Below are positions 1-64,000 of a stretch of DNA of 64,000 bases, piece by piece. Source of the stretch: an uncultured bacterium (GTDB lineage Bacteria; Desulfobacterota; Deferrimicrobia; Deferrimicrobiales; Deferrimicrobiaceae); NCBI GenBank assembly GCA_963764045.1, contig CAVXQW010000007.1, forward strand, positions 67,595 through 131,594. The letters run 5' to 3'. Numbering within the stretch: position 1 is the stretch's first letter; each line of letters opens with the position of its first letter. The notes beneath the pieces are model-generated. The model was not told where the DNA came from. It saw only the letters and a list, made by a program, of their open reading frames with translations, and ran no database searches. The position numbers and the translations under genes were made by a program.

Positions 1-77
1 TCTCGCCGTAACCCCTTCCATCGGAGTTCGTCTGCGGGCCTTTTACCGTTGCCTACCCGCCGGTCAATTCCGGGACG

Positions 78-1427
78 TCATGGCCCGATGCTGATCCAGT
101 AGGCCTCGATGCCACCCGGGGTGGTCGGGGTAGCGGCTACCGCGTACCCGCGAGCCTTCACATCGACATTATTGTCGATGAAGGTGCTGTCGAGTTGCTG
201 AGCGGGGTTCGCGAGATTGTCGTAGTACGCCGTGCTCCGCCCCGGTTTCGGATAGACCACGTTATCCGTTGCCATACGAAGGACGAACGTGTCGTCCGCG
301 CGCCAGCCGTTATCGACGACTCCCTCCTTCACATACGGGAAGGTGATGAAGACCTTGTCGGCACGGAACGTAAACGGAGTCACGGCTGTCTTGAATACGC
401 CGATCGCCTCCACAAACGCCCCGTCCCGGAGGGCGTCGATTCCGATCGTGTTGTCGACGGCCACGTCCCAGGCGGTCGGATCGAAGACATTGTCGTCGAA
501 GGCCCACTGCGTGAGGGGATGGTAGACGGTCGGGAACAGATTGGCCAAGGTCCGAATGTCGAAGGAGCGGATCGCGTGGTCCACGTTCTCGGCGGTCCCC
601 GTGATGCTGTACTTCACCGGGCGGGCCAATTCGGCGAACACCTGGGGCCGGATAATGATCTTTCCGCTCCCCGTCTCGTGAATCTTCAGCCCGAATATCC
701 GGATGGCCACGCAGTAGAGGCGGACGCCGTCCGCCGGATTCGGGGCGACAGGGATCACCAGGTAACCACGGTTGTCCACGTGAACGTCGTTGGCATCCCA
801 GGCGCTGGTTGCTTTGAAGTGGATGTCCAGGTGACCATTCGCGGTTCTGTGGGCAACCACCCCGTCGACCACAACCTGCTCGTAGTACACACGGATCTTG
901 TGGTAGACGCCGGCCGGGACCTCGATCTTGTTCAGGAACTTTGCGATCTCCGCGGCGGTCGGGGGATTGAGGAGGTCGAACACCACGGGCTCCGGGAAGG
1001 TGTACACGACGAACCTCGGGTTGAAATCGTTCTCGGGGCCATCGAACATCACCTCGCCGTCATCCAGCGGAGGGCGGAGGTCCGTGGGAGGCATCGTGTC
1101 CACCGGGATGAACGCAACCCCGGTCATGTAGACATACACGTGCCGGAACGAAGCGCGGGACGGCATCATCGCCGGAGCCGCCGCATCCGCCGGGCTCGTG
1201 CTGACCGGTGCCAGGAGGTTCGCGGGAATATCCGATACCGGCGGGGCCACGTCGGCGCCGCCCACCGTGACGTTCATCGAAACGGGCCCAGCGATCCCGA
1301 CCCCGGGGGTTCCCGAGGTGCCGGTCGACGAGGAACCGCCGCTGCCGCATGCGGCGAGGGCGGCCGAAATCATCAGGGCGATCATCAGGTAAGAGACGTT
1401 CCTGATCCCTCCAACAGTTGTTCTCAT
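78..1427 (-). CDS. secreted lipoprotein, DUF4382-like N-terminal part plus DUF5666-like C-terminal part (function unknown)
   Basis: ORF 78..1496. The internal Met at 1427 gives a signal peptide with lipobox LAAC. The segment FDLLNP...VPAGVYHKIRVYY resembles DUF4382 (from memory). Last gene of a 3-gene minus-strand operon. Confidence 0.6.
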   Translation of the reverse strand: MRTTVGGIRNVSYLMIALMISAALAACGSGGSSSTGTSGTPGVGIAGPVSMNVTVGGADVAPPVSDIPANLLAPVSTSPADAAAPAMMPSRASFRHVYVYMTGVAFIPVDTMPPTDLRPPLDDGEVMFDGPENDFNPRFVVYTFPEPVVFDLLNPPTAAEIAKFLNKIEVPAGVYHKIRVYYEQVVVDGVVAHRTANGHLDIHFKATSAWDANDVHVDNRGYLVIPVAPNPADGVRLYCVAIRIFGLKIHETGSGKIIIRPQVFAELARPVKYSITGTAENVDHAIRSFDIRTLANLFPTVYHPLTQWAFDDNVFDPTAWDVAVDNTIGIDALRDGAFVEAIGVFKTAVTPFTFRADKVFITFPYVKEGVVDNGWRADDTFVLRMATDNVVYPKPGRSTAYYDNLANPAQQLDSTFIDNNVDVKARGYAVAATPTTPGGIEAYWISIGP

Positions 1428-1514
1428 AGCACTTTCCTCCTGTATTGACGTCTTTTCCTTGCCGTTCCTGTGTTGCGTGCCTTCCATTCTCCGCATTGTT
1501 GTTATGCGGGTTAC

Positions 1515-2534
1515 CTACCGGAAAAGTACTTTGACGGCGGAGAGAACCCCGCCCGTTTCCGTGCCCCGGACCTGGACCCTCGCATTGGGCTGGATATCCG
1601 CTTCCGTGCCACCGAGGAAAACCGTGGCACTATTCGCCCGGACCGCCTTTCCTTCCAGTTCGAAGGAGAGGATGTCCCCGGAGCGGTTATCGACACGGGT
1701 CACCAGGCCGTCAAGGTCCACTGTTGCGCCTTCGGGGAAGACCGTTCTCGGGACGAACGGAGTGACGGTATCGGCCCTGATTTCTCCGCTTTCAGGCTGG
1801 CTGTCTCTGGTCACGACCTGCACATACATACCGTTGGTCGGCACGGCGGGAAGATCCCGGATCGCCCCCGGAGTATAGGACACGGTCACCGTGATGCCGG
1901 AGCCGTCGGGGAGGGGGCCGATTTCGAAGGTTCTGTCGGAGGGACGAGCGCCGGAGATGAATCCCATGATCCCGAATGTCTCGCCCGGGAGCGGGGCCGG
2001 CTGCATTGTTTCGACAAACGTTGCGCGGATGCGGCCGGAGGAATCGACGAAGCCGCTGACCTCCACGACGCTTCCCGGGGTCAGGGAGGCGAACAGCGTG
2101 GCGTTGTCCAGCATGATGGTATGGCCCAGGACCTGGATGGCGAGGTCGGGGGCGGATTCCATCGCCGTAATCGGTCCGACGAGGTTTGGCGCGTAATCGA
2201 TTTCGGCGGCGTTGTTGTCGCCGGGGGAGTGGCGAAGGGTCACGACCATGCCGACCTGAAACAGATCCCGGTCCCTCAGGGTGGTGCGGTCCTGGCCCCT
2301 CGCGATTTTTTTCGTCCGGAAACCGGGAGAGACCTCGTCATCGGTGCGGAAATGCACACCGTTCACGACGACGCTGCCGAACCCCGAGATCGAGCCCGTG
2401 CTGATCCCGGTCCCGCCGGTTCCCCCGCCGGAGAACTCGGAACCGCCGATCCCGCAGGTCGAGAGGGAAAATGCGACCGATGCGAGCAGCAGGATGCCGG
2501 CAAAGGCCCGGATCGAGCGCCACACGGGTATCAT
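1515..2534 (-). CDS. DUF5666-repeat lipoprotein (function unknown)
   Basis: ORF 1515..2648. The Met at 2534 gives a signal peptide with lipobox LSTC. Contains GFGSVVVNGVHF and repeated beta-rich modules. Its start overlaps the upstream gene stop (2531) by 4 nt (ATGA). Confidence 0.6.
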   Translation of the reverse strand: MIPVWRSIRAFAGILLLASVAFSLSTCGIGGSEFSGGGTGGTGISTGSISGFGSVVVNGVHFRTDDEVSPGFRTKKIARGQDRTTLRDRDLFQVGMVVTLRHSPGDNNAAEIDYAPNLVGPITAMESAPDLAIQVLGHTIMLDNATLFASLTPGSVVEVSGFVDSSGRIRATFVETMQPAPLPGETFGIMGFISGARPSDRTFEIGPLPDGSGITVTVSYTPGAIRDLPAVPTNGMYVQVVTRDSQPESGEIRADTVTPFVPRTVFPEGATVDLDGLVTRVDNRSGDILSFELEGKAVRANSATVFLGGTEADIQPNARVQVRGTETGGVLSAVKVLFR

Positions 2535-3358
2535 GCCTCCCCCTCCTCCCGGAAATTTTCCTGGAAATAGTAGATCCCGATCCCGGCCCTTTTTCTCCCC
2601 GTCCCGGGAACTCCGGGGTTGACGTCCCGGTCCCGGCGACTCATCCACCGGTCCATGGATTCCAGCAGCGATTGCCCTCGAGCTGCCGCCTTCTTTTCCA
2701 GTTCAGGGAGAACCTCCAGCGGGAGGTTGTCGTAACAGACCTTTCTCTGGAATAACGGGGTGTCCGGTTGACGGATATTGTGGTCGATGGTCGCGATCAG
2801 GTCCGACACGTCGACGCCGAGAATGCCGATCTTGTCGATTTCGCCGGTCTTCGGGACGTACGACCGGTCGAGCAGCCGGATCTTTCCGTCCGGAATCCGT
2901 TGGACGGCCCCCACTCTCAGCAATTCGTCGAGTACGGCCCGGGCGGGGGCATCCCCGCTGTACGTCTTGACAAGTTTCCGGAAGGAGACGGCAGCCCCTT
3001 CGAACGGAAGCTCGGTCGGGTTTCCCGTGCCGTCGCGGAATCGGCGGTCCCGGACCCAACCGGCGATCACACGAGCGGCGCGGTTGTACCGCGCGCCGGC
3101 ACCCAGATCGTCCGTGGCAGGGAGGCGCCTCACGCGCAGCACCTCTTTCCGGGAGAGGCCGGTGAGGATGGAAACCCGGGACTTGGACTGTTTCCGTCCG
3201 GGGATGCAGAATTCCTCCGTGGCCACGTCGACGTAGACACGCTTCGCGATATCGGAAAACGTCCGGTAGGGGATGCCGTTCCTCAGGAGTAACCGGACAA
3301 GAGGGCGGAGGATGTTCGTGACGGCCCCGGAGATGGCCTTCGCGGTCCTTGTTTCCAT
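2531..3358 (-). CDS. putative helix-turn-helix regulator, DUF6502-like
   Basis: 275-aa [20 protein letters not shown] looks like an HTH. First gene of the operon with the two lipoprotein genes. Family name is from memory only. Confidence 0.5.
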
Positions 3359-3359
3359 A

Positions 3360-3394
3360 TTGGGAAAATTATCCCAAATTTATCGTCCTGTCAA
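3360..3394 (-). promoter_or_regulatory. sigma-70-like promoter with overlapping inverted repeat, upstream of the DUF6502-like gene
   Basis: On the minus strand: TTGACA (3394..3389), 15-nt spacer, GATAAT (3373..3368), then 9 nt to the ATG at 3358. The inverted repeat TTGGGA-N6-TCCCAA (3360..3377) spans the -10 element. No Shine-Dalgarno sequence. Confidence 0.35.
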
Positions 3395-3452
3395 TTTCCA
3401 CTTCCGTTCGCCGCCCAACCCTATGCGCGTTTTCGGAGGGATCTTTGGTATC

Positions 3453-4704
3453 ATGACCCCCATGAAAACGCACCTGCCGCAGGGCTCCGTCGGTTTCGTC
3501 GAGACGAAGAAGTTCACCTTCGCCGCGCCGCCCCACGAGATGCCCATGGATATCGGGGGAAAGCTCGGGCCGATCACGCTCGCCTACGAGACGTACGGGA
3601 AGCTGAACCGCGAGAAGAGCAACGCCGTCCTCGTGCAGCACGCCTTTTCCGGAAGCGCCCACGCGGCCGGATTTCCTTCCGGGGCAGGACCCCTCGAAGG
3701 AGAAGCCGGGGTGGTGGGACTTCCTGATCGGCCCGGGCCGCGCGCTGGACACGGAGAAATATTTCGTCATCTGCTCGAACGTGATCGGATCGTGCTACGG
3801 CAGCACGGGACCGTCCTCGGTCGACCCGACAACGGGGAGGCCGTACGGTCTGTCGTTCCCCGTGGTGACGATCGGCGACATGGTGCGTGCGCAGGCCCAT
3901 CTTCTCGATCACCTCGGCATCGAGCGGCTGCTGTCGGTCATCGGCGGGTCGATGGGGGGGATGCAGGCGCTCCAGTGGGCGGTCGACTACCCGGACCGCG
4001 TCGCGTCGGCCATCCCGATCGCGACGACCTCGCGCCACTCGCCGCAGCAGATCGCGTTCAACCACGTCGGCCGGGCGGCGATCCTCGCCGACCCCGAGTT
4101 CCACGAGGGCGACTACTACGGATGGAGGACCGTCCCGGAGCGAGGCTTGTCCGTGGCGCGGATGGTCGGGTTCATCACCTACCTCTCGGACCGGAAGATG
4201 CACGAGAAGTTCGGCCGGATGAAGCAGCTCACCGCGGCGAAGGGAAGCGGGCGGCAGGGGAAGTGGGCCGAGGGGACGATCGGCCAGCACTCCGCCGTCG
4301 AATTCTCGGTGGAAGGGTACCTGAAGCACCAGGGGGACATCTTCGTCTTCGACCGCCGGTTCGACGCCAACTCGTACCTGTGCATCACGAAGGCGATCGA
4401 CATCTTCGACCTCTCCGGGGCCTCGGGGCGATTGGCGAAGGCGTTCGAGAACGTGACGTCGAAGTTCCTGATCATCTCCTTCGACACGGACTGGCTTTAT
4501 CCGACGTACCAGTCGCAGGAGATCCGCAACGCGATCCTTCAGAACGGTCTCGCCGTTGCGTGCCTCGAACTTTCGACGATCCATGGGCACGACGCGTTCC
4601 TCATCGAAAACGAGAAGCCCCCCGAAGGGGGGAAGCCCGGGGTGAAGAACAAGATGACCCAGGTGGTCCGGGATTTCCTCGGAAATGTCGCGGCGCGGCC
4701 GTGA
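3453..4704 (+). CDS. metX: homoserine O-acetyltransferase, apparent 1-nt frameshift
   Basis: The N-terminus is in ORF 3273..4730 ([14 protein letters not shown]...[11 protein letters not shown]). The rest is in ORF 3781..4704 ([12 protein letters not shown]..., [12 protein letters not shown]). The frames join at the GGGG run 3681..3684. Confidence 0.85.
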
Positions 4705-4729
4705 TGATCGTGGCGAAAAGGGGGTCGTG

Positions 4730-5614
4730 ATGCCGAAAAAGAACCTTCTCCCGTTCCTGGTCGTCCTTCTGGCGGCAGGCCTCTCCGCCTGCTCGGTGAT
4801 GCAGTCCACCTACCAGAAGAAGGTGGACGAGGCGGATGCGCTGACGCAGCGCCTCGCCGTGCTGCAGAAGAAAAACGACGACCTCATTGCCGAGAATGCC
4901 GTGCTCAAGGCCGACCTGGCGAGGATGACGCTCCAGAATGAAAAACTGACCACCGACCTGTCCTACGTCACCGACCAGCGGGACAAGGCCGTCTCGGACA
5001 AGGAGGAGCTCGACAGGATCCTCCAGTCGAAATCCGACACCCTCTCGCAGTCCATCTCCGAGCTGCGCAGAAAGGTCGCCGACCTCGATACGGAAAACAC
5101 GAGGCTCAAGGCGGAGAACGCGAGCCTGGTGAAAGCAAAGGAGGAGCAGGTCAAGAAAGTGAGCACGACCTACGAGAGCCTGCTCGAGAAGATGAAATCG
5201 GAGATCTCTCAAGGGCAGGTGACGATCTCGGAGCTCAAGGGGAAGCTGACCGTCAACATGATCGACTCGATCCTCTTCGACTCGGGGAAGGCCGAGGTCA
5301 AGAAGGGCGGGCTCGAAATCCTCGGAAAGGTCGTCTCGATCCTGAAGGACGTGAACGACAAGTCGATCCGCATCGAAGGGCACACGGACAACGTGCAGAT
5401 CAGCCGCGCCCTCGCATCGCGGTATCCGACGAACTGGGAACTCTCCGCGGCGCGGGCGATCAACGTTACACGGTACCTGCAGGGCCAGGGGGTCGATCCC
5501 GCGAACCTCTCGGCCGTCGCCTACGGGGAGTGGAAGCCGGTCGCCGGGAACGACACGGAAGAGGGAAGGGCGAAGAACCGGAGGATCGAGATCATCCTTG
5601 TGCCGAAGGAGTAG
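4730..5614 (+). CDS. OmpA/MotB-domain lipoprotein with coiled-coil region
   Basis: ORF 4685..5614. The Met at 4730 gives a signal peptide with lipobox LSAC. A heptad-like middle region is followed by a C-terminal IRIEGHTDN...NRRIEI OmpA-type motif. Confidence 0.8.
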   Translation: MPKKNLLPFLVVLLAAGLSACSVMQSTYQKKVDEADALTQRLAVLQKKNDDLIAENAVLKADLARMTLQNEKLTTDLSYVTDQRDKAVSDKEELDRILQSKSDTLSQSISELRRKVADLDTENTRLKAENASLVKAKEEQVKKVSTTYESLLEKMKSEISQGQVTISELKGKLTVNMIDSILFDSGKAEVKKGGLEILGKVVSILKDVNDKSIRIEGHTDNVQISRALASRYPTNWELSAARAINVTRYLQGQGVDPANLSAVAYGEWKPVAGNDTEEGRAKNRRIEIILVPKE

Positions 5615-5629
5615 GAGCCCCGTGAGGTT

Positions 5630-6826
5630 ATGCGGATGATCCGGAAGGCGCTTCTGCTGAAGTTCCTCGACGCCGCCTACATGCAGCGGTGGAACGACAA
5701 GATCCGGCCGGTCGAGCTGATCGAGCTCGACAAGCAGGCGCACAAGATGATCGTCGCCTGGTTCCTCGCGCGGGTCGAGGAGGATCGCGGAACGCCGATC
5801 AACTGGCCGCGGCTTATCGAGGGAGGGATTTTCGAGCTATTCCAGCGGATCGTGATCACCGACCTGAAGCCGCAGATCTTCTACAAGATCAAGGCCGACA
5901 CGAAGAAGTACCGGCAGTTGAACGAGTGGGTGTACGGGGAGCTGCGGCCCCTGATCTCGCCCCTGGGGAAGGCGTTCTGCCGGCGGTACCAGGACCACTT
6001 TCTCGAACCGGAGGACTCGGTGGAGCGGCGGATCCTCACCGCCGCCCACTTCTACGCGACCCGGTGGGAGTTCCTGATCGTCGAGCGGGCGAATCCCGGC
6101 GGGTACGAGATCGCCGAGATCCGCGCGGATCTCGACGCGAAGATCGCCGGATTCCACGACCTGGAGGGGATGGCGCTCCTCGCCTCGGAGCGCCGCTTCC
6201 GGAACTTCATCGACCTGTGCGGCCAGCTGCGATTCCAGTCCCGTTGGGCGCACCTCCACCGGATCCCGAAGACCTCCGTTCTCGGCCACTCCCTCTACGT
6301 CGCGATCCTCTCGTACCTGTTCTCCCTGGAGATCAAGGCGTGCCCGCGCCGGTGCGTCAACAACTACATCACCGGACTGTTCCACGACCTGCCGGAAGTG
6401 CTCACCCGCGACATCATCTCCCCCGTGAAGCGTTCCGTGGAAGGGTTGAGCGAGCTGATCAAGGGGTATGAGAAGGAGCGGATGGACCAGGAGGTCTACG
6501 TGCTGCTGCCCGAGCGGTGGCACGCCGAGTTCGAGATGTTCTCCGAGCGGGAGTTCGAGAACTTCGCCACGGTGAACGGGGTTCTCACCACGGTGTCGGC
6601 CGCCGACCTGCAGGGGAAGTACAACGAGGACGTCTACAACCCGAAGGACGGGGAGCTGGTCAAGCGCGCCGACCACCTCGCCGCCTTCGTCGAGGCGTAC
6701 GCGGGGCTCCGCAACGGCAGCACCAGCCAGGATCTGCAGTACGCGCGGGTCAAGATCGGATCCCAGGAGCAGCAGGCCCAGTACGCCGGGCTGCACTTCG
6801 GCGAGATCTACTCCGACTTCGACTGA
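5630..6826 (+). CDS. HD-domain metal-dependent phosphohydrolase
   Basis: 398-aa ORF. An H...HD pattern (LGHSLY ... GLFHDLPEVLTRD) is present. There is no GYP motif, so it is not HD-GYP. Confidence 0.7.
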   Translation: MRMIRKALLLKFLDAAYMQRWNDKIRPVELIELDKQAHKMIVAWFLARVEEDRGTPINWPRLIEGGIFELFQRIVITDLKPQIFYKIKADTKKYRQLNEWVYGELRPLISPLGKAFCRRYQDHFLEPEDSVERRILTAAHFYATRWEFLIVERANPGGYEIAEIRADLDAKIAGFHDLEGMALLASERRFRNFIDLCGQLRFQSRWAHLHRIPKTSVLGHSLYVAILSYLFSLEIKACPRRCVNNYITGLFHDLPEVLTRDIISPVKRSVEGLSELIKGYEKERMDQEVYVLLPERWHAEFEMFSEREFENFATVNGVLTTVSAADLQGKYNEDVYNPKDGELVKRADHLAAFVEAYAGLRNGSTSQDLQYARVKIGSQEQQAQYAGLHFGEIYSDFD

Positions 6827-6842
6827 GCGCGCCGTTTCATTC

Positions 6843-6956
6843 GTCCGGCGAAGTTGCCGCAGGAGGCGGGGCGGAGTGAGGTAAAGCGCAGCCGTGCAGG
6901 TTCATCGCACGGCGAGCCACGAACGGAGCCCCGTCCTCCGAGGCGACGCAGCCGAA
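6843..6956 (+). repeat. 114-bp intergenic repeat, copy A (Y-module)
   Basis: Roughly 90 percent identical by eye to 18131..18244. Central hairpin GCCGTGC-N9-GCACGGC. The ~30-nt ends are imperfectly complementary. Lies between convergent genes. Confidence 0.8.
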
Positions 6957-8131
6957 TTAAGGGGTGCGACGCTTACGGGCGTCGAGCCGGCGGAAATACT
7001 CCTCGCGGCACCGGTTCTCCACGTCCACCATCGAGCGGAACGCCTCTTCGAACCCGTCCCTCCCGATCGCGAAGACGCCGTGGCCGTAGACGATCGCCTT
7101 TCCCGGTCCGCCGATCACCGGGGGGACGCGCGTCGCCAGCCCCCCCGCGCCGATCTCCCCGGCCACAATGGGGGTGTCCCCGAGCATCCGGACGCTGGGG
7201 CAATCCTTCCAGCAATCCTTCACCGGGCAATCCTTTTCCTCGCACAGCATGCTCATCGCGACGGCGAACTTCGGGTGGCCGTGCAGGATGGCGTGCGCGC
7301 CGGTCGCTTCGTAGATGCGCCGGTGGGCGAGCAGTTCGCTGGAGGCGGTGATCCCGGTCGTGGACCGGTTGTCCGTCGGGACCGGGTCGACGCACCCGGC
7401 GAGCTCGTCGAGGGACGCCGCGGTCTGGGAGATGAAGATCGTATCGCCGACCCGGCAGGAGATGTTCCCGAAGAAGGAATCGACCAGCCCCCGCTCGACG
7501 GTGTACCGGCCGGCCGCGCAAATCTCGGAAAGGACCTCGTCGGGATCGTCGAGAGGACCGGCGCGGAAGGAGAGCCCCTCCGCCGTCAGGGGCCGGAGGA
7601 ACGTCTCCCGGAACGCGCGGAATGCCTCCTCTTCCCCCGGGAGGACGAAGCCCGCCTGCAGCGCATCCAGCAGGTACTTGACGAAGGCGGCATGGAAGAC
7701 GGAGGAGTAGTGGATGTACGCCTGCTCGAGCGTCACCGGCCCCGACGCGACGATCCCCACGCCTTCGACGATCACCCCTTTCCGGTTCGAAAGGTGCGCG
7801 GCGATCGCGCGCGCGGGATCGCCCGCGAGCTCCTCCCGCCGAACGATCGGGATGTCGTGAAGGAACGTCCGCGTCTCCGTGTCGAGGGGGACGATCGTTT
7901 CCGCGTCGGCGTCCGCCCTGCGAAGAAGGATCTCCGCGAAGGGAAGGGAGGGCGACGCGGCGACGACCCCAGGCACGACAGGCGCGACAGGACGTCGGCG
8001 GCCAGGCGCGACAGGTCGGGGGCGCCTTCGGAGAGCATCACGTCGTCCTGGGCGGCGATCCCCACGCGCCCCTGGGCGACCGAGCGGTCCCGTTGCAGCT
8101 TTCCCGCGTATTTCGCGATCAGGGATCTCAC
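6957..8131 (-). CDS. class II aldolase/adducin-domain protein with N-terminal extension and Cys-rich insert; apparent frameshift
   Basis: The C-terminal part is in ORF 6957..8186 (ILHGHPKFAVAMS, YGHGVFAIG). The N-terminus VRSLIAKYAGKL... is in the frame of ORF 7772..8836. The join is near 7965. The GTG start at 8131 overlaps the AOR stop (GTGA). Confidence 0.7.
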
Positions 8132-9864
8132 GGCTGCCGCTCGAGGAATCCGTCGTCGGGGAAGGAGCCGTCGTCCCGGAGCCCACGGATCCGGTAATAC
8201 TTCGTCAGCTCCTCCCCGAACCGGGCGCGGTCGATCGGGGGGACGTCGATCCCCTCGCCTTCGGTGCCCGCCTCGGTGAAGAAGCGGGCCGGCAAGTCGT
8301 CGTCCGCCCGCGTGAAGCCGTTCACCGCGTTGTAGAAGCGCTCCGTGAGCCAGACCCGTTCCCCGATCTCCTTGAGCGACTGCGGAGTGTGGTGCTCCCC
8401 GGTCGCCCCCGCGAGAAGTTCGGCGTACTCCTCGAGCGACGCGCCGAAGAAGGCGAACTTGCACGCCACGAGGGAGTCCACCGCCGCGTTCGCGTCCTCC
8501 GCGATCTTGATCATCCGCGCCTTCCCCGAGAAGGAGAACCGGTCCGACGCCACGGGCTTGCGAAGGATCTCGTGGGAGATCGGATACGCCCGCAGATGGC
8601 ATCCGCCCCGGTTGCTGGTGACGTAGGCCAACGCCATCCCGTAAGCCCCGCGTGGGTCGTAGGCGGGCAGCTCCAGCGACTTGACCGACATCGAGACCCC
8701 CGGTTTCCCGAGGGCCTCCGCCATCCGCCGGGACCCCTCCGCGAGCAGGTCCCCCTCGCCCCGCCGGTGGGCGATGTCGTGGAGAAGCGGCCCGACCTCT
8801 TCCGGGGAGGGGAACCGCCCCCGTGCCTCGCCCCACGCGGAAAGGGTGGCGGCGGCGGAGATCGTGTCCATCCCGAGGTCGTTGCAGGCGTCGTTCGAGC
8901 GGACGATCGCGTGGAGATCGGCGATGGCGTTCAACGCCCCGAAGTGCGAAACCGTTTCATACTCCGGCAAGGGGCGTCCGTCGGACGCGCGCTTCTTGCA
9001 ACGGATCGGGCAGCCGAAACAGCCCTCCTTTTTCGCGCCGTACGCGGCGCGGATCGCCGGGCCGGAATAGGCGGAGGAAGCGTCGAATACGGTATGGCGG
9101 AAGTTCTCCGTGGGAGCCATCCGCCGCTGGCGCATGAGGTCGACCAGCGCGGGGGTCCCATACTCGGAGATCCCGAGCTCCCCGAAGATCACGGGGGAGG
9201 CGCGGAACAGGCGCATCACGTCGGCGCGCGCCCGGTCGAACCGCTCCCGGTCGGCCATCGGCACGCTGCGATCGCCGTTCACCGTCACGGCCTTGAGGTT
9301 CTTCTTTCCAAGGACGGCGCCGAGACCGCCGCGTCCCACCGCGTTTCCCTCGCCCATCATGATGCTGGAGAAGAGGACCCCGTTTTCCCCGGCGGGGCCG
9401 ATGGCGGCGACGCTTCCGCGGTCCGACAGGGCGCCCACCGTCTCTCCGACGCCCTTCGACCACAGCGCATCGGCCGGAAGCAGCTCCTCCCCGGCGGAGG
9501 TGACGGCGAGCACGACAGGACGGGGGCTTTCCCCCTCGACGAGGATCGCGAGGAGTCCCGCGGCACGGAGGCGCCACGCGAACCGGCCCCCCGCGGAGCA
9601 GTCGTACACGGTCCCGGTCAGCGGGGAGCGGGAGATCACGGAGAGGCGCGCGGACGTCGGCGCCGGGGTCCCGCACAGGGGGCCGACGGCGAAGACGATC
9701 GGCATCTCCGGGTCGAACGGGGAAAGGGTGTGGCGCCCGCGGAGCAGGCGCACGCCGAGACCGCGTCCCCCGAGGTACGCCCGGAGGAACTCCGGGGGGA
9801 TCTCCTCCCTCCGCATCCGCCCGGAGGAGAGGTCGACGACGAGCATATGTTCAGGCGGTGGCAT
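8128..9864 (-). CDS. aldehyde:ferredoxin oxidoreductase family (tungstopterin) enzyme
   Basis: Intact 578-aa ORF. Contains an AOR N-terminal domain, CFGCPIRC cluster cysteines and NRGGCHLRAY. Confidence 0.9.
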   Translation of the reverse strand: MPPPEHMLVVDLSSGRMRREEIPPEFLRAYLGGRGLGVRLLRGRHTLSPFDPEMPIVFAVGPLCGTPAPTSARLSVISRSPLTGTVYDCSAGGRFAWRLRAAGLLAILVEGESPRPVVLAVTSAGEELLPADALWSKGVGETVGALSDRGSVAAIGPAGENGVLFSSIMMGEGNAVGRGGLGAVLGKKNLKAVTVNGDRSVPMADRERFDRARADVMRLFRASPVIFGELGISEYGTPALVDLMRQRRMAPTENFRHTVFDASSAYSGPAIRAAYGAKKEGCFGCPIRCKKRASDGRPLPEYETVSHFGALNAIADLHAIVRSNDACNDLGMDTISAAATLSAWGEARGRFPSPEEVGPLLHDIAHRRGEGDLLAEGSRRMAEALGKPGVSMSVKSLELPAYDPRGAYGMALAYVTSNRGGCHLRAYPISHEILRKPVASDRFSFSGKARMIKIAEDANAAVDSLVACKFAFFGASLEEYAELLAGATGEHHTPQSLKEIGERVWLTERFYNAVNGFTRADDDLPARFFTEAGTEGEGIDVPPIDRARFGEELTKYYRIRGLRDDGSFPDDGFLERQP

Positions 9865-9925
9865 GCGATCTATTGTACCGTGGCGACCACCACGCGGAGT
9901 TGCGGAGGTGGTGCGGGCGCCAATG

Positions 9926-11149
9926 TCACGCGGACGGCGCTGTCCACCGGTCGTATCGGAGCAGGAAGAGGAGGCCGGGGATGGCGGCGAGGGCGCTGAT
10001 GATGAAGTAGCTTTCCCAGCCGTACGTCTTTGCGAGGTATCCGGTGGGCGCGCCGACGATCACGCGCGTGACCGCCATGAGGCTGGTGAGCAGGGCGTAC
10101 TGGGTGGCGGTGAACCGCTTGTCGCACAGGCTCATGAGGAACGCGGCGTACGCCGCCGTTCCCATGCCGCTGCACAGGTTCTCGATCCCGATCGCCGCCA
10201 CCATCATCGGGTAGTGGTGCCCCAGGCGGGCCAGCGCGAGGAACGTGAGGGTGGACACCGACTGGAGGATCCCGAAGATCCACAGGGACGCCTTCATCCC
10301 GGTCCGCGCGACGATGGCGCCGCCCGCGAGGGTCCCCGCGATCGTCGCGATCATCCCCAGCCCCTTCGTCACGGCCCCGATGTCGGTCTTCGTGAAGCCG
10401 AGCTCCAGGAGGAACGGGGTCGTCAGCGCGGTCGCCAGCACCACGTCGAGCTTGTAGAAGACGATGAACAGCAGGATCCCGGCCGCGCCGCGCCGGGAGA
10501 AAAACTCCAGGAACGGCTCGACGACCGCCTCTTTCAGCGTTCTCGGCCTCTTCGCGGCAAGGTCCGGTTCCGGGGCAACAAGGGAGGCGATGATCCCCAC
10601 GACGAGGGAGCCGGCCATCAGGAGATAGACGACGCGCCACGGCATCCGGTCGGCGAGGATCAGGGCGACCGCGCCCGAGGTGAGCATCGCCACGCGGTAT
10701 CCGAGGATGTGCACCCCCGCGCCCGGCCCCAGTTCCTCCGGGGCGAGGATCTCGGTGCGCCAGGCGTCGACCACGATGTCCTGGCTCGCGCTGCAGAAAG
10801 CGACGAGGAACGACAGGAGCGCCAGCGCGCCGGGATGCGCCTTCGGCTCGGAGAACGCCATCGCGGCGATGACGAGGAAGAGGGCCGCCTGGGTCACCAG
10901 CATCCACCCGCGGCGACGCCCGAGGAACGGGGGGACGAACCGGTCCATCAGCGGGGACCAGAGGTACTTGAACGTGTACGGCAGGCCGACGAGGGAGAAG
11001 ATCCCGATCACCGTCAGGTCGACCTTTTCGGACGCCATCCACGCCTGCAGTGTCGAACCGGTCAGCGCCAGGGGGATCCCGGACGAGAAACCGAGCAGCA
11101 GGACGAAAAAGACACGACGGTTGGCGAACGCGTTCAGGAGCGCGGACAT
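9926..11149 (-). CDS. ampG: AmpG-family muropeptide MFS permease
   Basis: C-terminal 408 aa of ORF 9926..12646, starting at MSALLNAFANRR. LWSPLMDRF and a multi-pass hydrophobic profile are present. The upstream part of the ORF is antisense to a real gene. Confidence 0.85.
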   Translation of the reverse strand: MSALLNAFANRRVFFVLLLGFSSGIPLALTGSTLQAWMASEKVDLTVIGIFSLVGLPYTFKYLWSPLMDRFVPPFLGRRRGWMLVTQAALFLVIAAMAFSEPKAHPGALALLSFLVAFCSASQDIVVDAWRTEILAPEELGPGAGVHILGYRVAMLTSGAVALILADRMPWRVVYLLMAGSLVVGIIASLVAPEPDLAAKRPRTLKEAVVEPFLEFFSRRGAAGILLFIVFYKLDVVLATALTTPFLLELGFTKTDIGAVTKGLGMIATIAGTLAGGAIVARTGMKASLWIFGILQSVSTLTFLALARLGHHYPMMVAAIGIENLCSGMGTAAYAAFLMSLCDKRFTATQYALLTSLMAVTRVIVGAPTGYLAKTYGWESYFIISALAAIPGLLFLLRYDRWTAPSA

Positions 11150-11253
11150 GCGAGGTATCGTACCACCGCCGGGATGGGAACGAGGACGAACGGGATTGGC
11201 GTTTCTATGCTGTAATAACATTTGAAATGATGGCGACGAGGAGGAGTGGCACG

Positions 11254-12847
11254 ATGAAGAACCGGGCGGGCGCAGCGGTCTTGCGGGGGATCTTGCGCTG
11301 GGGTCCATCCTCGCCATGACCTCTTGCGGGCCCTCGGTGGACCTCAGCGGACTGGGCACCGGTGGGAACACCAATGCCAACGGCACGGGCGTCGGGCCGG
11401 TCGCGGGCTTCGGCAGCGTCATCCTCAACGGTGTCAAGTACGACGATGCCGGGATCGACAGTGCGAGCTTCATCGACGACCACGGGAGGACGTTGGCGGG
11501 TCTCGTGGCCGGGATGATGGTCAAGATCACGGCGACGGGAGTCAACGACGTGTCGGGCACCGGGAAGGCGACGAAGATCGAGGTGCTGCGGCACGTCGAC
11601 GGCCCGCTGGACGACAACGGAGTGACGCTGGCGACGAACAGGATGGTGGTGATGGGGCAGACGGTGGTGGTGGACACCACTACCGTGTTCGACGGCGTGG
11701 CGGTCGGCGGCCTGATCGATCTTGCCGCCATCGACAACCTCGCCAAGGCGGGGAATCGCCCCGAGCTCGAGATCCACGGGATAGCCGACGAAAACGGGAC
11801 GATCCACGCCACGTTCATCCACATGTGGTTCGATGACGTTGTGACGGGTCGGGACGTGCAAGTGAAGGGGACCGTGGCGAACGACAACACCCCGGAAAGA
11901 CGTTCACGCTGGGGACTGCGACAGTGAGCTATGCAACCAGGCCCGCGGGGATGGGCAACGGTGTGTTTGTCGAGGTGAAGGGGACCTTCCGGACGACGGA
12001 CAACACGGTGCTGGCGACCACCGTCACCGTGGAGGATCCGGCGACGGGCCAGGCGACCGGCGACCTTGTAAAGGCGGAAGGGTACGTGAGGCGGATCGTT
12101 ACCGGCGGTGCGCAACTCGAGCTGCTCTGCGCGGATGGATTGCAGTTGGTCAACTGGTCTGCGACCACGGTGGCGTTCGAGGACGGCGCGGCGGCGGATC
12201 TCCTGGCCGGGGCCAGGGTCGAGGTGGAAGGGAAGCGGAACTTCGACAATACGGTGGCGGCGAAGGTGGTCTCGTTCCGCAAGCCGAGCAACGTGCGGAT
12301 GGACACCACCGTCACGGTGCCGGCGTTGCCCTCGAACTCCCTGAAGCTGTTCGGAGCAACGGTGGCTGTCAACTCCCTGACACAGTACGAGGACAGCCGC
12401 GACGGCCTTCGAACGTTCGGGTTTGCGAAGATCCTCACCGGCGACACCTTGCGGGTTTCCGCCTTCGTGGACAACAGCACGGGATTGGACCGGATCGTCG
12501 CAAGCCGTGTCGAGCGCATCGATGCGTTCTCGACGAACGATCGCCATATTCTGCAGGGGACCGTCGAGGTCAAGACCGGGGGCGCATTCTTGAGGATCCT
12601 CGGCATTACCGTGCAGACGATCCCCGGCACGACGGAGTTCCTGCAAGCGGACGGAACGCCGTTCCCGGGCGTCACGCAGAACGTTCGCCAGGCGAATTTC
12701 TTTGCGGCGGTCGTCGAGGGGCAGACGGTGGTAAAGGCACGCGGCTCCGCCGGATCCTCCTCTGGTGCCTATGTCCGCGAACGAATTGCAGATTCAGCCT
12801 ACGATCGAGAACTGACCGGGACGCCTGCCGGTTCTTGCGGGCGATGA
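11254..12847 (+). CDS. DUF5666-repeat lipoprotein, paralog of 1515..2534; two apparent frameshifts
   Basis: MKNRAGAAVL (ATG 11254) joins at the GGGGG run 11285..11289 to LALGSILAMTSCG (lipobox) in ORF 11316..11927. A second join near 11895 leads to ORF 11924..12847 (GKTFTLGTATVSY). GFGSVILNGVKY matches the paralog. Confidence 0.65.
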
Positions 12848-12927
12848 CATAAGGATGGGCCGACCGGGCGACCGGCCGCTTCCTCTCTGCTATGATGGCC
12901 GTAACTTGCTTCCCAAAGAGGTGGATC

Positions 12928-13365
12928 ATGGCGTTCGATGCGCAAGAATTTCTGGACAGGTACGCGGGGGCGTACAACGGCCGGGACCCGGAGGGGATGC
13001 GGACCTTCTTCGATCTGTCCGACAAGCGGTTCGCGGTCTTCGAGGATTTCACCGGGGACCTGATCGACGGGGACGCGTACTCCGCGATGCTCGAGGCGGC
13101 GTTCGACGCGACGGGCAGGATGTCGTTCGAGCTTCTGCGCTGCGATGATTTCGGCGGGATCGCCGTCCTCCACGCGATCCAGAAGATCGTGCTGAAAGAC
13201 GAGGAGGAGGGGATCGGCGAGGCGCGGATCCGGGCCACCCTCTGGGTCAAGACCGGCCAGGACGCCCCCCGGGTGGTGTCCGCGCACTTTTCCGCCGTTC
13301 CCACCGCCGTCGAGGAGTGCGGCATGGGCGGGTGCGGCTGCGCGGGACACGCGGTGGACGATTGA
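12928..13365 (+). CDS. NTF2/SnoaL-like small protein with Cys/Gly-rich tail
   Basis: ORF 12892..13365; the likely start is [20 protein letters not shown]. The tail is [16 protein letters not shown]. The stop overlaps the rmuC ATG (TGATG). Confidence 0.55.
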
Positions 13366-14615
13366 TGGGGGTTGTCGCCGTCCTCCTCCTCGTACTCGTC
13401 GCGCTTGCCGCGGGAGTCGCCGCGGGCTGGTTCCTCCGCGCGGGACAGGTCGCGACGCTCGCGGAGCGGCTGCAGGGGCAGGAGCGGCTCATGGACGAGA
13501 AGCTCTCCGTCCTGAACGAGGCGAGGGAGAAGCTCAAGGAGGCGTTCCAGGCGCTCTCGTCGGAGGCGCTGCGCAGCAACAACCAGTCGTTCCTGACGCT
13601 TGCGAAGGCCACCCTGGAAACGTTCCAGGAGGGGGCGCGCGGCGATCTCGAGATGCGCCAGCAGGCGATCGACGCGCTGATCCTGCCGATGCGGGACTCC
13701 CTTCAGAGGGTGGACTCGAAGATCGGGGAGCTCGAGAAGGCGCGGTTCGCCGCCGACGCCACGCTGGCGGAACAGATCCGTTCCCTGATCGACACGCAGG
13801 GGCGCCTCCAGTCGGAGACGGCGAACCTGGTGAAGGCGCTTCGGGCGCCCACGGTCCGAGGCCGCTGGGGAGAGATCCAGCTCAAGCGCGTGGTCGAGAT
13901 CGCGGGGATGCTCGCGCACTGCGACTTCGTCGAGCAGGAGAGCGTCACCACCGAGGACGGCCGCCTGCGCCCCGACATGGTCGTGCGGCTTCCCAACCAC
14001 AAGAACATCGTGGTGGACGCGAAGGCCCCCCTCTCCGCGTACCTCGAAGCCCTCGAGGCGCCGGACGAGGCGACCCGGACGGCGCGTCTCAAGGATCACG
14101 CCCGGCAGATCCGCGCCCACCTTTCCTCCCTGGCCTCCAAGGGGTACTGGGACCAGTTCGCCCCCGCCCCCGAGTTCGCCGTCCTGTTCCTCCCGGGCGA
14201 GACGTTCTTCAGCGCGGCGCTGGAGCAGGATCCCGGGCTCATCGAATTCGGCGCCGGCGAGCGGGTGATCCTCGCCACCCCCACGACGCTCATCGCGCTG
14301 CTGAAGGCCGTCGCCTACGGCTGGCGCCAGGAGCAGGTCGCGGAAAACGCGCAGGAGATCAGCCGGCTTGGAAAGGAGATGTACGACCGGATCGGGAAGT
14401 TCACCGAGCATTTCGTCCACATCCGCGACGGGCTGGACAAGGCGGTCTCCGCGTACAACAGCGCCGTGGGGTCGTACGAGTCGCGCGTCCTCCCGGGAGC
14501 GCGCCGGCTGCGGGACCTCCGTGTGACCTCGGACCGCGAGGAGATGAAGCCGCCGGAAATCGTCGACCGCGCCACCCGGCCCGCCCCCGAAGGCGAGGAC
14601 GAACCCACCCCCTGA
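13365..14615 (+). CDS. rmuC: DNA recombination protein RmuC
   Basis: ORF 13317..14615, starting at [10 protein letters not shown] (TM anchor). A coiled coil is followed by an RmuC nuclease-like C-terminal domain ([19 protein letters not shown]). Confidence 0.85.
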
Positions 14616-14780
14616 ACCGGGGGTTAATTTTCCCATCGCCTTTTCCTCCACGCCGTACTTCCATCCATCGGTAATCGTTATCAGGACTTCCGGCGAATGC
14701 CCCATTTCGCAACGGATGGGCGCCGGATGCAATCTTAGGAGGGAAACGATCGCCGATCGGAATGTGAAAAGGGGAACCGA

Positions 14781-15554
14781 ATGCTGTTCCGCGTCGCGGA
14801 AAAGGTCGGGAAGAAGGCGCTCGAAGCGACGCGCGTCCTGGGCAGGACGGGGGTATTCCTCGCCGACGCCGTTTGGAACGCGGTGGTCCCCCCGTACCGG
14901 GGGCGGGATATCCTGAAGCAGATCCACTTCTTCGGCGTCAAGTCGCTCTTCGTCATCGTGTTGACCGCCGCATTCACGGGAATGGTTCTCTCGCTGCAAG
15001 GCTTCTATACCCTGCGGAAGTTCGGTTCCGAGGGGCTGCTGGGCGCCGCGGTCGCCCTTTCCCTGATCCGGGAACTGGGGCCGGTCCTTACCGCCCTGAT
15101 GGTCACGGGCCGCGCCGGCTCGGCCCTGGCCGCGGAGATCGGGATCATGCGGATCGGCGAGCAGATCGACTCGCTTGAGACGATGGGGATCGAACCGATA
15201 CGCTTCCTCGTGGCGCCCAGGATCGTCGCGGCCGTGGTCTCGATCCCCCTTCTCACCGCCATCTTCGACGTGGTCGGAATCTACGGGGGGTATCTCGTCG
15301 GCGTCAAGCTCCTTGGACTCGACGCGGGACAATTTTTCGGACACATGAAGGCCAGCGTTGAACTCGCCGACGTTGTCAACGGGGTGTGGAAGTCCCTCGC
15401 CTTCTCCCTCCTGATCGTCTGGGTGTGCACCTTCAAGGGATTCTTTACGGAACGGGGGGCGGAGGGCGTAAGCCGCGCGACGACGTCCGCGGTCGTCATC
15501 TCCTCGGTCCTGGTACTGATCGGCGACTATGTCCTCACCTCGGTGCTGCTGTGA
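14781..15554 (+). CDS. mlaE: MlaE-family ABC permease
   Basis: Intact 257-aa ORF. RELGPVLTALMVTGRAGSA and EQIDSLETMGI are typical of MlaE. Confidence 0.9.
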   Translation: MLFRVAEKVGKKALEATRVLGRTGVFLADAVWNAVVPPYRGRDILKQIHFFGVKSLFVIVLTAAFTGMVLSLQGFYTLRKFGSEGLLGAAVALSLIRELGPVLTALMVTGRAGSALAAEIGIMRIGEQIDSLETMGIEPIRFLVAPRIVAAVVSIPLLTAIFDVVGIYGGYLVGVKLLGLDAGQFFGHMKASVELADVVNGVWKSLAFSLLIVWVCTFKGFFTERGAEGVSRATTSAVVISSVLVLIGDYVLTSVLL

Positions 15555-16357
15555 ACTGCCGCGATCACTCCTGCGACCAATGTATCGTCGGGGATCCGGA
15601 GGGACCCCCGATCCTGCGTCTGGTGGGCGTGGACAAGATCCTGGACGGGAAGATGGTGCTGGACAACATCGATCTCGACATCCCGCGGAACCGGATCACC
15701 GCGATCATCGGCCTGAGCGGGGCGGGGAAGAGCGTGCTGCTCAAACACATGATCGGCCTCATGAAGCCCGACCGGGGCCAGGTTCTCCTCGACGGAGTGG
15801 ACCTGTTCCACCTCTCCCGGAAGGAGCTGTTCGAGACCCGGAAGAGGTTCGGCATGCTCTTCCAGTCCGGCGCGCTGTTCGACTCCATGGACGTGTTCGG
15901 GAACGTGGCGTTTCCCCTCCGGGAGAAGACGAAGCTGGGGGAAGCGCAGATCCGGGAGCGCGTCCAGGTCATCCTCCGGAAAGTGGGGCTGGAAGGGGCG
16001 GGAGAAAAGTTTCCCGACGAGCTCAGCGGCGGGATGGTCCGGCGGGTCGCGCTGGCGCGGGCCATCGTGATGGACCCCGAGATCATCCTTTTCGACGAGC
16101 CCACGACCGGGCTCGACCCCATCATCCGGAACTCCATCCTCAACCTGATCTGCAGGACGTTCCATGACCACAAGTTCACGATGGTGATGATCAGCCACGA
16201 CATCCCGGACATCTTCCACTGGTGCCACCACGTGGTGGTTGTGCATGGAGGAAAGGTGATCGAGGCGGGCGCGCCGGAGGACGTGCGGAACTCGATCAAC
16301 CCGTTCGTTCACCAGCTTGTGCAAGGGGACATCCACGGGCCGGTCCAGCTGATGTAA
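15551..16357 (+). CDS. mlaF: MlaF-type ABC ATPase
   Basis: In the frame of ORF 15386..16357. The GTG at 15551 overlaps the mlaE stop. Walker A GLSGAGKS, signature LSGGM, Walker B ILFDEPT. Confidence 0.85.
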   Translation: MNCRDHSCDQCIVGDPEGPPILRLVGVDKILDGKMVLDNIDLDIPRNRITAIIGLSGAGKSVLLKHMIGLMKPDRGQVLLDGVDLFHLSRKELFETRKRFGMLFQSGALFDSMDVFGNVAFPLREKTKLGEAQIRERVQVILRKVGLEGAGEKFPDELSGGMVRRVALARAIVMDPEIILFDEPTTGLDPIIRNSILNLICRTFHDHKFTMVMISHDIPDIFHWCHHVVVVHGGKVIEAGAPEDVRNSINPFVHQLVQGDIHGPVQLM

Positions 16358-16366
16358 GGAGGTGGT

Positions 16367-16810
16367 ATGCGTCGCTTCAACATCGAAATCGCGGTCGGGT
16401 TGTTTCTTCTGGCAGGGATCCTCTGCCTTGCGTATCTCTCCATCCGGCTTGGGAAGATGGAAGTGATCGGCGGGGACACCGTACCGGTGACCGCCAGGTT
16501 CAGCTCCGTTACGGGGTTGCAGGTGGGGACCGATGTGGAGATCGCGGGGGTACCGGTGGGGAAAGTCGACGCGATCTCGATCCAGGACTTCCAGGCGGTT
16601 GTCCGGATGCAGATCCGGAAGGGGATCGGGTTGCCGGACGACACGATCGCATCGGTGAAGACACGGGGGCTCATCGGTGACGTTTACATCAGTCTTTCCC
16701 CAGGCGCGTCGAACCGGATGATCCCTCCGGGTGGCAGGATCCGGGAGACCGAGGCGGCGATGGATCTGGGGGGGATGATCGGCCAGTTCATACACGGGAG
16801 CGCGAAATAA
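16367..16810 (+). CDS. mlaD: MlaD (MCE-domain) protein
   Basis: 147-aa ORF with an N-terminal TM anchor, then an MCE fold (TGLQVGTDVEIAGVPVGKV). Confidence 0.85.
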   Translation: MRRFNIEIAVGLFLLAGILCLAYLSIRLGKMEVIGGDTVPVTARFSSVTGLQVGTDVEIAGVPVGKVDAISIQDFQAVVRMQIRKGIGLPDDTIASVKTRGLIGDVYISLSPGASNRMIPPGGRIRETEAAMDLGGMIGQFIHGSAK

Positions 16811-16862
16811 GAAGAACAGGACTGCGGAAGCGCAAGGCCACCATCGGACGCCAGGGAAAAAG

Positions 16863-18167
16863 GTGAGGGGAGAAGGATGCCATTGCGCGGGAAAGGTTTT
16901 GTCCGTCGGTCTGGCGGGGGCCCTGCTTCTGGCCGGCTGCGGCGCCAACAGGGCGGTGATGAACGGGAACCCCGAAGATCCATACCCGCCGAAAGGTGGG
17001 CCGAAGGTCGGGGAGATCTACCACCTGCCGACGGGGCTTGCGATTTCCGAGGACGGGCTGATGGACATGCTCTCCGGCGCGCGGCTGGTGTCCGTCGGGG
17101 AGACGCACGATAACTTGAACGACCAGAGGGTCGAGCTGGCCGTCGTGCGCGGGCTCTATCGTCGCTTCCCGGGGAAGATCGCCGTCGGGATGGAGATGTT
17201 CCGGGAACCGCAGCAGGCGGTTCTCGACAGGTGGGTGAAGGGGGAACTCACGGAGTTCGAATTCCTGAAAGCCTCGAAGTGGTACGAGACGTGGGGGTTC
17301 GACTTCGGTGCCTACCGGGACCTGCTCCTCTTCGCGAAGGAGAACAGGATCGACCTGATCGCCTTGGATCCGTCGAAGGAGCTGCAGGAGGCGGTTCGCC
17401 GGACGGGGCTGGACAACGTTCCGGAGGACCTTCGCCGTACGCTGCCGGAGATCGGCGAGATCGATCCGTGGCAGCGCCTCGTCCTGCGCAGCGTTTTCGC
17501 AGGGCATTCGGGGCACGGCGACGGGGAGGCATCGTTCGACTCCTTCCTCCGCGTCCAGCTTCTCTGGGAGGAGTCGATGGCCCAGAAGGTGGTCGATTAT
17601 CTGAAGAGCCCCCGGGGCGAGGGAAAGCGGATGGTGACGATCACCGGGGGCTGGCACGTGAAATACGGGTTCGGGCTCCCGAAGAAGGTGGTCCGCCGCC
17701 TTCCGATGGACTACGCGATCCTTCTCCCGGAGGAGATCAGCACGCCGGAGCAGCAGGAGGGGCGGATGATGCGGGTGGATCTTCCCGAGGTACCGCTGCT
17801 CCCGGCCCAATTCCTCTGGTATGTCCCTTTCAACAGCATCGAGGAAGAGCGGGTCCGCATGGGGATCCGGATGGAGGAGAAGGAGGGGCGCCTCTTCGTC
17901 GCATTCGTCGCGCCGGGATCCCCGGCGGAAAAAGCGGGGGTCGCGAAGGGAGACGAGCTCGTGGCCTTCGACGGGAAACCCGTCAGGGAGAGCCTCGACG
18001 TGTACTATCTGGTCGGCGAGAAGCGGGAGGGGGACACGGGGCAGGTCACCCTCCGGCGCGGCGGGGAGGAGAAGACCCTCGATCTCACGTTTTTCAAGAT
18101 GCCGAAGCCGAAATCGCACTCAACGGGAGGGTCCGGCGGAGTCGCCGGAGGAGGGGGGGCGAAGTGA
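16863..18167 (+). CDS. ChaN/Tiki-superfamily lipoprotein with C-terminal PDZ domain
   Basis: 434-aa ORF with lipobox LLLAGC. ChaN-like VSVGETHDN and GGWHVKYGFG are present, followed by a PDZ (PGSPAEKAGVAKGDELVAFDG). The start is uncertain (GTG 16863, or ATG 16877 plus a shift). The last ~12 codons lie inside repeat copy B. Confidence 0.75.
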   Translation: MRGEGCHCAGKVLSVGLAGALLLAGCGANRAVMNGNPEDPYPPKGGPKVGEIYHLPTGLAISEDGLMDMLSGARLVSVGETHDNLNDQRVELAVVRGLYRRFPGKIAVGMEMFREPQQAVLDRWVKGELTEFEFLKASKWYETWGFDFGAYRDLLLFAKENRIDLIALDPSKELQEAVRRTGLDNVPEDLRRTLPEIGEIDPWQRLVLRSVFAGHSGHGDGEASFDSFLRVQLLWEESMAQKVVDYLKSPRGEGKRMVTITGGWHVKYGFGLPKKVVRRLPMDYAILLPEEISTPEQQEGRMMRVDLPEVPLLPAQFLWYVPFNSIEEERVRMGIRMEEKEGRLFVAFVAPGSPAEKAGVAKGDELVAFDGKPVRESLDVYYLVGEKREGDTGQVTLRRGGEEKTLDLTFFKMPKPKSHSTGGSGGVAGGGGAK

Positions 18168-18244
18168 GGTAAAGCGCAGCCGTGCAGGTTCACCGCACGG
18201 CGAGCCACGAACGGAGCCCCTCCCTCCGAGGCGACGAAGCCGAA
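18131..18244 (+). repeat. 114-bp intergenic repeat, copy B (Y-module)
   Basis: Aligns over its full length with 6843..6956. Has the same central hairpin (GCCGTGCaggttcaccGCACGGC) plus a 5-prime hairpin TCCGGCGgagtCGCCGGA. Confidence 0.8.
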
Positions 18245-18488
18245 GAGGGAGTCCCGGCGGCGCCCTCGCGCTTTTCCGGCAGAGAAATCAACTCTTGAGG
18301 ATGATGTCCGAAAACAACTGGGAAGTAATCGCTGGGCACGTTCGCTGGACGCAGCCGGGAAGTCGCGCGGTCGGATGCGAGCGGGGAGCCCCGCTGCGGA
18401 GAAGCGGTAACCTGGCGAACCGTTAACTGGGGCTTGGCGTCGTAGGGTATACTTCCCGGAAAGGGCCGATACGAGAGGGGGGGACTCC

Positions 18489-18827
18489 ATGCCGTTCTTC
18501 ATCCGGATGGCCGCCAACGCGGTCGCGATCCTGTTGATCGGATACCTGCTGCCGCAGATCGTCACCGTGGACGGGGTGATGGCGGCGCTGGCCGCCGCCT
18601 TCGTGCTGGGACTCGTGAACGCGGTCGTCCGGCCCCTCTTCGTGCTGCTGACCCTTCCCGTCACGGTGATGACGCTGGGGGCCTTCCTCCTCGTGATCAA
18701 CGGGCTGCTCCTGTGGCTTGTCTCCGCCTTCGTCCCGGGGTTCCACGTGAACGGCTTCCTCGCGGCGGTGGCCGGCTCCATTCTCCTCTCCGTCGTCTCA
18801 TGGATCCTCACGAGAGTGGTCCAATGA
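18489..18827 (+). CDS. small 3-4 TM membrane protein (phage-holin-4-2/DUF360-like family)
   Basis: 112-aa hydrophobic ORF. Its stop overlaps the next ATG (ATGA). Confidence 0.7.
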   Translation: MPFFIRMAANAVAILLIGYLLPQIVTVDGVMAALAAAFVLGLVNAVVRPLFVLLTLPVTVMTLGAFLLVINGLLLWLVSAFVPGFHVNGFLAAVAGSILLSVVSWILTRVVQ

Positions 18828-20224
18828 GCGTCACCCTGACGTTTCTGGGCGCGGCGCGGGAAGTCACCGGCTCCTGCATCCTCGTGCAGACGGCGCGCAA
18901 CCGGTTCCTCGTCGATTGCGGGATGTTCCAGGGGGGAGGGGAGAGCGACCGGAAGAACGCCCGCAGGATGCCGGTCCCCCCCGCGTCGATCGATTTCGTC
19001 CTGTCGACCCACGCCCACCTCGATCACTCCGGCCTGCTCCCGAAACTCGTGCGGGACGGCTTTCGCGGCCCCATCCACTGCACCTCACCCACCGCCGATC
19101 TCCTCGGGGTGATGCTTCCCGACGCGGGGCACATCCAGGAGAGGGAGTCGGAGTGGAAAACCCGGAAGCGGGAGCGGGGAGGGAAGAGGGTGGTCCCTCC
19201 GCTCTACACCGAGGCGGACGCGATGGCCGTCCTCCCCGCGCTGCGCCCCGTTCCCTACGGGGAATCGATCGTCCCCGGGCCGGGGATCTCCGCCGTCTTC
19301 CTCGACGCGGGGCACATCCTCGGCTCGGCGATCGTCACCGTAACGGTCGCGGACGAGGGGAGGGAAAAGACGCTGGTCTTCTCCGGCGACCTCGGCCACC
19401 GGGGTTTGCCGATCGTCCGCGATCCCACCCCCGTCCCGCGGGCCGACGCCCTCGTCATCGAGTCGACGTACGGAAACCGGATCCACAAGGGGATGGAAGA
19501 GACGGTGGAGGAGTTCGTCCGCGCCGTCGACGACACGCTCAACAGGAAAAAAGGGAACGTCGTCATCCCGTCGTTCGCGGTGGGACGGGCGCAGGATATC
19601 CTGTATCTCCTCACCGACCTGACGCGGAAAGGGCGCCTGTCGGGGATCACGTTGTACATCGACTCCCCGCTGGCCGCGGAGGCCACGCGGATCACGATGC
19701 GCCACCCCGAGTGCTACGACGACGAGACGCGGGAGCTCTTCGCCTGGCGGGACGCACACCCCGACGCGCTGGAGGTCGTCCTGGTCAGGAACATGGAGGA
19801 GTCGCGGGCGTTGAACTCCCTGCGCGGAGGGGCGATCCTGATGGCGGGGAGCGGGATGTGCGACGCGGGAAGGATCAAGCACCACCTGAAGCACAACCTG
19901 TGGCGGAAGGAGTGCAGCGTCATCATCGTCGGGTTCCAGGCCCAGGGGACCCTCGGCCGGAAGATCGTCGACGGCGCGAAACGGGTGCGGATTTTCGGGG
20001 AGGAGATCGCGGTGGCCGCGGACGTGTACACGATCGGCGGTCTGTCGGCGCACGCCGACCGGGACGACCTCCTGGCGTGGGCGGGGCAGTTCAAGGCCCC
20101 TCCCGGGAACGTGTTCGTTGCCCACGGCGAGGAGTCCGTCTCCCTCGAATTCGCCGGGACGCTGAAAGAGAAGCTCGGGTGGATCACGCAGGTTCCCTCA
20201 CCCGGCCAGCCGCTGACCGTGTGA
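18824..20224 (+). CDS. MBL-fold beta-CASP ribonuclease-like hydrolase
   Basis: In ORF 18713..20224, starting at MSVTLTFLGAAREVTGSC. Contains THAHLDHSG, a beta-CASP section and the C-terminal GGLSAHAD. Confidence 0.85.
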   Translation: MSVTLTFLGAAREVTGSCILVQTARNRFLVDCGMFQGGGESDRKNARRMPVPPASIDFVLSTHAHLDHSGLLPKLVRDGFRGPIHCTSPTADLLGVMLPDAGHIQERESEWKTRKRERGGKRVVPPLYTEADAMAVLPALRPVPYGESIVPGPGISAVFLDAGHILGSAIVTVTVADEGREKTLVFSGDLGHRGLPIVRDPTPVPRADALVIESTYGNRIHKGMEETVEEFVRAVDDTLNRKKGNVVIPSFAVGRAQDILYLLTDLTRKGRLSGITLYIDSPLAAEATRITMRHPECYDDETRELFAWRDAHPDALEVVLVRNMEESRALNSLRGGAILMAGSGMCDAGRIKHHLKHNLWRKECSVIIVGFQAQGTLGRKIVDGAKRVRIFGEEIAVAADVYTIGGLSAHADRDDLLAWAGQFKAPPGNVFVAHGEESVSLEFAGTLKEKLGWITQVPSPGQPLTV

Positions 20225-20232
20225 ACCGACGG

Positions 20233-21060
20233 ATGATGCGTTCCATCCTCCGCCACGTTCTGCTCTGCGTTCTCGTAACGCTTTTCTCCGGCGCCGCCCA
20301 TGCGGCGGACCCGCAGGATGACATCCTGCGCCAGATCGGCGTGGACGAGAAACCGGGCGCCCAGGTTCCCCTGGACCTGCCGTTCACCGACGCATCGGGA
20401 AAGGCCGTCCTTCTGGGAGACTACCTGCGCGACGGCCCGGTGATCCTCACGCTCAACTATTACACCTGCCCCATGCTCTGTCCGTTGACGTTCCGGGGAC
20501 TCGCGGCGACGATGGCGGACGTGAAGGACCTGTCGCTGTCGAAGGATTACCGCATCGTCACCGTGAGCATCGACCCCACGGAGATCCCGGAGATCGTCCG
20601 GGCGAAAGCGAACGAGTCGCACGCCATGGTGCCCGGGCTCAAGGATCCGGACTCCCGCTGGCCGTTCCTTTACGGCAGCGCGGAGTCGATCCGGCGGGTG
20701 ACGGAGGCCGTCGGCTATCGGTACTTGAGGGTGGGGACGGAGTTCGCCCACCCCTCCGCGCAGATCGTCCTCTCTCCCGGCGGGAAGGTGTCCCGCTACC
20801 TGTACGGGTTCCAGATCCCCCCGCGGGACTTCAAGCTTGCCCTGCTGGAGGCGGCGGACGGGAAGATCGGCGCCTCTTCCGCGGAAAACGTGATACTCCT
20901 CTACTGTTTCCATTACGACCCGGTCGGCAAGAAATACTCCCTGGTGGCGATGAACGTCATGAAGCTGGCGGGAGCGGCCACCCTGGTCCTCCTGGGGGGG
21001 CTTCTCGCCGTGCTGTGGGTCCGGTACGGGCGCAAAGGCAACTCCGAGGGGAAAGGATAG
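20233..21060 (+). CDS. SCO1/SenC-family copper chaperone
   Basis: In the frame of ORF 18916..21060, starting at MMRSILRHV (signal/anchor). CPMLCP motif and a C-terminal TM. Sits directly upstream of the cox genes. Confidence 0.8.
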   Translation: MMRSILRHVLLCVLVTLFSGAAHAADPQDDILRQIGVDEKPGAQVPLDLPFTDASGKAVLLGDYLRDGPVILTLNYYTCPMLCPLTFRGLAATMADVKDLSLSKDYRIVTVSIDPTEIPEIVRAKANESHAMVPGLKDPDSRWPFLYGSAESIRRVTEAVGYRYLRVGTEFAHPSAQIVLSPGGKVSRYLYGFQIPPRDFKLALLEAADGKIGASSAENVILLYCFHYDPVGKKYSLVAMNVMKLAGAATLVLLGGLLAVLWVRYGRKGNSEGKG

Positions 21061-21062
21061 CG

Positions 21063-22013
21063 ATGGGGAAGATATTCGCATTCGGCGCGGCTTCCGGCCA
21101 GGCGGCCCAGGTCGACGCCGTTTTCCTGATGATCCTCGTCATCGGCGTATTCTTCTTCCTGCTCACACAGGGGCTTCTCATCTATTTCGCCGTGAAGTAC
21201 CGCAGACGCCAGCCGGACCGGGACAACGAGACTCCCCGGATCACGGGGAACCACGTGCTGGAGTTTTTCTGGATCCTGATCCCGTCGATCGTCGTGGTGA
21301 CCATCTTCTACTACGGCTGGCGGGTGTACACCGACCTTCATGTTCCCCAGGCCGGGGCGACGGAGGTGTACGTCAACGCCAGGCAGTGGCTGTACGAGAT
21401 CAAGTACCCCGACGGGCGGACGGCGATCAACGAGATCCGCGTCCCGGCGGGCAAGCCGGTCAAGTTCATCCTCTCCGCCTCCGACGTCATCCACGGGTTC
21501 TACCTCCCGGATTTCCGGGAGAAGATGGACGCGATCCCCGGGAGGGTGACCACGCTCTGGGTGCAACCCGACCGGCCGGGCAGCTATCAAATCTACTGCA
21601 CGGTCTACTGCGGCACCGGGCACTCGAACATGCTGGCCCGACTGATCGTGATGCCTCCGGCGGAATACGCGGAGTGGGCAGCCCACGGGGAAGAGGAGGG
21701 CGGCGAGGGGAAGGAGCACGAGCCCCTCGCCATCCGTGGCGAGCGGGTCGCGAAGAACGCGGGGTGCCTCAACTGCCACGCGATCGGGGGGGCGGTGAAG
21801 GTCGGTCCCGACTGGAAAGGGTTGTTCGGGTCGAACGTCCCCCTCGAGGGCGGGAAGACCGTGACGGCCGATGAGGATTATCTGCGGGAGTCGATCGTGG
21901 ACCCGGGCGCCAAGGTCGTGAAGGGGTTCCCCAACGTGATGCCCACGTACAAGACCACGCTGTCGAAAGAGGACATCGACGCGGTGGTGGCGTACCTGAA
22001 AACGCTCAAGTGA
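21063..22013 (+). CDS. coxB: cytochrome c oxidase subunit II fused to a cytochrome c domain (caa3 type)
   Basis: ORF 21015..22013, starting at MGKIFAF. CuA motif [13 protein letters not shown]-terminal heme-c site CLNCH. Confidence 0.9.
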
Positions 22014-22035
22014 GGCGGTGAGAGGGGTGGAGCGG

Positions 22036-23643
22036 ATGGCGGAGGAGTCCGGGAGCGGGAGAGGGTACCTCGCGGAGCGCGGGTGGCGCTCGTGGGCGTA
22101 CACGATGGACCACAAGCGGATCGGCGTGATGTACCTCTACACCACGATCGTCTTCTTCTTCATCGGCGGCATCTTCGCGCTGCTGCTTCGACTGGAGCTG
22201 CTCTCCCCCCAGGCGAAATACTTCAGCGACCACACCTACAACGTCTTCTTCACCCTGCACGGGGCGATGATGATCTTCCTCTTCATCATCCCCGCCATCC
22301 CGTCGGGTCTCGGGAATTTCTTCATCCCGATGCACATCGGCGCGAGGGACGTCGCGTTTCCACGGATCAACCTCGCCAGTTACTGGGTCTTCGTGGCGGG
22401 TTTTCTCGTCGTCATCGGCTCCCTCGTGTCCCCGATGGACACCGGGTGGACCTTCTACACGCCGTACTCGGCGAAAACGGGGGCGGCGGTGGCCACCCTT
22501 TCCTTCGGGATCTTCCTGATCGGGATGTCGTCCATCCTCACCGGACTGAACTTCATCGTCACCATCCACAAGCTGCGCGCCCCCGGGATGACCTGGCACC
22601 GGTTGCCCCTCTTCATCTGGGGGATGTACGCCACCAGCATCATCCAGGTGGTGGCCACGCCGGTGGTCGGGGTGACCTTCCTGCTCCTGGCCATGGAGCG
22701 CCTCTTCGGCGTCGCGTTCTTCGACCCGGCCAAGGGGGGGGACCCGGTCCTGTTCCAGCACTTCTTCTGGTTCTACTCCCACCCGGTGGTGTACGTGATG
22801 ATCCTGCCGGCGATGGGGATCATCTCCGAGGTGATCCCGGTCTTCTCCCGCAAGCCGATCTTCGGGTACAACGCGATCGCCTACTCCTCGCTGGCGATCG
22901 CCTTCCTCGGGTTCCTGGTGTGGGGGCACCACATGTTCACCTCGGGCATGTCCTCCGCTCGCCAACACGATCTTCTCCTTCCTGACCTTCTTCGTCGCCG
23001 TTCCGACGGCGGTGAAGGTGTTCAACTGGATCGCCACGCTCTACAAGGGGTCGATCACCTTCGAGTCGCCGATGCTGTACGCCCTCACCTTCATCTTCCT
23101 GTTCGCCGTCGGGGGCCTCACCGGGCCGTTCCTCGGCGCCCTGGCCACCGACGTGCAACTCCACGACACGTACTTCGTGGTGGCCCACTTCCATTACACG
23201 ATGATGGGCGGCACCGTCATGGGGTTCTTCGCGGGGCTCCACTACTGGTTCCCCAAGATGACCGGAAAGATGCTGAACGAGAAGATCGCGCGGATCGCAT
23301 GGGCGCTGGTCTTCATCGGCTTCAACGTCACCTTCTTCACCATGTTCATCACGGGGTGCGAGGGCATGCCGCGGCGGTACGCGGAATACCTTCCCAGGTT
23401 CCAGGTGGAGAACGTGATCTCGACTCGATCGGTTCCGCGATCCTCGCCGTGGGGATCGCGGTGATGTTCTGGAACTTTCTCCAGGGATTGCGGAAGGGGC
23501 CGCCCGCGCCGGGGAACCCGTGGAGAGCGCTGACCCTGGAGTGGCAGACCCCCTCGCCGCCCATCACCGAGAACTTTCCCGAGATCCCCGTGGTCACCGA
23601 CTGGCCGTACGGGTACGGGAAACCGAAAGGGCCGGTCGCGTGA
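22036..23643 (+). CDS. coxA: cytochrome c oxidase subunit I, two apparent frameshifts
   Basis: ORF 22018..23643 carries both ends. The middle part ([13 protein letters not shown]...HFHYTMMGG...MPRRY) is in ORF 23012..23464. The joins are near 22951..22957 and 23413..23430. Confidence 0.85.
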
Positions 23644-24229
23644 GCGATCCATCCGCCGGGCATACCGACCCCCGCGTCGCGTTCGAGGCCGCCAAGCTCG
23701 GACTGTGGACCTTCCTCGCGACCGAGGTGCTCCTCTTCGGCGCGCTCTTCACCGCGTACACCGTTTTCCGCGTGAAGTACCCGGCGCTCTTCCAGTCGGA
23801 GCACCTGAAGCTCAACCGCGTCCTGGGGACCCTGAACACGGTGGTTCTGATCTCCAGCAGCCTCGCGGTGGCGCTCGGCGTGGACGCGATCCGCAGGGGG
23901 AAGGCGCGCCTTCTGGAGAGGTATTACGGGGTGACGGTTCTCCTGGGGGCGGTCTTTCTCTGCGTGAAGTACATCGAGTGGACCGAGGAGTTCCGCCACG
24001 GGCTGTACCCGGGCACGAACATCTTCTTCTCGCTCTACTTCATGATGACCGGGCTGCACGGCATCCACGTGATCCTCGGCATGGGGGTCCTCACCTACGT
24101 CGTCGTCCTCTCGAGGCGGGGGAGATTCTCCGCGGAGTTACCACACACCGGTGGAGATCGCGGGACTGTACTGGCACTTCGTCGACCTGGTCTGGATCTA
24201 CCTGTTGCCACTGCTTTACCTGATCGGGT
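23640..24229 (+). CDS. coxC: cytochrome c oxidase subunit III, apparent frameshift near the 3-prime end
   Basis: In the frame of ORF 23520..24242, from the GTG at 23640. The tail [30 protein letters not shown], ending at 24229, is in another frame. The join is near 24135. Confidence 0.8.
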
Positions 24230-24238
24230 GAGGGAGAC

Positions 24239-24519
24239 ATGAGCCACGAAACCGACCGGCGCCCGCCGGACCTACTTTACGGTCTACATCGCCCTGGTCG
24301 TGCTGACGGTGGTCACCGTCCTGGTCTCCTACGTCGACCTCGGGATGATGAACGTAGTCGTGGCGCTTCTGATCGCCTCCGTGAAGGCGTCCCTGGTCGC
24401 CCTGATCTTCATGGGACCTCAAGAGCGAAGACCGCCTGGTGTGGGGCTTCGCCCTGGTGCCGATCGCTTTCCTGGCGCTCATCATTCTCGGGACGCTTGT
24501 CGACACGATGTTGCGCTGA
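24239..24519 (+). CDS. small cytochrome c oxidase subunit IV (bacterial type), two apparent frameshifts
   Basis: MSHET (ATG 24239), then YFTVYIALVVLTVVTVLVSYVDLG... (ORF 24300 frame), then LKSEDRLVWGFALVPIAFLALIILG...MLR with a stop at 24517..24519. Confidence 0.6.
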
Positions 24520-24571
24520 TCCGCCGCCGCGAGGATAATCCCCGTATCCGCTTTCCGGAGGAGGGACACCG

Positions 24572-25448
24572 ATGCTGGGCAGAGTGACCGTGGGGCTGCT
24601 GTTCCTTCTCCTGGTTTGGGGAAACCTCGTCGCCGGGCTCAAGGCGGGGCTGGCGTGCCCCGACTGGCCGCTTTGCTACGGGAAGGTCCTGCCCCCGTTC
24701 CGCTGGGACATCTACATGGAGTTCGGCCATCGCGTCATCGCGGCCGTGGCGTCGGTCTTTCTGGTCGCCCTTGCGGTGCTCCGCTACCGGAGATACGACG
24801 GGGCGGTGCGGGCGGTTCCGGTTCTCGCCCTTCTCCTTCTCGCGGCGGAGATCGGGATGGGCGGGGCCGTGGTGCTCCTCGAAACCCCCGTGCAGCTGAC
24901 CACGGTCCACTTCATGACCGGAGTGATGGTGTTTCTCCTCGCGTTCTACATGATGACGTTCGACGGGGAACGTGAACGGGCCACCTTCGCCTTCCGCGGA
25001 CCGGCGGCCCTCTATCTCTCCGTCGTCGCGCTGGTCTATTCGCAATCCGCCCTCGGGGCGTATGTCCGCCACCTCGACGCGGGGTTGGCCTGCCCCGACT
25101 TCCCCACCTGTCTCGGGAAGTGGATCCCCCCGCTCCTCGTCCGGACCCGTGCTGGCGCACTTTACCCACCGTACCCTCGGGTTCCTCGTGCTGCTGACGG
25201 CGGTGACGCTCTACCTTTTTGTCCGCCGGGATCCGCGGCAACGGAGGAATCGGCCCCTCGCCTTGTCGTTCCTCGTCCTCGTTGCGGCACAGATCGGGGT
25301 GGGCGCCCTCGTGGTGTTGTCGGGGCTTTACTTCCTTGCGACGGCGCTGCACCTGGCGGTGGCGCTCGGGTTGCTGTCGATTCTCGGGCATCTATGGGTG
25401 AACGCGGCCCGGGCGGAAGGGACGACGCTATCCCTGCCCCGGAGCTGA
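24572..25448 (+). CDS. ctaA: heme A synthase (COX15/CtaA family), apparent frameshift
   Basis: The N-terminus is in ORF 24572..26305 (CPDWPLCYG, CPDFPTCLG). The C-terminus is in ORF 24972..25448 (HFTHRTLGFLVLL...). The join is near 25135..25141. Confidence 0.75.
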
Positions 25449-26305
25449 CACCTCCGGGGAAACCGTCCGCGATCCTGCTGGTCAAGCCGGGCATCATCGC
25501 GGCGGTGACCCTGGCCGGCTTCTCCGGGATGGTGCTCGCCCGGCGGGGTCTTCCTCCTCCCGGAAAAACGCTGCTCACGCTGGCCTGCATCCTCGCGGCG
25601 GCGGGCGGATCCGCCGCCCTGAACACGGTCCTCGACGCCGGGATCGACGAGAAGATGCCTCGCCTGGCCCGACGGCTCGACGCCCTGCGGTCTCTCGGGC
25701 GCGAGAACGTCGCGGCGGCGTCGGTGACCGCGATCGCCGCATCGCTCCTCCTTTCGGCCCTTTTCCTCAACACCACGACGTGCCTTCTCCTTGCTGCCGC
25801 CGTGGCCGGCTACGCGGTCCTCTATACACTGTTGTGGAAGCGCCGATCGCCGTACGGCACGATTCCCGGCGCCGTTCCCGGCGCCCTGCCGGTCCTCATC
25901 GGGTACGCCGCCGTGAATCCGCACATCGGAATGGACGGCGTTCTCCTGTTCCTGATCCTCGTTCTCTGGCAGCCGCCCCATTTCTGGGCCCTCGCGTTGC
26001 GCCACCAGGCGGAATACCGCGCGGCGGGCGTCCCGGTCCTCCCCGTCGCGTTCGGCGAACCGTACACCAAGGTCCTGATCTTCCTGTACGCGGCGGCGCT
26101 GCTCCCCCTGTCCCTGTCGCTATGGGCGCTGGGATACCTTTCCGCCCGTTTCGGGTGGGCGGCCTTCCTGCTTGGGGCGGGGTTCCTCGCCGTCTTCTAC
26201 CGGGAAACCGTGACGAACCGTCGCTTCGGCCGCGCGTTCGCGGTCTCGATCGTCTACCTGACGCTGCTCCTCCTCGCTCTCCTCGCCGACATCCTGATCC
26301 GGTGA
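25393..26305 (+). CDS. ctaB: protoheme IX farnesyltransferase (heme O synthase)
   Basis: The C-terminal ~300 aa of ORF 24572..26305 are UbiA-like (LVKPGIIAAV, LYTLLWKRRSPYGT, WQPPHFWALA). The start is uncertain: the only in-frame Met is at 25393, which overlaps the ctaA tail. Confidence 0.7.
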
Positions 26306-26407
26306 CCCCACGGGACACCCGTCCGTATCTTCCGGTCCTTCTTTTCCCCTGTCCTGCGTTATCATGGAGGTGCTGTCTCATCTTCTTGGAATCCCCGGGA
26401 GCGGAGC

Positions 26408-27319
26408 ATGAGCCTTCTGGTCGTAGGGTCGATGGCGTTCGACAGCATCAAGTCGCCGTTCGGCGAGGTGGAGCGGGTGATCGGCGGGTCGGCGACCTAC
26501 TTCTCCCTCGCGGCGAGCTACCTGGCACCCGTGCGCCTCGTCTCGGTCGTGGGAAAGGACTTCCCGAAGGGGACGCTCGACATGCTCTCCGCCCGGGGGA
26601 TCGACCTCCAGGGGTTGAAGGTCGCGGAAGGGGTCACCTTCCACTGGAAGGGATATTACGAGTACGACCTGAACATCGCCCATACGGTGAAAACGGATCT
26701 GAACGTGTTCGAGAATTTCGCCCCCGTCCTGCCGGCGTCGTACCGGGAATCCCGCTACGTCTTCCTCGGGAACATCGACCCGAAACTGCAGCTGGACATC
26801 CTGGCCCAGGTGCGCGAACCGAAGATCGTCGCGCTCGACACGATGAACTTCTGGATCGGGAAGAGCCCGCAACTGTTGCGGGAAGTGATCCGGAGCGTCG
26901 ACATCGTCGTCATCAACGAGGCGGAGATCCGGGAGCTGACGGGCGAGTTCAACCTCGTCAAGGCGGCCCGGAAGCTGATGCGCATGGGGCCGGGGCGTGT
27001 CGTGATCAAGCGGGGGGAATACGGCGTCCTCCACCTGTCCGACGGGGAGATCTTCGCGGCCCCGGCGTACCCGCTGGAGACGATCTTCGACCCGACCGGG
27101 GCGGGGGACAGCTTCGCGGGCGGCTTCATGGGATACCTCGCATCGCGGGACGGGGACGCGCTGACGGAGATGGATTACCGGCTGGCCACGATCTACGGCA
27201 GCGCCATCGCCTCCTTCACGGTGGAGGCGTTCAGCACGGAGCGGCTGGAGAGGCTTTCGCGGGAAGAGATCGACACCCGCCTCGCGGCGTTCCGGGCGCT
27301 CACCGAATTCCGGGTCTGA
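26408..27319 (+). CDS. PfkB-family sugar/nucleoside kinase
   Basis: Intact 303-aa ORF with DPTGAGDSFAGGF near the C-terminus. Confidence 0.85.
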   Translation: MSLLVVGSMAFDSIKSPFGEVERVIGGSATYFSLAASYLAPVRLVSVVGKDFPKGTLDMLSARGIDLQGLKVAEGVTFHWKGYYEYDLNIAHTVKTDLNVFENFAPVLPASYRESRYVFLGNIDPKLQLDILAQVREPKIVALDTMNFWIGKSPQLLREVIRSVDIVVINEAEIRELTGEFNLVKAARKLMRMGPGRVVIKRGEYGVLHLSDGEIFAAPAYPLETIFDPTGAGDSFAGGFMGYLASRDGDALTEMDYRLATIYGSAIASFTVEAFSTERLERLSREEIDTRLAAFRALTEFRV

Positions 27320-27347
27320 ACGGCGGAGGAACGGGGGGAGATCGGCC

Positions 27348-29720
27348 ATGGCGACGTTGACCAAAGCCGCCAGAATGGCGTGGCAGATCGGCGCGGCCGA
27401 GGCGGCCCGGCTCCGGTACCCGTTCATCGAGAGGGAGCACCTCCTGATCGGTCTGTGCAGCCTCCGGAAGATCCTGCAATACCTGGACTACACCCACATC
27501 GAGTCGCTCCCGGTCGAAGTCCTTCGGGAGGAGGCGGACGGGATCGAACGGGTTCTCGCGTCCCTCGGGATCACCGATGCGTCGATACGACGCGGTGTAC
27601 GGTCGCGCCTGCGGCCGGGGAACACGATTCATACGGAGCGAACGGTCCACCGCAGCGTGGAGTGCAAGCGGTACTTCCGACGGGCGGGGGAGATCGTCGA
27701 GGATGGGGAGGAGGTCGCCGTGCGCCACCTTTTTTCCGCCGTTCTCGAGGATCCGGGTCCGGTCGTCTCCGCGGTGCTTGCGGGCGCGGGGGTTTCCCCT
27801 GGCGGTCTCCGCGAGAAGTTGCTCGTTGGAAGGGAGCTGGAGCAGGAACCGATCCCCGTTCGCGAAGAGTACGGGAATCTGCCCGTCGCACCGGAGCCGC
27901 TTTCTTCAGAGACGCCGCTCCTGGACCGGTACGGCCGCGACATCACCCGGGCCGCGCGCGAGGGGCGCCTCCTGCCGTTCGTCCACTCCGACCGGGTCCG
28001 CAACACCCTTCGCCAGCTCATCAAGGTCCTCATGATGCCTACCAAGAACAACCCGGTCCTCGTGGGGGAGACGGGGGTAGGGAAGACCGCCGTCGTCGAG
28101 GCGCTCGCGGAACGGATCGCCCTCGGGCGGGACCGCCGGTTCCTCCCTGGACGGAGACTCGTCGAGCTGTCGATGGCGGAGATGGTCGCGGGGACGAAGT
28201 ACCGGGGCGAGTTCGAGGAGCGCCTGACCCGGATGATCGAAGAGGTTCGATCCCACCCGGAGGTGATCCTGTTCATCGACGAATTCCATACGGTGGCAGG
28301 GGCGGGTCGCGCCGAAGGGGCCCCGATGGACGCGGGGAACATCATGAAGCCGGCGCTGGCCCGGGGAGAGTTGCGGTGCATCGGCGCCACGACGATCAAG
28401 GAGTACCGCCACAGCGTCGAGAAGGACCCGGCGCTGGAGCGCCGCTTCCAGCCGGTCCAGGTTGCCGAGCCCGGGCGGGACGAGACCCTGGAGATCCTCC
28501 AGGGGCTTCGGTCTCACCGGGAGAGCCACTTCGGAGTGACGATCACGGACGAAACGCTGTCCGCCACCGTCGAGCTCGCCGTGCGATTCGACCCGACGCA
28601 CTTCCTCCCGGACAAGGCGATCGATCTCCTGGACCGGGCCTGCGCGGAGTGCCGGGTGCCGCTTCTCTCGATGGCGGCGAACTCCGACCGGTACGACGCC
28701 GTGGGGGTCGCCGTTGTGACGCCCGAGTACGTGGCCCGCGTCGTGGCCGAGAAGATGGGGATCCCGATCGAGGTGGCCCGGGGCGGGCTGGGAGGGATCG
28801 CTGAATCGCGGGTGCGAGGGCTGGAGGAGCATCTCAACCGGTACATCGTCGGACAGGAAGAGGCGATCTCCCGGGTTTGCCGTCGCCTCGTCCTTTCCCA
28901 CGCCGGGCTCGGGGACCGTCGCCGGCCGATGGGCGTTTTCCTGTTCCTCGGCCCCTCGGGGGTGGGGAAGACCGAAGTGGCGCGGCGGATCGCCTCGTAT
29001 CTCTTCGCCAACGAACGCGCGTTCATCCATCTGGACATGTCGGAATACCAGGAAGAGGTCAGCGTCTCCCGCCTCATCGGCGCGGCTCCGGGGTACGTCG
29101 GCTACGAAGAGGGGGGGCAGCTCATCGCCCGGCTGCGGACCACTCCGTATTCGGTCGTCCTGCTCGACGAGGTCGAAAAGGCGTCCCCCAGGGTATTCGA
29201 CCTGTTCCTGCAGCTGTTCGACGAGGCGAAGATCACCGACGCGCAGGGCCACACCGCGGACGCCCGCCACACGATCTTCATCATGACGGGAAATATCCCC
29301 CTCCGGAAGGAGATGGGGTTCCGCGCGGGCGAGGCAGCGTTGGCGGAAGGCGCGGCGCTGGCGGAGGTCCGGCGACGGTTCCGTCCGGAGTTCCTCAACC
29401 GCGTGGACGAGCAGATCGTATTCCGGGCGCTCACCCCCGACGACGTCCGGAAGGTGCTGGCGCTCCGGATCGCCGAGTTGTCGGAGAGCCTCCTCGCCGA
29501 CCACGGGGTGGCGCTCGAAGTGGAGGAGGCGGCGGCGGATTGGCTGGCCGCGGAAGGATACCAGGCGGAATACGGGGTACGGGAACTCGCCCGGGCCGTG
29601 GACCGTTGGGTCCGGGCGCCGATCGGAGCGATGAGCGCCGAGGGGGAACTCGCGCGCAGGGCCGCATCGGGCACGCCCCTGGTCGTCCGAAAGACGGCGG
29701 AAGGCATCCGGGTCGAGTAG
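27348..29720 (+). CDS. ClpA/ClpC-like double AAA+ ATPase
   Basis: Intact 790-aa ORF. Clp_N-like repeats are followed by Walker A GETGVGKT and GPSGVGKT. No long ClpB-type middle domain is obvious. Confidence 0.85.
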   Translation: MATLTKAARMAWQIGAAEAARLRYPFIEREHLLIGLCSLRKILQYLDYTHIESLPVEVLREEADGIERVLASLGITDASIRRGVRSRLRPGNTIHTERTVHRSVECKRYFRRAGEIVEDGEEVAVRHLFSAVLEDPGPVVSAVLAGAGVSPGGLREKLLVGRELEQEPIPVREEYGNLPVAPEPLSSETPLLDRYGRDITRAAREGRLLPFVHSDRVRNTLRQLIKVLMMPTKNNPVLVGETGVGKTAVVEALAERIALGRDRRFLPGRRLVELSMAEMVAGTKYRGEFEERLTRMIEEVRSHPEVILFIDEFHTVAGAGRAEGAPMDAGNIMKPALARGELRCIGATTIKEYRHSVEKDPALERRFQPVQVAEPGRDETLEILQGLRSHRESHFGVTITDETLSATVELAVRFDPTHFLPDKAIDLLDRACAECRVPLLSMAANSDRYDAVGVAVVTPEYVARVVAEKMGIPIEVARGGLGGIAESRVRGLEEHLNRYIVGQEEAISRVCRRLVLSHAGLGDRRRPMGVFLFLGPSGVGKTEVARRIASYLFANERAFIHLDMSEYQEEVSVSRLIGAAPGYVGYEEGGQLIARLRTTPYSVVLLDEVEKASPRVFDLFLQLFDEAKITDAQGHTADARHTIFIMTGNIPLRKEMGFRAGEAALAEGAALAEVRRRFRPEFLNRVDEQIVFRALTPDDVRKVLALRIAELSESLLADHGVALEVEEAAADWLAAEGYQAEYGVRELARAVDRWVRAPIGAMSAEGELARRAASGTPLVVRKTAEGIRVE

Positions 29721-29800
29721 CCCCCCTTTCCGGACCCGGGATGTCGTTTCCGGTCCATCGATTATCGTTTCGATCCGTCCCTTTGCTGCTCGTTTTCCCG

Positions 29801-29827
29801 TAAAGTTTTCCCCCTCACTGCCGATAA
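29801..29827 (+). promoter_or_regulatory. sigma-28 (FliA) consensus promoter upstream of the rpfC-like gene
   Basis: TAAAGTTT (29801..29808), 11-nt spacer, GCCGATAA (29820..29827). This is an exact match to the enterobacterial TAAAGTTT-N11-GCCGATAA consensus, 47 nt before the GTG at 29875. Confidence 0.6.
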
Positions 29828-29874
29828 AGATCCCCGACAGCGAAAAACGGGTTGCGTGCGCGCGGGGGCGGGTC

Positions 29875-32452
29875 GTGAACTTCTGGCGGTTGCTGACACA
29901 GGGGCAGTTCCGGCAGGCTTGGGGGACTCTCTCCCGTCGGCCGGACTCGGAGCACGAACAGGCGTTGATCCGCGCGGTCATCACCGCTCTCCTTTTCATT
30001 TACCTGTCCTGGTCGATGTCGAGAGACGGATATCTGGATCCCGGGGAAGTCCTTCTCCTCTGGATTTGCGCACTGTACCATCTCTTCTCCGTCGGACTTT
30101 TCGTGCGGATCACGTTCGCTCCCATCGCGACGTCTCGCTTCCGACGGTACCTGGGGATGGTGGGGGACCTGGTCCTGACGTCCTACGGGATCAGCGTGGC
30201 AGGCGACGTCGCCGGCCCCCTGTACGTCGTCCTCCTCTGGGTGATCTTCGGGAACGGTTTCCGGTACGGCAGGGAATACCTGTTCGCTGCGTCGGCTATC
30301 GGCACGATCTCTTTCGGGTTCGCGATCTATTTCAACGTGTACTGGTTGAACCACACCGTCCTGGCGGTCGGCCTGCAGGTCGGCCTCGTCTTGTTGCCGC
30401 TGTACGTGTCCTCCCTCCTGAAGAAGCTCACGGTCGCCGGGAAGCGCGCCGAGGAGGCCAACCGGGCGAAGAACCGGTTCCTCGCGAACATGAGCCACGA
30501 GATGCGGACCCCGCTCAACGGGATCATCGGGATGCTGGACCTGCTGAAGGGGACGCCGCTATCGACGGAACAGGAGGAACTGACGAAGACGATCGACGAC
30601 TCGGCGCACACCCTCCTGTTCCTGATGCAGGATGTCCTCGACCTCTCGAAGATCGAGGCCGGGAAAGTCTCCGTCGAGGTGTCGGACTTCGACCTGTACG
30701 CGGTTGTGAAGCACACGGTCGCCATCGTCGAGCCCCAGGCGCGGTTCAAGGGGCTCGCCACGTTCCTGCGCGTTCCCTCGAGTGTGCCGTTTCTCCTGCG
30801 CGGGGATCCGCTTCTGCTCCGGCAGGTGCTGTTGAACCTCCTCGGGAACGCCTTGAAGTTCACCGAAAAGGGCGAGGTGGGGGTTCGCGTCGCTCTCGAG
30901 TCGGAGACACATAGGCACGCGACGGTGCGTTTCGAGGTGGTGGATACCGGCATCGGCATCTCCGCCGAGGCGCAGCGGCGGATCTTCGACCGGTTCACCC
31001 AGGCGGACGAGTCGATCACGCGTAGGTTCGGAGGGACAGGGTTAGGGACGACGATTTCGAAGGAGATCGTCGAGATGATGGGCGGGACGATCGGAGTGCA
31101 CAGCGAACCTGGCAAGGGGAGTACCTTCTGGTTCACCGTCGAACTGGTGAAGCAGAGCCGGCAGGAGGATGAGGCTGCGCCCGCGGCGGCGCTCGTGGAC
31201 CGGCGCGCTCTCGTTCTCTCGTCGGAACCCGAAGTGGCCGAGTCCCTCCGGGAGCACCTTTCGGGGTGGGGCATCCACGTCACAACGGTGGACCGGTCCG
31301 CCCAGGCGTTCGCCCGGATCGTCGGTTCTTCCAACGCGGGAACCCCCTTCGACTTCGTTCTCGCCGTCAGCGAGGGATTGGACATGGACGCGGCCGGGTT
31401 CGCCCGCGCCGTCCGGTCCGATTCCACGATCCACGAGAGCCGGCTCATCCTCGTCACCCGCGGGGAAGACGGCGGGGACCCTGCCGTGCTCGACGGCTAC
31501 AGCGCGGCCCTTCCGGTGCCGGTGGACAAAAGGATGCTCTTCAACGCTTTGCATTTTTCGCGCGCCGGGACTCCGGCGGACGATCCCTCGGTGGACAGCC
31601 TCGCCGAGAAGTACCGTCGGAAGAACGTGGGCGGACGGAAGTTGCGCGTCCTGGTGGCGGAAGACAACCGGACGAACCAGATGGTGATCGGGAAGATCCT
31701 CGAGCGGGCAGGGCACGACTTCAAGATCGTGGCGAACGGGGAAGAATTCCTCGATGCCCTGAAGGAGCAGACGTTCGACATCGCGCTCCTCGACCTCCAC
31801 ATGCCGGTGATGGGAGGCATCGAGGCGGCGAAGCTGTCCCGGTTCCTGTCGCCGGGCTCTCCGCGGATGCCGATCGTGGCGCTCACGGCGGACGCGACGC
31901 CGGAGGCGCGGGCGGAGTGCGAGGAGGCGGGGATGGACGCGTGCCTCACCAAGCCCATCGACACGCGGAAACTGTTCGACCTATTCGAAACGATGGTTCC
32001 CGGCGGCGGCGCCGTGCGGACGAGCCCCGGGGAGGGTGCTCCTGGGCGCGGAGGAGACGGCGGCAGCGATGGCCGAGGACCCGGAGGAACCTCCATGTCT
32101 CGACCCTCGGTATCTCCGCGAGCTGTCGGACCTCGGCGGAAACAGCGATTTCGTGGTTCGCCTCGCGTGGACCTTTCTCAAGGGATCGAAGGAGAAGGTC
32201 CGGGGGCTCGAGCGGGCCGTGGCGGATCGCGACCTGGAAAAGGTCCGCGAGTTGGCGCATGCGTTGAAGGGGAACTCGGGGCAGATCGGCGCGCTCGCGT
32301 TGATGCAGGCATGCGAGCGGTTTTCCGGTATCGCCGCAGGGGAGCTGGAACGAAACGGGGAATCCTACCTCGAAGAGGTGAAGGAAGAACTCTCCCGTGC
32401 CAGGACGGCGCTGGACGAGTACCTGGGAACCCGGAATTCCGCGGTTTCCTGA
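29875..32452 (+). CDS. rpfC: RpfC-like hybrid sensor histidine kinase (multi-pass sensor, HisKA, HATPase, degenerate REC-like, REC, Hpt); apparent frameshift before the Hpt domain
   Basis: ORF 29875..32487 carries the H-box MSHEMRTPLNG, GGTGLGTTI and the REC DIALLDLHMPVMGG. The Hpt domain (HALKGNSG) is in ORF 32036..32452, joined somewhere in 31990..32050. The N-terminal strings RPDSEHEQALIR and GPLYVVLLWVIFGNGFRYG resemble Xanthomonas RpfC (from memory). Confidence 0.75.
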
Positions 32453-32456
32453 CCGA

Positions 32457-33376
32457 TCAGGCGTTCCCCGTCCGCGGCGTTGAGTGATCGATGATGGGGT
32501 GAACGACGAGGCCCGTGCTTGGGCGTTCACGAGCCGCTCCATCAGCCGGATTTCCCGCGGACCAAGGCGCATAGCGGTGTCCACCCAGATTTCCTTTACT
32601 TCCATGAGCTCTTCGTAGACGAGCGGCCGGAGCTTCCGGCGGACCTGCATAATCGCCTGCTGGGCGTTTTGCCGGCCTGCCTGCCGGACGATATGCTCGT
32701 ACACCGCATTCTCCCCGCGTCCCTCCTCGGCCAGTATATCGACGACCCCTTCGGCGTGAAGTTCCTCGGCCCGATGAAGCTTCCCGTTCAGGAGCATCCG
32801 TTCCGTCCGCTGCATGCCGATCCGCCGCTGGAGCAGGTTGTACGCCCCCATCCCGGGGAAGAGGTTGAACATGACCTCGGGGAACCCGAACTGGGATTGT
32901 TTCTCCGAGACGAGGATGTCGCTCGCAAGGGCCGCCTCGAATCCACCGCCGAGGGCGTCCCCTTGGACGAGGGAGATGGTGGTGATGGGGAGGTGGAAGC
33001 CTACCGCATGCGCATAGAGCACGTCGATGCAATCCTTCGCGTACCGGCGAAGCGTTTCCGGGTCGTTTTCCTTCAGGCAGCGAATGAAAAGAGCGAGGTC
33101 GCCTCCGAAGTTGAACACCCCGGGAGTCGCGGACGCAAGGATGACGTACCGGACCCCCCACTCCTTCCCCTCGTCCTCCGCCGATCGCTCGATCTTCCCC
33201 TGGAAGCGGCGCAATTCGTCCAGCACCTCGAAATTGAAGCAGGGTCGTGGGTGCGGTGCGAGGTAGCACCAGAGGGCGCCGTACTGCGGCTCGAATCGCG
33301 TGCGGAGATGCCGATAAGAAGTCGGATGGGGAAGGAGAGGTGAAGGCGTTACCTTCATAACGTCCCGTAACTCCAT
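32457..33376 (-). CDS. rpfF: RpfF-like DSF synthase (crotonase superfamily); 3-prime end uncertain
   Basis: Within ORF 31946..33658, starting at MELRDVMKV (33376). VFNFGGDLALF, GGGFEAALA, FPEVMFNLFPGMGAY, EIWVDTAM and MERLVNAQ are present. The in-frame ORF runs on antisense to the Hpt domain. An alternative frame stops at 32457, which I take as the likely true end. Confidence 0.75.
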
Positions 33377-33416
33377 TGTCCCCGCCGGTAATTTTATTTG
33401 GACTGCAGCGTAACGG

Positions 33417-33444
33417 ATAATAGCACGCGATTCCTGTAAAGCAA
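33417..33444 (-). promoter_or_regulatory. candidate sigma-70 promoter for the rpfF-like gene
   Basis: On the minus strand: TTGCTT (33444..33439), 16-nt spacer, TATTAT (33422..33417). Lies ~40 nt upstream of the ATG, in an AT-rich island. Confidence 0.35.
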
Positions 33445-33469
33445 ATAAAACAAATTCTTTTTTCCAATA

Positions 33470-33489
33470 AATGGAAATGTTTTTCCATT
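33470..33489. promoter_or_regulatory. perfect 8-bp-arm palindrome AATGGAAA-tgtt-TTTCCATT in the divergent control region
   Basis: Read directly from the sequence. A third related half-site, TTTCCAAT, lies at 33461..33468. Sits between the rpfF-like and thioesterase genes. Confidence 0.5.
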
Positions 33490-33596
33490 CCCTTGGCTTT
33501 CCCTCTTCGCCCCATTGTAACGGCGTGGCGGAAAGGCTATCTTTCCACGATGCGAAATCGCCGCCGTCCGCGCGATAAACCGCCGAAGGAGGCCTC

Positions 33597-34016
33597 ATGA
33601 AAGAGACACTGAAGGTCGGGCTGGAACATGTGCACACGTATCGCATTCCGGAAAACAAGACGGTTCCACACCTTTATCCCGAGGCGAAAGCGTTCCAGGA
33701 GATGCCGAAAGTGTTCGCCACCGGCTACATGGTCGGGCTCATGGAGTGGGCGTGCATCGAGGCGATGGCGCCGCACATGGAGGCGGGGGAGGGGAGCGTC
33801 GGGACGCTCGTCAACGTGACGCACACCGCGGCGACCCCGCCCGGGATGACCGTTACGGTCCGCGTCCGGTGCATCGGGGTTGAGGGGCGGCGGTCGGTGT
33901 GGGAGGTCGAGGCGAAGGACGATGTCGAACTCATCGGCAAGGGGACCCACGAGCGATTCGCCGTCGACTTCGCGAAATTCAACGCCCGCGTGGCGAAGAA
34001 GGCCGCGGGGGCGTAG
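33597..34016 (+). CDS. hotdog-fold thioesterase family protein
   Basis: 139-aa ORF with a GGAGG 5 nt upstream. VFATGYMVGLMEWACIEA and GTLVNVTHTAATPPG resemble the FlK/thioesterase superfamily (from memory). Confidence 0.7.
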   Translation: MKETLKVGLEHVHTYRIPENKTVPHLYPEAKAFQEMPKVFATGYMVGLMEWACIEAMAPHMEAGEGSVGTLVNVTHTAATPPGMTVTVRVRCIGVEGRRSVWEVEAKDDVELIGKGTHERFAVDFAKFNARVAKKAAGA

Positions 34017-34051
34017 TGCGTCAATAAATCCGGAAACGTAGACGTAGGGCG

Positions 34052-34208
34052 CCCCGGCAGGGTCCGGCGGAGTCGCCGCAGGGGGGGGCGCCCCACTCCC
34101 GTACGAAAAGCGCTCCCTGGGGTACCCCCACTGTAGGAAGAACGGGGGGCACAGCCGTGCAGGTTCTCGCACGGCGAGCCACGAACGGAGCCCCGCCCTC
34201 CGAGGCGG
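34052..34208 (+). repeat. composite repeat copy C: Y-module interrupted by a ~60-nt segment containing the X-module
   Basis: 34052..34080 and 34141..34208 align with the ends of copies A and B. The middle (including 34075..34118, GGGGCGCCCC...GGGGTACCCC) matches 45743..45786 instead. Confidence 0.75.
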
Positions 34209-34247
34209 CGCAGCCGAACGGCGTGTCCCGTAGGCGCCTTCTTCCTT

Positions 34248-34310
34248 ACTTACCGATCGGTAAATTTTCTGTTGACATGGTTTGGCCTGTGCGTATACTT
34301 ACCGGTAAGT
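34248..34310 (+). promoter_or_regulatory. sigma-70 promoter flanked or overlapped by two related palindromic operators, upstream of the TetR gene
   Basis: TTGACA (34272..34277), 16 nt, TATACT (34294..34299). Palindromes ACTTACCGATCGGTAAAT (34248..34265) and ACTTACCGGTAAGT (34297..34310); the latter overlaps the -10 element. Confidence 0.6.
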
Positions 34311-34344
34311 AAATACCGGACCGCATGCGGCGGGAGGCAACGGG

Positions 34345-34986
34345 ATGACGAAAAGGGATCGGAAAGTGGCCGAGGCGGGCGGTGAGGTCCGGGAGCGCCT
34401 CCTGACCGGGGCGACCGAACTGTTCGCCGCGAAAGGGTACGCCGCCACGACCGTCCGCGAGATCGTCGAACGGGCGGGCGTGACCAAGCCGGTCCTCTAT
34501 TACTACTTCCGCAGCAAGGAGGGGATCTACCTCGACCTGATGCGGGAGCCTTTCGGCAAGTTCGCCGCGCTCGTCGAGGAGACGCTCGTTCCGGCCGGCT
34601 CGTCCAGGGATCGGCTGTTCCGGTTATGCCTCGCCGCGTACGACATCTTCGTCGAGAACATCGACGCCGCGCGGGTGATGTACTCCATCTACTACGGGCC
34701 TCCGCAGGGAGCGCCGTTCGTCGATTTCGACGCGTACCACCACCGCTTCCAGGAGGCGGTGCTCCAGGTCCTCCGGGAAGGGATCCGGGACGGAGAGTTC
34801 CGGCGGGTGAACCCGGCCGACGCGATGTGGGCCGTCATCGGGGCGCTCAACGTCGCGATGGAGGTGGAGTTGTGCCACCCGCAGCAGAGCCTCGGGCGGG
34901 ACGGCGTACGGCGCGTCCTTGAACTCGTTCTCGAAGGGATCGTCATGAACAGGAAGACCACCGGAAAGATCAGGAGGAAGACATGA
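34345..34986 (+). CDS. TetR/AcrR-family transcriptional regulator
   Basis: 213-aa ORF with the N-terminal HTH TVREIVERAGVTKPVLYYYFRSKE. Its stop overlaps the next ATG. Confidence 0.9.
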   Translation: MTKRDRKVAEAGGEVRERLLTGATELFAAKGYAATTVREIVERAGVTKPVLYYYFRSKEGIYLDLMREPFGKFAALVEETLVPAGSSRDRLFRLCLAAYDIFVENIDAARVMYSIYYGPPQGAPFVDFDAYHHRFQEAVLQVLREGIRDGEFRRVNPADAMWAVIGALNVAMEVELCHPQQSLGRDGVRRVLELVLEGIVMNRKTTGKIRRKT

Positions 34987-36137
34987 TCCGGAGATTCACC
35001 CTCGGGGCCGCCGTTCTCGCCGCGTTTCTCGCCGCGGCCGGATGCTCTTCGAGGGAGGGAGTCGGGAAAGCGGAAATTCCACCGGCGGGAAAACCCGCCG
35101 TTTCCGTCGACGCGGCGAACGCCGCGACGGGGGATGTCACCGAGGGGATCGAAGTCACCGGATCCCTGTCGCCGAAGTATCAGGCGGAGATGAAGTCGGA
35201 GTACGGCGGCATGGTGGCGCAGGTGTACGTGAACGACTGGGCGAAGGTGCGAAAGGGCGATCCGCTCCTCAAGGTGGACACGAGGGAGGGGGAGGTCCTC
35301 CTCCTGAAGGCGAAGGCGGCGCTCCAGATGGCGAAGGCCGGGCAGCAGGAGGCCGAGGCGGCCGTCGCCAGGGCCGACCGGGAATACGACCGGGCGATCC
35401 AGCTGCAGGAGTCCGGGCTGATCACGAGGCAGGGAATGGACGACGCCCGGACGCAGAAAGAGGCGGCGGCCGCGCGGCTCGCGGCGACCAGGGCCCAGGT
35501 GGCGGCCGCGGGGGAGGACGTCTCCCAAGTGACGACGCGTCTTTCCAAGGCGGTGATCCGTTCCCCCTTCGACGGGACGGTGGCGGAGCGACTGGTGAGC
35601 GCGGGGGACCTCGTGGGCGAGATGCAGAAGGTGGTTTTCCGCATCGTGGACAACCGGCTCCTCGAACTCACCGTGAGCGTGCCTTCCACGGAGATGGCCG
35701 CATTGCGCGTGGGGCAGCCTGTGCGGTTCTCCTCCGACGCGTTCCCCGGCAGGGAGTTCGAAGGGAAGATCGCCCATATCAACCCGTCGGTGAACCCCGG
35801 CGACCGCTCCGTTCGCGTGATCGCTCTGGTGCCCAACGTACCGGAGGTCCTCAAGGGGGGACTGTTCGTGAAGGGGAGGATCGCGACCGGCGTCCGGAAG
35901 GGGGTCGTCCTGGTCCCCCGGACGGCCCTTCTGTCCTGGAACGTGGCCGCCCGGAAAGGGGAGGTCTTCGTCGTCGACAACAACGTCGCGCGTCGCCGGG
36001 GGGTGGCGACGGGTTCGGTCCAGGGGGACCGCGTCGAGATCCCCTCGGGCCTCCGCTCCGGAGAGACGGTGGTCACCCGCGGCGCGTTCCTCCTTTCGGA
36101 AGGCGACGCGGTGAAGGTCGTCGCGATGGGGAAATAG
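34983..36137 (+). CDS. RND efflux periplasmic adaptor (MFP)
   Basis: 384-aa ORF with lipobox AAAGCS, followed by a coiled-coil hairpin and beta-barrel segments. Confidence 0.85.
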   Translation: MIRRFTLGAAVLAAFLAAAGCSSREGVGKAEIPPAGKPAVSVDAANAATGDVTEGIEVTGSLSPKYQAEMKSEYGGMVAQVYVNDWAKVRKGDPLLKVDTREGEVLLLKAKAALQMAKAGQQEAEAAVARADREYDRAIQLQESGLITRQGMDDARTQKEAAAARLAATRAQVAAAGEDVSQVTTRLSKAVIRSPFDGTVAERLVSAGDLVGEMQKVVFRIVDNRLLELTVSVPSTEMAALRVGQPVRFSSDAFPGREFEGKIAHINPSVNPGDRSVRVIALVPNVPEVLKGGLFVKGRIATGVRKGVVLVPRTALLSWNVAARKGEVFVVDNNVARRRGVATGSVQGDRVEIPSGLRSGETVVTRGAFLLSEGDAVKVVAMGK

Positions 36138-36140
36138 GCG

Positions 36141-39100
36141 ATGTTTCTCTCCGACCTCTCCATCAAGCGCCCCATCTTCGCCGCGGTCATGATGCTGGCC
36201 CTGGTGACGCTGGGCGCCTTCTCCTACAGGCGGCTCGCGGTCGACATGTTCCCCGACGTGGAGATCCCGGTGGTCACGATCGTCACGAAGTTCCCCGGGG
36301 CTTCTCCCGAGAGCGTCGAGCGGGAGGTGAGCAAGCGGATCGAGGAGGCGGTCAACCCGATCGCCGGCGTGAAGAAAGTCATCTCGATCTCCCGCGAGAG
36401 CGTTTCCACGGTCATGGTCGAGTTCCAGCTCGAGGTGAAGCTGAACGACGGCGCCCAGGAGGCGCGGGCCAAGATCGCGGCCATCCGCGGCGAACTGCCG
36501 GAAGGGATCGAGGAACCGATCATCCAGAAGCTGGACTTCGCGGCGGCGCCGATCGTCTCCCTTGCCGTCCGGTCCGACACCCTTCCGTCGAAGGACCTCA
36601 CCACCCTCGTGGAGAAAAAGGTCAAGCGGCGCTTCGAGAACATCCCCGGCGTCGGGAAGGTCGACCTCGTGGGGTCGTCGAAACGGGAGGTCAACGTCGA
36701 CATCGACCAGGCGCGCCTCGAGGCGCTCGGCATGGGCGTGGACGAGGTGATCGCCGGGATCCGGTCCGAAAACGTCAACACCCCTCTCGGGCGGCTGACG
36801 AAGAACGGCTCCGAATTCCCGTTGCGCGTTTCCGGGAAGCCCGCGGAGGTGTCCCGGTTCCCGTCGATGGTGATCGGTCAGAGGAACGGGCGGGCCGTGC
36901 TGCTGGGCGAGGTGGCCGACGTGGTCGACGGGATCGAGGAGCCGCGGTCCCTCGCGCTGGTGAACGGCGTGCCCGCCGATCGCGCTCGACATCCAGAAGC
37001 AGTCGGGGGCGAACACGGTCTCCGTGGTCGAGCTGGTGAAGAAGGAGATCGCCCGGCTGCAGCCGGAGCTGCCCCCGGGACGAGGATCGAGATCGTCCGG
37101 GACGCATCGACCATGATCCGGGACTCCGTGGAGGACGTCCAGACGACCCTGATCCTCGGCGGGATCCTGACCATCTTCATCGTCTTCTGCTTCCTCAACT
37201 CCTGGCGCTCCACGGTGATCACCGGACTCACCCTCCCGATCTCGGTCATCTCCTCCTTCATCGTCATGAACTTCATGGGCATGACGCTCAACGTGATGAC
37301 GCTGATGGCGCTGTCCCTCGCCATCGGCCTCCTCATCGACGACGCGATCGTCGTCCGGGAGAACATCGTCCGGCACCTCGAACACGGGCAGGACCATTTC
37401 GAGGCGGCCCGGGCAGGGACCGCCGAGATCGGGCTCGCGGTGATCGCCACCACCTTCTCCATCGTCGCCGTCTTCGTGCCGGTGGCGTTCATGAAGGGGA
37501 TCGTCGGGCGCTTCTTCTTCCAGTTCGGGATCACCGTGGCCTTCGCGGTGCTGGTCTCCCTCTTCGTGTCGTTCACCCTCGACCCGATGCTCTCCTCCCG
37601 GTGGATCGACCCCGACATCGAGCGAAAGGGGAAACGGCATCTCGTCGCCCGGGTCCTCGACCGGTTCAACGGCTGGTTCGACCGGACGGCCGACCGGTAT
37701 CGGTCCGTGATCGCGTGGGCCCTCGGGCATCGCAAGACGATGCTCGCCATCGCGGCGCTGGCGTTCGTCGGCGGCATCGTGGCGTTCGCCTCGCTGAAGA
37801 CGGAGTTCTTCACGGCGGTGGACCGGGCCGAGTTCCAGATCAACTTCAAGTCCGCCCCGGACGCCTCCCTGGTCGAGACGCGGGACCGCCTGGATGCAAT
37901 CCTCGCGGAGCTCCGCAAGATCCCCGAGGTCCGCAGCACCTTCGCGACCATCGGCGCCGGGGACGCGGGGACGGTCCGGGACGGCATGGTGTACGTGAAG
38001 CTCTCCGAAAAGAGGGAGCGGAAACGGGGCCAGGACGAGATACAGAAAGAGGTGCGGGAGCGGCTGGGGACGATCCCCGCGATTGTCCCCGCGATCGTCG
38101 AGGTGGGAAGGGTCACCGGGGAGAAGCCGTTTACCGTGGCCGTGCGAGGGGAGGACATCGGCCTCCTCAAGGGGTACGCGGCGGCGCTGAAACAGGAGAT
38201 CCGGAAGATCCCGGGGATCGTCGACCTCGAGGTGACCCTGGAGCACGACATCCCGGAGTATCGCCTGACCGTGGACGGGGAGCGGGCGGCGGACCTGGGC
38301 GTGACGACCGGGACCGTCGTACGCACGGTGGGCGCGCTGATCGGGGGGCAGGTCGTCTCGACCTACGAGGACCCGGACGGCGACGCGGTGAACGTTCGGG
38401 TCCGGCTCCCTGTCGCGATGCGCCGGGACCCGTCCCAGGTGGAGCGGGTCCGGATGGCGGTGAACCGGGGGCCGGAAGGGGTCGCCCTCGTGCCGCTGGG
38501 CGAAGTGGCCCGGTATTCGCTGAGCGACACTCCCTCCGAGATCAACCGGCAGGCGCTGACCCGGGAGGTCGTCCTCTCGGCGAACCTCGACGGGTTGCCG
38601 CTGGGGGAGGCGATGAACAAGGTCAAGGAGATCGCCGGCAGGATGCCGATGGCTCCAGGGTACCGCGTGGTCTTCACCGGGGAAGGCGAGGACATGATCG
38701 AATCGTTCGGCTACATGGCCGAGGCGCTGCTCCTCGCCGTGATCTTCGTCTACCTGATTCTCGCGGCGCAGTTCGAATCGTTCATCGAGCCGTTCTCGAT
38801 CATGCTTTCGCTTCCCCTGTCGATCGTCGGGATGGCGGGGATGCTGCTGCTGACGGGGGACACGGTGAACATCATGTCCCTCATCGGGCTCATCATGCTG
38901 ATGGGGCTGGTGACGAAGAACGCGATCCTGCTCGTGGATTACGCGAAGGTGCTGCAGGCGCGGGGGATGGAGCGGACCGAGGCGGTGATCACGGCGGGCA
39001 GGACGAGGCTGCGGCCCATCCTCATGACGACGCTGGCGATGATCTTCGGGATGCTCCCCCTGGCGCTGGGGATCGGGGCGGGGGCGGAGGAGCGGGCGCC

Positions 39101-39200
39101 GATGGCGCGGGCCGTCGTCGGGGGGCTGATCACGTCGACCTTCCTCACGCTGCTCGTCGTGCCGGTGGTCTACACGCTTCTGGACGACTTCGCCGCCTGG
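36141..39200 (+). CDS. RND (AcrB/HAE1-type) inner-membrane efflux pump; compensated double frameshift; no stop before the next gene
   Basis: ORF 36141..39554. The residues between ~36975 and ~37080 read properly only in another frame (IALDIQKQSGANTVSVVELVKKEIARLQPELPPG). The 3-prime end is set arbitrarily before the Met at 39201. Confidence 0.8.
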
Positions 39201-40643
39201 ATGCGGCGGAGATGGGTCGGGAAGAAGGCCGCGGCCGTCGCGGTCGTCGGCCTGCTGGTCCTGCTTCACGGGATCCTGTCCCTCGTGCCTCCGGCCGTTT
39301 TCGCCGGCGATTCCTCCCCGGTGGAGATCCTGACGCTCGACGACGTGGTCCGGATCACTCTCGAGAACAACCGGGACATCCGCAAGGCCCTGGAGCTTCG
39401 CAATACCCTGGAAGGGAAGTACGTCGAGGAGCGGGCGGCGGCCCTGCCGCAGTTCGTCGGCACCGCCACGCGGATCGCGAAGCTGGGACACCACCCAGGA
39501 AGCGTTTCGGCATCCCCCCGGGGAACACCACGGTGGCCGCCCAGCTCGGGGTGACCCAGCCCCTGTACACGGGGGGGCAGGTGACCGCGGCGATCCGGGC
39601 GGCACGGGTCGGCCTGGCCACCGCGGACGACCGGCGGAAGATCTCCCGGCAGGCGGCGCTGAAGGAGGTCCACCACGACCTTCCATGACATCCTGCTGGC
39701 CCGCGAGCTGAACGCCATCGCGTTGGAGAACCGGGACCAGAAGGCGCGGTTCCTCGACGAGGCGCAAAAGAAAATACACCGCCGGTACGGCGACGGAGTA
39801 CGACGTCCTGGTGGCGAAGGTGGGCCTGGAGAACGCGAAGCCCGCGATCGTGCGCACGGAGAACCAGCTTCTTTCCCTCCGCGAGCGGCTCCGGTTCCTG
39901 CTGGGGCGGGACGGTCGGCCGGTCGACGTGCGCGGAGACCTCGCGACGGAAATCGCCCCCTACCCGGAATACGGGAAGGCCCTCGCGAGCGCCGTGGAAA
40001 ACCGCCCCGAGTTGTCCGACATCCGCAACCGGATCGGGATCACGAAAGAGCTGGTGACGATCGCGCAGGCGGGGACCATGCCGCGGCTGGAGGTCCAGGC
40101 GGACATCGGCTGGAGGGACAGCAGATCTCGGGGGATTCGACGCCAGCGGCAAGGTCTGGTCCGCGGGGCTGTTCGCCTCGTGGCCGCTGTTCGACGGACT
40201 GCGCACCCGGGGCCGGGTCGCCCAGGCAAGGAGCGACCAGAATACGCTGCGCATCGAGGAGGCCCAGCTCCTCGACAGCATCGCCCTGCAGGTCCGCGAC
40301 GCGACGAACGCCGTCCGGGATGCGGGGGAGGTCGTTCGGGCGATCACCGACACCGTCGGACAGGCGGAGCGGCTCCTGGCTCTCGCGGAGAAAGGGTACG
40401 AGTACGGGGTGAAGACAAAGCTGGAGGTGGACGACGCCAATTTCAACCTGTAACCAGGCACGGGTCAACCTCGCGCAGGCGCGGCGCGATTACCTGGTCG
40501 CCAACCTGAACCTCCGGTATGCGATGGGAACCCTGGGGGAGGAATGGACCGCGTCGTACGACACGGTCAAGTCGTTTACCCCCGCGACGTCCCCGATCGG
40601 GGTGGTGCGCGAAGTTCTGGAGGGGAAGCCGGCTCTGCCGTAG
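39201..40643 (+). pseudogene. TolC-like outer-membrane efflux factor, at least 6 frame disruptions as assembled
   Basis: The signal peptide MRRRWVGKKAAAVAVVGLL is in frame with the RND ORF. The remainder is pieced from ORFs 37601..39688 and 39811..40509 and from unlisted frames (QPLYTGGQV, ENAKPAIVRTENQLL, RDYLVANLNLRYAMG). The stop is at 40641..40643. Confidence 0.7.
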
Positions 40644-40709
40644 CCGGGAACGCCCGGATGTCAGCGGCACCCGTAGGGACTGAGACACCGGATTCGTGGC
40701 ACCGCACCA

Positions 40710-40992
40710 CTACGTTCGTTGGAGGGGTTTGCGTCGGCCTTGCTTCGCCGCTTCCGCGGCCTTGCGGGCTTCTTCCTCCCGGTGAATCGCCAGATTGCGC
40801 AGGTCGAGCTGGTGCCCGAAGAAGCAGATGCCCGCGATGGAAGCGACGATGAGGACGGCGATCGCTATCGTGGCCGGCAGGAGAAGGCGGATCGCGGACG
40901 GTGGCGAACCCGCCGTCCGTGTACTTGAGGAGACCGTAGACGGAAAATCCGACGAAGACGGACATCGAGACGTTCAGGCCGATGGCGGCCAT
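40710..40992 (-). CDS. small 2-TM membrane protein, hypothetical; apparent frameshift
   Basis: MAAIGLNVSMSVFVGFSVYGLL (ORF 40576..41010) joins another frame that gives LLLPATIAIAVLIVASIAGICFFG...EEARKAAEAAKQ. Lies downstream of fliA. Confidence 0.35.
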
Positions 40993-41064
40993 CCTTTTCG
41001 AAACCTGCAATGCCGGACCTCTTTCTCGAAGCGGTCCGGCAATTTTACCACGATCGGGCGGCTC

Positions 41065-41838
41065 CTACCGGAAGTGACGGTTGATCTTCCCCTTCAGCCT
41101 CAAGACCGCCTGCGCGTGAAGCTGGCAGACGCGGGGCTCGCCCAGCCCGAAGATCCGGCTGATCTCGCGCAGGGTCAGATCCTCCTGGTAGTAGAACGCG
41201 ATCAGCTGACGCTCGCGCTCGGGGAGCATGTCGATCGCCTTCCCGAGGACGTCCTTCAGTTCCCGGGTGAGCTCCTCTTCCCGGCTTTCATCCATCGCCG
41301 CCTCGGCCAGAACGTGCCGCCACCCCGCGCCGGATTCCTCGTCCTCGTTCTGGAGCGCGTCGAGGGAGAACACCGTCATCCCCATGAATGTCGCCAGCTG
41401 TTTGCGGAGCTCGTCGACGGTCACCCCCAGGTTCTGCGCGACCTCCTCTTCCTCGGGGGCCCTTCCGAGGATGTTTTCGAGCCGGGTGTAGGTCTGCTGC
41501 AGCCGGGTCGAGTGCTGCCGCGCCGACCGCGGGAACCAGTCCATCTCGCGCAGGTAGTCGAGCATGGCTCCCCGGATCCGGAACTCGGCGTACGTCTTGA
41601 ACTTGATCCCGCGGGAGTCGTCGTACCGGTTCAGCGCGTCCAGCAGTCCCACGACGCCGGAGCTGACGAGATCGTCGGTCTCGATGTGGGGAGGGATGCG
41701 CAGCTTCAGGCGCGCGGCGTGAATGCGGATGCTCGGAAGGAACTCGTTGACGATCGCGTCCCGGTCGGGTTTGCGGGATTTCCGGGGGGATGCCTTTCGG
41801 GTCCTGTCCTTGGAAAGCGCTGCCTGTCCCTGCATCAT
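41065..41838 (-). CDS. fliA: flagellar/alternative sigma factor sigma-28 (FliA/WhiG family)
   Basis: Intact 257-aa ORF. Region 2 (FKTYAEFRIRGAMLDYLR) and the region 4.2 HTH (LTLREISRIFGLGEPRVCQLHAQAV) are present. Confidence 0.9.
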   Translation of the reverse strand: MMQGQAALSKDRTRKASPRKSRKPDRDAIVNEFLPSIRIHAARLKLRIPPHIETDDLVSSGVVGLLDALNRYDDSRGIKFKTYAEFRIRGAMLDYLREMDWFPRSARQHSTRLQQTYTRLENILGRAPEEEEVAQNLGVTVDELRKQLATFMGMTVFSLDALQNEDEESGAGWRHVLAEAAMDESREEELTRELKDVLGKAIDMLPERERQLIAFYYQEDLTLREISRIFGLGEPRVCQLHAQAVLRLKGKINRHFR

Positions 41839-41894
41839 GGCGTTTGCCCTCGTCTATTGGGGTCCGATAACGAATCGCGTCGCCCAAATAGGAG

Positions 41895-41910
41895 AGCAAA
41901 CGGCGTGCCA
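41895..41910 (-). promoter_or_regulatory. sigma-54 promoter upstream of fliA
   Basis: The minus strand reads TGGCAC-GCCGT-TTGCT, an exact fit to TGGCAC-N5-TTGCW. It lies ~57 nt upstream of the fliA ATG, with an AT-rich tract (41915..41960) further upstream. Confidence 0.7.
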
Positions 41911-42003
41911 TCCGGTTAAAACAGTATAAATAATTGATATGTATATGGTATTTATTTCGAGGAAAGGAAGGATACGCGGGCGGGGCGTCAATACTCCCCG
42001 CAA

Positions 42004-42023
42004 ACCGTCAATATTTTGACGGT
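42004..42023 (-). terminator. stem-loop at the stop codon of the hybrid kinase gene, followed by a second GC hairpin
   Basis: ACCGTCAA-tatt-TTGACGGT palindrome. The second hairpin, CGGGG-N10-CCCCG, lies at 41981..42000. There is no clean U-tract. Confidence 0.3.
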
Positions 42024-43342
42024 CTTGCGTCGAGAACGGATCGCACTTTTCGGGCCAGCGTCTCCCGTTCATACGGCTTCTGCAGGAAATCGTCGAATCC
42101 GTCCGGAACGGCGCAGGAGGGTGTTCCTCCGGCTTCGGAGGTCCCGGAGCAGAGGATCGTCCGGAGGGTCGGACGGATGGCGCGAAGCTGCGCGATGGTT
42201 TCGATGCCGTCCATCCCGGCCATGATCCGATCGACGATCACCAGGTCCACCTTTTCCGGCGCGTAGCGAAGGATCTCGATCCCCTCCTCGCCGGAGTCCG
42301 CGGGCAGGGTCGTGTATCCCAGCGATCGGAGCACGTCGCACAGGAGGTTCAGGGGGATCTCCTCGTCGTCGACGACGAGCACGGTCTCGGTTCCCCGCGG
42401 GATCTCCGTCTCGGCCTCGCGGTTCGTCGGCATCCCCCGATTCTTCCATGACCGGGAGGAGGATCTGGAACGTCGTGCCCACGCCGACGCTGCTCACGAG
42501 GCGCACGAACCCGCCGTGGGTGCGGACGCAGCTGTACACCATCGAGAGGCCGAGTCCCGTCCCCTCGCCCGGCGCCTTGGTCGTGAAGAAGGGTGCGAAG
42601 ACCTCGTCGCGAATCTCCTCCGGGATGCCGCTTCCCGTGTCGGCCACGCAGATGGAGACGTACCGCCCCTCGGGAACGAGGACGTCGTTCAGGTAAACCT
42701 CCCCGTCGGAAACGAAGGGGGAGGTGGAGAACGTCAGGTGCCCTCCGCCGGGCATCGCGTCGGCGGCGTTGACCCCCAGGTTCAGCAGCGCCTGCACGAG
42801 CGTCCCCGCGTCTCCCGTCACGGGTTCCTGCGGGTGATGGAAATCGGTGTGGATCTCGACGTTCTTGTTCACGGAGCGGGCAAGGATCTCGATCGCCTCC
42901 CCGGTCACCTTCCGGAGATCCACCGGACGGAACCTCGGGGTCTCCCGCCGGGAATAGGCGAGCAGCTGCCGGGTCAGCTCGGAGGCGCGGCGTGCGGACC
43001 GTTCGATGTAGGCGGCCGCCTCGTACCCCCGGCCGTTTTCGGGAAGGAACGTCTTGAGGAGGGAAGAGTAGCCGAGAATCCCGGTCAGGAGGTTGTTGAA
43101 GTCGTGGGCGATCCCGCCGGTCAGCCGCCCGATCGCCTCCATCTTCTGCGCCTGCGCGAGCTGCTCCTCGGCCTGGCGGAGGCGGGTCGAAAGCGCTTCG
43201 ATCCGATCGTCCCCTCCGTGGCTCCGTCGCGCTCCGCCGCGTCGAGGCACGCTTCCAGCCGGCGGAGGATCTCCTCCCGCTGTTCCGCGGAAAGGCCGAT
43301 CCCGTCAACGACATCCGCGATTCGGGATCGGAGCGAGGTCAA
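42008..43342 (-). CDS. hybrid histidine kinase/receiver without obvious sensor domain; two apparent frameshifts
   Basis: The TTG at 43342 overlaps the upstream stop. A coiled-coil N-terminus (ORF 43121..43606 frame) joins at the CCCC run 43211..43214 to the kinase core (GIAHDFNNLL, GTGLGLS; ORF 42069..43250). A second join near 42425 leads to the REC domain (ORF 42008..42433, VLVVDDEE, VDRIMAGMDG). Confidence 0.75.
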
Positions 43343-44736
43343 CTCACCGGACCGGGGGCATCGCCGGCATCGAGGCTCTTCCGCTTCAGCATCTCCACGA
43401 AGGTCGTCCGCTTCAGGCCCAGCAGGGTGGCCGCGCGGTTCTTGTTCCCGCCCGAAAGATGCAGCGCCTGGCGGATGAGGGCGTTCTCGAAGTCCTCGGT
43501 GGCGCTCTTGATGTCGAGGCCCGTATCCCCCAGCACGGGGATGGCGTTCTCGAGGAACCGCTCCGCCCGCCGGATCTTTTCCGGGATGTCCGACGGCTCG
43601 AGCCATCCGGAACCTTTGAGGACGACGATCCGCTCGACGAGGTTCTCCAGCTCCCGGACGTTCCCCGGCCAGGTGTAGCGCCGCAGGATCTCGAGGGATT
43701 CGGGCCGCACCCCTTCCAGCGCCCGCTTCTTCTCCCGGTTGTACTTCCCGACGAAGTGTTCGACCAGCAGGGGGATGTCGTCACGCCGGTCCCGGAGCGG
43801 AGGAATCCGGATGGGGATCACGTTCAGGCGGAAGTAGAGATCGGAGCGGAACCTCCCCTCGGAGATCTCCTCCTCGAGATCCTTGTTGGTCGCCGTGATG
43901 ACGCGCGCGTCCACCGGGATCGCCCGGTTTCCGCCGACGGGGGTGACCGACTTCTCCTGCAGCACCCGGAGCAGCTTCGACTGCAGCGGGGGACTCATCT
44001 CCGCGATCTCGTCGAGGAAGATCGTGCCGTTGTGGGCCGCCTCGAATTTTCCCGCCCGCGCGGCGTGGGCTCCCGTGAACGCGCCCTTCACGTGCCCGAA
44101 GAGCTCGCTCTCAAGCAGTTCGGCGGGGATGGCGGAGCAGTTGATGGGGACGAGCATGCGCTCGGAGCGCGGGGAAAGGTAGTGAAGGGCCCGCGCGATG
44201 AGCTCCTTCCCCGTCCCGCTCTCCCCGGTGATCAGGACCGTGGAGTCGGTGTCGGCCACCTTCCGGACGAGGGAGAGGACCTCCTTCGTCGCCTCGCTCA
44301 CGCCGATGAAGTTTTCCAGCCCCCCCCGCCCCCGGGCGAGGGAACGGAGACTCACGTTTTCCCTGCGCACGCTGGCGAGCTCGAGGGCCCGGTCCACGAG
44401 CTGGGCGACCTCGTCGATGTCGAACGGTTTGGTGATGTAGTGGAACGCGCCAAGCTTCATCGCACGAACGGCGGATTCGACCGATGCGTGCCCCGTCATG
44501 AGGATCACCTCGGCCCCGGGGCGGACCTTCCGGGCGTGGGCGAGCACCGAGAGCCCGTCCGTTCCCGGCATCTTGAGGTCGGTGAGGATCACGTCGACGG
44601 GGTGCTGATCGATGTGCTGAAGGGCTTCCTCCCCGGTGCGGGCCTCGTGGACCAGGAGGTCGGAGCGCCCGAACACGTTTCGAAGGAGGGCGAGCGTGAC
44701 TTCCTCGTCCTCGGCGATCAGGAGGGATTTTTTCAT
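43339..44736 (-). CDS. sigma-54-dependent response regulator (NtrC/FleR/FlrC family)
   Basis: ORF 43339..45087, starting at MKKSLLIAEDEE (44736). REC (DVILTDLKMPG), AAA+ (GESGTGKE, ESELFGHVKGAFTGA) and a C-terminal HTH (NKNRAATLLGLKRTTF) are present. Confidence 0.9.
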   Translation of the reverse strand: MKKSLLIAEDEEVTLALLRNVFGRSDLLVHEARTGEEALQHIDQHPVDVILTDLKMPGTDGLSVLAHARKVRPGAEVILMTGHASVESAVRAMKLGAFHYITKPFDIDEVAQLVDRALELASVRRENVSLRSLARGRGGLENFIGVSEATKEVLSLVRKVADTDSTVLITGESGTGKELIARALHYLSPRSERMLVPINCSAIPAELLESELFGHVKGAFTGAHAARAGKFEAAHNGTIFLDEIAEMSPPLQSKLLRVLQEKSVTPVGGNRAIPVDARVITATNKDLEEEISEGRFRSDLYFRLNVIPIRIPPLRDRRDDIPLLVEHFVGKYNREKKRALEGVRPESLEILRRYTWPGNVRELENLVERIVVLKGSGWLEPSDIPEKIRRAERFLENAIPVLGDTGLDIKSATEDFENALIRQALHLSGGNKNRAATLLGLKRTTFVEMLKRKSLDAGDAPGPVS

Positions 44737-44743
44737 CGGGTCC

Positions 44744-44772
44744 AGTGTACAGAATCGTCCCTCCCGGGTAAA
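44744..44772 (-). promoter_or_regulatory. candidate sigma-70 promoter placing the start site at or next to the ATG of the NtrC-like gene
   Basis: On the minus strand: TTTACC (44772..44767), 17 nt, TACACT (44749..44744), then 7 nt to the ATG at 44736. No Shine-Dalgarno sequence. The -35 element overlaps the flgM sigma-28 -35 on the other strand. Confidence 0.3.
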
Positions 44773-44796
44773 GTTTCCGATCCCGCCCGTCGATAA
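44769..44796 (+). promoter_or_regulatory. sigma-28 (FliA)-type promoter upstream of the flgM-like gene
   Basis: TAAAGTTT (44769..44776), 12-nt spacer, GTCGATAA (44789..44796). This differs from TAAAGTTT-N11-GCCGATAA by one mismatch and one extra spacer nucleotide. Confidence 0.55.
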
Positions 44797-44842
44797 GAAA
44801 CCTGTGCGGCCATCGTGCCGCCGGTGGCGGAACGGAGGGGCA

Positions 44843-45046
44843 TTGAAGGTTTCCGATCGGGGGAAGTGGGGCGCGCTGCTCGACGAGACGCGCCGGGCGG
44901 TCGACGTGCTGTCCGAGGGCCGTGCGCGACGGATCGAGGAGATCCGGTCGGCCCTCCGGGACGGAACGTTCCGGGTCGACGGGAAACAGGTCGCCGGGAA
45001 GATGGTCTCCGACGCCGTCCGGGAACTCCGCGAACGCCCCCACTGA
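44843..45046 (+). CDS. flgM: anti-sigma-28 factor FlgM-like protein (start uncertain)
   Basis: In the frame of ORF 44636..45046. The C-terminal RIEEIRSALRDGTFRVDGKQVAGKMV matches the FlgM signature region. A TTG at 44843 follows GGAGGGG; a GTG at 44804 is an alternative start. Confidence 0.55.
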   Translation: MKVSDRGKWGALLDETRRAVDVLSEGRARRIEEIRSALRDGTFRVDGKQVAGKMVSDAVRELRERPH

Positions 45047-45107
45047 TCCGTCGCCGTCCCTCCCGATTTCCATTGCCTGCCACACATCGTTGTCGTATCG
45101 TTTTTCC

Positions 45108-45732
45108 ATGCGTTTGCGCATCGACGGCTGCGAAGTTTCCCTGGACCTGCCCGCGGGATCGACCTTCGGCGCCGTTCTCGAGGGGGCGGGGCGCAAGGTC
45201 GCCTCGCAGGGTCGGGTCGTCTCCCGGATCGTCACGGACGGGCGGGAGATCTCGACGCGGTTCGAGCGGGAGATGGCCGACCGGCCGGTCGGGGAGATCG
45301 ACACGGTGGAGATCACGACGACGACCCCCGACGTCCTGTTCCGGGAGGCGCTCGACGGCGCCGTCGACCTCTCCCTCGCCATCCGCCGCGACGCGGAGAC
45401 GATCCTGTCGTCCCTGCGCGCGGGGGACCTCGCGGCGGCGGGTCCCCGATACGCGGCCTGCATCGAGTCCCTCGGGACGTTCTTCCAGCTGGCCGGGGCG
45501 GTCTTCAACGCCATCGGGACCGGCGTGTTTCCGCTCGCCGTTCCGTCCGGGAGTCGCGGGGGAGCTTCCGACCCCTCCCTACGCGACGGCCGGCATCCTC
45601 CAACGGCTTCTCCGGGCGCAGAAGGCGAACGACTGGAACGCCGTGGCGGACATTCTGGAGCGGGAGATCCTGCCCAACATCGACGGGTGGTCCGTCTTTT
45701 TCAAGGCGCTCAAGGAGATCGGCGCGGAATAG
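45108..45732 (+). CDS. hypothetical protein downstream of flgM; apparent frameshift
   Basis: MRLRIDGCEVSLDLPAG... (ORF 44922..45764) joins near 45520..45560 to ...ILQRLLRAQKANDWNAVADILEREILPNIDGW...IGAE (ORF 44815..45732). No domain recognised. Confidence 0.45.
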
Positions 45733-45742
45733 GCGGGGAAGC

Positions 45743-45786
45743 GGGGCGCCCCACTCCCCTATGAAGCGCACTCCCTGGGGTACCCC
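45743..45786 (+). repeat. X-module repeat, stand-alone copy D
   Basis: GGGGCGCCCCACTCCCCTATGAAGCGCACTCCCTGGGGTACCCC aligns with 34075..34118. It is bounded by two self-complementary 10-mers and lies 11 nt after a stop codon. Confidence 0.65.
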
Positions 45787-45820
45787 GGTGTCGGGATGAT
45801 GGGCAGGAGGCTGATGGGAA

Positions 45821-46202
45821 ATGCGGGATGGAAGGGGGCAAGACGATTTCAGTCGGGCGCTCCGGAAGGCGCTCTCGGAGCTTCCTCCGATGTTCCACGA
45901 CGCGCTGGCGAACGTCGCCGTGGTCGTGGAGGAGTGGCCGCCGGACGACCTGCTGGACGGAACTGGGTATCCCTCCGGACGACACGTTGTACGGCTTCTA
46001 CCACGGCGTGCCGCTCCCCGAGCGGTCGGTCCAGGATTCCGGCCTCCTTCCCGACAAGATCTCCGTCTACCGGGGGCCGCTCGTGGAGGATTTCCCGGAC
46101 CGGAACGAGTTGGGCCGGCAGATCCGGATCACGCTGCTTCACGAGATCGGCCACTACTTCGGGATGGACGAGGAGGAGCTCTCCCGCCTCGGGTACGAAT
46201 GA
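45821..46202 (+). CDS. small zincin-like metallopeptidase family protein (DUF1025-like); apparent frameshift
   Basis: The N-terminus is in ORF 45821..46222 (LPPMFHDALANVAVVVEEWP). The C-terminus is in ORF 45828..46202 (LYGFYHGVPL, LLHEIGHYFGMDEEEL). The join is near 45957. Confidence 0.7.
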
Positions 46203-46272
46203 GGCTCCAGCCCGGAGTGTAGCGCGCTCGAATGTCGGGATCGAATCGGGACGCCGCACCAGGAGGTCCGGA

Positions 46273-47248
46273 ATGCTCCTTCTTCGACGAGAGTACCGCG
46301 ACGGCGCCGAACCGCCGGAGATCGTTCTGCTGCACGCCGAGGTGACGCGGCACGGAGGTCCCGCCGGACCGACGCGACGGTTCACCCGGGCGGTCGTTCC
46401 TTCGGAGACGCCCGGGCGGCGGGTGGCGCATCTTCCGCTCCCCGAGCCGGCGGAAGGGGAGCGGATCCTCGTGCGATACCGGTACTCCACCGTTCGCGGC
46501 GGGGAAGAACGGTTCTCCCCGTGGTACGAGGTCGACGTTCCCTCGGACGATGCGATCGCGGATCTCTACCACATCCCCGAGGAGGGGACGCCGAATCTCC
46601 CGCCCGCTCCGGGACGCGGACATTTCCGCCTGGTCCTGCCGCTTGGGGGAGGGGGAGCGCGCATCCGGGCCCTTCCGGTTCGGCTTCGGCGCGATGCGGA
46701 AAAAGCCGTCCCCGTCGCTCTGCCGCGCCGCCATCGACGCGGGATACGGTCCGGCGCCGGTCATCGAGGCCCCGGAGGCCCTCTCCGTCCTCAAGAACCG
46801 GCCGATGCCGTACTTCCTGTACCACCTCTCCGCGGACGGGAAACTGCGCGCCGACAAGATCGCGTGCGCCCGCATCACCTTCGCCGATCCCGACGGGATC
46901 GTCGTCTCCGCCCGGATGGTCTGGGGCGATTCCGCATGGCGGGCCACGAACATCTCCCTCATGGAGGCCAAGGGGTGTGGCCCCGGCCCAGGAGATGCCG
47001 CCCCGGTCATGGGTGGGCCGGTGCCGCGGACGAGTTTTTCGCGGAGGACCGGGCGGCGTTTCTCGCGGCGAGGGAGGCCGCCCTTTCCCTCCTGCCGCTT
47101 CCGCGCGTCTTCGAGGCGTTCGTGTTCGGCCCTTCGGGGAGCGCGGTGGAGTACTGCTTCCAGACCGTCGAGCGGCGGCCGGACGGCGAGCTTCGAGGTG
47201 CGGTGGCGGAACCGGGAAAGCGGCGGGAACTGGGTCGTGACCCTTTAG
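46273..47248 (+). CDS. hypothetical protein, about three apparent frameshifts
   Basis: AGGAGG lies 6 nt before the ATG at 46273. The gene is pieced from ORFs 45796..47403 and 46550..47248. No domain recognised. Confidence 0.35.
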
Positions 47249-47267
47249 AGGCGGCGGCCGCCGGTCC

Positions 47268-48314
47268 CTACCGGATCGCCTTCAGCGCGTCGAGGAGCGC
47301 CCCGACCTCGTCGTCCGTCCCGACGGTGATGCGGAGGCACTCCGCGAGCCGCGGGGTGTCGAAGTACCGCACGAGGATCTTCCGGCGCTTGAGCGCCTCG
47401 TAGACCGGCCGGGCCGATCCTCCACGCGTGCGCCGGGCGAGGATGAAATTGCTCTGCGACGGGAACGGCGTGAATCCCGCGCCGGGAAGGCCCGCCGCCA
47501 GGGTCTCGCGGGTTTTCCGGATCCTCGCCCCGTTCCGTTCCATCCACGCGGTGTCCGAGAGCGCTGCGACCCCCGCCGCGATCGACAGGCGGTTCATGTT
47601 GTACGAGTCGCGCACCTTGTCCAGCCCTTCGATGATCCGCGGGTGGGCGAACCCGAGCCCGATCCGCATCCCCGCAAGGGAGAACGACTTGGAGAGCGTC
47701 CGCAGGACGATCACGTTCCGCCGTTCCCGCGCGAGCGCGAGGGCCGTTTCGTCCGCGAAGTCGGCGTACGCCTCGTCGATGACCAGCAGGCCGGGGACGG
47801 CATCGGCGAGCTCCGCGAGGGCGCGGACCGGCACGGCGGTACCCGACGGCGAATTCGGGTTCGCGACGATCGTCACGCGCGCCTTTTTCCCGGCAAGTCC
47901 TCGGGGGAGGGAGTAGTCGTCCGGGTACGGGATCCCCGCGAGCTTTCCCCCCTGGATGCGGACGAGGGTGTCGTAGAGCGTGTAGGTGGGCACGGGGCAC
48001 GCGAGGAGATCCCCCTCGCCCACGAATGCCCTCGCGATCATCGCCAGCAGGTCGTCCGATCCGTTCCCCGCGATCACACCGGGCAGGTCGAAGCCGTACG
48101 TCAGCGCGGCCTGGCGTCGCAGCGCGGTGGATCCGGGGTCGGGATAGAGGCGCAGCGGCTCCCCGAGTTCCCGGAGGATCGCCTTGCGCACCTTCGGGGA
48201 AGGGGGGTACGGGTTCTCGTTGGTGTTCAGCTTGATGAAGTCGCGCTCCCGGGGCTGCTCGCCGGGGACGTACCCCTCCATGCGGGAGACATTTCGCCGG
48301 AAGACGACCGTCAT
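47268..48314 (-). CDS. hisC: histidinol-phosphate aminotransferase
   Basis: C-terminal 348 aa of ORF 47268..49073, starting at MTVVFRRNV. NTNENPYPPSP and the PLP lysine motif LSKSFSLAGMRIG are present. Confidence 0.9.
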   Translation of the reverse strand: MTVVFRRNVSRMEGYVPGEQPRERDFIKLNTNENPYPPSPKVRKAILRELGEPLRLYPDPGSTALRRQAALTYGFDLPGVIAGNGSDDLLAMIARAFVGEGDLLACPVPTYTLYDTLVRIQGGKLAGIPYPDDYSLPRGLAGKKARVTIVANPNSPSGTAVPVRALAELADAVPGLLVIDEAYADFADETALALARERRNVIVLRTLSKSFSLAGMRIGLGFAHPRIIEGLDKVRDSYNMNRLSIAAGVAALSDTAWMERNGARIRKTRETLAAGLPGAGFTPFPSQSNFILARRTRGGSARPVYEALKRRKILVRYFDTPRLAECLRITVGTDDEVGALLDALKAIR

Positions 48315-49512
48315 CGTTGGGTCCCTCCGCCGGAATAGCCGCGTCCGAGCCGCTCCCACGCGGGGACCGAGCGCCTCACCGTTTCCGGGGGGAGGCAGTA
48401 GGCGATGCGGACATGGCCGCTTCGCCCGAACCCGGACCCCGGGACGACGAGGATCCCCTCGTCGCGCGCCGCGGCAACGAACGCCATCTCGTCCGGGACG
48501 GGGGACTTCGGGAACAGGTAGAACGCTCCGCCGGGAGGGACGACGTCGATCCCGGCGCGCCGCAACGCGTCGAGCAGAACGTCCCGGTTCTCCTGGTACA
48601 CCGAGACGTCGGCGGGCTCGTCCTCGAACTTCGACGCGGCAAGCTGGAAGAGGGCCGGGGCGTTGACGAACCCGAGCACCCGGTTGCAGAAGACGCACGC
48701 CTCCGCCACCTCGGCCGCGTCCGCCGAGCGCGGGGAGACGGCGAGGTACCCGATCCGCTCGCCCGGAAGGTTCAGGTCCTTCGAGTGCGAATAGGCCACC
48801 AGGGTGTTGCGGATTTTCGCGGCGGCCGGCGTGGACGACACTCCCCGGAAAACGATCTTCCGGTACGGCTCGTCGGAGATCACGTAGATCGGGTTCCCGA
48901 ATCGCTTCTCCGCGGCGGATCAGTACCCGGTCGAGGGCGGCGAGGTCTCCTTCGGGGTAGACGGCGCCCGTCGGGTTGTTCGGCGTGTTGATGAGGATCG
49001 CACGCGTCTTCGGGGTGAGGGCCGCTTCTACGGCCGCCAGATCGAGCTGGAACCGCGCGTCCGTTTCCGCCACGACCGGCGTCCCCGCAGGCGTTGCGGA
49101 TGTAGAAGAGGTACTCCACGAAGTAGGGGGCGAGGATCACCACCTCGTCTCCCGGCGAGAGGATGGCGCGCAGCGCGACGTTCAGCGCTCCCGCGGCGCC
49201 AACGGTCATCACCAGCAGTTCCTCCGTGAACGGCAGGCCCGTGGAACGGGAGAGCGACAGCGCCGCGGCCCGCCGGGCCTCCGGCGCCCCGGCGTTCGGC
49301 ATGTACCGGTGCAGTCCGGGCGGCGGGTCGGCGCACAGGCGCGCCAGTTCGGCGGAAAGCGCGGGCGGCGGGTCGCCGTACGGGTTCCCGAGGGTGAAGT
49401 CGAACACGTTTTCCTCGCCGCGCTCGGCCTTGAGGATCGCTCCGTCCTCGAACATCTTCCGGATCCACGAACCTCGACGGATCGCCTCCCGGATCTCCGG
49501 CGATGCGGGCAT
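48311..49512 (-). CDS. class I/II (aspartate/alanine-type) aminotransferase; two apparent frameshifts
   Basis: Three pieces: MPASPEIREAIRRGS... (ORF 48880..50361), ETDARFQLDL...NTPNNPTGAVY (ORF 47268..49073) and ISDEPYRKIVF...YSHSKDLNLPGERIGY (ORF 48311..48883). The stop overlaps the hisC ATG. Confidence 0.8.
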
Positions 49513-49681
49513 CTTCTCCTCCCTGGGGCGGCATCTACGATGATAACGAATCACGATACGCCACTTTCCGCCGGTGCCGCAAGGGGGCGATGGTACCGGT
49601 TGAATCGACCCGCGGCATGCCGTAAAGTGGTCGAAACGACCCGCTCCGCGAAGGGATTCCGCGGCTGTTTCCAAGGAGGAC

Positions 49682-50302
49682 ATGGTGAAAGCACTTTCCG
49701 AACGCTCCTGCTGTTCGTTTGTCCGTGCCTGATTCTTTCCGCCTGCGCCACCGGGGGTTCGCTGTACGTTCCCGGGGCCCTGACCCGTCCCGCGCGCGCC
49801 GCCGCGCCCGCCGCCGGGCAGCCGCAGGCCGTGATCGCGGACTTCTCGTTCGCGGCGGCCCCCGACGGCGTCATCGGGCGGGATTTCGACTCCGTTCGAC
49901 CGATCGTCTGGAAAGGCGAGCCCGGGAAGGCGATGGCGGACCTGGTCGCCAGGGTCCTCGGGGAACGCGGCGTCGCGACGGTCCGCCGGGGCGCGAACCG
50001 CGCAGGGCGCCGAGGTGCTTCCGGTACGGATCTCCGGGGTGGTCCGCCGGTTCGAGGTGAACACCCGCCGCACCGGCAACCTGACCGTGGTCACGGAGGC
50101 GACCGTGAGCCTGACCATCACGGCGGAGGGTTCCGGCGTTTCCGGGCGCATGGAGGAGACGATCACGAGCAGCGCGTCGCTCTCGGACGTCTTCGTCACG
50201 CCCGACGATCTTCGCGAGGCGCTGTTGTCCACGGCCAACACCGTCGCGGAGGAGGCCGCCCGAAAATTGATGGAGGCCAAGGTCGTCTCTCCGTCGCCGT
50301 GA
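49682..50302 (+). CDS. putative lipoprotein, two compensating apparent frameshifts
   Basis: The ATG at 49682 (after AGGAGGA) gives MVKAL. A shift follows to RTLLLFVCPCLILSAC (lipobox, ORF 48976 frame), then back near 50000 to ORF 50015..50302. Confidence 0.45.
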
Positions 50303-51291
50303 GCATCACCATCTCCCACGACCTTGCGGACGTCCCGGTCGCGGGGTGGGAAGAACTCCACGGACGGGGACCGCGCACCTCCCCGTTCCTCTCACCCCGG
50401 TTCCTCCTCCCCTGGCATCGCGCCCTCGGCCGGGGGTGCGACGTCCGGGTCGCCCGCTGGACTCCGGGCGGCGACGGCCCCGACGAGGGGCTCCTCTTCC
50501 TGTGCCGCCGCGGGGAGGGAGGATGGGGATTCCTCGGCAGCGAGCAGGTCGCGGACTACCTCGATGCCCTCGTCGCTCCCGGTTCCGCGGAAGCCTTCTG
50601 GCGGGAGTTTCTCGAACGGGGTCTCCCCGCCCTGGGCGGCGGTCCTCTGAGGCTCCCGGGTCTCGTGGAAGGGACGCCCGCCCTGTCGCTCCTCCCGTCG
50701 ATCTGCCGGGAGACCGGTCTTTCCTGCTCCGTCGAGGAGATGGACCGGGCTCCTTTCGTCTCCCTGCCGGGCTCCTTCGAGGAATATCTCGAACGGCTGG
50801 GCACGAAGGAGCGTCACGAATTGCGGCGGAAGATGCGGCGCGCCGGAGAGCTCCTGCCGGGGCTCTCCTTCCGGGTGACCCGGACGCAAGACGAACTTGC
50901 GAACGACCTTCCATCCTTCGTGGAACTCCTCCGGAAGAGCCACCCCGCGAAGGAAGCGTTCATGGACGAGGCGATGGCGACCTTTTTCCGCGAGGTCGCG
51001 GAGGGGTTCCTCGCCTCCGGCCGCCTGCGTCTCGCATTCCTCTCCACGCACGAGGTGGACGTCGCCTCCGTGTTCCAGTTCCAAACCGACGGCGCACTGC
51101 TCCTCTACAACTCCGGGTACGATCCGGCGCACCGCGCGGCCAACCCCGGGCTCGTCCTCATCGCGCGCTCCATCGGGCAGGCCGTCGACGAAGGGTGCGC
51201 GGAGTACGACTTTCTCCGGGGAACGGAACGGTACAAGTACGACCTCGGAGGGGTGGACCGGGTGGTCTATCGCCTGACGGTTTCCGCTTGA
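50299..51291 (+). CDS. GNAT-fold acetyltransferase (Acetyltransf_6 / CelD-BcsL-like)
   Basis: In the frame of ORF 48976..51291. The GTG at 50299 overlaps the upstream stop. The C-terminal NSGYDPAHRAANPGLVL...EYDFLRGTERYKYDLGG is typical of this family (from memory). Confidence 0.7.
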   Translation: MSITISHDLADVPVAGWEELHGRGPRTSPFLSPRFLLPWHRALGRGCDVRVARWTPGGDGPDEGLLFLCRRGEGGWGFLGSEQVADYLDALVAPGSAEAFWREFLERGLPALGGGPLRLPGLVEGTPALSLLPSICRETGLSCSVEEMDRAPFVSLPGSFEEYLERLGTKERHELRRKMRRAGELLPGLSFRVTRTQDELANDLPSFVELLRKSHPAKEAFMDEAMATFFREVAEGFLASGRLRLAFLSTHEVDVASVFQFQTDGALLLYNSGYDPAHRAANPGLVLIARSIGQAVDEGCAEYDFLRGTERYKYDLGGVDRVVYRLTVSA

Positions 51292-52465
51292 CGCGGCACC
51301 TTCTCGTTTCCTACCACACATGTCCGTTGGAGGAGCCGGGGGAGGGCCTCGCCGGGGGGATGAACGTCTTTCTCCTCGGACTGCTCCGAGGGTTGTCGAA
51401 ACGGGGGATCGCCACCGTCGTCCTCACCCGTGCGACGGGGGAAACCGTCGAGGTCTCAGCGCCGTTCCCGGGGGTCCGCATCTTTCACGTCCCGTGCGGC
51501 TGGAAGGATCCTCCGTCCCGGGAAAGCGCCTTCGCATCCATCGATCTCTTCGTCGAACGGGGCCGGATCCTGATGCGCGGGGAGCGGATCGAACCGCGCG
51601 TCGTTTCCGCGCACTACTGGATGTCGGGCATCGCCGCCCGAAAACTCTCCGGCGCCCCGATGATCCTCTGTTACCACACGGTGGAGGCGCGCAAGGTCCC
51701 GGCGCCCGGGCCGGAACAGGAACCGCTCTCCTCCATCCGCAGGGAGAACGAGGCGGCGTTGGCGCGGGAGGCGTCCCGCGTCGTCTGTTTCTCGGAGTAC
51801 GATCTCGCAGAGAACCGGCGGATCTTTCCGGAGTTGTCGGTGAAGGGGGTCGTCATCCCGCCGGGGGTGGACGACCGGTTCCGGCACCTTCCCCCCCGGG
51901 AGGTGGCGCGGGCGTACCTCGGACTTCCCCAGGGAGGGATGATCTTCCTGCTCGCCGCCCGGGGGGACGCCGGGAAAAACGCCGCCGTGGCCATCGCCGC
52001 GTTCCGCGCGATGCGGGAGCGGTGGAAAGGGCCGGCGATCTTCCTCGTCGCGGGGCAGGAAGGGCCGGAAGGCGCGCCAGACGGGGATCTCTTCTTCCTC
52101 GGTCCGCTTCCGCACGGCGGCATGCCGATGCTGTACGCCGCGGCGGACGCCGCGTCTGTCCTTCCTTCTACGAGTCGTTCGGGCTTGTGCCGCTGGAGGC
52201 GCTTTCGTCGGGCGTGCCGGTCGTCGTGCCGGAGGGGACGTACTGGGGGGACCGGATCCGATCGCAGGGCGGGGGGCTGGTCTACTCGCGGGAGGAGCCG
52301 GAGCGGTTATCCGGCGCTCTCCTCGATCTTGCTTCTTCGGCGGAATTGCGCGCCCGGCTGTCGCTGGAGGGTCCCGCCGTCGCGGCGCCGTTCACGTGGG
52401 AGAAGTGCACCGCGTCCTGGGCGGGGCTTCTTGCGTCCGTCTCCACGCCTGGTAGTCCGCGATGA
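51288..52465 (+). CDS. GT4 glycosyltransferase, MshA-like; apparent frameshift
   Basis: The TTG at 51288 overlaps the GNAT stop. YHTCPLEEPGEGLAGGMNVFL, SAHYWMSG and CYHTVEARK are in ORF 50346..53789. The C-terminus PSFYESFGLVPLEALSSGVPVV is in ORF 51320..52465. The join is near 52150. Confidence 0.75.
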
Positions 52466-53546
52466 TCTCCTCGAGCTCGCGCCGCGCGTCGTCGTCGGTG
52501 TGCTGCTCCGGGGGATGTTTCATGAAATAGGCCGACGGGGCGAGCAGGGGGCCCGACAGCCCCATCTCCCTCCCGAGGCGGCAGAACCGGATCGCGTCGA
52601 TCCCCACGCCCGCGCTGTTCGGCGAATCGGTGACGGAGAGGCGCAGTTCCAGCTCGATCGGCAGCCCTCCGAACCCCTCCCCCTCGATCCGCAGGAAGCA
52701 GAGCTTGTTGTCCCTCTGCCAGGGGACGTAGTCGGACGGCCCGATGTGGACGTCGTCGGGGGAAACGTCGTGCGAGAGGGCGCTGGTCACCGCCTCGGTC
52801 TTCGAGATCCGTTTCGACTCGAGGCGGCTGCGGTTCAGCATGTTCAGGAAGTCCGTGTTCCCGCCGGTGTTGAGCTGGTACGTCCGCCGGAGGCGGATCC
52901 CCCGGTCCGAGAAGAGGCGGGCCAGCGCCCGATGGACGATGGTCGCCCCCAGCTGGGACTTTATGTCGTCTCCCACCAGCGGAATCCCCGCCTTCCGGAA
53001 CCGGTCCGCCCACTCCGGATCGGACGCGATGAACACCGGGATGCAGTTCACGAGGCTCACCCCGGTGCGGAGGCACGCCTCGGCATAGAAACGGGTCGCC
53101 GCCTCCGAGCCGACGGGCAGGTAGTTGACCAGGATCTCCGCGCCGGAATCCCGCAGGACCTTTTCCACGTCGCACGGCGACTCGGAGGAGGGGAGGAAGG
53201 TCCGGTCGTCGGGGTAATCGGCCATGTGGGGAGCGACGCCGTCCATGACGGGTCCCATCCGGACGATGGGACCGCCGGCGGGCATCCGCTCGACGAACCG
53301 CTTCGTGCAGTTCGGGAGCGCGAAGATCGCCTCGGTGACCGGCCGGCCGACCTTCCTGCGGTCGATGTCGAACGCGGACACGACCTCGATGTCGCCCGGG
53401 AGGTAGCCGCCGATGTCGCGGTTCATCAGCCCCGGGACGAATTCGCCGTCGGTGGGAGCGGGCGTTTCCCGGTAGAACTCGATCCCCTGCAGCAGCGCGC
53501 TGGCGCAGTTCCCCACGCCGGCCAACGCGACCCGGATCTTACCCAT
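52392..53546 (-). CDS. ino1: myo-inositol-1-phosphate (inositol-3-phosphate) synthase
   Basis: ORF 52392..53585, starting at MGKIRVALAGVGNCAS. GDDIKSQLGAT, NTGGNTDF and SKRISKT are present. The 3-prime end overlaps the convergent GT4 gene by ~70 nt. Confidence 0.9.
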   Translation of the reverse strand: MGKIRVALAGVGNCASALLQGIEFYRETPAPTDGEFVPGLMNRDIGGYLPGDIEVVSAFDIDRRKVGRPVTEAIFALPNCTKRFVERMPAGGPIVRMGPVMDGVAPHMADYPDDRTFLPSSESPCDVEKVLRDSGAEILVNYLPVGSEAATRFYAEACLRTGVSLVNCIPVFIASDPEWADRFRKAGIPLVGDDIKSQLGATIVHRALARLFSDRGIRLRRTYQLNTGGNTDFLNMLNRSRLESKRISKTEAVTSALSHDVSPDDVHIGPSDYVPWQRDNKLCFLRIEGEGFGGLPIELELRLSVTDSPNSAGVGIDAIRFCRLGREMGLSGPLLAPSAYFMKHPPEQHTDDDARRELEEIIADYQAWRRTQEAPPRTRCTSPT

Positions 53547-53754
53547 GTTTCGTGCCCCCATCCTTTTTCTCCCCATCCATGCCACCGTTTGATTCCGGGT
53601 TGCTCCGGGAGGTTTCGCCGGGAGTTTCGCCCCGCCCGGCGTCGATCGCCAGCGCGCGACCGCATTTCCAGCACAGAGGGGGAGCGTCCCGCGCGGCCAG
53701 GCGCTCCCGGGAAACGAAATTCTGTGTGGAGCAGGCGCCGCAATCGACGATCAT
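53539..53754 (-). CDS. small zinc-ribbon-like protein (CxxC...CxxC), hypothetical
   Basis: 71-aa ORF containing CGAC...CWKC. It overlaps the ino1 start by 8 nt. A promoter-like element lies directly upstream. Confidence 0.45.
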   Translation of the reverse strand: MIVDCGACSTQNFVSRERLAARDAPPLCWKCGRALAIDAGRGETPGETSRSNPESNGGMDGEKKDGGTKHG

Positions 53755-53762
53755 CGGGGGTG

Positions 53763-53815
53763 ATTGTACCTCCCGGCGCGCTCGTTTGACAAAAAAGAAA
53801 TCCAGATACTATAAT
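53763..53815. promoter_or_regulatory. back-to-back near-consensus sigma-70 promoters with overlapping -35 boxes
   Basis: Plus strand: TTGACA (53786..53791), 18 nt, TATAAT (53810..53815), then 6 nt to the ATG at 53822. Minus strand: TTGTCA (53792..53787), 18 nt, TACAAT (53768..53763), then 8 nt to the ATG at 53754. Confidence 0.55.
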
Positions 53816-53821
53816 GCCGCC

Positions 53822-55184
53822 ATGCAAATAGAAAAGGGAATCGACAAGCTCGTTAAAGACCGTCCGGATGATGATCCTCGACAAGCCGGGGTACTTCGGC
53901 AAGGTGGCCACCGCCATCGGCAATGCGGGCGGGTCCCTCGGGGACATCAAACTCGTCGGATACGGCATCGAATACAACACCCGCGACATCACGATCATCG
54001 TCGACAGCGAGGAGCATGCTCCAGTCGGTCCTCGACGAGGTCGGGAAGGTCGAAGGCGCCATCATCTCCGACATCATCGACCCGGTGCTCGAGCTGCACC
54101 GCGGCGGCAAGATCGTCGTCAAGTCCAGGAACCCGATCACCAGCATCTCGACCGTCCGGAAGGTCTACACCCCCGGCGTCGCCAAGGTCTGCATGCTCAT
54201 CCACCAGAACCCGGAGCTGGTGTACGACTACACCGCCATCTTCAACACGGTGGCGATCGTCACCAACGGGACGGCCATCCTCGGGCTGGGGGACATCGGC
54301 GCGGTGGCCGGAATGCCGGTGATGGAGGGGAAGGCCGCGCTGTTCTCCGAGCTGGTGGGGATCAACGGCGTCCCGATCCTCATCCAGTCGAAGGACACCG
54401 AGGAGATCATCCGCACGGTGGCGTCGATCGCGCCCACGTTCGGCGCGATCAAGCTCGAGGACTTCAAGTCCCCCGAATGCTTCGAGATCGAGGACCGCCT
54501 GAGCGCGATGCTCGACATCCCGGTCCTGCACGACGACCAGCACGGGACCTCCGTCGTCGTCCTGGCGGCGCTCCTGAACGCCGGCCAGTACGTCGGGATG
54601 CAGGTCAAGGACGACACGGTCGGGATGGTGGGGCTGGGGGCCGCCGGGATCGGCATTTCGAAGCTGCTGATGGCCTACGGCGTCCGCAAGATGGTCGGCT
54701 GCGACATCAATCCCGGCGCGCAGGCGATCTTCGCGAAGATCGGCGGCAAGCCCGTCTCGCTCGCCGAGGTCATGGCGTAGTCCGACATCGTCATCGCCAC
54801 GACCGGCGTGCCGGGGCTCATCAAGAAGGAGATGATCCGCAAGGGGCAGGTGATCCTGCGCGCTGTCGAACCCGAATCCCGAGATCTCCACCGAGGACGC
54901 CCGGGCGGCGGGGGCTTCGTTCGCGGCCGACGGCCGGGGGGTCAACAACGCGCTGGCATTCCCCGGGGTGTTCCGCGGGGCGCTCAACGCGCGGGCGCGC
55001 AAGATCAACAACCTGATGAAGATCGCCGCCGCCAAGGTCATCGGCGCGTGCCGCACCTGCCGGGGAACTCGTCCCCTCGATCCTCGACCTTGAGATGCAC
55101 GCCAAGGTGGCCGAGGCGGTGGAGCGCGCCGCGTACGAGACCGGCGTCGCCCGTCCCCGTACGGAAAAGATCAAAGAAACGTAG
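53822..55184 (+). pseudogene. NAD(P)-dependent malic enzyme with N-terminal ACT domain; about 4 frameshifts and one in-frame TAG as assembled
   Basis: Pieces come from ORFs 53552.., 53868.., 53923..54780 (GLGDIGAVAGMPVMEGKA, GLGAAGIGI) and 54808.., plus unlisted frames (ALSNPNPEIS; GELVPSILDLEMHAKV...KET, stop at 55182..55184). A TAG at 54778..54780 is in frame. Confidence 0.75.
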
Positions 55185-55188
55185 TGCC

Positions 55189-55219
55189 GCGTTTCATAAA
55201 TACGGCATTTATGAAGCGC
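55189..55219 (+). terminator. 13-bp AT-rich stem-loop after the malic enzyme gene
   Basis: GCGTTTCATAAAT-acggc-ATTTATGAAGCGC (one G-U pair). No clear U-tract follows. Confidence 0.35.
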
Positions 55220-55236
55220 AATACTTAATCCACGCC

Positions 55237-55857
55237 ATGGACGTTTCGTGGCTCCGCGGCGTCCTCCTCGTCATCTTCGCCTACCTGCTCGGCTCCATCC
55301 CGTTCGGCATCCTCGTCGCGAAGGCGTTCGACCGCGAACTGGATCTGCGGAAGGCCGGTTCGGGGAACATCGGCGCGACGAACGTCGCCCGCACGCTCGG
55401 AAAGGGCGCCGGGATCCTCACCCTCGTGCTCGACGCCGGAAAGGGGATCCTCGCCCTCGCGCTCGCCCGGCAGCTCCTGGATCCGTCCGCCTACCACTGG
55501 CTTGCCCTCGTCGGCGGGGCGGTGTTTCTGGGGCACATCTTCCCGGTCTATCTCCGCTTCAAGGGGGGGAAGGGCGTCGCGGTCGCCCTGGGCGTCGTCC
55601 TGTTCCTTTCGCCGGAGACCGCCTTCGTCATCGTGGTCCTCTTCGCCGCCGTGCTGTACTTCACGCGATACGTGTCGCTCGCGTCGCTGTGCGCCGCCGT
55701 GGGCCTTCCCGTCGCCATGGCGTTCCTCGGGAAGTCGCGGCATTACGTCACCCTCGCCCTCATGATGTCGTTCCTCGTGATCTACACGCACCGGGAGAAC
55801 ATTCACCGCCTCCTATCCGGCCAGGAGAGCAGGTTCGGGACTCCGCCCGGGGAGTGA
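55237..55857 (+). CDS. plsY: glycerol-3-phosphate acyltransferase PlsY
   Basis: In the frame of ORF 54808..55857, starting at MDVSWLRGVLLV. GSGNIGATNV and FKGGKGVA are present. Confidence 0.9.
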   Translation: MDVSWLRGVLLVIFAYLLGSIPFGILVAKAFDRELDLRKAGSGNIGATNVARTLGKGAGILTLVLDAGKGILALALARQLLDPSAYHWLALVGGAVFLGHIFPVYLRFKGGKGVAVALGVVLFLSPETAFVIVVLFAAVLYFTRYVSLASLCAAVGLPVAMAFLGKSRHYVTLALMMSFLVIYTHRENIHRLLSGQESRFGTPPGE

Positions 55858-56019
55858 TCCTGCACAGGCCGCGGGCATCCGGTGCCCACGGATTGTGCAA
55901 ACTCCCGCCAGGGCATCCGCCGCGCTCCGCCCCTCCCGCTTCGCCCCGTCTCGACGGATCCCTCGAATTTCCAGAAGAAATCGATTTCCGTCCCCGCGGG
56001 GACGGTCCGGATGCCGGAT

Positions 56020-56035
56020 TGGTACGGCCGTTGCT
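56020..56035 (+). promoter_or_regulatory. sigma-54 promoter upstream of glnB-glnA
   Basis: TGGTAC-GGCCG-TTGCT fits TGGYAC-N5-TTGCW, with GG and GC 12 nt apart. It ends 29 nt before the glnB ATG. Confidence 0.7.
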
Positions 56036-56039
56036 GTAA

Positions 56040-56402
<363 letters not shown>

Positions 56403-56456
56403 CCGGATCGCCGGACGCGTCCCCATACCAACATATCGACTCCAGGAGGGATTGCA

Positions 56457-57869
56457 ATGAACGCGAAGGAAGTCCTCGGTTTCGCCAAGAGCAAGAACAT
56501 CGAGATGGTCGACCTGAAGTTCATGGATTTCGTCGGCACCTGGCAGCACTTCGCGGTGCCCATCTATGAGCTCAAGGAGGACAGCTTCGAGGAAGGGTTC
56601 GGCTTCGACGGATCGTCCATCCGCGGCTGGCAGCCGATCCACGCCTCCGACATGCTGGTGATCCCCGACCCCGAGACGGCGGTCGTCGATCCGTTCATCA
56701 CCCGAACGACGCTTTCGCTGATCTGCAACATCGTCGATCCGATCACCAAGGAGAACTACTCCCGCGATCCCCGCAACATCGGGCGGAAGGCCGAGGCGTA
56801 CCTGAAGTCGACCGGCATCGCGGACTCGGCGTACTTCGGACCGGAGGCCGAATTCTTCATCTTCGACGACATCCGCTACGGCGGCGGGTCGAACTCCGGC
56901 TTCTACTACATCGACTCCGACGAGGGGACCTGGAACAGCGGGCGCGAGGAGAAGCCGAACCTCGGCTACAAGCCGCGCCACAAGGAAGGGTACTTCCCCG
57001 TCCCGCCGACCGACTCGCAGCACGACCTGCGCGACGAGATGGTCCGCGTCATGGAGCAGGTGGGGCTGAAGGTCGAGGCGCAGCACCACGAGGTGGCCAC
57101 CGCCGGACAGGCCGAGATCGACCTCCGGTTCGACACGCTGGTGAAGGTCGCCGACGCGCTGCAGTGGTACAAGTACATCTGCAAGAATGTGGCGCGGAAG
57201 GCCGGCAAGACCGTCACCTTCATGCCGAAGCCGCTCTACGGCGACAACGGCTCCGGGATGCACACGCACCAGTCCCTCTGGAAGGGCGGCAAGCCGCTCT
57301 TCGCCGGGGAGGAGTACGGCGGGATGTCGAAGATGGCGCTCTGGTACATCGGCGGGATCCTGAAGCACGCCAAGGCGCTCTGCGCGTTCAGCAACCCGAC
57401 GATGAACTCCTACAAGCGGCTGGTGCCGGGCTTCGAGGCCCCCGTCAACCTCGCGTACTCGAGCCGGAACCGCTCCGCGGCGGTCCGGATCCCGATGTAC
57501 TCCGCCTCGCCGAAGACGAAGCGCCTCGAGTTCCGCACCCCCGACCCGTCCTGCAACGGCTACCTCTCCTTCGCCGCGCAGCTGATGGCGGGTCTGGACG
57601 GCATCCAGAACAAGATCGATCCCGGGCAGCCGCTCGACAAGGACATCTACGCGCTGTCGCCCGAGGAGCTGGCGAACGTGCCGACCACGCCGGGATCCCT
57701 CGAGGAGTCGCTCAAGGCGCTCGAGGAGGACCACGAGTTCCTGCTGAAGGGGGACGTGTTCACCATCGACGTGATCGAGAAGTGGATCGAGTACAAGATC
57801 GAGGCGGAGGTGAACCCCGTGAAGCTGCGGCCGCACCCGCACGAGTTCTTCCTGTACTTCGACTGCTGA
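56457..57869 (+). CDS. glnA: glutamine synthetase type I
   Basis: Intact 470-aa [29 protein letters not shown] and [13 protein letters not shown] are present. Confidence 0.95.
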
Positions 57870-57896
57870 ACCGGCCCGACAAAAGAATCGCTCCGC

Positions 57897-57926
57897 AAAG
57901 GGGCCCCGGCGACGGGGCCCCTTTTG
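57897..57926. terminator. bidirectional rho-independent terminator between glnA and the convergent gene
   Basis: AAAGGGGCCCC-ggcgac-GGGGCCCCTTT forms an 11-bp stem flanked by A and T runs. Confidence 0.75.
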
Positions 57927-58472
57927 TTACATCCAGCGGCCCGGAGGAACCGGCCAGAGTTCGCGCAGCGGCGGAATCGCGTTCCAGAGCCACCCGAAGG
58001 CGAAGAAGAGGATGAGGAGAAAAAGGAGAGTCCCCCCGATGGCAACCCACGTGACCCAGGCGTTGACGCCGCCTTCGGCGGCGAGCCGGGCGAGGTGCAC
58101 CGCGTCCGTGGCGGGCGCCCCAAAGGCGGAAGAGATCGGGCGGGCCTCCCGGATCTTCCGGTCGGCCTGCCGGAAGTAGAGGTAGTCGGCGGTGACCGCG
58201 CGGGCGACGCCCCACAGGATCGGGACGAAGAGGGTCCAGCCGAGCAGGACGCTGAGGACGAAGTCGACCAGGGCCCACCCGTACATCTTCCGGTAGAGGT
58301 ACCACCATATCCCCAGGAAGGCGGCCGGATTGTTCCAGGAGAGCTCGAACCGGTTCGTGCCCGTCCGGGTGAACCGCTCGAACCGGAGGCGGTACCGCTC
58401 CGCCCTCGGCCCGATGTACGCGGTCAGCTCTTCCGCCGAGAGCGGCGACGACGAGGGGACGTAGGACTCCAT
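57927..58472 (-). CDS. DUF2628-like membrane protein
   Basis: ORF 57927..58502, starting at MESYVPS. NNPAAFLGIWWYLYRKMYGWAL is typical of the family (from memory). Confidence 0.65.
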   Translation of the reverse strand: MESYVPSSSPLSAEELTAYIGPRAERYRLRFERFTRTGTNRFELSWNNPAAFLGIWWYLYRKMYGWALVDFVLSVLLGWTLFVPILWGVARAVTADYLYFRQADRKIREARPISSAFGAPATDAVHLARLAAEGGVNAWVTWVAIGGTLLFLLILFFAFGWLWNAIPPLRELWPVPPGRWM

Positions 58473-58718
58473 CGTTTTCTCCGATTTAGTGTTCCGTTTC
58501 AAAAATACGGTAACGTAACCAAAGAGCGATCCTGGAAGGCGCTGCGCATCCGAAACGCACCCATCGGCTGCGTCGCCTCGGAGGGGGACTCCGCCGGTTT
58601 CTCCCGTTGCGTGCGCCTTCCTTGCTGTCTCCCCGATATGATGCTGTATTTATGAATTGAAGCACCAAGCCGGGATGAAGGTATTATATTACGGCTTATC
58701 TTCGTACCGGAGGCAACG

Positions 58719-60182
58719 TTGTCACCTGTCGGTTCGTTGCGGACATCCCTTTTCCTCGCCCTTATCGCGTCGATCCTCTTCGCTGGGGCGACCGGCTGTT
58801 CTACCAGCACCGGGGACAGTTCCATCGCGGTGCAGCTGGTCTACCCGTCGCCGCCGGGCGCCGCCGCCGCCGCGCGCGCGTCGGTCCGCGCGCCGTCGTA
58901 TGCCACGGACCCGGCCGACCTGATCCGGATCCGCGTCCTCGCCCCGCACTTCGCGCCGATCGAGAAATGGTTCCACCGCTCCGACGGCCACGGCGAGATC
59001 GGCGGGATCCCCCCCGGCGCGCGGATCGCCGTCGAGGTGGACGAGTACGACAATACGGCGATCGCCTCCGTCAACCCCGTCATCGCCGCCCCGCTGCTGG
59101 GCCGGGGATGGTACGACGGCATCACCCTCTCCCCGGGCGAGGTGAAGTCGGTCCCCGTCGCGATGTACGCCAGGGGGACGATCGTCACCGTCTGCGGCGC
59201 ACCGGCGTCGGGCGGCTCGGGAACCTCCGGGGACAACACGACCGACGGGATCCTCGCCGTCGGTGCGTATCTCGGGAACCCGACCGCCGTCAAGGCCGGC
59301 CCCGACGACTCGATCTACGTCTCCTCTTCCGCGTTCGGAAAGGTGAAGCGGATCGACCGGTACGGGTACCTTTCCGATTTCGCGGGAAACGGCACCCACG
59401 GGGCCATCACGCCCGGGGCGTCCGCCGCTTCCGCCCCGATCGGCGCCGTCTCCGACATCGACATCGACCCGATCGGGAACCTCTACCTCTACAACGACTG
59501 GAACCAGATCGTCCGAATCGACAACGGCGTGGTGAACAAGGTCATGTACGACAATGGAGTCTTCAAACTCGGCGGCCCGGTTCAACCTCGCCGTCGTGAA
59601 CGTCGATCTCGTCTACTTCGTGAACTACCTCGACCCGCGGGTGTACCGGTTGATCGGCACATCGAAATCCGAGTTCGTGACCGACAACCTGCCGTACTCG
59701 ACCACGGAACCGATCAACCGGTTCAACTACCCCTGCGGGCGCCGTCGTCCATCACCTATGCGTCGATGAGCGACTCCCTGATCTTCGCGGACACCGACAA
59801 CGACCGGATCATGCGGTTGTCTTTCTCGGACTTGAACATCTACTATCTTGTCGCCAACGCGGGGGGGACCCGTTTTTCCGAAGGGATCGACCCGCTGGCG
59901 ATGGCGCCGTTAAAGCCGAGGGTGGTCGATTACAACCCGATCACGGGGAAGATCTTCTTCGTCGAGGGGTCGAGCAACCGGGTGTTGTACGTCGACGCGG
60001 CGGGGAAAGTGCGTTTGCTTGCCGGCACCGGGAGCGCCGGGTTCTCCGGCGACGGCGGCCCCGCGACGGCCGCCGGGTTGAACGACCCGCGGGCGATCGC
60101 GGTCGACTCCCGCGGCAACGCCTATATAGCGGACTACGGCAACCACGTAATTCGGATGATCGTTGGTGGTGCATTGCCTTAG
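58719..60182 (+). CDS. NHL-repeat lipoprotein; compensated double frameshift
   Basis: ORF 58719..60182. TTG start 5 nt after GGAGG, lipobox ATGC. C-terminal NHL repeats (GSAGFSGDGGPATAAGLNDPRAIAVDSRGNAYIADYGNHVIRMI). Residues ~59560..59745 read better in ORF 59554..59769. Confidence 0.7.
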   Translation: MSPVGSLRTSLFLALIASILFAGATGCSTSTGDSSIAVQLVYPSPPGAAAAARASVRAPSYATDPADLIRIRVLAPHFAPIEKWFHRSDGHGEIGGIPPGARIAVEVDEYDNTAIASVNPVIAAPLLGRGWYDGITLSPGEVKSVPVAMYARGTIVTVCGAPASGGSGTSGDNTTDGILAVGAYLGNPTAVKAGPDDSIYVSSSAFGKVKRIDRYGYLSDFAGNGTHGAITPGASAASAPIGAVSDIDIDPIGNLYLYNDWNQIVRIDNGVVNKVMYDNGVFKLGGPVQPRRRERRSRLLRELPRPAGVPVDRHIEIRVRDRQPAVLDHGTDQPVQLPLRAPSSITYASMSDSLIFADTDNDRIMRLSFSDLNIYYLVANAGGTRFSEGIDPLAMAPLKPRVVDYNPITGKIFFVEGSSNRVLYVDAAGKVRLLAGTGSAGFSGDGGPATAAGLNDPRAIAVDSRGNAYIADYGNHVIRMIVGGALP

Positions 60183-60378
60183 TCCGCCAGCTTGTGGGTT
60201 GTGGGCGAGGGACACTCCTCCAACCGTAGTACCGACAACCTCCAGGAATGTCCCTCGAAAGCGCCTGCACCTCAAAGAGATTCCCCCCTGCCGTACCTTC
60301 CGCTGAGAAAACCCCTCTGTGGCTGGTGTCGCTGGTCTCGGCGGCGGCGCGTTGCCGTAGGAGGCGGGCGGCTCACCC

Positions 60379-60408
60379 TTCGGCTGCGCCGCCTGCGGAG
60401 GGCGGGGC
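60379..60408 (-). repeat. partial inverted copy of the Y-module 3-prime arm (copy E)
   Basis: TTCGGCTGCGCCGCCTGCGGAGGGCGGGGC matches the reverse complement of 34179..34208, apart from one extra base. Confidence 0.55.
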
Positions 60409-60581
60409 GCAGTGCGGTGAAGCGCCCCGCTGCCTAGACGGACATGCGCCCCCTCGGCGGACGCTCCGCCGAGAGAGAACGGGTCGCACCGCCGAGCGGG
60501 ATCGACAGCACGGCGGAGGGCGCAGCGGAGTGGAAGCCCCTCGCGAGCCCGGGAGCACTTAGTGGAGCGCGTGTAGGTGAG

Positions 60582-61337
60582 CTACCGGGCTTTCGCCCGG
60601 GCGCGGAGGATCGAGACGACCGCGTAGGTGATCAGGACCGCGGAGACGACCTGCGACTCGGAGAAGGGGCCGACGAAGCCGCGGGGGTCGTCGCGGAAGA
60701 TCTCGAAGAACGCCCGCGCCGCGCCGTAGAGGATCAGCATCGTCCAGAAGCGCATCCCGGGCGTCTTGAACCGGTCCCGCGTGGCGTAGAGGAAGCCGAA
60801 GATGGCGAACCCCCCGATCGCCTCGTAGATCTGCGTCGGGTGGAGCGGGACGTTCAGGGGCGCGAGGCAGGCGGGGTCGGTGAAGGTGATCGCCCAGGGG
60901 AGGGTGGTCGGCTTCCCGAAGCAGCATCCGGCCGATGTGCAGCCGAGCCGCCCGAACGCGAGCCCGAGCACGATCCCGAGCGACGACGCGTCGGCCACCG
61001 GCAGGAACGGCATCCGGTTCCTCCGGAGGAACACGACGCAGGCCGCCGTCGCGGCGATGAACCCGCCGTAGAAGACCAGCCCGCCGTTCCACAATTTGAG
61101 GATCTCCCAGGGCGCCTCCGCGTATTGCCGCCAGTAGACGAGGACGTGGAAGAGCCTCGCCCCCGCGATGGCGGAGAGAACCACCCAGAACCCCATGTCG
61201 AGGAACTTCTCGCGGTCGAGCCCCATGCGGGCGATCTCCCGGCCGGAGACCCACAGGGCGGAGAGGAAGCCGATCGCGACGAAGACGCCGTACGAATAGA
61301 CCTTGAGGCTACCGATCTGCAGCAGGACGGGATGCAT
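60582..61337 (-). CDS. lgt: prolipoprotein diacylglyceryl transferase
   Basis: Intact 251-aa ORF. GGLVFYGG, GRLGC and HPTQIYE are present. Confidence 0.95.
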   Translation of the reverse strand: MHPVLLQIGSLKVYSYGVFVAIGFLSALWVSGREIARMGLDREKFLDMGFWVVLSAIAGARLFHVLVYWRQYAEAPWEILKLWNGGLVFYGGFIAATAACVVFLRRNRMPFLPVADASSLGIVLGLAFGRLGCTSAGCCFGKPTTLPWAITFTDPACLAPLNVPLHPTQIYEAIGGFAIFGFLYATRDRFKTPGMRFWTMLILYGAARAFFEIFRDDPRGFVGPFSESQVVSAVLITYAVVSILRARAKAR

Positions 61338-61830
61338 CCCCGGGCTCCTTCGGCGAGACCACCATGTCGATCATGAGCAGGACGACGCCCACGGTGATCC
61401 CGACGTCCGCCACGTTGAAGGTGGGCCAGTGGTGGTTGCGCCAGTACAGGTCGAGGAAGTCGACGACGAACCCCAGCCTCGCCCGGTCGATCAGGTTCCC
61501 GATCGCCCCGCCGAGGATGAGCCCCAGGCCCACCGGCGCCGCCCCCCTGCACGGGAGGTACGCGATGTAGGCGAGCACCGCCCCCATCGCGAGCAGCGTT
61601 ACGAGGATCAGGAGCGGGTGGACCCAGCGGGGATCGAGGTTCGAAAGCAGGCTGAAGGCGACCCCCGTGTTGCGCACGTGCACCAGGCCGAAAAGACCGG
61701 GCACGATTTCGCGGAGCTCGAACAGGGGGAGGTTGCGCACCGCCCAGATCTTGGTCGCCTGGTCGACGGCGCCGAGCAGGATCGCCGAGACGAGAGGCAC
61801 CGAAAATTTCCGCAGGAAGGTTACAGGCAC
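61309..61830 (-). CDS. lspA: lipoprotein signal peptidase II
   Basis: 173-aa ORF with a GTG start. NTGVAFS, GNLIDR and FNVADVGI are present. Its 3-prime end overlaps the lgt start by 29 nt. Confidence 0.9.
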   Translation of the reverse strand: MPVTFLRKFSVPLVSAILLGAVDQATKIWAVRNLPLFELREIVPGLFGLVHVRNTGVAFSLLSNLDPRWVHPLLILVTLLAMGAVLAYIAYLPCRGAAPVGLGLILGGAIGNLIDRARLGFVVDFLDLYWRNHHWPTFNVADVGITVGVVLLMIDMVVSPKEPGDASRPAADR

Positions 61831-61844
61831 GCCGTCACTTCCCC

Positions 61845-64000
61845 ACGGCGGTTGCGCAACGCTGGCAAAGCTCCGGGGCTCCGGCGAGCGTTCCCACCTC
61901 GGGCGTGTGGTTCCAGCACCGTTCGCATTTTCCCCACGGCGCCTTTTCCACCGCGACCTTCAGCCCCGGGAAGGCGGCTGCTCTCGTACGCCCCGGCGCC
62001 GGCCACCTCGCCCACGACGATCCCCGAGACGATCAGCGCGTCGCGGATCTCCCGGGCGTGCGTTTCGAAGAGGTCCGCGAAGGGTCCCGGTGCGATCGTG
62101 ACGAGTGCGTCCTGTCCGCTGCCGATCGCCTTCTCCCTTCGCGCCGCCTCAAGCGGCTGCGCGACTTCCGAACGCAGCTCGAGTATCCGCTGCCAGCGGG
62201 CCGCGATCGCCTCCGCGTCCGGGATCCCCCGGGGTTCCGGGAGGTCCGAGAGGAAGACGCTTTCCGGTTTTCCCGGGTACCCGGGGAGGTATCCCCACGC
62301 CTCTTCCGTGGTGAACGACAGCACGGGAGCCGTCAGTGACAGCAGCCCCCGGGCGATTTCGAAGATCGCCGTCTGCGCGGAGCGTCGCGCCGGGTCCCCG
62401 GCGGGCGAGCAGTACATCCGGTCCTTCAGCACGTTCAGGTAGAACGACGACATGTCCACGGAGCAGAAGTTGTTGACCGCGTGGAAGAGGACGTGAAACT
62501 CGTACTCCTCGTACGCATTGCGCACCTTCGACGCCAGCCCGTCGAACAGCACGAGGGCGTACCGGTCGATCTCCTCCATCCGCTCGACCGGCACCGCGTC
62601 CCGCGCCGGGTCGAAGTCGCTCAGGCTCGCCAGAAGGTAGCGGATCGTGTTGCGGACCTTCCGGTACGCCTCCGTCAGCCGGTCGAGGATGTCTTTCGAC
62701 AACCGGATGTCGTCCCGGTAATCCTCGGCGGCGACCCACAGCCGGAGCAGCTCCGCCCCGTTCTTCTTGATGATCTCCTCCGGGGCGATCACGTTCCCCT
62801 TCGATTTGTGCATCGCCTCGCCCTTGCCGTCGACGACGAACCCGTGCGTCAGCACCCCGCGGTACGGCGGGACGCCGCGCGTTCCGACGGCGGCGAGGAG
62901 GGAGGAGTGGAACCAGCCGCGGTGCTGGTCGGAACCTTCGAGGTAGAGGTCCACGGGAACGCCCAGGTTCTCCTTTCCCTCGCAGACGCATGCGTAGGAG
63001 ACGCCGGAGTCGAACCAGACGTCGAGGATGTCGGTCTCCTTGCCGAACGCCGTCCCGCCGCATTCCGGGCAGGACGTTCCCGCCGGGAGCAGTTCCGACA
63101 CGCTCCGGTCGAACCAGGCATCGGCCCCTTCCTTCTCGAAGAAGCCCGCCACGTGATCGACGAGTTTCCGGTCGAGCAGGTGATGTCCGCACCCCTCGCA
63201 CCGGAACAGGGCGATCGGCACGCCCCAGGTGCGCTGGCGCGAGATGCACCAGTCGGGGCGATTGGCGATCATCCCCTCGATCCGCTCCTGCCCCCAGCCC
63301 GGGATCCAGCGCACGGTCCGGATCCCGGCGAGCGCCTTCTCCCGCAGGCCGGTCCGGTCCATCGAGATGAACCACTGCTTCGTCGCCCGGAAGATGACGG
63401 GGCTCTTGCAGCGCCAGCAGTGCGGGTAGGAGTGCGTGATCTCCCTGCGGGACATCAGCGCGCCGACCTCGGCGAGCTTTTCGTTCACCTTCGGGTTCGC
63501 GTCGAACACCCGCTCTCCCGCGAAGAACGGGACGTCCGCGGTGAAGCGGCCCTCGTCGTCCAGCGGGGCGAGGATCGGCAGGCCGTACTTGAGCCCCGTC
63601 TCGTAATCCTCGCGTCCGTGGCCGGGCGCGGTGTGGACGCACCCGGTCCCCGCCTCGAGCGTCACGTAGTCGGCCAGGACGATGAGGGAATCGCGGTCGG
63701 CGAACGGGTGCCGGCACCGCATCCGCTCGAGGGGCCCGGCGCGGAACGTGGCGAGGGTCGTCGGGGAGGAAAGACCCGTCTCGGCCGCGAACCGTTCCGC
63801 AAGCCCCTCGGCGACGACGTACACCTCGCCGCCCGCCTCGAGCGCGACGTAATCGAAGTCGGGATGGAGCGCGATCCCGAGGTTGGCCGGGATCGTCCAC
63901 GGGGTGGTCGTCCAGATGACGAAGAAGACCTTCTTCCCCGCAAGCGCCGGGTGGATCCTCTCGGGCGGCTCCGCGAAGGGGAACTTCACGTGGATGGAGG
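61845..64000 (-). CDS. ileS: isoleucine--tRNA ligase, partial (5-prime end beyond the window); apparent frameshift in the last 30 codons
   Basis: ORF 61821..63989 (TTPWTIPAN, HKSKGNVI). After removing one T from the TTTT run at 61928..61931, the tail becomes the expected zinc-finger end GKCERCWNHTPEVG...LCQRCATAVGK, with a stop at 61845..61847. Confidence 0.9.

Follow-up and report, generated by a model that had tools for sequence, protein, structure and literature searches.

Signaling through the DSF family has so far been dissected almost solely in xanthomonads and Burkholderia. In Xanthomonas campestris (Xcc) the genes are ordered rpfB-rpfF convergent to rpfG-rpfH-rpfC (PMC4504480). The roles of the catalytic and pocket residues of the synthase RpfF have been described (PMC9864630), and mutagenesis of the sensor kinase RpfC has shown that R15, D17, S18, E19 and Q22 are essential for DSF perception and that L172 and A178 are autoinhibition residues (PMC5391125). 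Outside the xanthomonads, rpfF-rpfG-rpfC clusters are known from Methylophaga, Leptospirillum, Thiobacillus and Methylobacillus (PMC4504480). Work on the variation of the rpf cluster found rpfF and rpfC to be its most variable genes, with recombination breakpoints within the rpf genes and with an association between the variant of the synthase and that of the RpfC input domain (PMC4517397).

The window, that is, the whole 64 kb stretch of DNA analyzed here, belongs to an uncultured, iron-reducing member of the Deferrimicrobiaceae. Its features of interest are collected in Table 1. The comparisons described below lead us to consider it likely, with a probability of roughly 80%, that the rpfF-like and rpfC-like genes form an RpfF/RpfC-type module for quorum sensing by DSF-family signals in the Deferrimicrobiaceae (candidate phylum MBNT15). 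The original prediction of such a pair in an organism that is not a xanthomonad was strongly borne out by tests of sequence, motifs and synteny; the signal product, the ligand and the output of the module are assigned through homology to the characterized systems. A complete RpfF/RpfC pair is thereby placed in a candidate phylum whose genome paper does not mention quorum sensing.

Table 1. Positions of the features of the rpfF/rpfC-like locus within the window
Feature	Position	Strand	Basis
rpfC-like hybrid sensor histidine kinase	29875..32452	+	BLASTP against Xcc RpfC; intact orthologue in L002
N-terminal sensor motif R22-P-D24-S25-E26-H-E-Q29	29938..29961	+	Alignment with Xcc RpfC
Membrane input domain of five helices; contains the loop motif LWVIFGNGFRYG	29962..30440	+	Hydropathy
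Juxtamembrane L182 and A188	30418..30438	+	Equivalent to Xcc RpfC L172 and A178
HisKA (aa 198-263) and HATPase_c (aa 310-424)	30466..31146	+	Pfam
Pseudo-receiver (aa 436-582)	31180..31620	+	hhalign against the true REC
Receiver domain (aa 592-702)	31648..31980	+	Pfam; PDB match
Hpt domain (in another frame in the window)	32084..32452	+	Pfam Hpt, E 9.7e-11
rpfF-like DSF-family synthase, crotonase fold	32457..33376	-	Pfam ECH_1; NCBIfam PRK08788; PDB matches
Catalytic E147 (32936-32938) and E167 (32876-32878)	32876..32938	-	Equivalent to Xcc RpfF Glu141 and Glu161; codons checked
FlK-type hotdog thioesterase	33597..34016	+	Pfam FlK; divergent from rpfF

The peptide strings on which the original prediction was based are all present in the translations, and the crotonase fold that it proposed for the rpfF-like protein was recovered by Pfam. 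The best match of this protein in the PDB is Xcc RpfF (3m6m, 192.6 bits, E 8e-56; about 41% identity), followed by three other DSF/BDSF synthases, namely 7zq7 (188.7 bits), Cronobacter RpfF (6dgn, 167.3 bits) and Bcam0581 (5fus, 163.8 bits). The next crotonase reaches only 57.4 bits and DspI 46.6 bits, and this gap between four synthases at 164-193 bits and other crotonases at about 57 bits or less agrees with the claim that the protein is not an ordinary enoyl-CoA hydratase. The broad NCBIfam model NF006452 (PRK08788, cut-off 177) gives it 350 bits and gives Xcc RpfF 427 and Cronobacter RpfF 392 bits, which places it in the same broad synthase family as the Burkholderia and Cronobacter enzymes. 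The equivalog model for xanthomonad RpfF, NF053515, scores it at 220 bits, under the cut-off of 550; this model appears to be lineage-specific because the validated Cronobacter RpfF, at 184 bits, also fails it. As predicted, the alignment retains both catalytic glutamates and the RpfF-specific pocket: the two glutamates are invariant across 77 aligned sequences of the RpfF family, G91, L142, G143, G144, M176, W264 and L282 correspond to Xcc RpfF G85, L136, G137, G138, M170, W258 and L276, and Xcc RpfF G86 is likewise conserved.

The kinase resembles Xcc RpfC over its sensor as well as its catalytic core, with 45% identity over 428 aa (kinase aa 19-442, E 3e-112) by BLASTP. The three sensor strings that the original prediction had given as specific to RpfC match the authentic X. 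campestris protein of the Xcc locus (L003, whose RpfF is 100% identical to the RpfF of PDB 3m6m), and the N-terminus aligns with the RpfC sensor from residue 19 on, in a continuous alignment with two small gaps. This alignment includes the residues for DSF perception: R22, D24, S25, E26 and Q29 occupy the places of Xcc RpfC R15, D17, S18, E19 and Q22 with identical spacing, in a segment that reads R-A-D-S-E-H-A-Q in Xcc and that our alignment shows to be kept across phyla. Five hydropathy peaks suggest, by a crude method, five transmembrane helices as in Xcc RpfC, and RpfH also aligns with the membrane domain (38% identity, E 2e-25). All four predicted cytoplasmic domains (HisKA, HATPase_c, Response_reg and Hpt) were found by Pfam, in the order of the Xcc relay. 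The putative phospho-accepting residues line up as well: H208 (30496-30498) with Xcc RpfC H198, D640 (31792-31794) with D512, and the histidine of AHALKGN (32258-32260) in the Hpt domain with H657. The receiver is 39% identical to that of Xcc RpfC, which is also its best PDB match (3m6m_D, E 8.6e-28), and the Hpt domain, which aligns with Xcc RpfC 603-709, is 28% identical.

If the pair works as the characterized DSF systems do, which is the ground for each step proposed here, the RpfF-like crotonase would dehydrate 3-hydroxyacyl-ACP from fatty-acid synthesis to cis-2-enoyl-ACP and would itself hydrolyze the thioester to release a diffusible cis-2-unsaturated fatty acid. Reception of this acid by the hybrid kinase would involve the short R-x-D-S-E-x-x-Q stretch at its N-terminus together with the domain of five membrane helices, the juxtamembrane autoinhibition would be lifted, and the kinase would autophosphorylate at H208. 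D640 would receive the phosphate next, followed by the Hpt histidine, and from there the phosphate would reach a response regulator encoded elsewhere, there being no rpfG beside the pair. Across close relatives, exchange or diversification of the synthase and of the membrane sensor is much faster than that of the remaining locus. A purely metabolic account is very unlikely in our judgment. It would make the crotonase an enoyl-CoA/ACP hydratase or thioesterase and the kinase a chance neighbor, a sensor of fatty acids or membrane stress of the BarA/GacS kind; the best NCBIfam matches of the kinase core are indeed BarA, TorS and LetS, although all fall far under the cut-offs, the sensor region is covered by no curated model, and PMC4517397 reports that RpfF enzymes release non-signal fatty acids too. 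Such an account has to contend with the very large score gap to ordinary crotonases, with a sensor region that can be aligned to RpfC over its length and has all five residues needed for DSF perception, with an adjacency of synthase and sensor that is kept across phyla, and with the significant co-variation of the two variable modules described below.

Two features had been regarded as departures from the described systems and turned out to be common. The convergent orientation of the pair is the classical Xanthomonas arrangement (L003; PMC4504480; PMC4517397), and rpfF and rpfC are adjacent and convergent in 60 of the 62 genome loci with a sensor match, from many phyla. The additional receiver-like segment was confirmed, with an hhalign probability of 96.9% (E 1.7e-10) against the true REC and of only 0.3% in a control with the CA domain; Pfam Response_reg finds no match there. 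It has neither the conserved Lys nor the phospho-acceptor Asp, and we refer to it as a pseudo-receiver. Its presence between the CA domain and REC sets the kinase apart from Xcc RpfC. Among non-xanthomonad RpfC homologs the segment is common: 48 of the 80 loci gave a match to it, the 51 homologs of 820-880 aa contain it, and it is missing only in the shorter xanthomonad RpfC.

The genes next to the pair differ more clearly from those of Xcc, with no rpfG, rpfH or rpfB beside it. In line with the original prediction, tblastn of the 64 kb detected neither an RpfG of the HD-GYP type (the RpfG query matched receiver domains only) nor RpfB (no match). We found rpfG immediately upstream of rpfC in 31 proteobacterial loci, and our rpfF-rpfG-rpfC loci came from Gallionellaceae, Thermithiobacillus, Thiohalobacter, Acidithiobacillus and Zetaproteobacteria. 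The non-xanthomonad clusters share with the window the convergent pair, a kinase of about 850 aa with the pseudo-receiver and the N-terminal DSEHEQ, but they carry the HD-GYP gene rpfG directly upstream of rpfC, a position that is taken by a ClpB-like AAA+ gene in the Deferrimicrobiaceae backbone; none of the loci with this backbone contains rpfG or an HD-GYP gene. The receptor is also unlike the RpfR of Burkholderia and Cronobacter, a cytoplasmic PAS-GGDEF-EAL protein, since the candidate receptor here is a membrane hybrid kinase of the RpfC type. A six-frame scan of the window revealed no GGDEF motif in an open frame, and scattered matches to EAL-type patterns, without any GGDEF, were rejected as a candidate RpfR.

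The original prediction took each gene as one open frame, which is not the case, as both are frameshifted in the window; it had overlooked both shifts. The rpfF frame from the ATG at 33376 runs past 32457 and stops only at 31946, owing to 2 nt inserted at about 32480-32481, as seen against the two relatives aligned there (L001 and L002) and against L084. In the kinase, aa 1-715 lie in a single frame (29875-32019) and a 1-nt insertion near 32040 separates them from the Hpt domain, which is fused in frame to the kinase in L002 and L084. With the insertions taken out, an RpfF of 305 aa (ending in PPRTGNA and a stop codon) and a kinase of 858 aa are obtained, the lengths of the intact homologs of L002 and L084. 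The shifts are most likely sequence errors, because the window as a whole has an excess of insertions of 1-2 nt and the relatives are intact. A decaying, non-functional remnant, in which the frameshifts would be real mutations and the system dead in this organism, would account for two genes that are both out of frame as written and for an rpfG that does not adjoin them, but we consider it very unlikely: about 17 comparable insertions of 1-2 nt occur in coding sequence over the 18 kb compared with L084, the frames of the cytochrome oxidase subunits (cox), ctaA and the RND pump being broken likewise; one shift falls within the final 8 codons of rpfF and the other in a kinase linker of low conservation; no other lesions were seen; and the close relatives L084, L002 and L163 are intact, with catalytic and relay residues kept.

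Among close relatives, only RpfF and the membrane sensor of the kinase vary strongly. We surveyed 12 syntenic loci with a backbone that is about 86% identical and found a median amino acid identity of 62% for RpfF (range 42-90) and of 57% for the transmembrane sensor (range 46-87), compared with 86% for the cytoplasmic remainder of the kinase (range 79-94). From type to type, the membrane input domain is 63-79% identical in nucleotides, where the background is at 89-94%, and the breakpoints of the variable modules are sharp and lie at domain borders. For RpfF at least four types can be told apart, and for the sensor about five. The two modules, 2 kb apart across conserved kinase sequence, co-vary (Mantel test over the 12 loci, r = 0.46, p = 0.003; partial r = 0.43, p = 0.002; at the nucleotide level over 9 loci, r = 0.86, p = 2.5e-4). 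The co-variation is partial, with discordant combinations in L002, L083 and L091 and an intermediate in L163. From these sequence comparisons we infer that the variable synthase and sensor may represent a diversified signal identity and signal reception.

A tentative reading, to which we give somewhat less than even odds, is that the Deferrimicrobiaceae DSF module is a multi-allelic specificity system whose output runs not through an adjacent RpfG but through another regulator, and in which the RpfF types and the sensor types may form two distinct cassettes, exchanged or retained within a locus that is otherwise about 90% conserved. In that case, the cis-2 fatty acids produced and perceived would differ from type to type, or the types would eavesdrop on one another, and the natural chimeras would show what determines chain specificity in RpfF and ligand specificity in RpfC. 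As the source of this variability, relaxed constraint or a fast clock, without selection for different signal specificities, strikes us as rather unlikely. Membrane input domains do in general outpace catalytic cores, there are intermediates (L163 and L165), and the combinations are at times discordant; a fast clock does not readily explain why, at a background of about 90%, pairs are either background-like (93% nucleotide identity between the rpfF of the window and that of L084) or at 56-71%, why RpfF identities are bimodal among 10 loci, why the breakpoints are so sharp, or why the residues of the active site and the sensor motif are invariant. The variation resembles that of the rpf cluster in PMC4517397 in affecting the synthase and the RpfC input; here it is deeper, with RpfF down to 42% amino acid identity, and the loci that differ are those of sister species within an uncultured phylum. 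It also recalls agr of Staphylococcus and comQXP of Bacillus, where hypervariable genes for signal production co-vary with the sensor domain in a conserved locus, although those proteins are unrelated and their signals are peptides, and here the co-variation is only partial and specificity groups are hypothetical. Independently of the reading preferred, the close relatives form a panel with a common cytoplasmic kinase core and widely differing synthases and membrane sensors, which bears on the parts of RpfF that fix the acyl chain and on the parts of RpfC that fix ligand specificity.

The hotdog thioesterase had been described as paired with rpfF. Its divergent position was correct, but a functional tie was not supported, as the gene travels with the TetR-RND genes. 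It adjoins rpfF in Deferrimicrobiaceae loci only; in L002, 7 kb are inserted between the two genes and the thioesterase remains with TetR-RND. The FlK thioesterase is probably a neighbor outside the signaling module, and in the close-backbone loci it is 91-98% conserved over the different rpfF types and does not co-vary with rpfF.

The two facing genes in the window are an RpfF/RpfC pair from an uncultured phylum and have no RpfG next to them; the original prediction was right in this identification, although its picture of the genomic setting was partly wrong. We compared the crotonase-fold protein with solved structures, and the top four matches were all synthases of the DSF (cis-2-unsaturated fatty-acid signal) family: Xanthomonas campestris (Xcc) RpfF (3m6m; 192.6 bits, E 8e-56), 7zq7 (188.7 bits), Cronobacter RpfF (6dgn; 167.3 bits) and Burkholderia Bcam0581 (5fus; 163.8 bits). 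The next crotonase scored 57 bits; the protein does not group with ordinary enoyl-CoA hydratases, and the pocket residues G85, L136, G137, G138, M170, W258 and L276 (Xcc numbering) are kept. The catalytic residues Glu141 and Glu161 of Xcc RpfF correspond to E147 and E167 and are invariant across 77 family members. Many close homologs carry the JGI annotation “DSF synthase”, and RpfF itself has thioesterase activity (PMC9864630). Among the NCBIfam models, PRK08788 gave 350 bits, above its cut-off of 177, and both Xcc and Cronobacter RpfF score about 400 bits with it. The RpfF equivalog NF053515 gave 220 bits, below its cut-off of 550; this model is xanthomonad-specific, scoring 601 for Xcc RpfF and just 184 for the experimentally validated Cronobacter RpfF.

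The reference for the kinase was the Xcc RpfC encoded on a metagenome contig (L003) that also encodes an RpfF with 100% identity to the PDB sequence; the RpfC strings quoted in the original prediction agree with it. A BLASTP alignment of the two kinases begins near the N-terminus, at residue 19, and runs through the sensor and the transmembrane domain into the core of the kinase, with 45% identity over 428 aa (E 3e-112); identity is 39% in the REC domain and 28% in the Hpt domain. The relay residues correspond as well: opposite Xcc H198, D512 and H657 stand H208, D640 and the Hpt His. Mutagenesis has shown that DSF perception by RpfC requires R15, D17, S18, E19 and Q22, and has assigned an autoinhibitory role to L172 and A178 (PMC5391125); their counterparts here are R22, D24, S25, E26, Q29, L182 and A188. 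Hydropathy indicates five membrane segments, and the best PDB match of the REC domain is the RpfC REC crystallised with RpfF. The extra degenerate receiver-like segment is real, being a pseudo-receiver between the CA and REC domains in which the phospho-Asp is replaced (hhalign probability 96.9%, E 1.7e-10); this architecture is the common one outside xanthomonads. The RpfC-type sensor family comprises 1929 clusters at 50% identity (E ≤ 1e-3), most members being about 850 aa long, and neither NCBIfam nor Pfam holds a curated model for the sensor region. Some homologs of 1000-1257 aa (P0167, P0172, P0174, P0181 and others) carry two or three tandem sensor modules and are reminiscent of the ten-TM RpfC-1 of S. 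maltophilia.

All of the peptide strings quoted in support of the pair were found in the window. The crotonase and the kinase do lie at 32457..33376 (-) and 29875..32452 (+), but these are not single open frames, two frameshifts having been overlooked. As written, the rpfF-like frame has no stop at 32457 and continues to 31946, while kinase residues 1-715 are encoded by 29875-32019 and the Hpt domain by 32084-32452 in a different frame. DNA alignment with close relatives places a 2-nt insertion in rpfF at about 32480-32481, eight codons ahead of the stop, and, in the kinase, a 1-nt insertion near 32040 within the Gly-rich linker between REC and Hpt. Deleting both yields a 305-aa RpfF ending in PPRTGNA and an 858-aa kinase, the same lengths as the homologs. 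We infer that both shifts are sequence errors, since about 17 similar insertions of 1-2 nt are found in window coding sequence across 18 kb relative to locus L084 of the MAG CAVRXE01, and broken frames are also seen in ctaA, the RND pump and the subunits of cytochrome oxidase. By the same comparison the sequence appears prone to insertion errors.

Features of the window and of related loci (coordinates are those of the window unless a locus is named)
Feature	Position	Strand	Remarks
ClpA/ClpB-like double-AAA+ protein, 790 aa	27348-29720	+	directly upstream of kinase, co-directional
Membrane hybrid kinase gene	GTG 29875	+	HisKA, HATPase_c, Response_reg; Hpt in another frame
Crotonase-fold rpfF-like gene	ATG 33376	-	Pfam ECH_1
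Insert in L002, ~7 kb	L002 2921-9787		between FlK and rpfF
RND transporter fused to outer-membrane-factor (OEP) domain	36141-40637; L001 2789-7288; L166 1-3307	+ (window)
Perfect sigma-54 promoter consensus TGGCACGCCGTTTGCT	41895-41910	-	just upstream of FliA-like sigma-factor gene; sole perfect site, 10 kb from the pair
Palindromic REP/MITE-like intergenic repeat	6843-6979, 18131-18267, 34168-34241 (partial copy)
1-2 nt insertions vs 90%-identical MAG locus L084	22434-40624		e.g. 22957, 23365, 23422, 24133, 25146, 36976, 39468-40450

The closest relatives of the pair are found in Candidatus Deferrimicrobiaceae / Deferrimicrobium MAGs. This group is the candidate phylum MBNT15, described in a paper in which quorum sensing is not mentioned (PMC9386147). 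The presence of rpfF and rpfC alone is not surprising, since both, like rpfG, are already widely annotated in metagenome surveys (PMC12781772). The convergent arrangement had been taken as a departure from the classical cluster, and this does not hold: in Xcc rpfGHC is likewise convergent to rpfF (L003; PMC4504480; PMC4517397), and an RpfC-type sensor was matched in 62 of 80 genome loci, adjacent and convergent to rpfF in 60 of the 62 (17 of the remaining 18 have too little downstream DNA to judge the sensor). The predicted lack of the HD-GYP regulator RpfG and the acyl-CoA ligase RpfB was borne out, neither being found within the 64-kb window. Where 31 proteobacterial loci have rpfG, directly upstream of rpfC, the backbone shared with the window has the ClpA/ClpB-like gene, which is kept in this place in all Deferrimicrobiaceae loci and whose product scores far under the cut-offs of the NCBIfam models for ClpB and ClpA.

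Compared with syntenic Deferrimicrobiaceae loci, the window shows about 90% identity in the ClpB-like gene, the cytoplasmic segment of the kinase, the Hpt and the hotdog thioesterase gene FlK. Identity collapses in exactly two places: rpfF (56-71% at the nucleotide level between types) and, at about 29962-30440, the membrane region of the sensor (63-79%). The borders of the variable segments are sharp and lie at domain boundaries; conservation is retained in the DSEHEQ motif and in the LWVIFGNGFRYG loop. Across 12 loci, median amino-acid identity is 62% for RpfF (range 42-90), 57% for the TM sensor (46-87) and 86% for the cytoplasmic kinase (79-94). RpfF and the sensor fall for the most part into the same groups (window, L084 and L001; L086, L087 and L088; L121 and L138), with a Mantel r of 0.86 for 9 loci at the nucleotide level and of 0.46 (p = 0.003; partial r = 0.43, p = 0.002) for 12 loci at the protein level. 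A strict one-to-one correspondence of synthase and sensor types was rejected once loci were added, L002, L083 and L091 being discordant and L163 intermediate. One simple replacement event is insufficient, because 2 kb of conserved kinase sequence parts the two variable modules, and NJ trees are too saturated to separate diversification in situ from import out of other lineages. We read this pattern as a putative diversification of signal and reception; its nearest precedent is found in S. maltophilia, with the variants rpf-1 and rpf-2 (PMC4517397). The hypervariable modules make the system moderately more interesting and give experiments a concrete way to approach what determines DSF specificity.

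Comparison of L086 with the window over 29780-30010 gave 100% identity over about 90 bp ahead of the kinase start, 93% over the first 90 bp of the kinase gene and then 39% by about 30007, so that the break is very sharp where the membrane domain begins. A single MAG (JBBIVQ01) holds two FlK-rpfF-rpfC alleles, L083 and L085, with RpfF 82% and 63% identical to that of the window, which suggests that types co-exist in one community or population.

FlK is indeed divergent from rpfF, as had been noted, but synteny and conservation argue against a functional link. It is adjacent to rpfF in Deferrimicrobiaceae loci only (12 of 80), it remains with the TetR-RND genes in L002 despite the 7 kb inserted there, and it is 91-98% identical across rpfF types in close-backbone loci. 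Membership of FlK in the DSF module was thus rejected by synteny and the lack of co-variation with rpfF. The L002 insert encodes two radical-SAM proteins, one of them B12-binding, along with a metallo-beta-lactamase-fold protein; it also carries a second RpfC-like hybrid kinase, which is divergent and has the degenerate N-terminal motif SPELDQGIIR. In intact relatives the RND-OEP fusion, an unusual one, forms one protein of about 1497 aa, and its gene lies downstream of a TetR gene that has, at 34272-34299, a strong sigma-70-like promoter.

Sigma-54 control of the pair was rejected, since no site lies upstream of either rpfF or the kinase gene and the window holds fewer matches than expected by chance (5 against about 11); the sole match near the pair has 2 mismatches and falls within the Hpt coding region. 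The FliA-like gene is part of a group at 41065-45087 (-), alongside a kinase and receiver (frameshifted) and a REC-sigma-54 activator. An Rfam search found no known RNA families in the window; the REP/MITE-like repeat, also without an Rfam match, would form a long hairpin as RNA (z = -4.9). Its partial copy sits in the FlK-TetR spacer adjoining the locus, and the same spacer in L084 also has a copy.

Follow-up and report, generated by a model that had tools for sequence, protein, structure and literature searches.

An RpfC-type hybrid sensor kinase gene, encoded in a 64-kb stretch of DNA (hereafter the window) from an uncultured bacterium of the Deferrimicrobiota (MBNT15), is preceded at 29801..29827 by what is, judged from its motif and its conservation, a bona fide sigma-28-type promoter. 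The window also encodes a stand-alone sigma-28 factor, FliA, whose gene carries a sigma-54 promoter, and the anti-sigma factor FlgM, whose gene carries a second sigma-28 promoter (Table 1); the motifs, their conservation, the identities of the genes and the pairing of the promoters are direct observations. We hold it likely that the promoter before the kinase is functional and that production of the RpfC-type receptor is gated by a sigma-54 to sigma-28/FlgM cascade. The initial annotation had placed this receptor of DSF-family signals in the late flagellar regulon, a claim of which one part stands and the other does not: the sigma-28 promoter is genuine, in about 80 loci, and the link to flagella and motility is doubtful. 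A meaning of the promoter in terms of late flagellar regulation or motility is unproven and possibly wrong.

Table 1. Features of the window that bear on expression of the RpfC-type kinase
Feature	Position	Strand	Description and basis
Weak terminator-like hairpin	29728..29741	+	Follows ClpA/B-like gene (stop 29720); sets upstream transcription unit apart
T-rich block TTTTCCC	29793..29799	+	Directly 5' of kinase -35; conserved
Sigma-28 (FliA-type) promoter	29801..29827	+	-35 TAAAGTTT (29801-29808), 11-nt spacer tccccctcact, -10 GCCGATAA (29820-29827)
Predicted transcription start and leader of ~40 nt	29834..29874	+	Start ~29834-29836; G-rich RBS GGGGG (29864-29868)
rpfC-like hybrid sensor kinase	29875..32452	+	5-TM input, HisKA, HATPase_c, degenerate receiver-like linker, REC, HPt (Pfam)
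rpfF-like crotonase, DSF-synthase family	32507..33376	-	Convergent with kinase; ATG 33376 or 33358
fliA, stand-alone FliA/WhiG-family sigma-28 gene	41065..41838	-	TIGR02479, synteny, paralogue comparison
Sigma-54 promoter TGGCACgccgtTTGCT	41895..41910	-	56 nt upstream of fliA ATG; preceded by AT-rich tract
Hybrid kinase HisKA-HATPase_c-REC	42008..43250	-	Upstream of fliA; Pfam; two ORFs, frameshift near 42433
NtrC-type sigma-54 enhancer-binding response regulator REC-AAA-HTH_8	43339..44736	-	Pfam, NCBIfam
Second sigma-28 promoter TAAAGTTT-N12-GTCGATAA	44769..44796	+	46 nt before flgM TTG 44843
flgM, short anti-sigma-28 factor, 67 aa	44843..45046	+	TTG start after GGAGG RBS
DUF8042-like gene	45108..45729	+	Downstream of flgM; tblastn with DUF8042 of L161 and L168; frameshift near 45540

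A conserved sigma-28 promoter precedes the kinase gene

The site upstream of the kinase had been read as a perfect plus-strand sigma-28 consensus, and so it is: with a -35 element of TAAA(GTTT) and a -10 element of GCCGATAA set 11-12 nt apart as the criterion, all 16 of 16 positions match around an N11 spacer, and both boxes lie where they had been placed. The distance of 47 nt from the -10 element to the GTG at 29875 likewise agrees, and orthologous kinases begin at the matching M/V-[KN]-F-W position. Sigma-28 geometry, in which transcription usually begins 7-8 nt past the -10 element, would put the start at the position given in Table 1. The leader has no Rfam match, although parts of it are moderately conserved among close relatives, and no sigma-70-like promoter was found near the kinase start (29400-30000). 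In DNA of 66% GC, chance would produce the exact 16-mer about 1.7e-6 times in 64 kb and about 1.6e-4 times in a 3-Mb genome, and about 0.06 matches with at most three mismatches are expected in a 64-kb window. A relaxed scan of the whole window recovered the two sigma-28 sites of Table 1 and a weak match at 18288..18314, which is probably spurious.

Orthologous kinase genes were retrieved with a sensor-domain alignment searched against metagenome contigs, an approach far better than a whole-kinase query, which matched mostly unrelated hybrid kinases through generic kinase-core peptides and yielded only two orthologous loci (L001, L002). The motif stands upstream of 79 of 81 such genes in Deferrimicrobiota-like metagenomes, and at no more than two mismatches it is present in 60 of the 81 upstream regions (74%) versus 1 of 4142 control windows (0.02%); because many of the 81 loci are closely related, these counts are not all independent, and the loci comprise 69 unique sequences. 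Across those 69 the CCGA of the -10 element is invariant and the AA and TTT positions of the -35 element are at least 93% conserved, whereas spacer and flanks carry little information and vary among orthologues. Spacers are of 11 or 12 nt, the -10 element reads GCCGAAAA, TCCGATAA or GCCGATAA, and the distance from motif to start codon is constant in close relatives, at 43-55 nt. The motif is kept where a PfkB gene replaces ClpA/B upstream and also at loci without shared synteny, and it is missing exactly where the kinase gene stands second, after rpfG, in an rpfG-rpfC operon (L158, L160). The sigma-28 wiring is kept throughout an entire uncultured phylum, which marks it as the product of evolution and not of accident.

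GC-rich genomes often have AT-rich islands between their genes, and the motif might on that account be taken for a coincidental match or for a relic without function. With some 2e-6 exact matches expected per window, an enrichment over control windows of the size just given, an invariant core beside a variable spacer, and retention of the motif in differing neighbourhoods, the probability of that reading is negligible, and the footprinting effectively refutes it. A different question is posed by the T-rich block that adjoins the -35 element, whose positions -27 to -23, counted from the -10 element, show 74-86% conservation among the 69 unique sequences. The block is peculiar to the kinase promoter, flgM promoters being without it, and is possibly an UP-like element or a site for a second regulator. 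The extra conserved TTTTCC of this block and the partial conservation of the leader would also suit a bipartite element read by something other than sigma-28, be it a regulator that binds DNA, a leader element acting as RNA, or a further alternative sigma factor. We consider this very improbable, as the conserved positions correspond base for base to the sigma-28 consensus at spacings of 11 or 12 nt only, the same bipartite motif precedes flgM, a classical sigma-28 target, the leader lacks an Rfam match, and no sigma factor gene other than fliA was found in the window.

The kinase and its convergent crotonase

The kinase had been described as rpfC-like, an identity borne out by its sensor motif, its membrane segments, its HisKA-HATPase-REC-HPt architecture and its RpfF-family neighbour. 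RpfC senses DSF through a short N-terminal sensor adjoining the first transmembrane segment, in which Arg15, Asp17, Ser18, Glu19 and Gln22 are essential (PMC5391125). The kinase presents R22-P-D24-S25-E26-H-E-Q29, an R-x-DSE-xx-Q motif of identical spacing, and in the sensor alignment of the kinase family R22, D24, E26 and Q29 are invariant and S25 is conserved in at least 90%. Five hydrophobic segments (residues 30-48, 60-78, 106-124, 135-153 and about 158-180) emerge from a Kyte-Doolittle scan, which is not a topology predictor, and the best PDB match of the receiver taken alone is the RpfC REC domain. Because neither NCBIfam nor Pfam holds a model of the RpfC input domain, membership in the RpfC type was judged by motif and context; a protein search with the sensor alone brought up mostly fragments labelled "RpfC" by automatic annotation, with no named Xanthomonas RpfC among the matches. 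The reading frame is not intact in the window: one extra base near 32040 puts the HPt domain (32036..32452) in the +1 frame, and intact orthologues run to about 857 aa and include the HPt domain (PF01627). The frameshift marks either a defective copy or an indel error of the assembly, and two further genes of the window, the hybrid kinase near fliA and the DUF8042-like gene, are frameshifted as well.

Convergent with the kinase, here and at almost every locus with downstream sequence, lies a crotonase gene (Pfam ECH_1; 67% identical to an ECH_1 gene of L161 by tblastn), whose reading frame in the window lacks a stop codon where one is expected and continues to 31946. The best PDB match of its product is the RpfF of X. 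campestris (3m6m, E=1.6e-55, residues 24-290), with generic hydratases at about 1e-14, and its GGGFEAAL and FPEV segments align with RpfF such that both catalytic Glu motifs (GGGFE and xPE) are kept. The crotonase passes NF006452 (352 bits, cutoff 177) and falls below the cutoff of the NCBIfam RpfF equivalog NF053515 (221.5 bits, cutoff 550). The convergent pair is maintained over sensor identities from 44% to 91%. It is accompanied by a true rpfG in L158 and L160, the only loci with an HD-GYP (RpfG) gene, neither the window nor any sigma-28-type locus having one. No sigma-28 motif precedes the rpfF-like gene, the best match having five mismatches, and inspection by eye of its upstream region finds TTGCTT-N16-TATTAT, which has a sigma-70-like look. 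An alternative convergent reading frame, 32457..33515 on the minus strand, was discarded as a shadow frame with a G/R/P-rich translation and no family matches. Synthase and sensor domain form co-varying allele classes.

The sensor motif, the five membrane segments and the convergent RpfF-family synthase support assignment of the kinase as an RpfC-type sensor of DSF-family signals. It could instead be an RpfC look-alike that answers to another membrane or lipid cue from an equally real promoter, next to a crotonase that is a metabolic enzyme. The nonexistence of a curated RpfC model would leave room for this, as would the crotonase score under the equivalog cutoff, an rpfG that is not adjacent, a relative's sensor domain that comes near a PilS-like 6TM model (26.0 bits, cutoff 27), and an extra degenerate receiver-like segment foreign to the described domain order of RpfC. 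We nevertheless judge a look-alike unlikely, given that all five DSF-sensing residues of RpfC are present in a five-segment input domain, with the same spacing and with the family-wide conservation noted above, that kinase and crotonase stay paired over a wide range of sensor divergence, with true rpfG in two loci, and that the crotonase, with both catalytic Glu motifs, is 40 orders of magnitude nearer to RpfF than to generic hydratases.

A proposed sigma-54 to sigma-28/FlgM cascade

The minus-strand gene that had been annotated as fliA encodes a protein above the cutoffs of both TIGR02479 (250 bits, cutoff 190) and NF005413 (231 bits, cutoff 201). The canonical fliA genes of relatives lie in flhBAFG-fliA operons, and their products are at most 62-67% identical to the FliA of the window. 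Some relatives, L163 among them, have two sigma-28 paralogues, either of which may read the promoter there, and it is the second, non-operonic one of L163 that is the counterpart of the window FliA, both by position and as the closest sequence. The sigma-54 site upstream of fliA (TGGCAC-N5-TTGCW) is the sole match without mismatch in the window; the promoter recurs at every stand-alone fliA locus, with zero or one mismatch in L161, L162, L167, L168 and L169 and before the second fliA of L163, and with two mismatches in L171. It is missing from in-operon fliA genes, and the background is 5 of 3946 windows at no more than one mismatch. The hybrid kinase gene upstream of fliA, split in the window, has a single 525-aa orthologue in L161 that is 76% and 68% identical to the two pieces, and it is 54-57% identical to the kinases that follow canonical fliA in flagellar clusters. 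The NtrC-type regulator (Sigma54_activat, 236 bits), whose gene is found next to fliA also in L161, L167 and L168, is the probable activator of the fliA sigma-54 promoter.

A second sigma-28 promoter had been reported before an flgM-like gene; it is present as TAAAGTTT-N12-GTCGATAA and is conserved in L161, L167 and L168. FlgM itself exceeds the Pfam cutoff (36 bits, cutoff 25) and falls short of that of NCBIfam TIGR03824 (34.6 bits, cutoff 40.75), and its orthologues, of 73-75 aa, are called FlgM. The DUF8042-like gene that follows is probably co-transcribed with flgM, and flgM(-DUF8042) and the rpfC-like gene are the known conserved outputs of the cascade.

We infer which proteins act on which sites, and likewise the ligand of the kinase. 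The sigma-28 promoter at 29801..29827 would transcribe the kinase gene as a single-gene unit, and the kinase would be a membrane sensor that detects a signal of the DSF family (a cis-2-unsaturated fatty acid); the gene of the matching RpfF-family synthase, convergent with the kinase gene, has no sigma-28 motif. The sigma factor that reads the kinase promoter would be the product of the stand-alone fliA, encoded 9 kb away; this fliA would in turn depend on its sigma-54 promoter, presumably activated by the NtrC-type regulator and hybrid kinase encoded beside it. Sigma-28 would also transcribe flgM, its own anti-sigma factor, and so set up a negative feedback. Given wiring of the promoter, fliA and flgM in this way, the cascade would gate the abundance of the receptor, and hence the competence of the cell to sense the signal, in place of the classical rpfG-rpfC operon arrangement.

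Is the cascade flagellar?

Sigma-54 followed by sigma-28 is the standard hierarchy of polar flagellates. The order of the cascade agrees with it, FliA and FlgM are a canonical pair, relatives whose FliA is at most 62-67% identical own full flhBAFG-fliA clusters, and the hybrid kinase beside fliA has its relatives in such clusters. The organism might accordingly be flagellated, with FliA an ordinary late-flagellar sigma factor that is freed when FlgM is exported through the hook-basal body; the receptor would then belong to class III/IV, and only motile cells would sense the signal. Several observations weigh against this reading, which we regard as possible but somewhat improbable. Flagellar structural and chemotaxis genes are missing from the 64-kb window, as they are from the 10 kb on either side of fliA in five related contigs (L161, L167, L168, L169, L171). 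The window FliA matches the non-operonic sigma-28 of L163 in position and sequence, and its FlgM is just 67 aa long. The type species, Ca. Deferrimicrobium borealis, the sole described genome of the genus, is reported to be without flagellar and chemotaxis genes (PMC9386147). In the flagellated relatives L163 and L165 no sigma-28 sites were found, the loci containing early flagellar genes only, which makes this result neutral on the question.

The link to motility state that had been predicted for the receptor is thus not upheld, since fliA is stand-alone behind a sigma-54 promoter, flagellar genes are not nearby and the type genome is reported as aflagellate. Because fliA looks detached from flagellar clusters, the receptor may be tied to the sigma-54/sigma-28 cascade itself and not to swimming, and we lean slightly towards a cascade decoupled from flagellar assembly. 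More tentative, and on balance doubtful, is the further idea that in aflagellate Deferrimicrobiota the cascade outlived the flagella and was repurposed as a dedicated switch for the DSF receptor, with input domain and synthase co-diversifying as pherotypes in near-identical backgrounds. The suggestion that FliA-dependent rpfC is new holds for the literature searched, in which no report of it was found.

DSF signalling acts on motility via RpfG, c-di-GMP, Clp and FleQ. A sigma-28 promoter before the DSF receptor would reverse this usual link, an alternative sigma cascade deciding whether the cell hears the signal, and the uncultured phylum throughout which this wiring occurs is abundant in sediments, peat and wetlands. 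Were the lineage truly aflagellate, it would be a clear case of a FliA/FlgM module that has left the flagellum behind and taken on another role, and would offer a very small, tractable sigma-28 regulon. The co-varying classes of synthase and sensor, if functional, would be the first pherotype-like diversification in fatty-acid signalling.

Comparison with known systems

The closest parallel for the receptor is the rpf cluster of Xanthomonas campestris, in which rpfF is convergent with the rpfGHC operon and RpfC, RpfG and RpfF carry out DSF signalling. Shared with it are the five-segment input domain with R-x-DSE-xx-Q, the HisKA-HATPase-REC-HPt order and a convergent crotonase of the RpfF family that keeps both catalytic Glu residues. 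Unlike that cluster, the present locus has no rpfG or rpfH, belongs to a different phylum, and carries its kinase gene as a monocistronic unit behind a sigma-28 promoter and not distally in an rpfG operon; the kinase also has about 160 extra residues, the degenerate receiver-like segment, between HATPase and REC. The relatives L158 and L160 retain the classical rpfG-rpfC layout without the sigma-28 promoter. PA1396 of Pseudomonas aeruginosa is a sensor with an RpfC-type input domain and no cognate rpfG operon (PMC6536496). Like it, the present kinase joins an RpfC-related five-segment input to a hybrid kinase apart from rpfG, and the literature searched contained no report of sigma-28 control over PA1396. 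P. aeruginosa is not known to make DSF itself, nor PA1396 to have an RpfF-type synthase next to it; the kinase described here has a conserved convergent one.

With respect to the promoter, the class 3 promoters of E. coli and Salmonella (fliC, flgMN, tar; TAAAGTTT-N11-GCCGATAA) have the same -35, -10 and spacing, and flgM is likewise among their targets, so that FliA and FlgM form the same feedback loop. Here a quorum-sensing receptor takes the place of a flagellar or chemotaxis gene as target, fliA stands alone under sigma-54 control with no flagellar genes nearby, and FlgM has only 67 aa. In the flagellar hierarchies of Vibrio, Pseudomonas, Campylobacter and Geobacter an NtrC-type enhancer-binding protein and sigma-54 lead to fliA, and FliA to the late genes and flgM, an order shared by the scheme proposed here; in the window and its close relatives, by contrast, flagellar structural genes do not accompany the cascade. 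FliA/WhiG-family sigma factors of aflagellates, namely Chlamydia sigma-28 and Streptomyces WhiG, govern small non-flagellar developmental regulons from promoters whose consensus is near the enteric one. The present system differs from these in that its target is a receptor for cell-cell signals, its anti-sigma factor is a FlgM homologue and the aflagellate status of its host is conjectural. The allele classes, finally, recall the pherotypes of staphylococcal agr and Bacillus comQXP. Those systems use peptide signals, whereas the sequences here come from metagenomes of several species and define putative specificity groups; as in agr and comQXP, the synthesis gene and the sensor input diverge jointly into discrete classes while the kinase core and the flanking genes stay conserved.

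A conserved, predicted sigma-28-type promoter precedes the rpfC-like gene

The initial annotation had placed a perfect sigma-28 (FliA) promoter before the gene of an rpfC-like hybrid sensor kinase, and this motif is read directly in the window. The kinase reading frame, which shows strong third-position GC bias over its long course, opens with a GTG codon 47 nt downstream of the predicted promoter, a start supported by orthologues that open at the same residue (M/V-[KN]-F-W). The window has a GC content of 66%; dinucleotide shuffles of it give ~0.06 expected matches at three or fewer mismatches, and the exact 16-mer is expected ~1.7e-6 times per window, or ~1.6e-4 times per 3-Mb genome. Neither a sigma-70-like promoter nor an Rfam element was found in the kinase promoter region, and a weak hairpin lies 3' of the gene upstream of it. 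A conserved TTTTCC(C) block directly 5' of the -35 element, absent at flgM promoters, could serve as an UP-like element or bind a second regulator. A weak sigma-28-like match elsewhere in the window, with three mismatches all in the -35, is probably spurious.

The predicted promoter of the kinase gene is conserved far beyond chance. Kinase orthologues (~857 aa, 76-92% identity) are plentiful in MAGs labelled Deferrimicrobium, Deferrimicrobiaceae or "Deltaproteobacteria". The sample comprised 81 orthologous kinase loci whose upstream DNA could be read: species-representative genomes supplied two (L001, Ca. Deferrimicrobium sp.; L002, Deferrimicrobiaceae), and a metagenome scan with a sensor-domain alignment the other 79, at sensor identities of 44% to 91%; each was scored by its best match to the bipartite consensus within 200 nt before the gene, with 4142 windows of the same loci as controls. 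At most two mismatches were found upstream of 60 of the 81 orthologues (74%) versus one control window (0.02%), and at most four upstream of 76 (94%) versus 0.7% of controls. Among 69 unique promoter sequences anchored on the -10 element, CCGA is invariant and conservation within the -35 is 93% or higher at AA and TTT, while spacer and flanks carry little information and spacer length alternates between 11 and 12 nt only; anchoring by best match somewhat inflates this conservation, and the effect is real because the best match in controls typically has seven mismatches. The distance to the start codon is 43-55 nt in close relatives. The motif is also kept where the upstream neighbour is PfkB rather than a ClpA/B-like gene (L086, L091, L113, L114), in L002 despite a different stop context, and in loci L141-L157 and L159, which lack any shared synteny and carry ADH, MFS, P-type ATPase, radical-SAM and PAS/GAF kinase genes as neighbours.

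Features of the window discussed in the text
Feature	Position	Strand	Remarks
Weak sigma-28-like match	18288..18314	+	TCAACTCT-N11-TCCGAAAA
COX1	22018..23643		fragmented in appearance
TTTTCC(C) block	29793..29799	+
Predicted sigma-28 promoter, kinase gene	29801..29827	+	TAAAGTTT-N11-GCCGATAA; 29800-29829 reads gTAAAGTTTtccccctcactGCCGATAAag
rpfC-like kinase	from 29875	+	GTG start
Sensor input domain	29875..30450	+
Kinase frameshift	~32040		one extra base, before HPt
rpfF-like crotonase	33358..32507	-	ATG at 33376 or 33358
rpfF-like ORF as read	31946..33376	-	no stop at ~32470
FlK-type hotdog thioesterase	33597..34016	+
fliA	41065..41838	-
Predicted sigma-54 promoter, fliA	41910..41895	-	TGGCACgccgtTTGCT
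Hybrid kinase adjoining fliA	42069..43250 and 42008..42433	-	split; frameshift at ~42433
Predicted sigma-28 promoter, flgM	44769..44796		TAAAGTTT-N12-GTCGATAA
flgM	44843..45046	+	TTG start
DUF8042-like gene	~45540		frameshifted
Aminotransferase	47268..50361		fragmented in appearance
Sigma-54-like site	56020..56035	+	TGGTACggccgTTGCT
P-II gene (glnB)	56064

The kinase and its convergent neighbour resemble RpfC and RpfF

The kinase reading frame encodes HisKA, HATPase_c and REC domains, and its translation becomes rich in G, R and P after about residue 715. A canonical HPt domain, HALKGNSGQIGA (PF01627, 42 bits), is found in the +1 frame, and alignment with three orthologues places the one extra base in the variable linker of the kinase. 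No curated family matches residues 1-190, and membership in the RpfC group was therefore judged by published criteria. DSF sensing by RpfC requires Arg15, Asp17, Ser18, Glu19 and Gln22, which lie next to the first TM helix (Cai et al. 2017, PMC5391125); the window kinase has R22-P-D24-S25-E26-H-E-Q29, with the same spacing, and these five positions (R22, D24, S25, E26, Q29) show little or no variation in the family alignment. A hydropathy scan of the input domain resolves five TM segments, a number also found in RpfC and PA1396 (PMC6536496), and the best receiver-only PDB match is the RpfC REC domain (3m6m_D, E=3.5e-26).

By its sequence, the neighbour of the kinase is an RpfF-type synthase. 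The first ORF call for the convergent gene was a shadow frame and was dropped; L161, a related contig, has an ECH_1 gene at that position, and a tblastn search located the window crotonase at 67% identity to it. In the PDB it is closest to X. campestris RpfF (3m6m, E=1.6e-55 over nearly the full length) and to other RpfF/DSF synthases, with generic enoyl-CoA hydratases reaching only ~1e-14, and it retains both catalytic glutamate motifs. It scores above the cutoff of NF006452 (352 bits versus 177) and below that of the strict RpfF equivalog NF053515 (221 versus 550). The rpfF-like ORF has no stop where orthologues end and continues antisense through the kinase 3' end, perhaps as a further indel artefact or as a genuine overlap.

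Locus layouts and sequence divergence

The convergent kinase-crotonase pair is present in almost every sufficiently long locus, down to 44% sensor identity. The two kinase loci that lack the sigma-28 motif, L158 (1..3371) and L160, have the classical rpf cluster layout, in which an RpfG-like REC-HD-GYP gene (PF13487) stops 5 nt before the kinase start and an rpfF-like gene lies convergent downstream. Neither the window nor any sigma-28-type locus contains an HD-GYP gene, so that two architectures emerge: an rpfG-rpfC operon lacking the promoter, and a stand-alone rpfC-like gene with a predicted sigma-28 promoter. In three other loci (L115 4844..5230, L116 6326..6712, L119 4092..4568) a second sensor-domain-like sequence, ~30% identical, follows the kinase closely in the same orientation, and the sequence on hand for each gave no rpfF-like match.

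The FlK-type thioesterase gene, 86-97% conserved, always adjoins the rpfF-like gene and recurs at this position in most loci, with TetR and RND efflux genes next to it downstream; a role in release, turnover or export of a fatty-acid signal is conceivable.

Among loci L001 and L081-L140, in backgrounds that share 90-96% identity with the window over the kinase core, ClpA/B and thioesterase, the input domain of the sensor falls to 55-91% and the RpfF-like synthase to 44-90% identity, and the two co-vary as about four discrete allele classes. In their pattern of sequence divergence these classes resemble pherotype loci, and we know of no description of such polymorphism for DSF systems.

A proposed sigma-54 to sigma-28 tier

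A FliA gene and a second sigma-28 motif, before flgM, had also been claimed; both hold, the former exceeding the curated FliA/WhiG models (TIGR02479, 250 bits versus a cutoff of 190). The flgM start codon follows a GGAGG ribosome-binding site and lies 46 nt 3' of the predicted promoter, which is kept in related contigs L161, L167 and L168; a DUF8042-like gene follows directly. At only 67 aa, against 73-75 aa in relatives, FlgM spans little beyond its sigma-28-binding C-terminal region; this would be consistent with an anti-sigma factor not exported via a flagellar apparatus.

FliA itself is preceded, 56 nt from its ATG and behind an AT-rich tract, by a perfect sigma-54 site. Further upstream, in the same orientation, come genes for a hybrid kinase, which is a single 525-aa protein in L161 and frameshifted in the window, and for an NtrC-type enhancer-binding response regulator. 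FliA homologues occur in two types of gene context. Stand-alone copies (L161, L162, L167, L168, L169, L171 and the second copy of L163; 64-80% identical to window FliA) have a sigma-54 promoter match 49-62 nt upstream with zero to two mismatches, whereas those in a canonical fliMNOPQR-flhBAFG-fliA operon (L165, L170 and the first copy of L163; at most 62%) have none; as background, 5 of 3946 windows match at one mismatch or fewer. Both types occur in L163, 5 kb apart, and window FliA corresponds to the stand-alone copy there in gene order (FliA, then RND efflux and TetR genes) as well as in identity (67% versus 60%). A sigma-54-like site with one mismatch also lies just upstream of the P-II and glutamine synthetase genes, a classical nitrogen-regulated arrangement, which argues that the sigma-54 consensus is in use in this organism.

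Compared with intact orthologues, three window genes carry frameshifts, and others appear fragmented, which suggests assembly indel errors more than pseudogenes.

Of the initial proposal that the kinase belongs to a late flagellar regulon, the sigma-28 wiring is well supported; the flagellar part finds no counterpart in the 64-kb window, where no flagellar or chemotaxis gene was found, nor was any within 10 kb of fliA in L161, L167, L168, L169 and L171. In the near-complete Ca. Deferrimicrobium borealis genome, flagellar and chemotaxis genes are reported to be missing and type IV pili to be present (Begmatov et al. 2022, PMC9386147). Against this, flagellation is clear in more distant relatives, and the hybrid kinase beside window fliA is 54-57% identical to kinases in their flagellar clusters. 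We lean slightly towards an "orphan" sigma-54 to sigma-28/FlgM module decoupled from flagellar assembly and motility.

Proposed cascade and comparison with known systems

The analysis shows the motifs, how well they are conserved and the families to which the proteins belong; from these we infer a cascade in which every pairing of a protein with DNA or with another protein, the start of transcription and the ligand are proposals. Some input would reach the NtrC-type regulator by way of the hybrid kinase and so activate fliA from its sigma-54 promoter; sigma-28 would then transcribe the rpfC-like gene and also flgM(-DUF8042), the latter closing a negative feedback loop. For the RpfF-like synthase gene, which carries no sigma-28 motif, expression is probably independent of sigma-28, so that the signal would be made broadly and sensed only with the cascade on.

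In the literature we found no description of FliA with RpfC, of a FliA-regulon histidine kinase or of a FliA-dependent quorum-sensing sensor. The host lineage is a poorly known candidate phylum. To our knowledge the combination was not previously known, and its parts, namely a sigma-28 promoter, an RpfC/RpfF pair and a sigma-54 to sigma-28 hierarchy, are all of known kinds.
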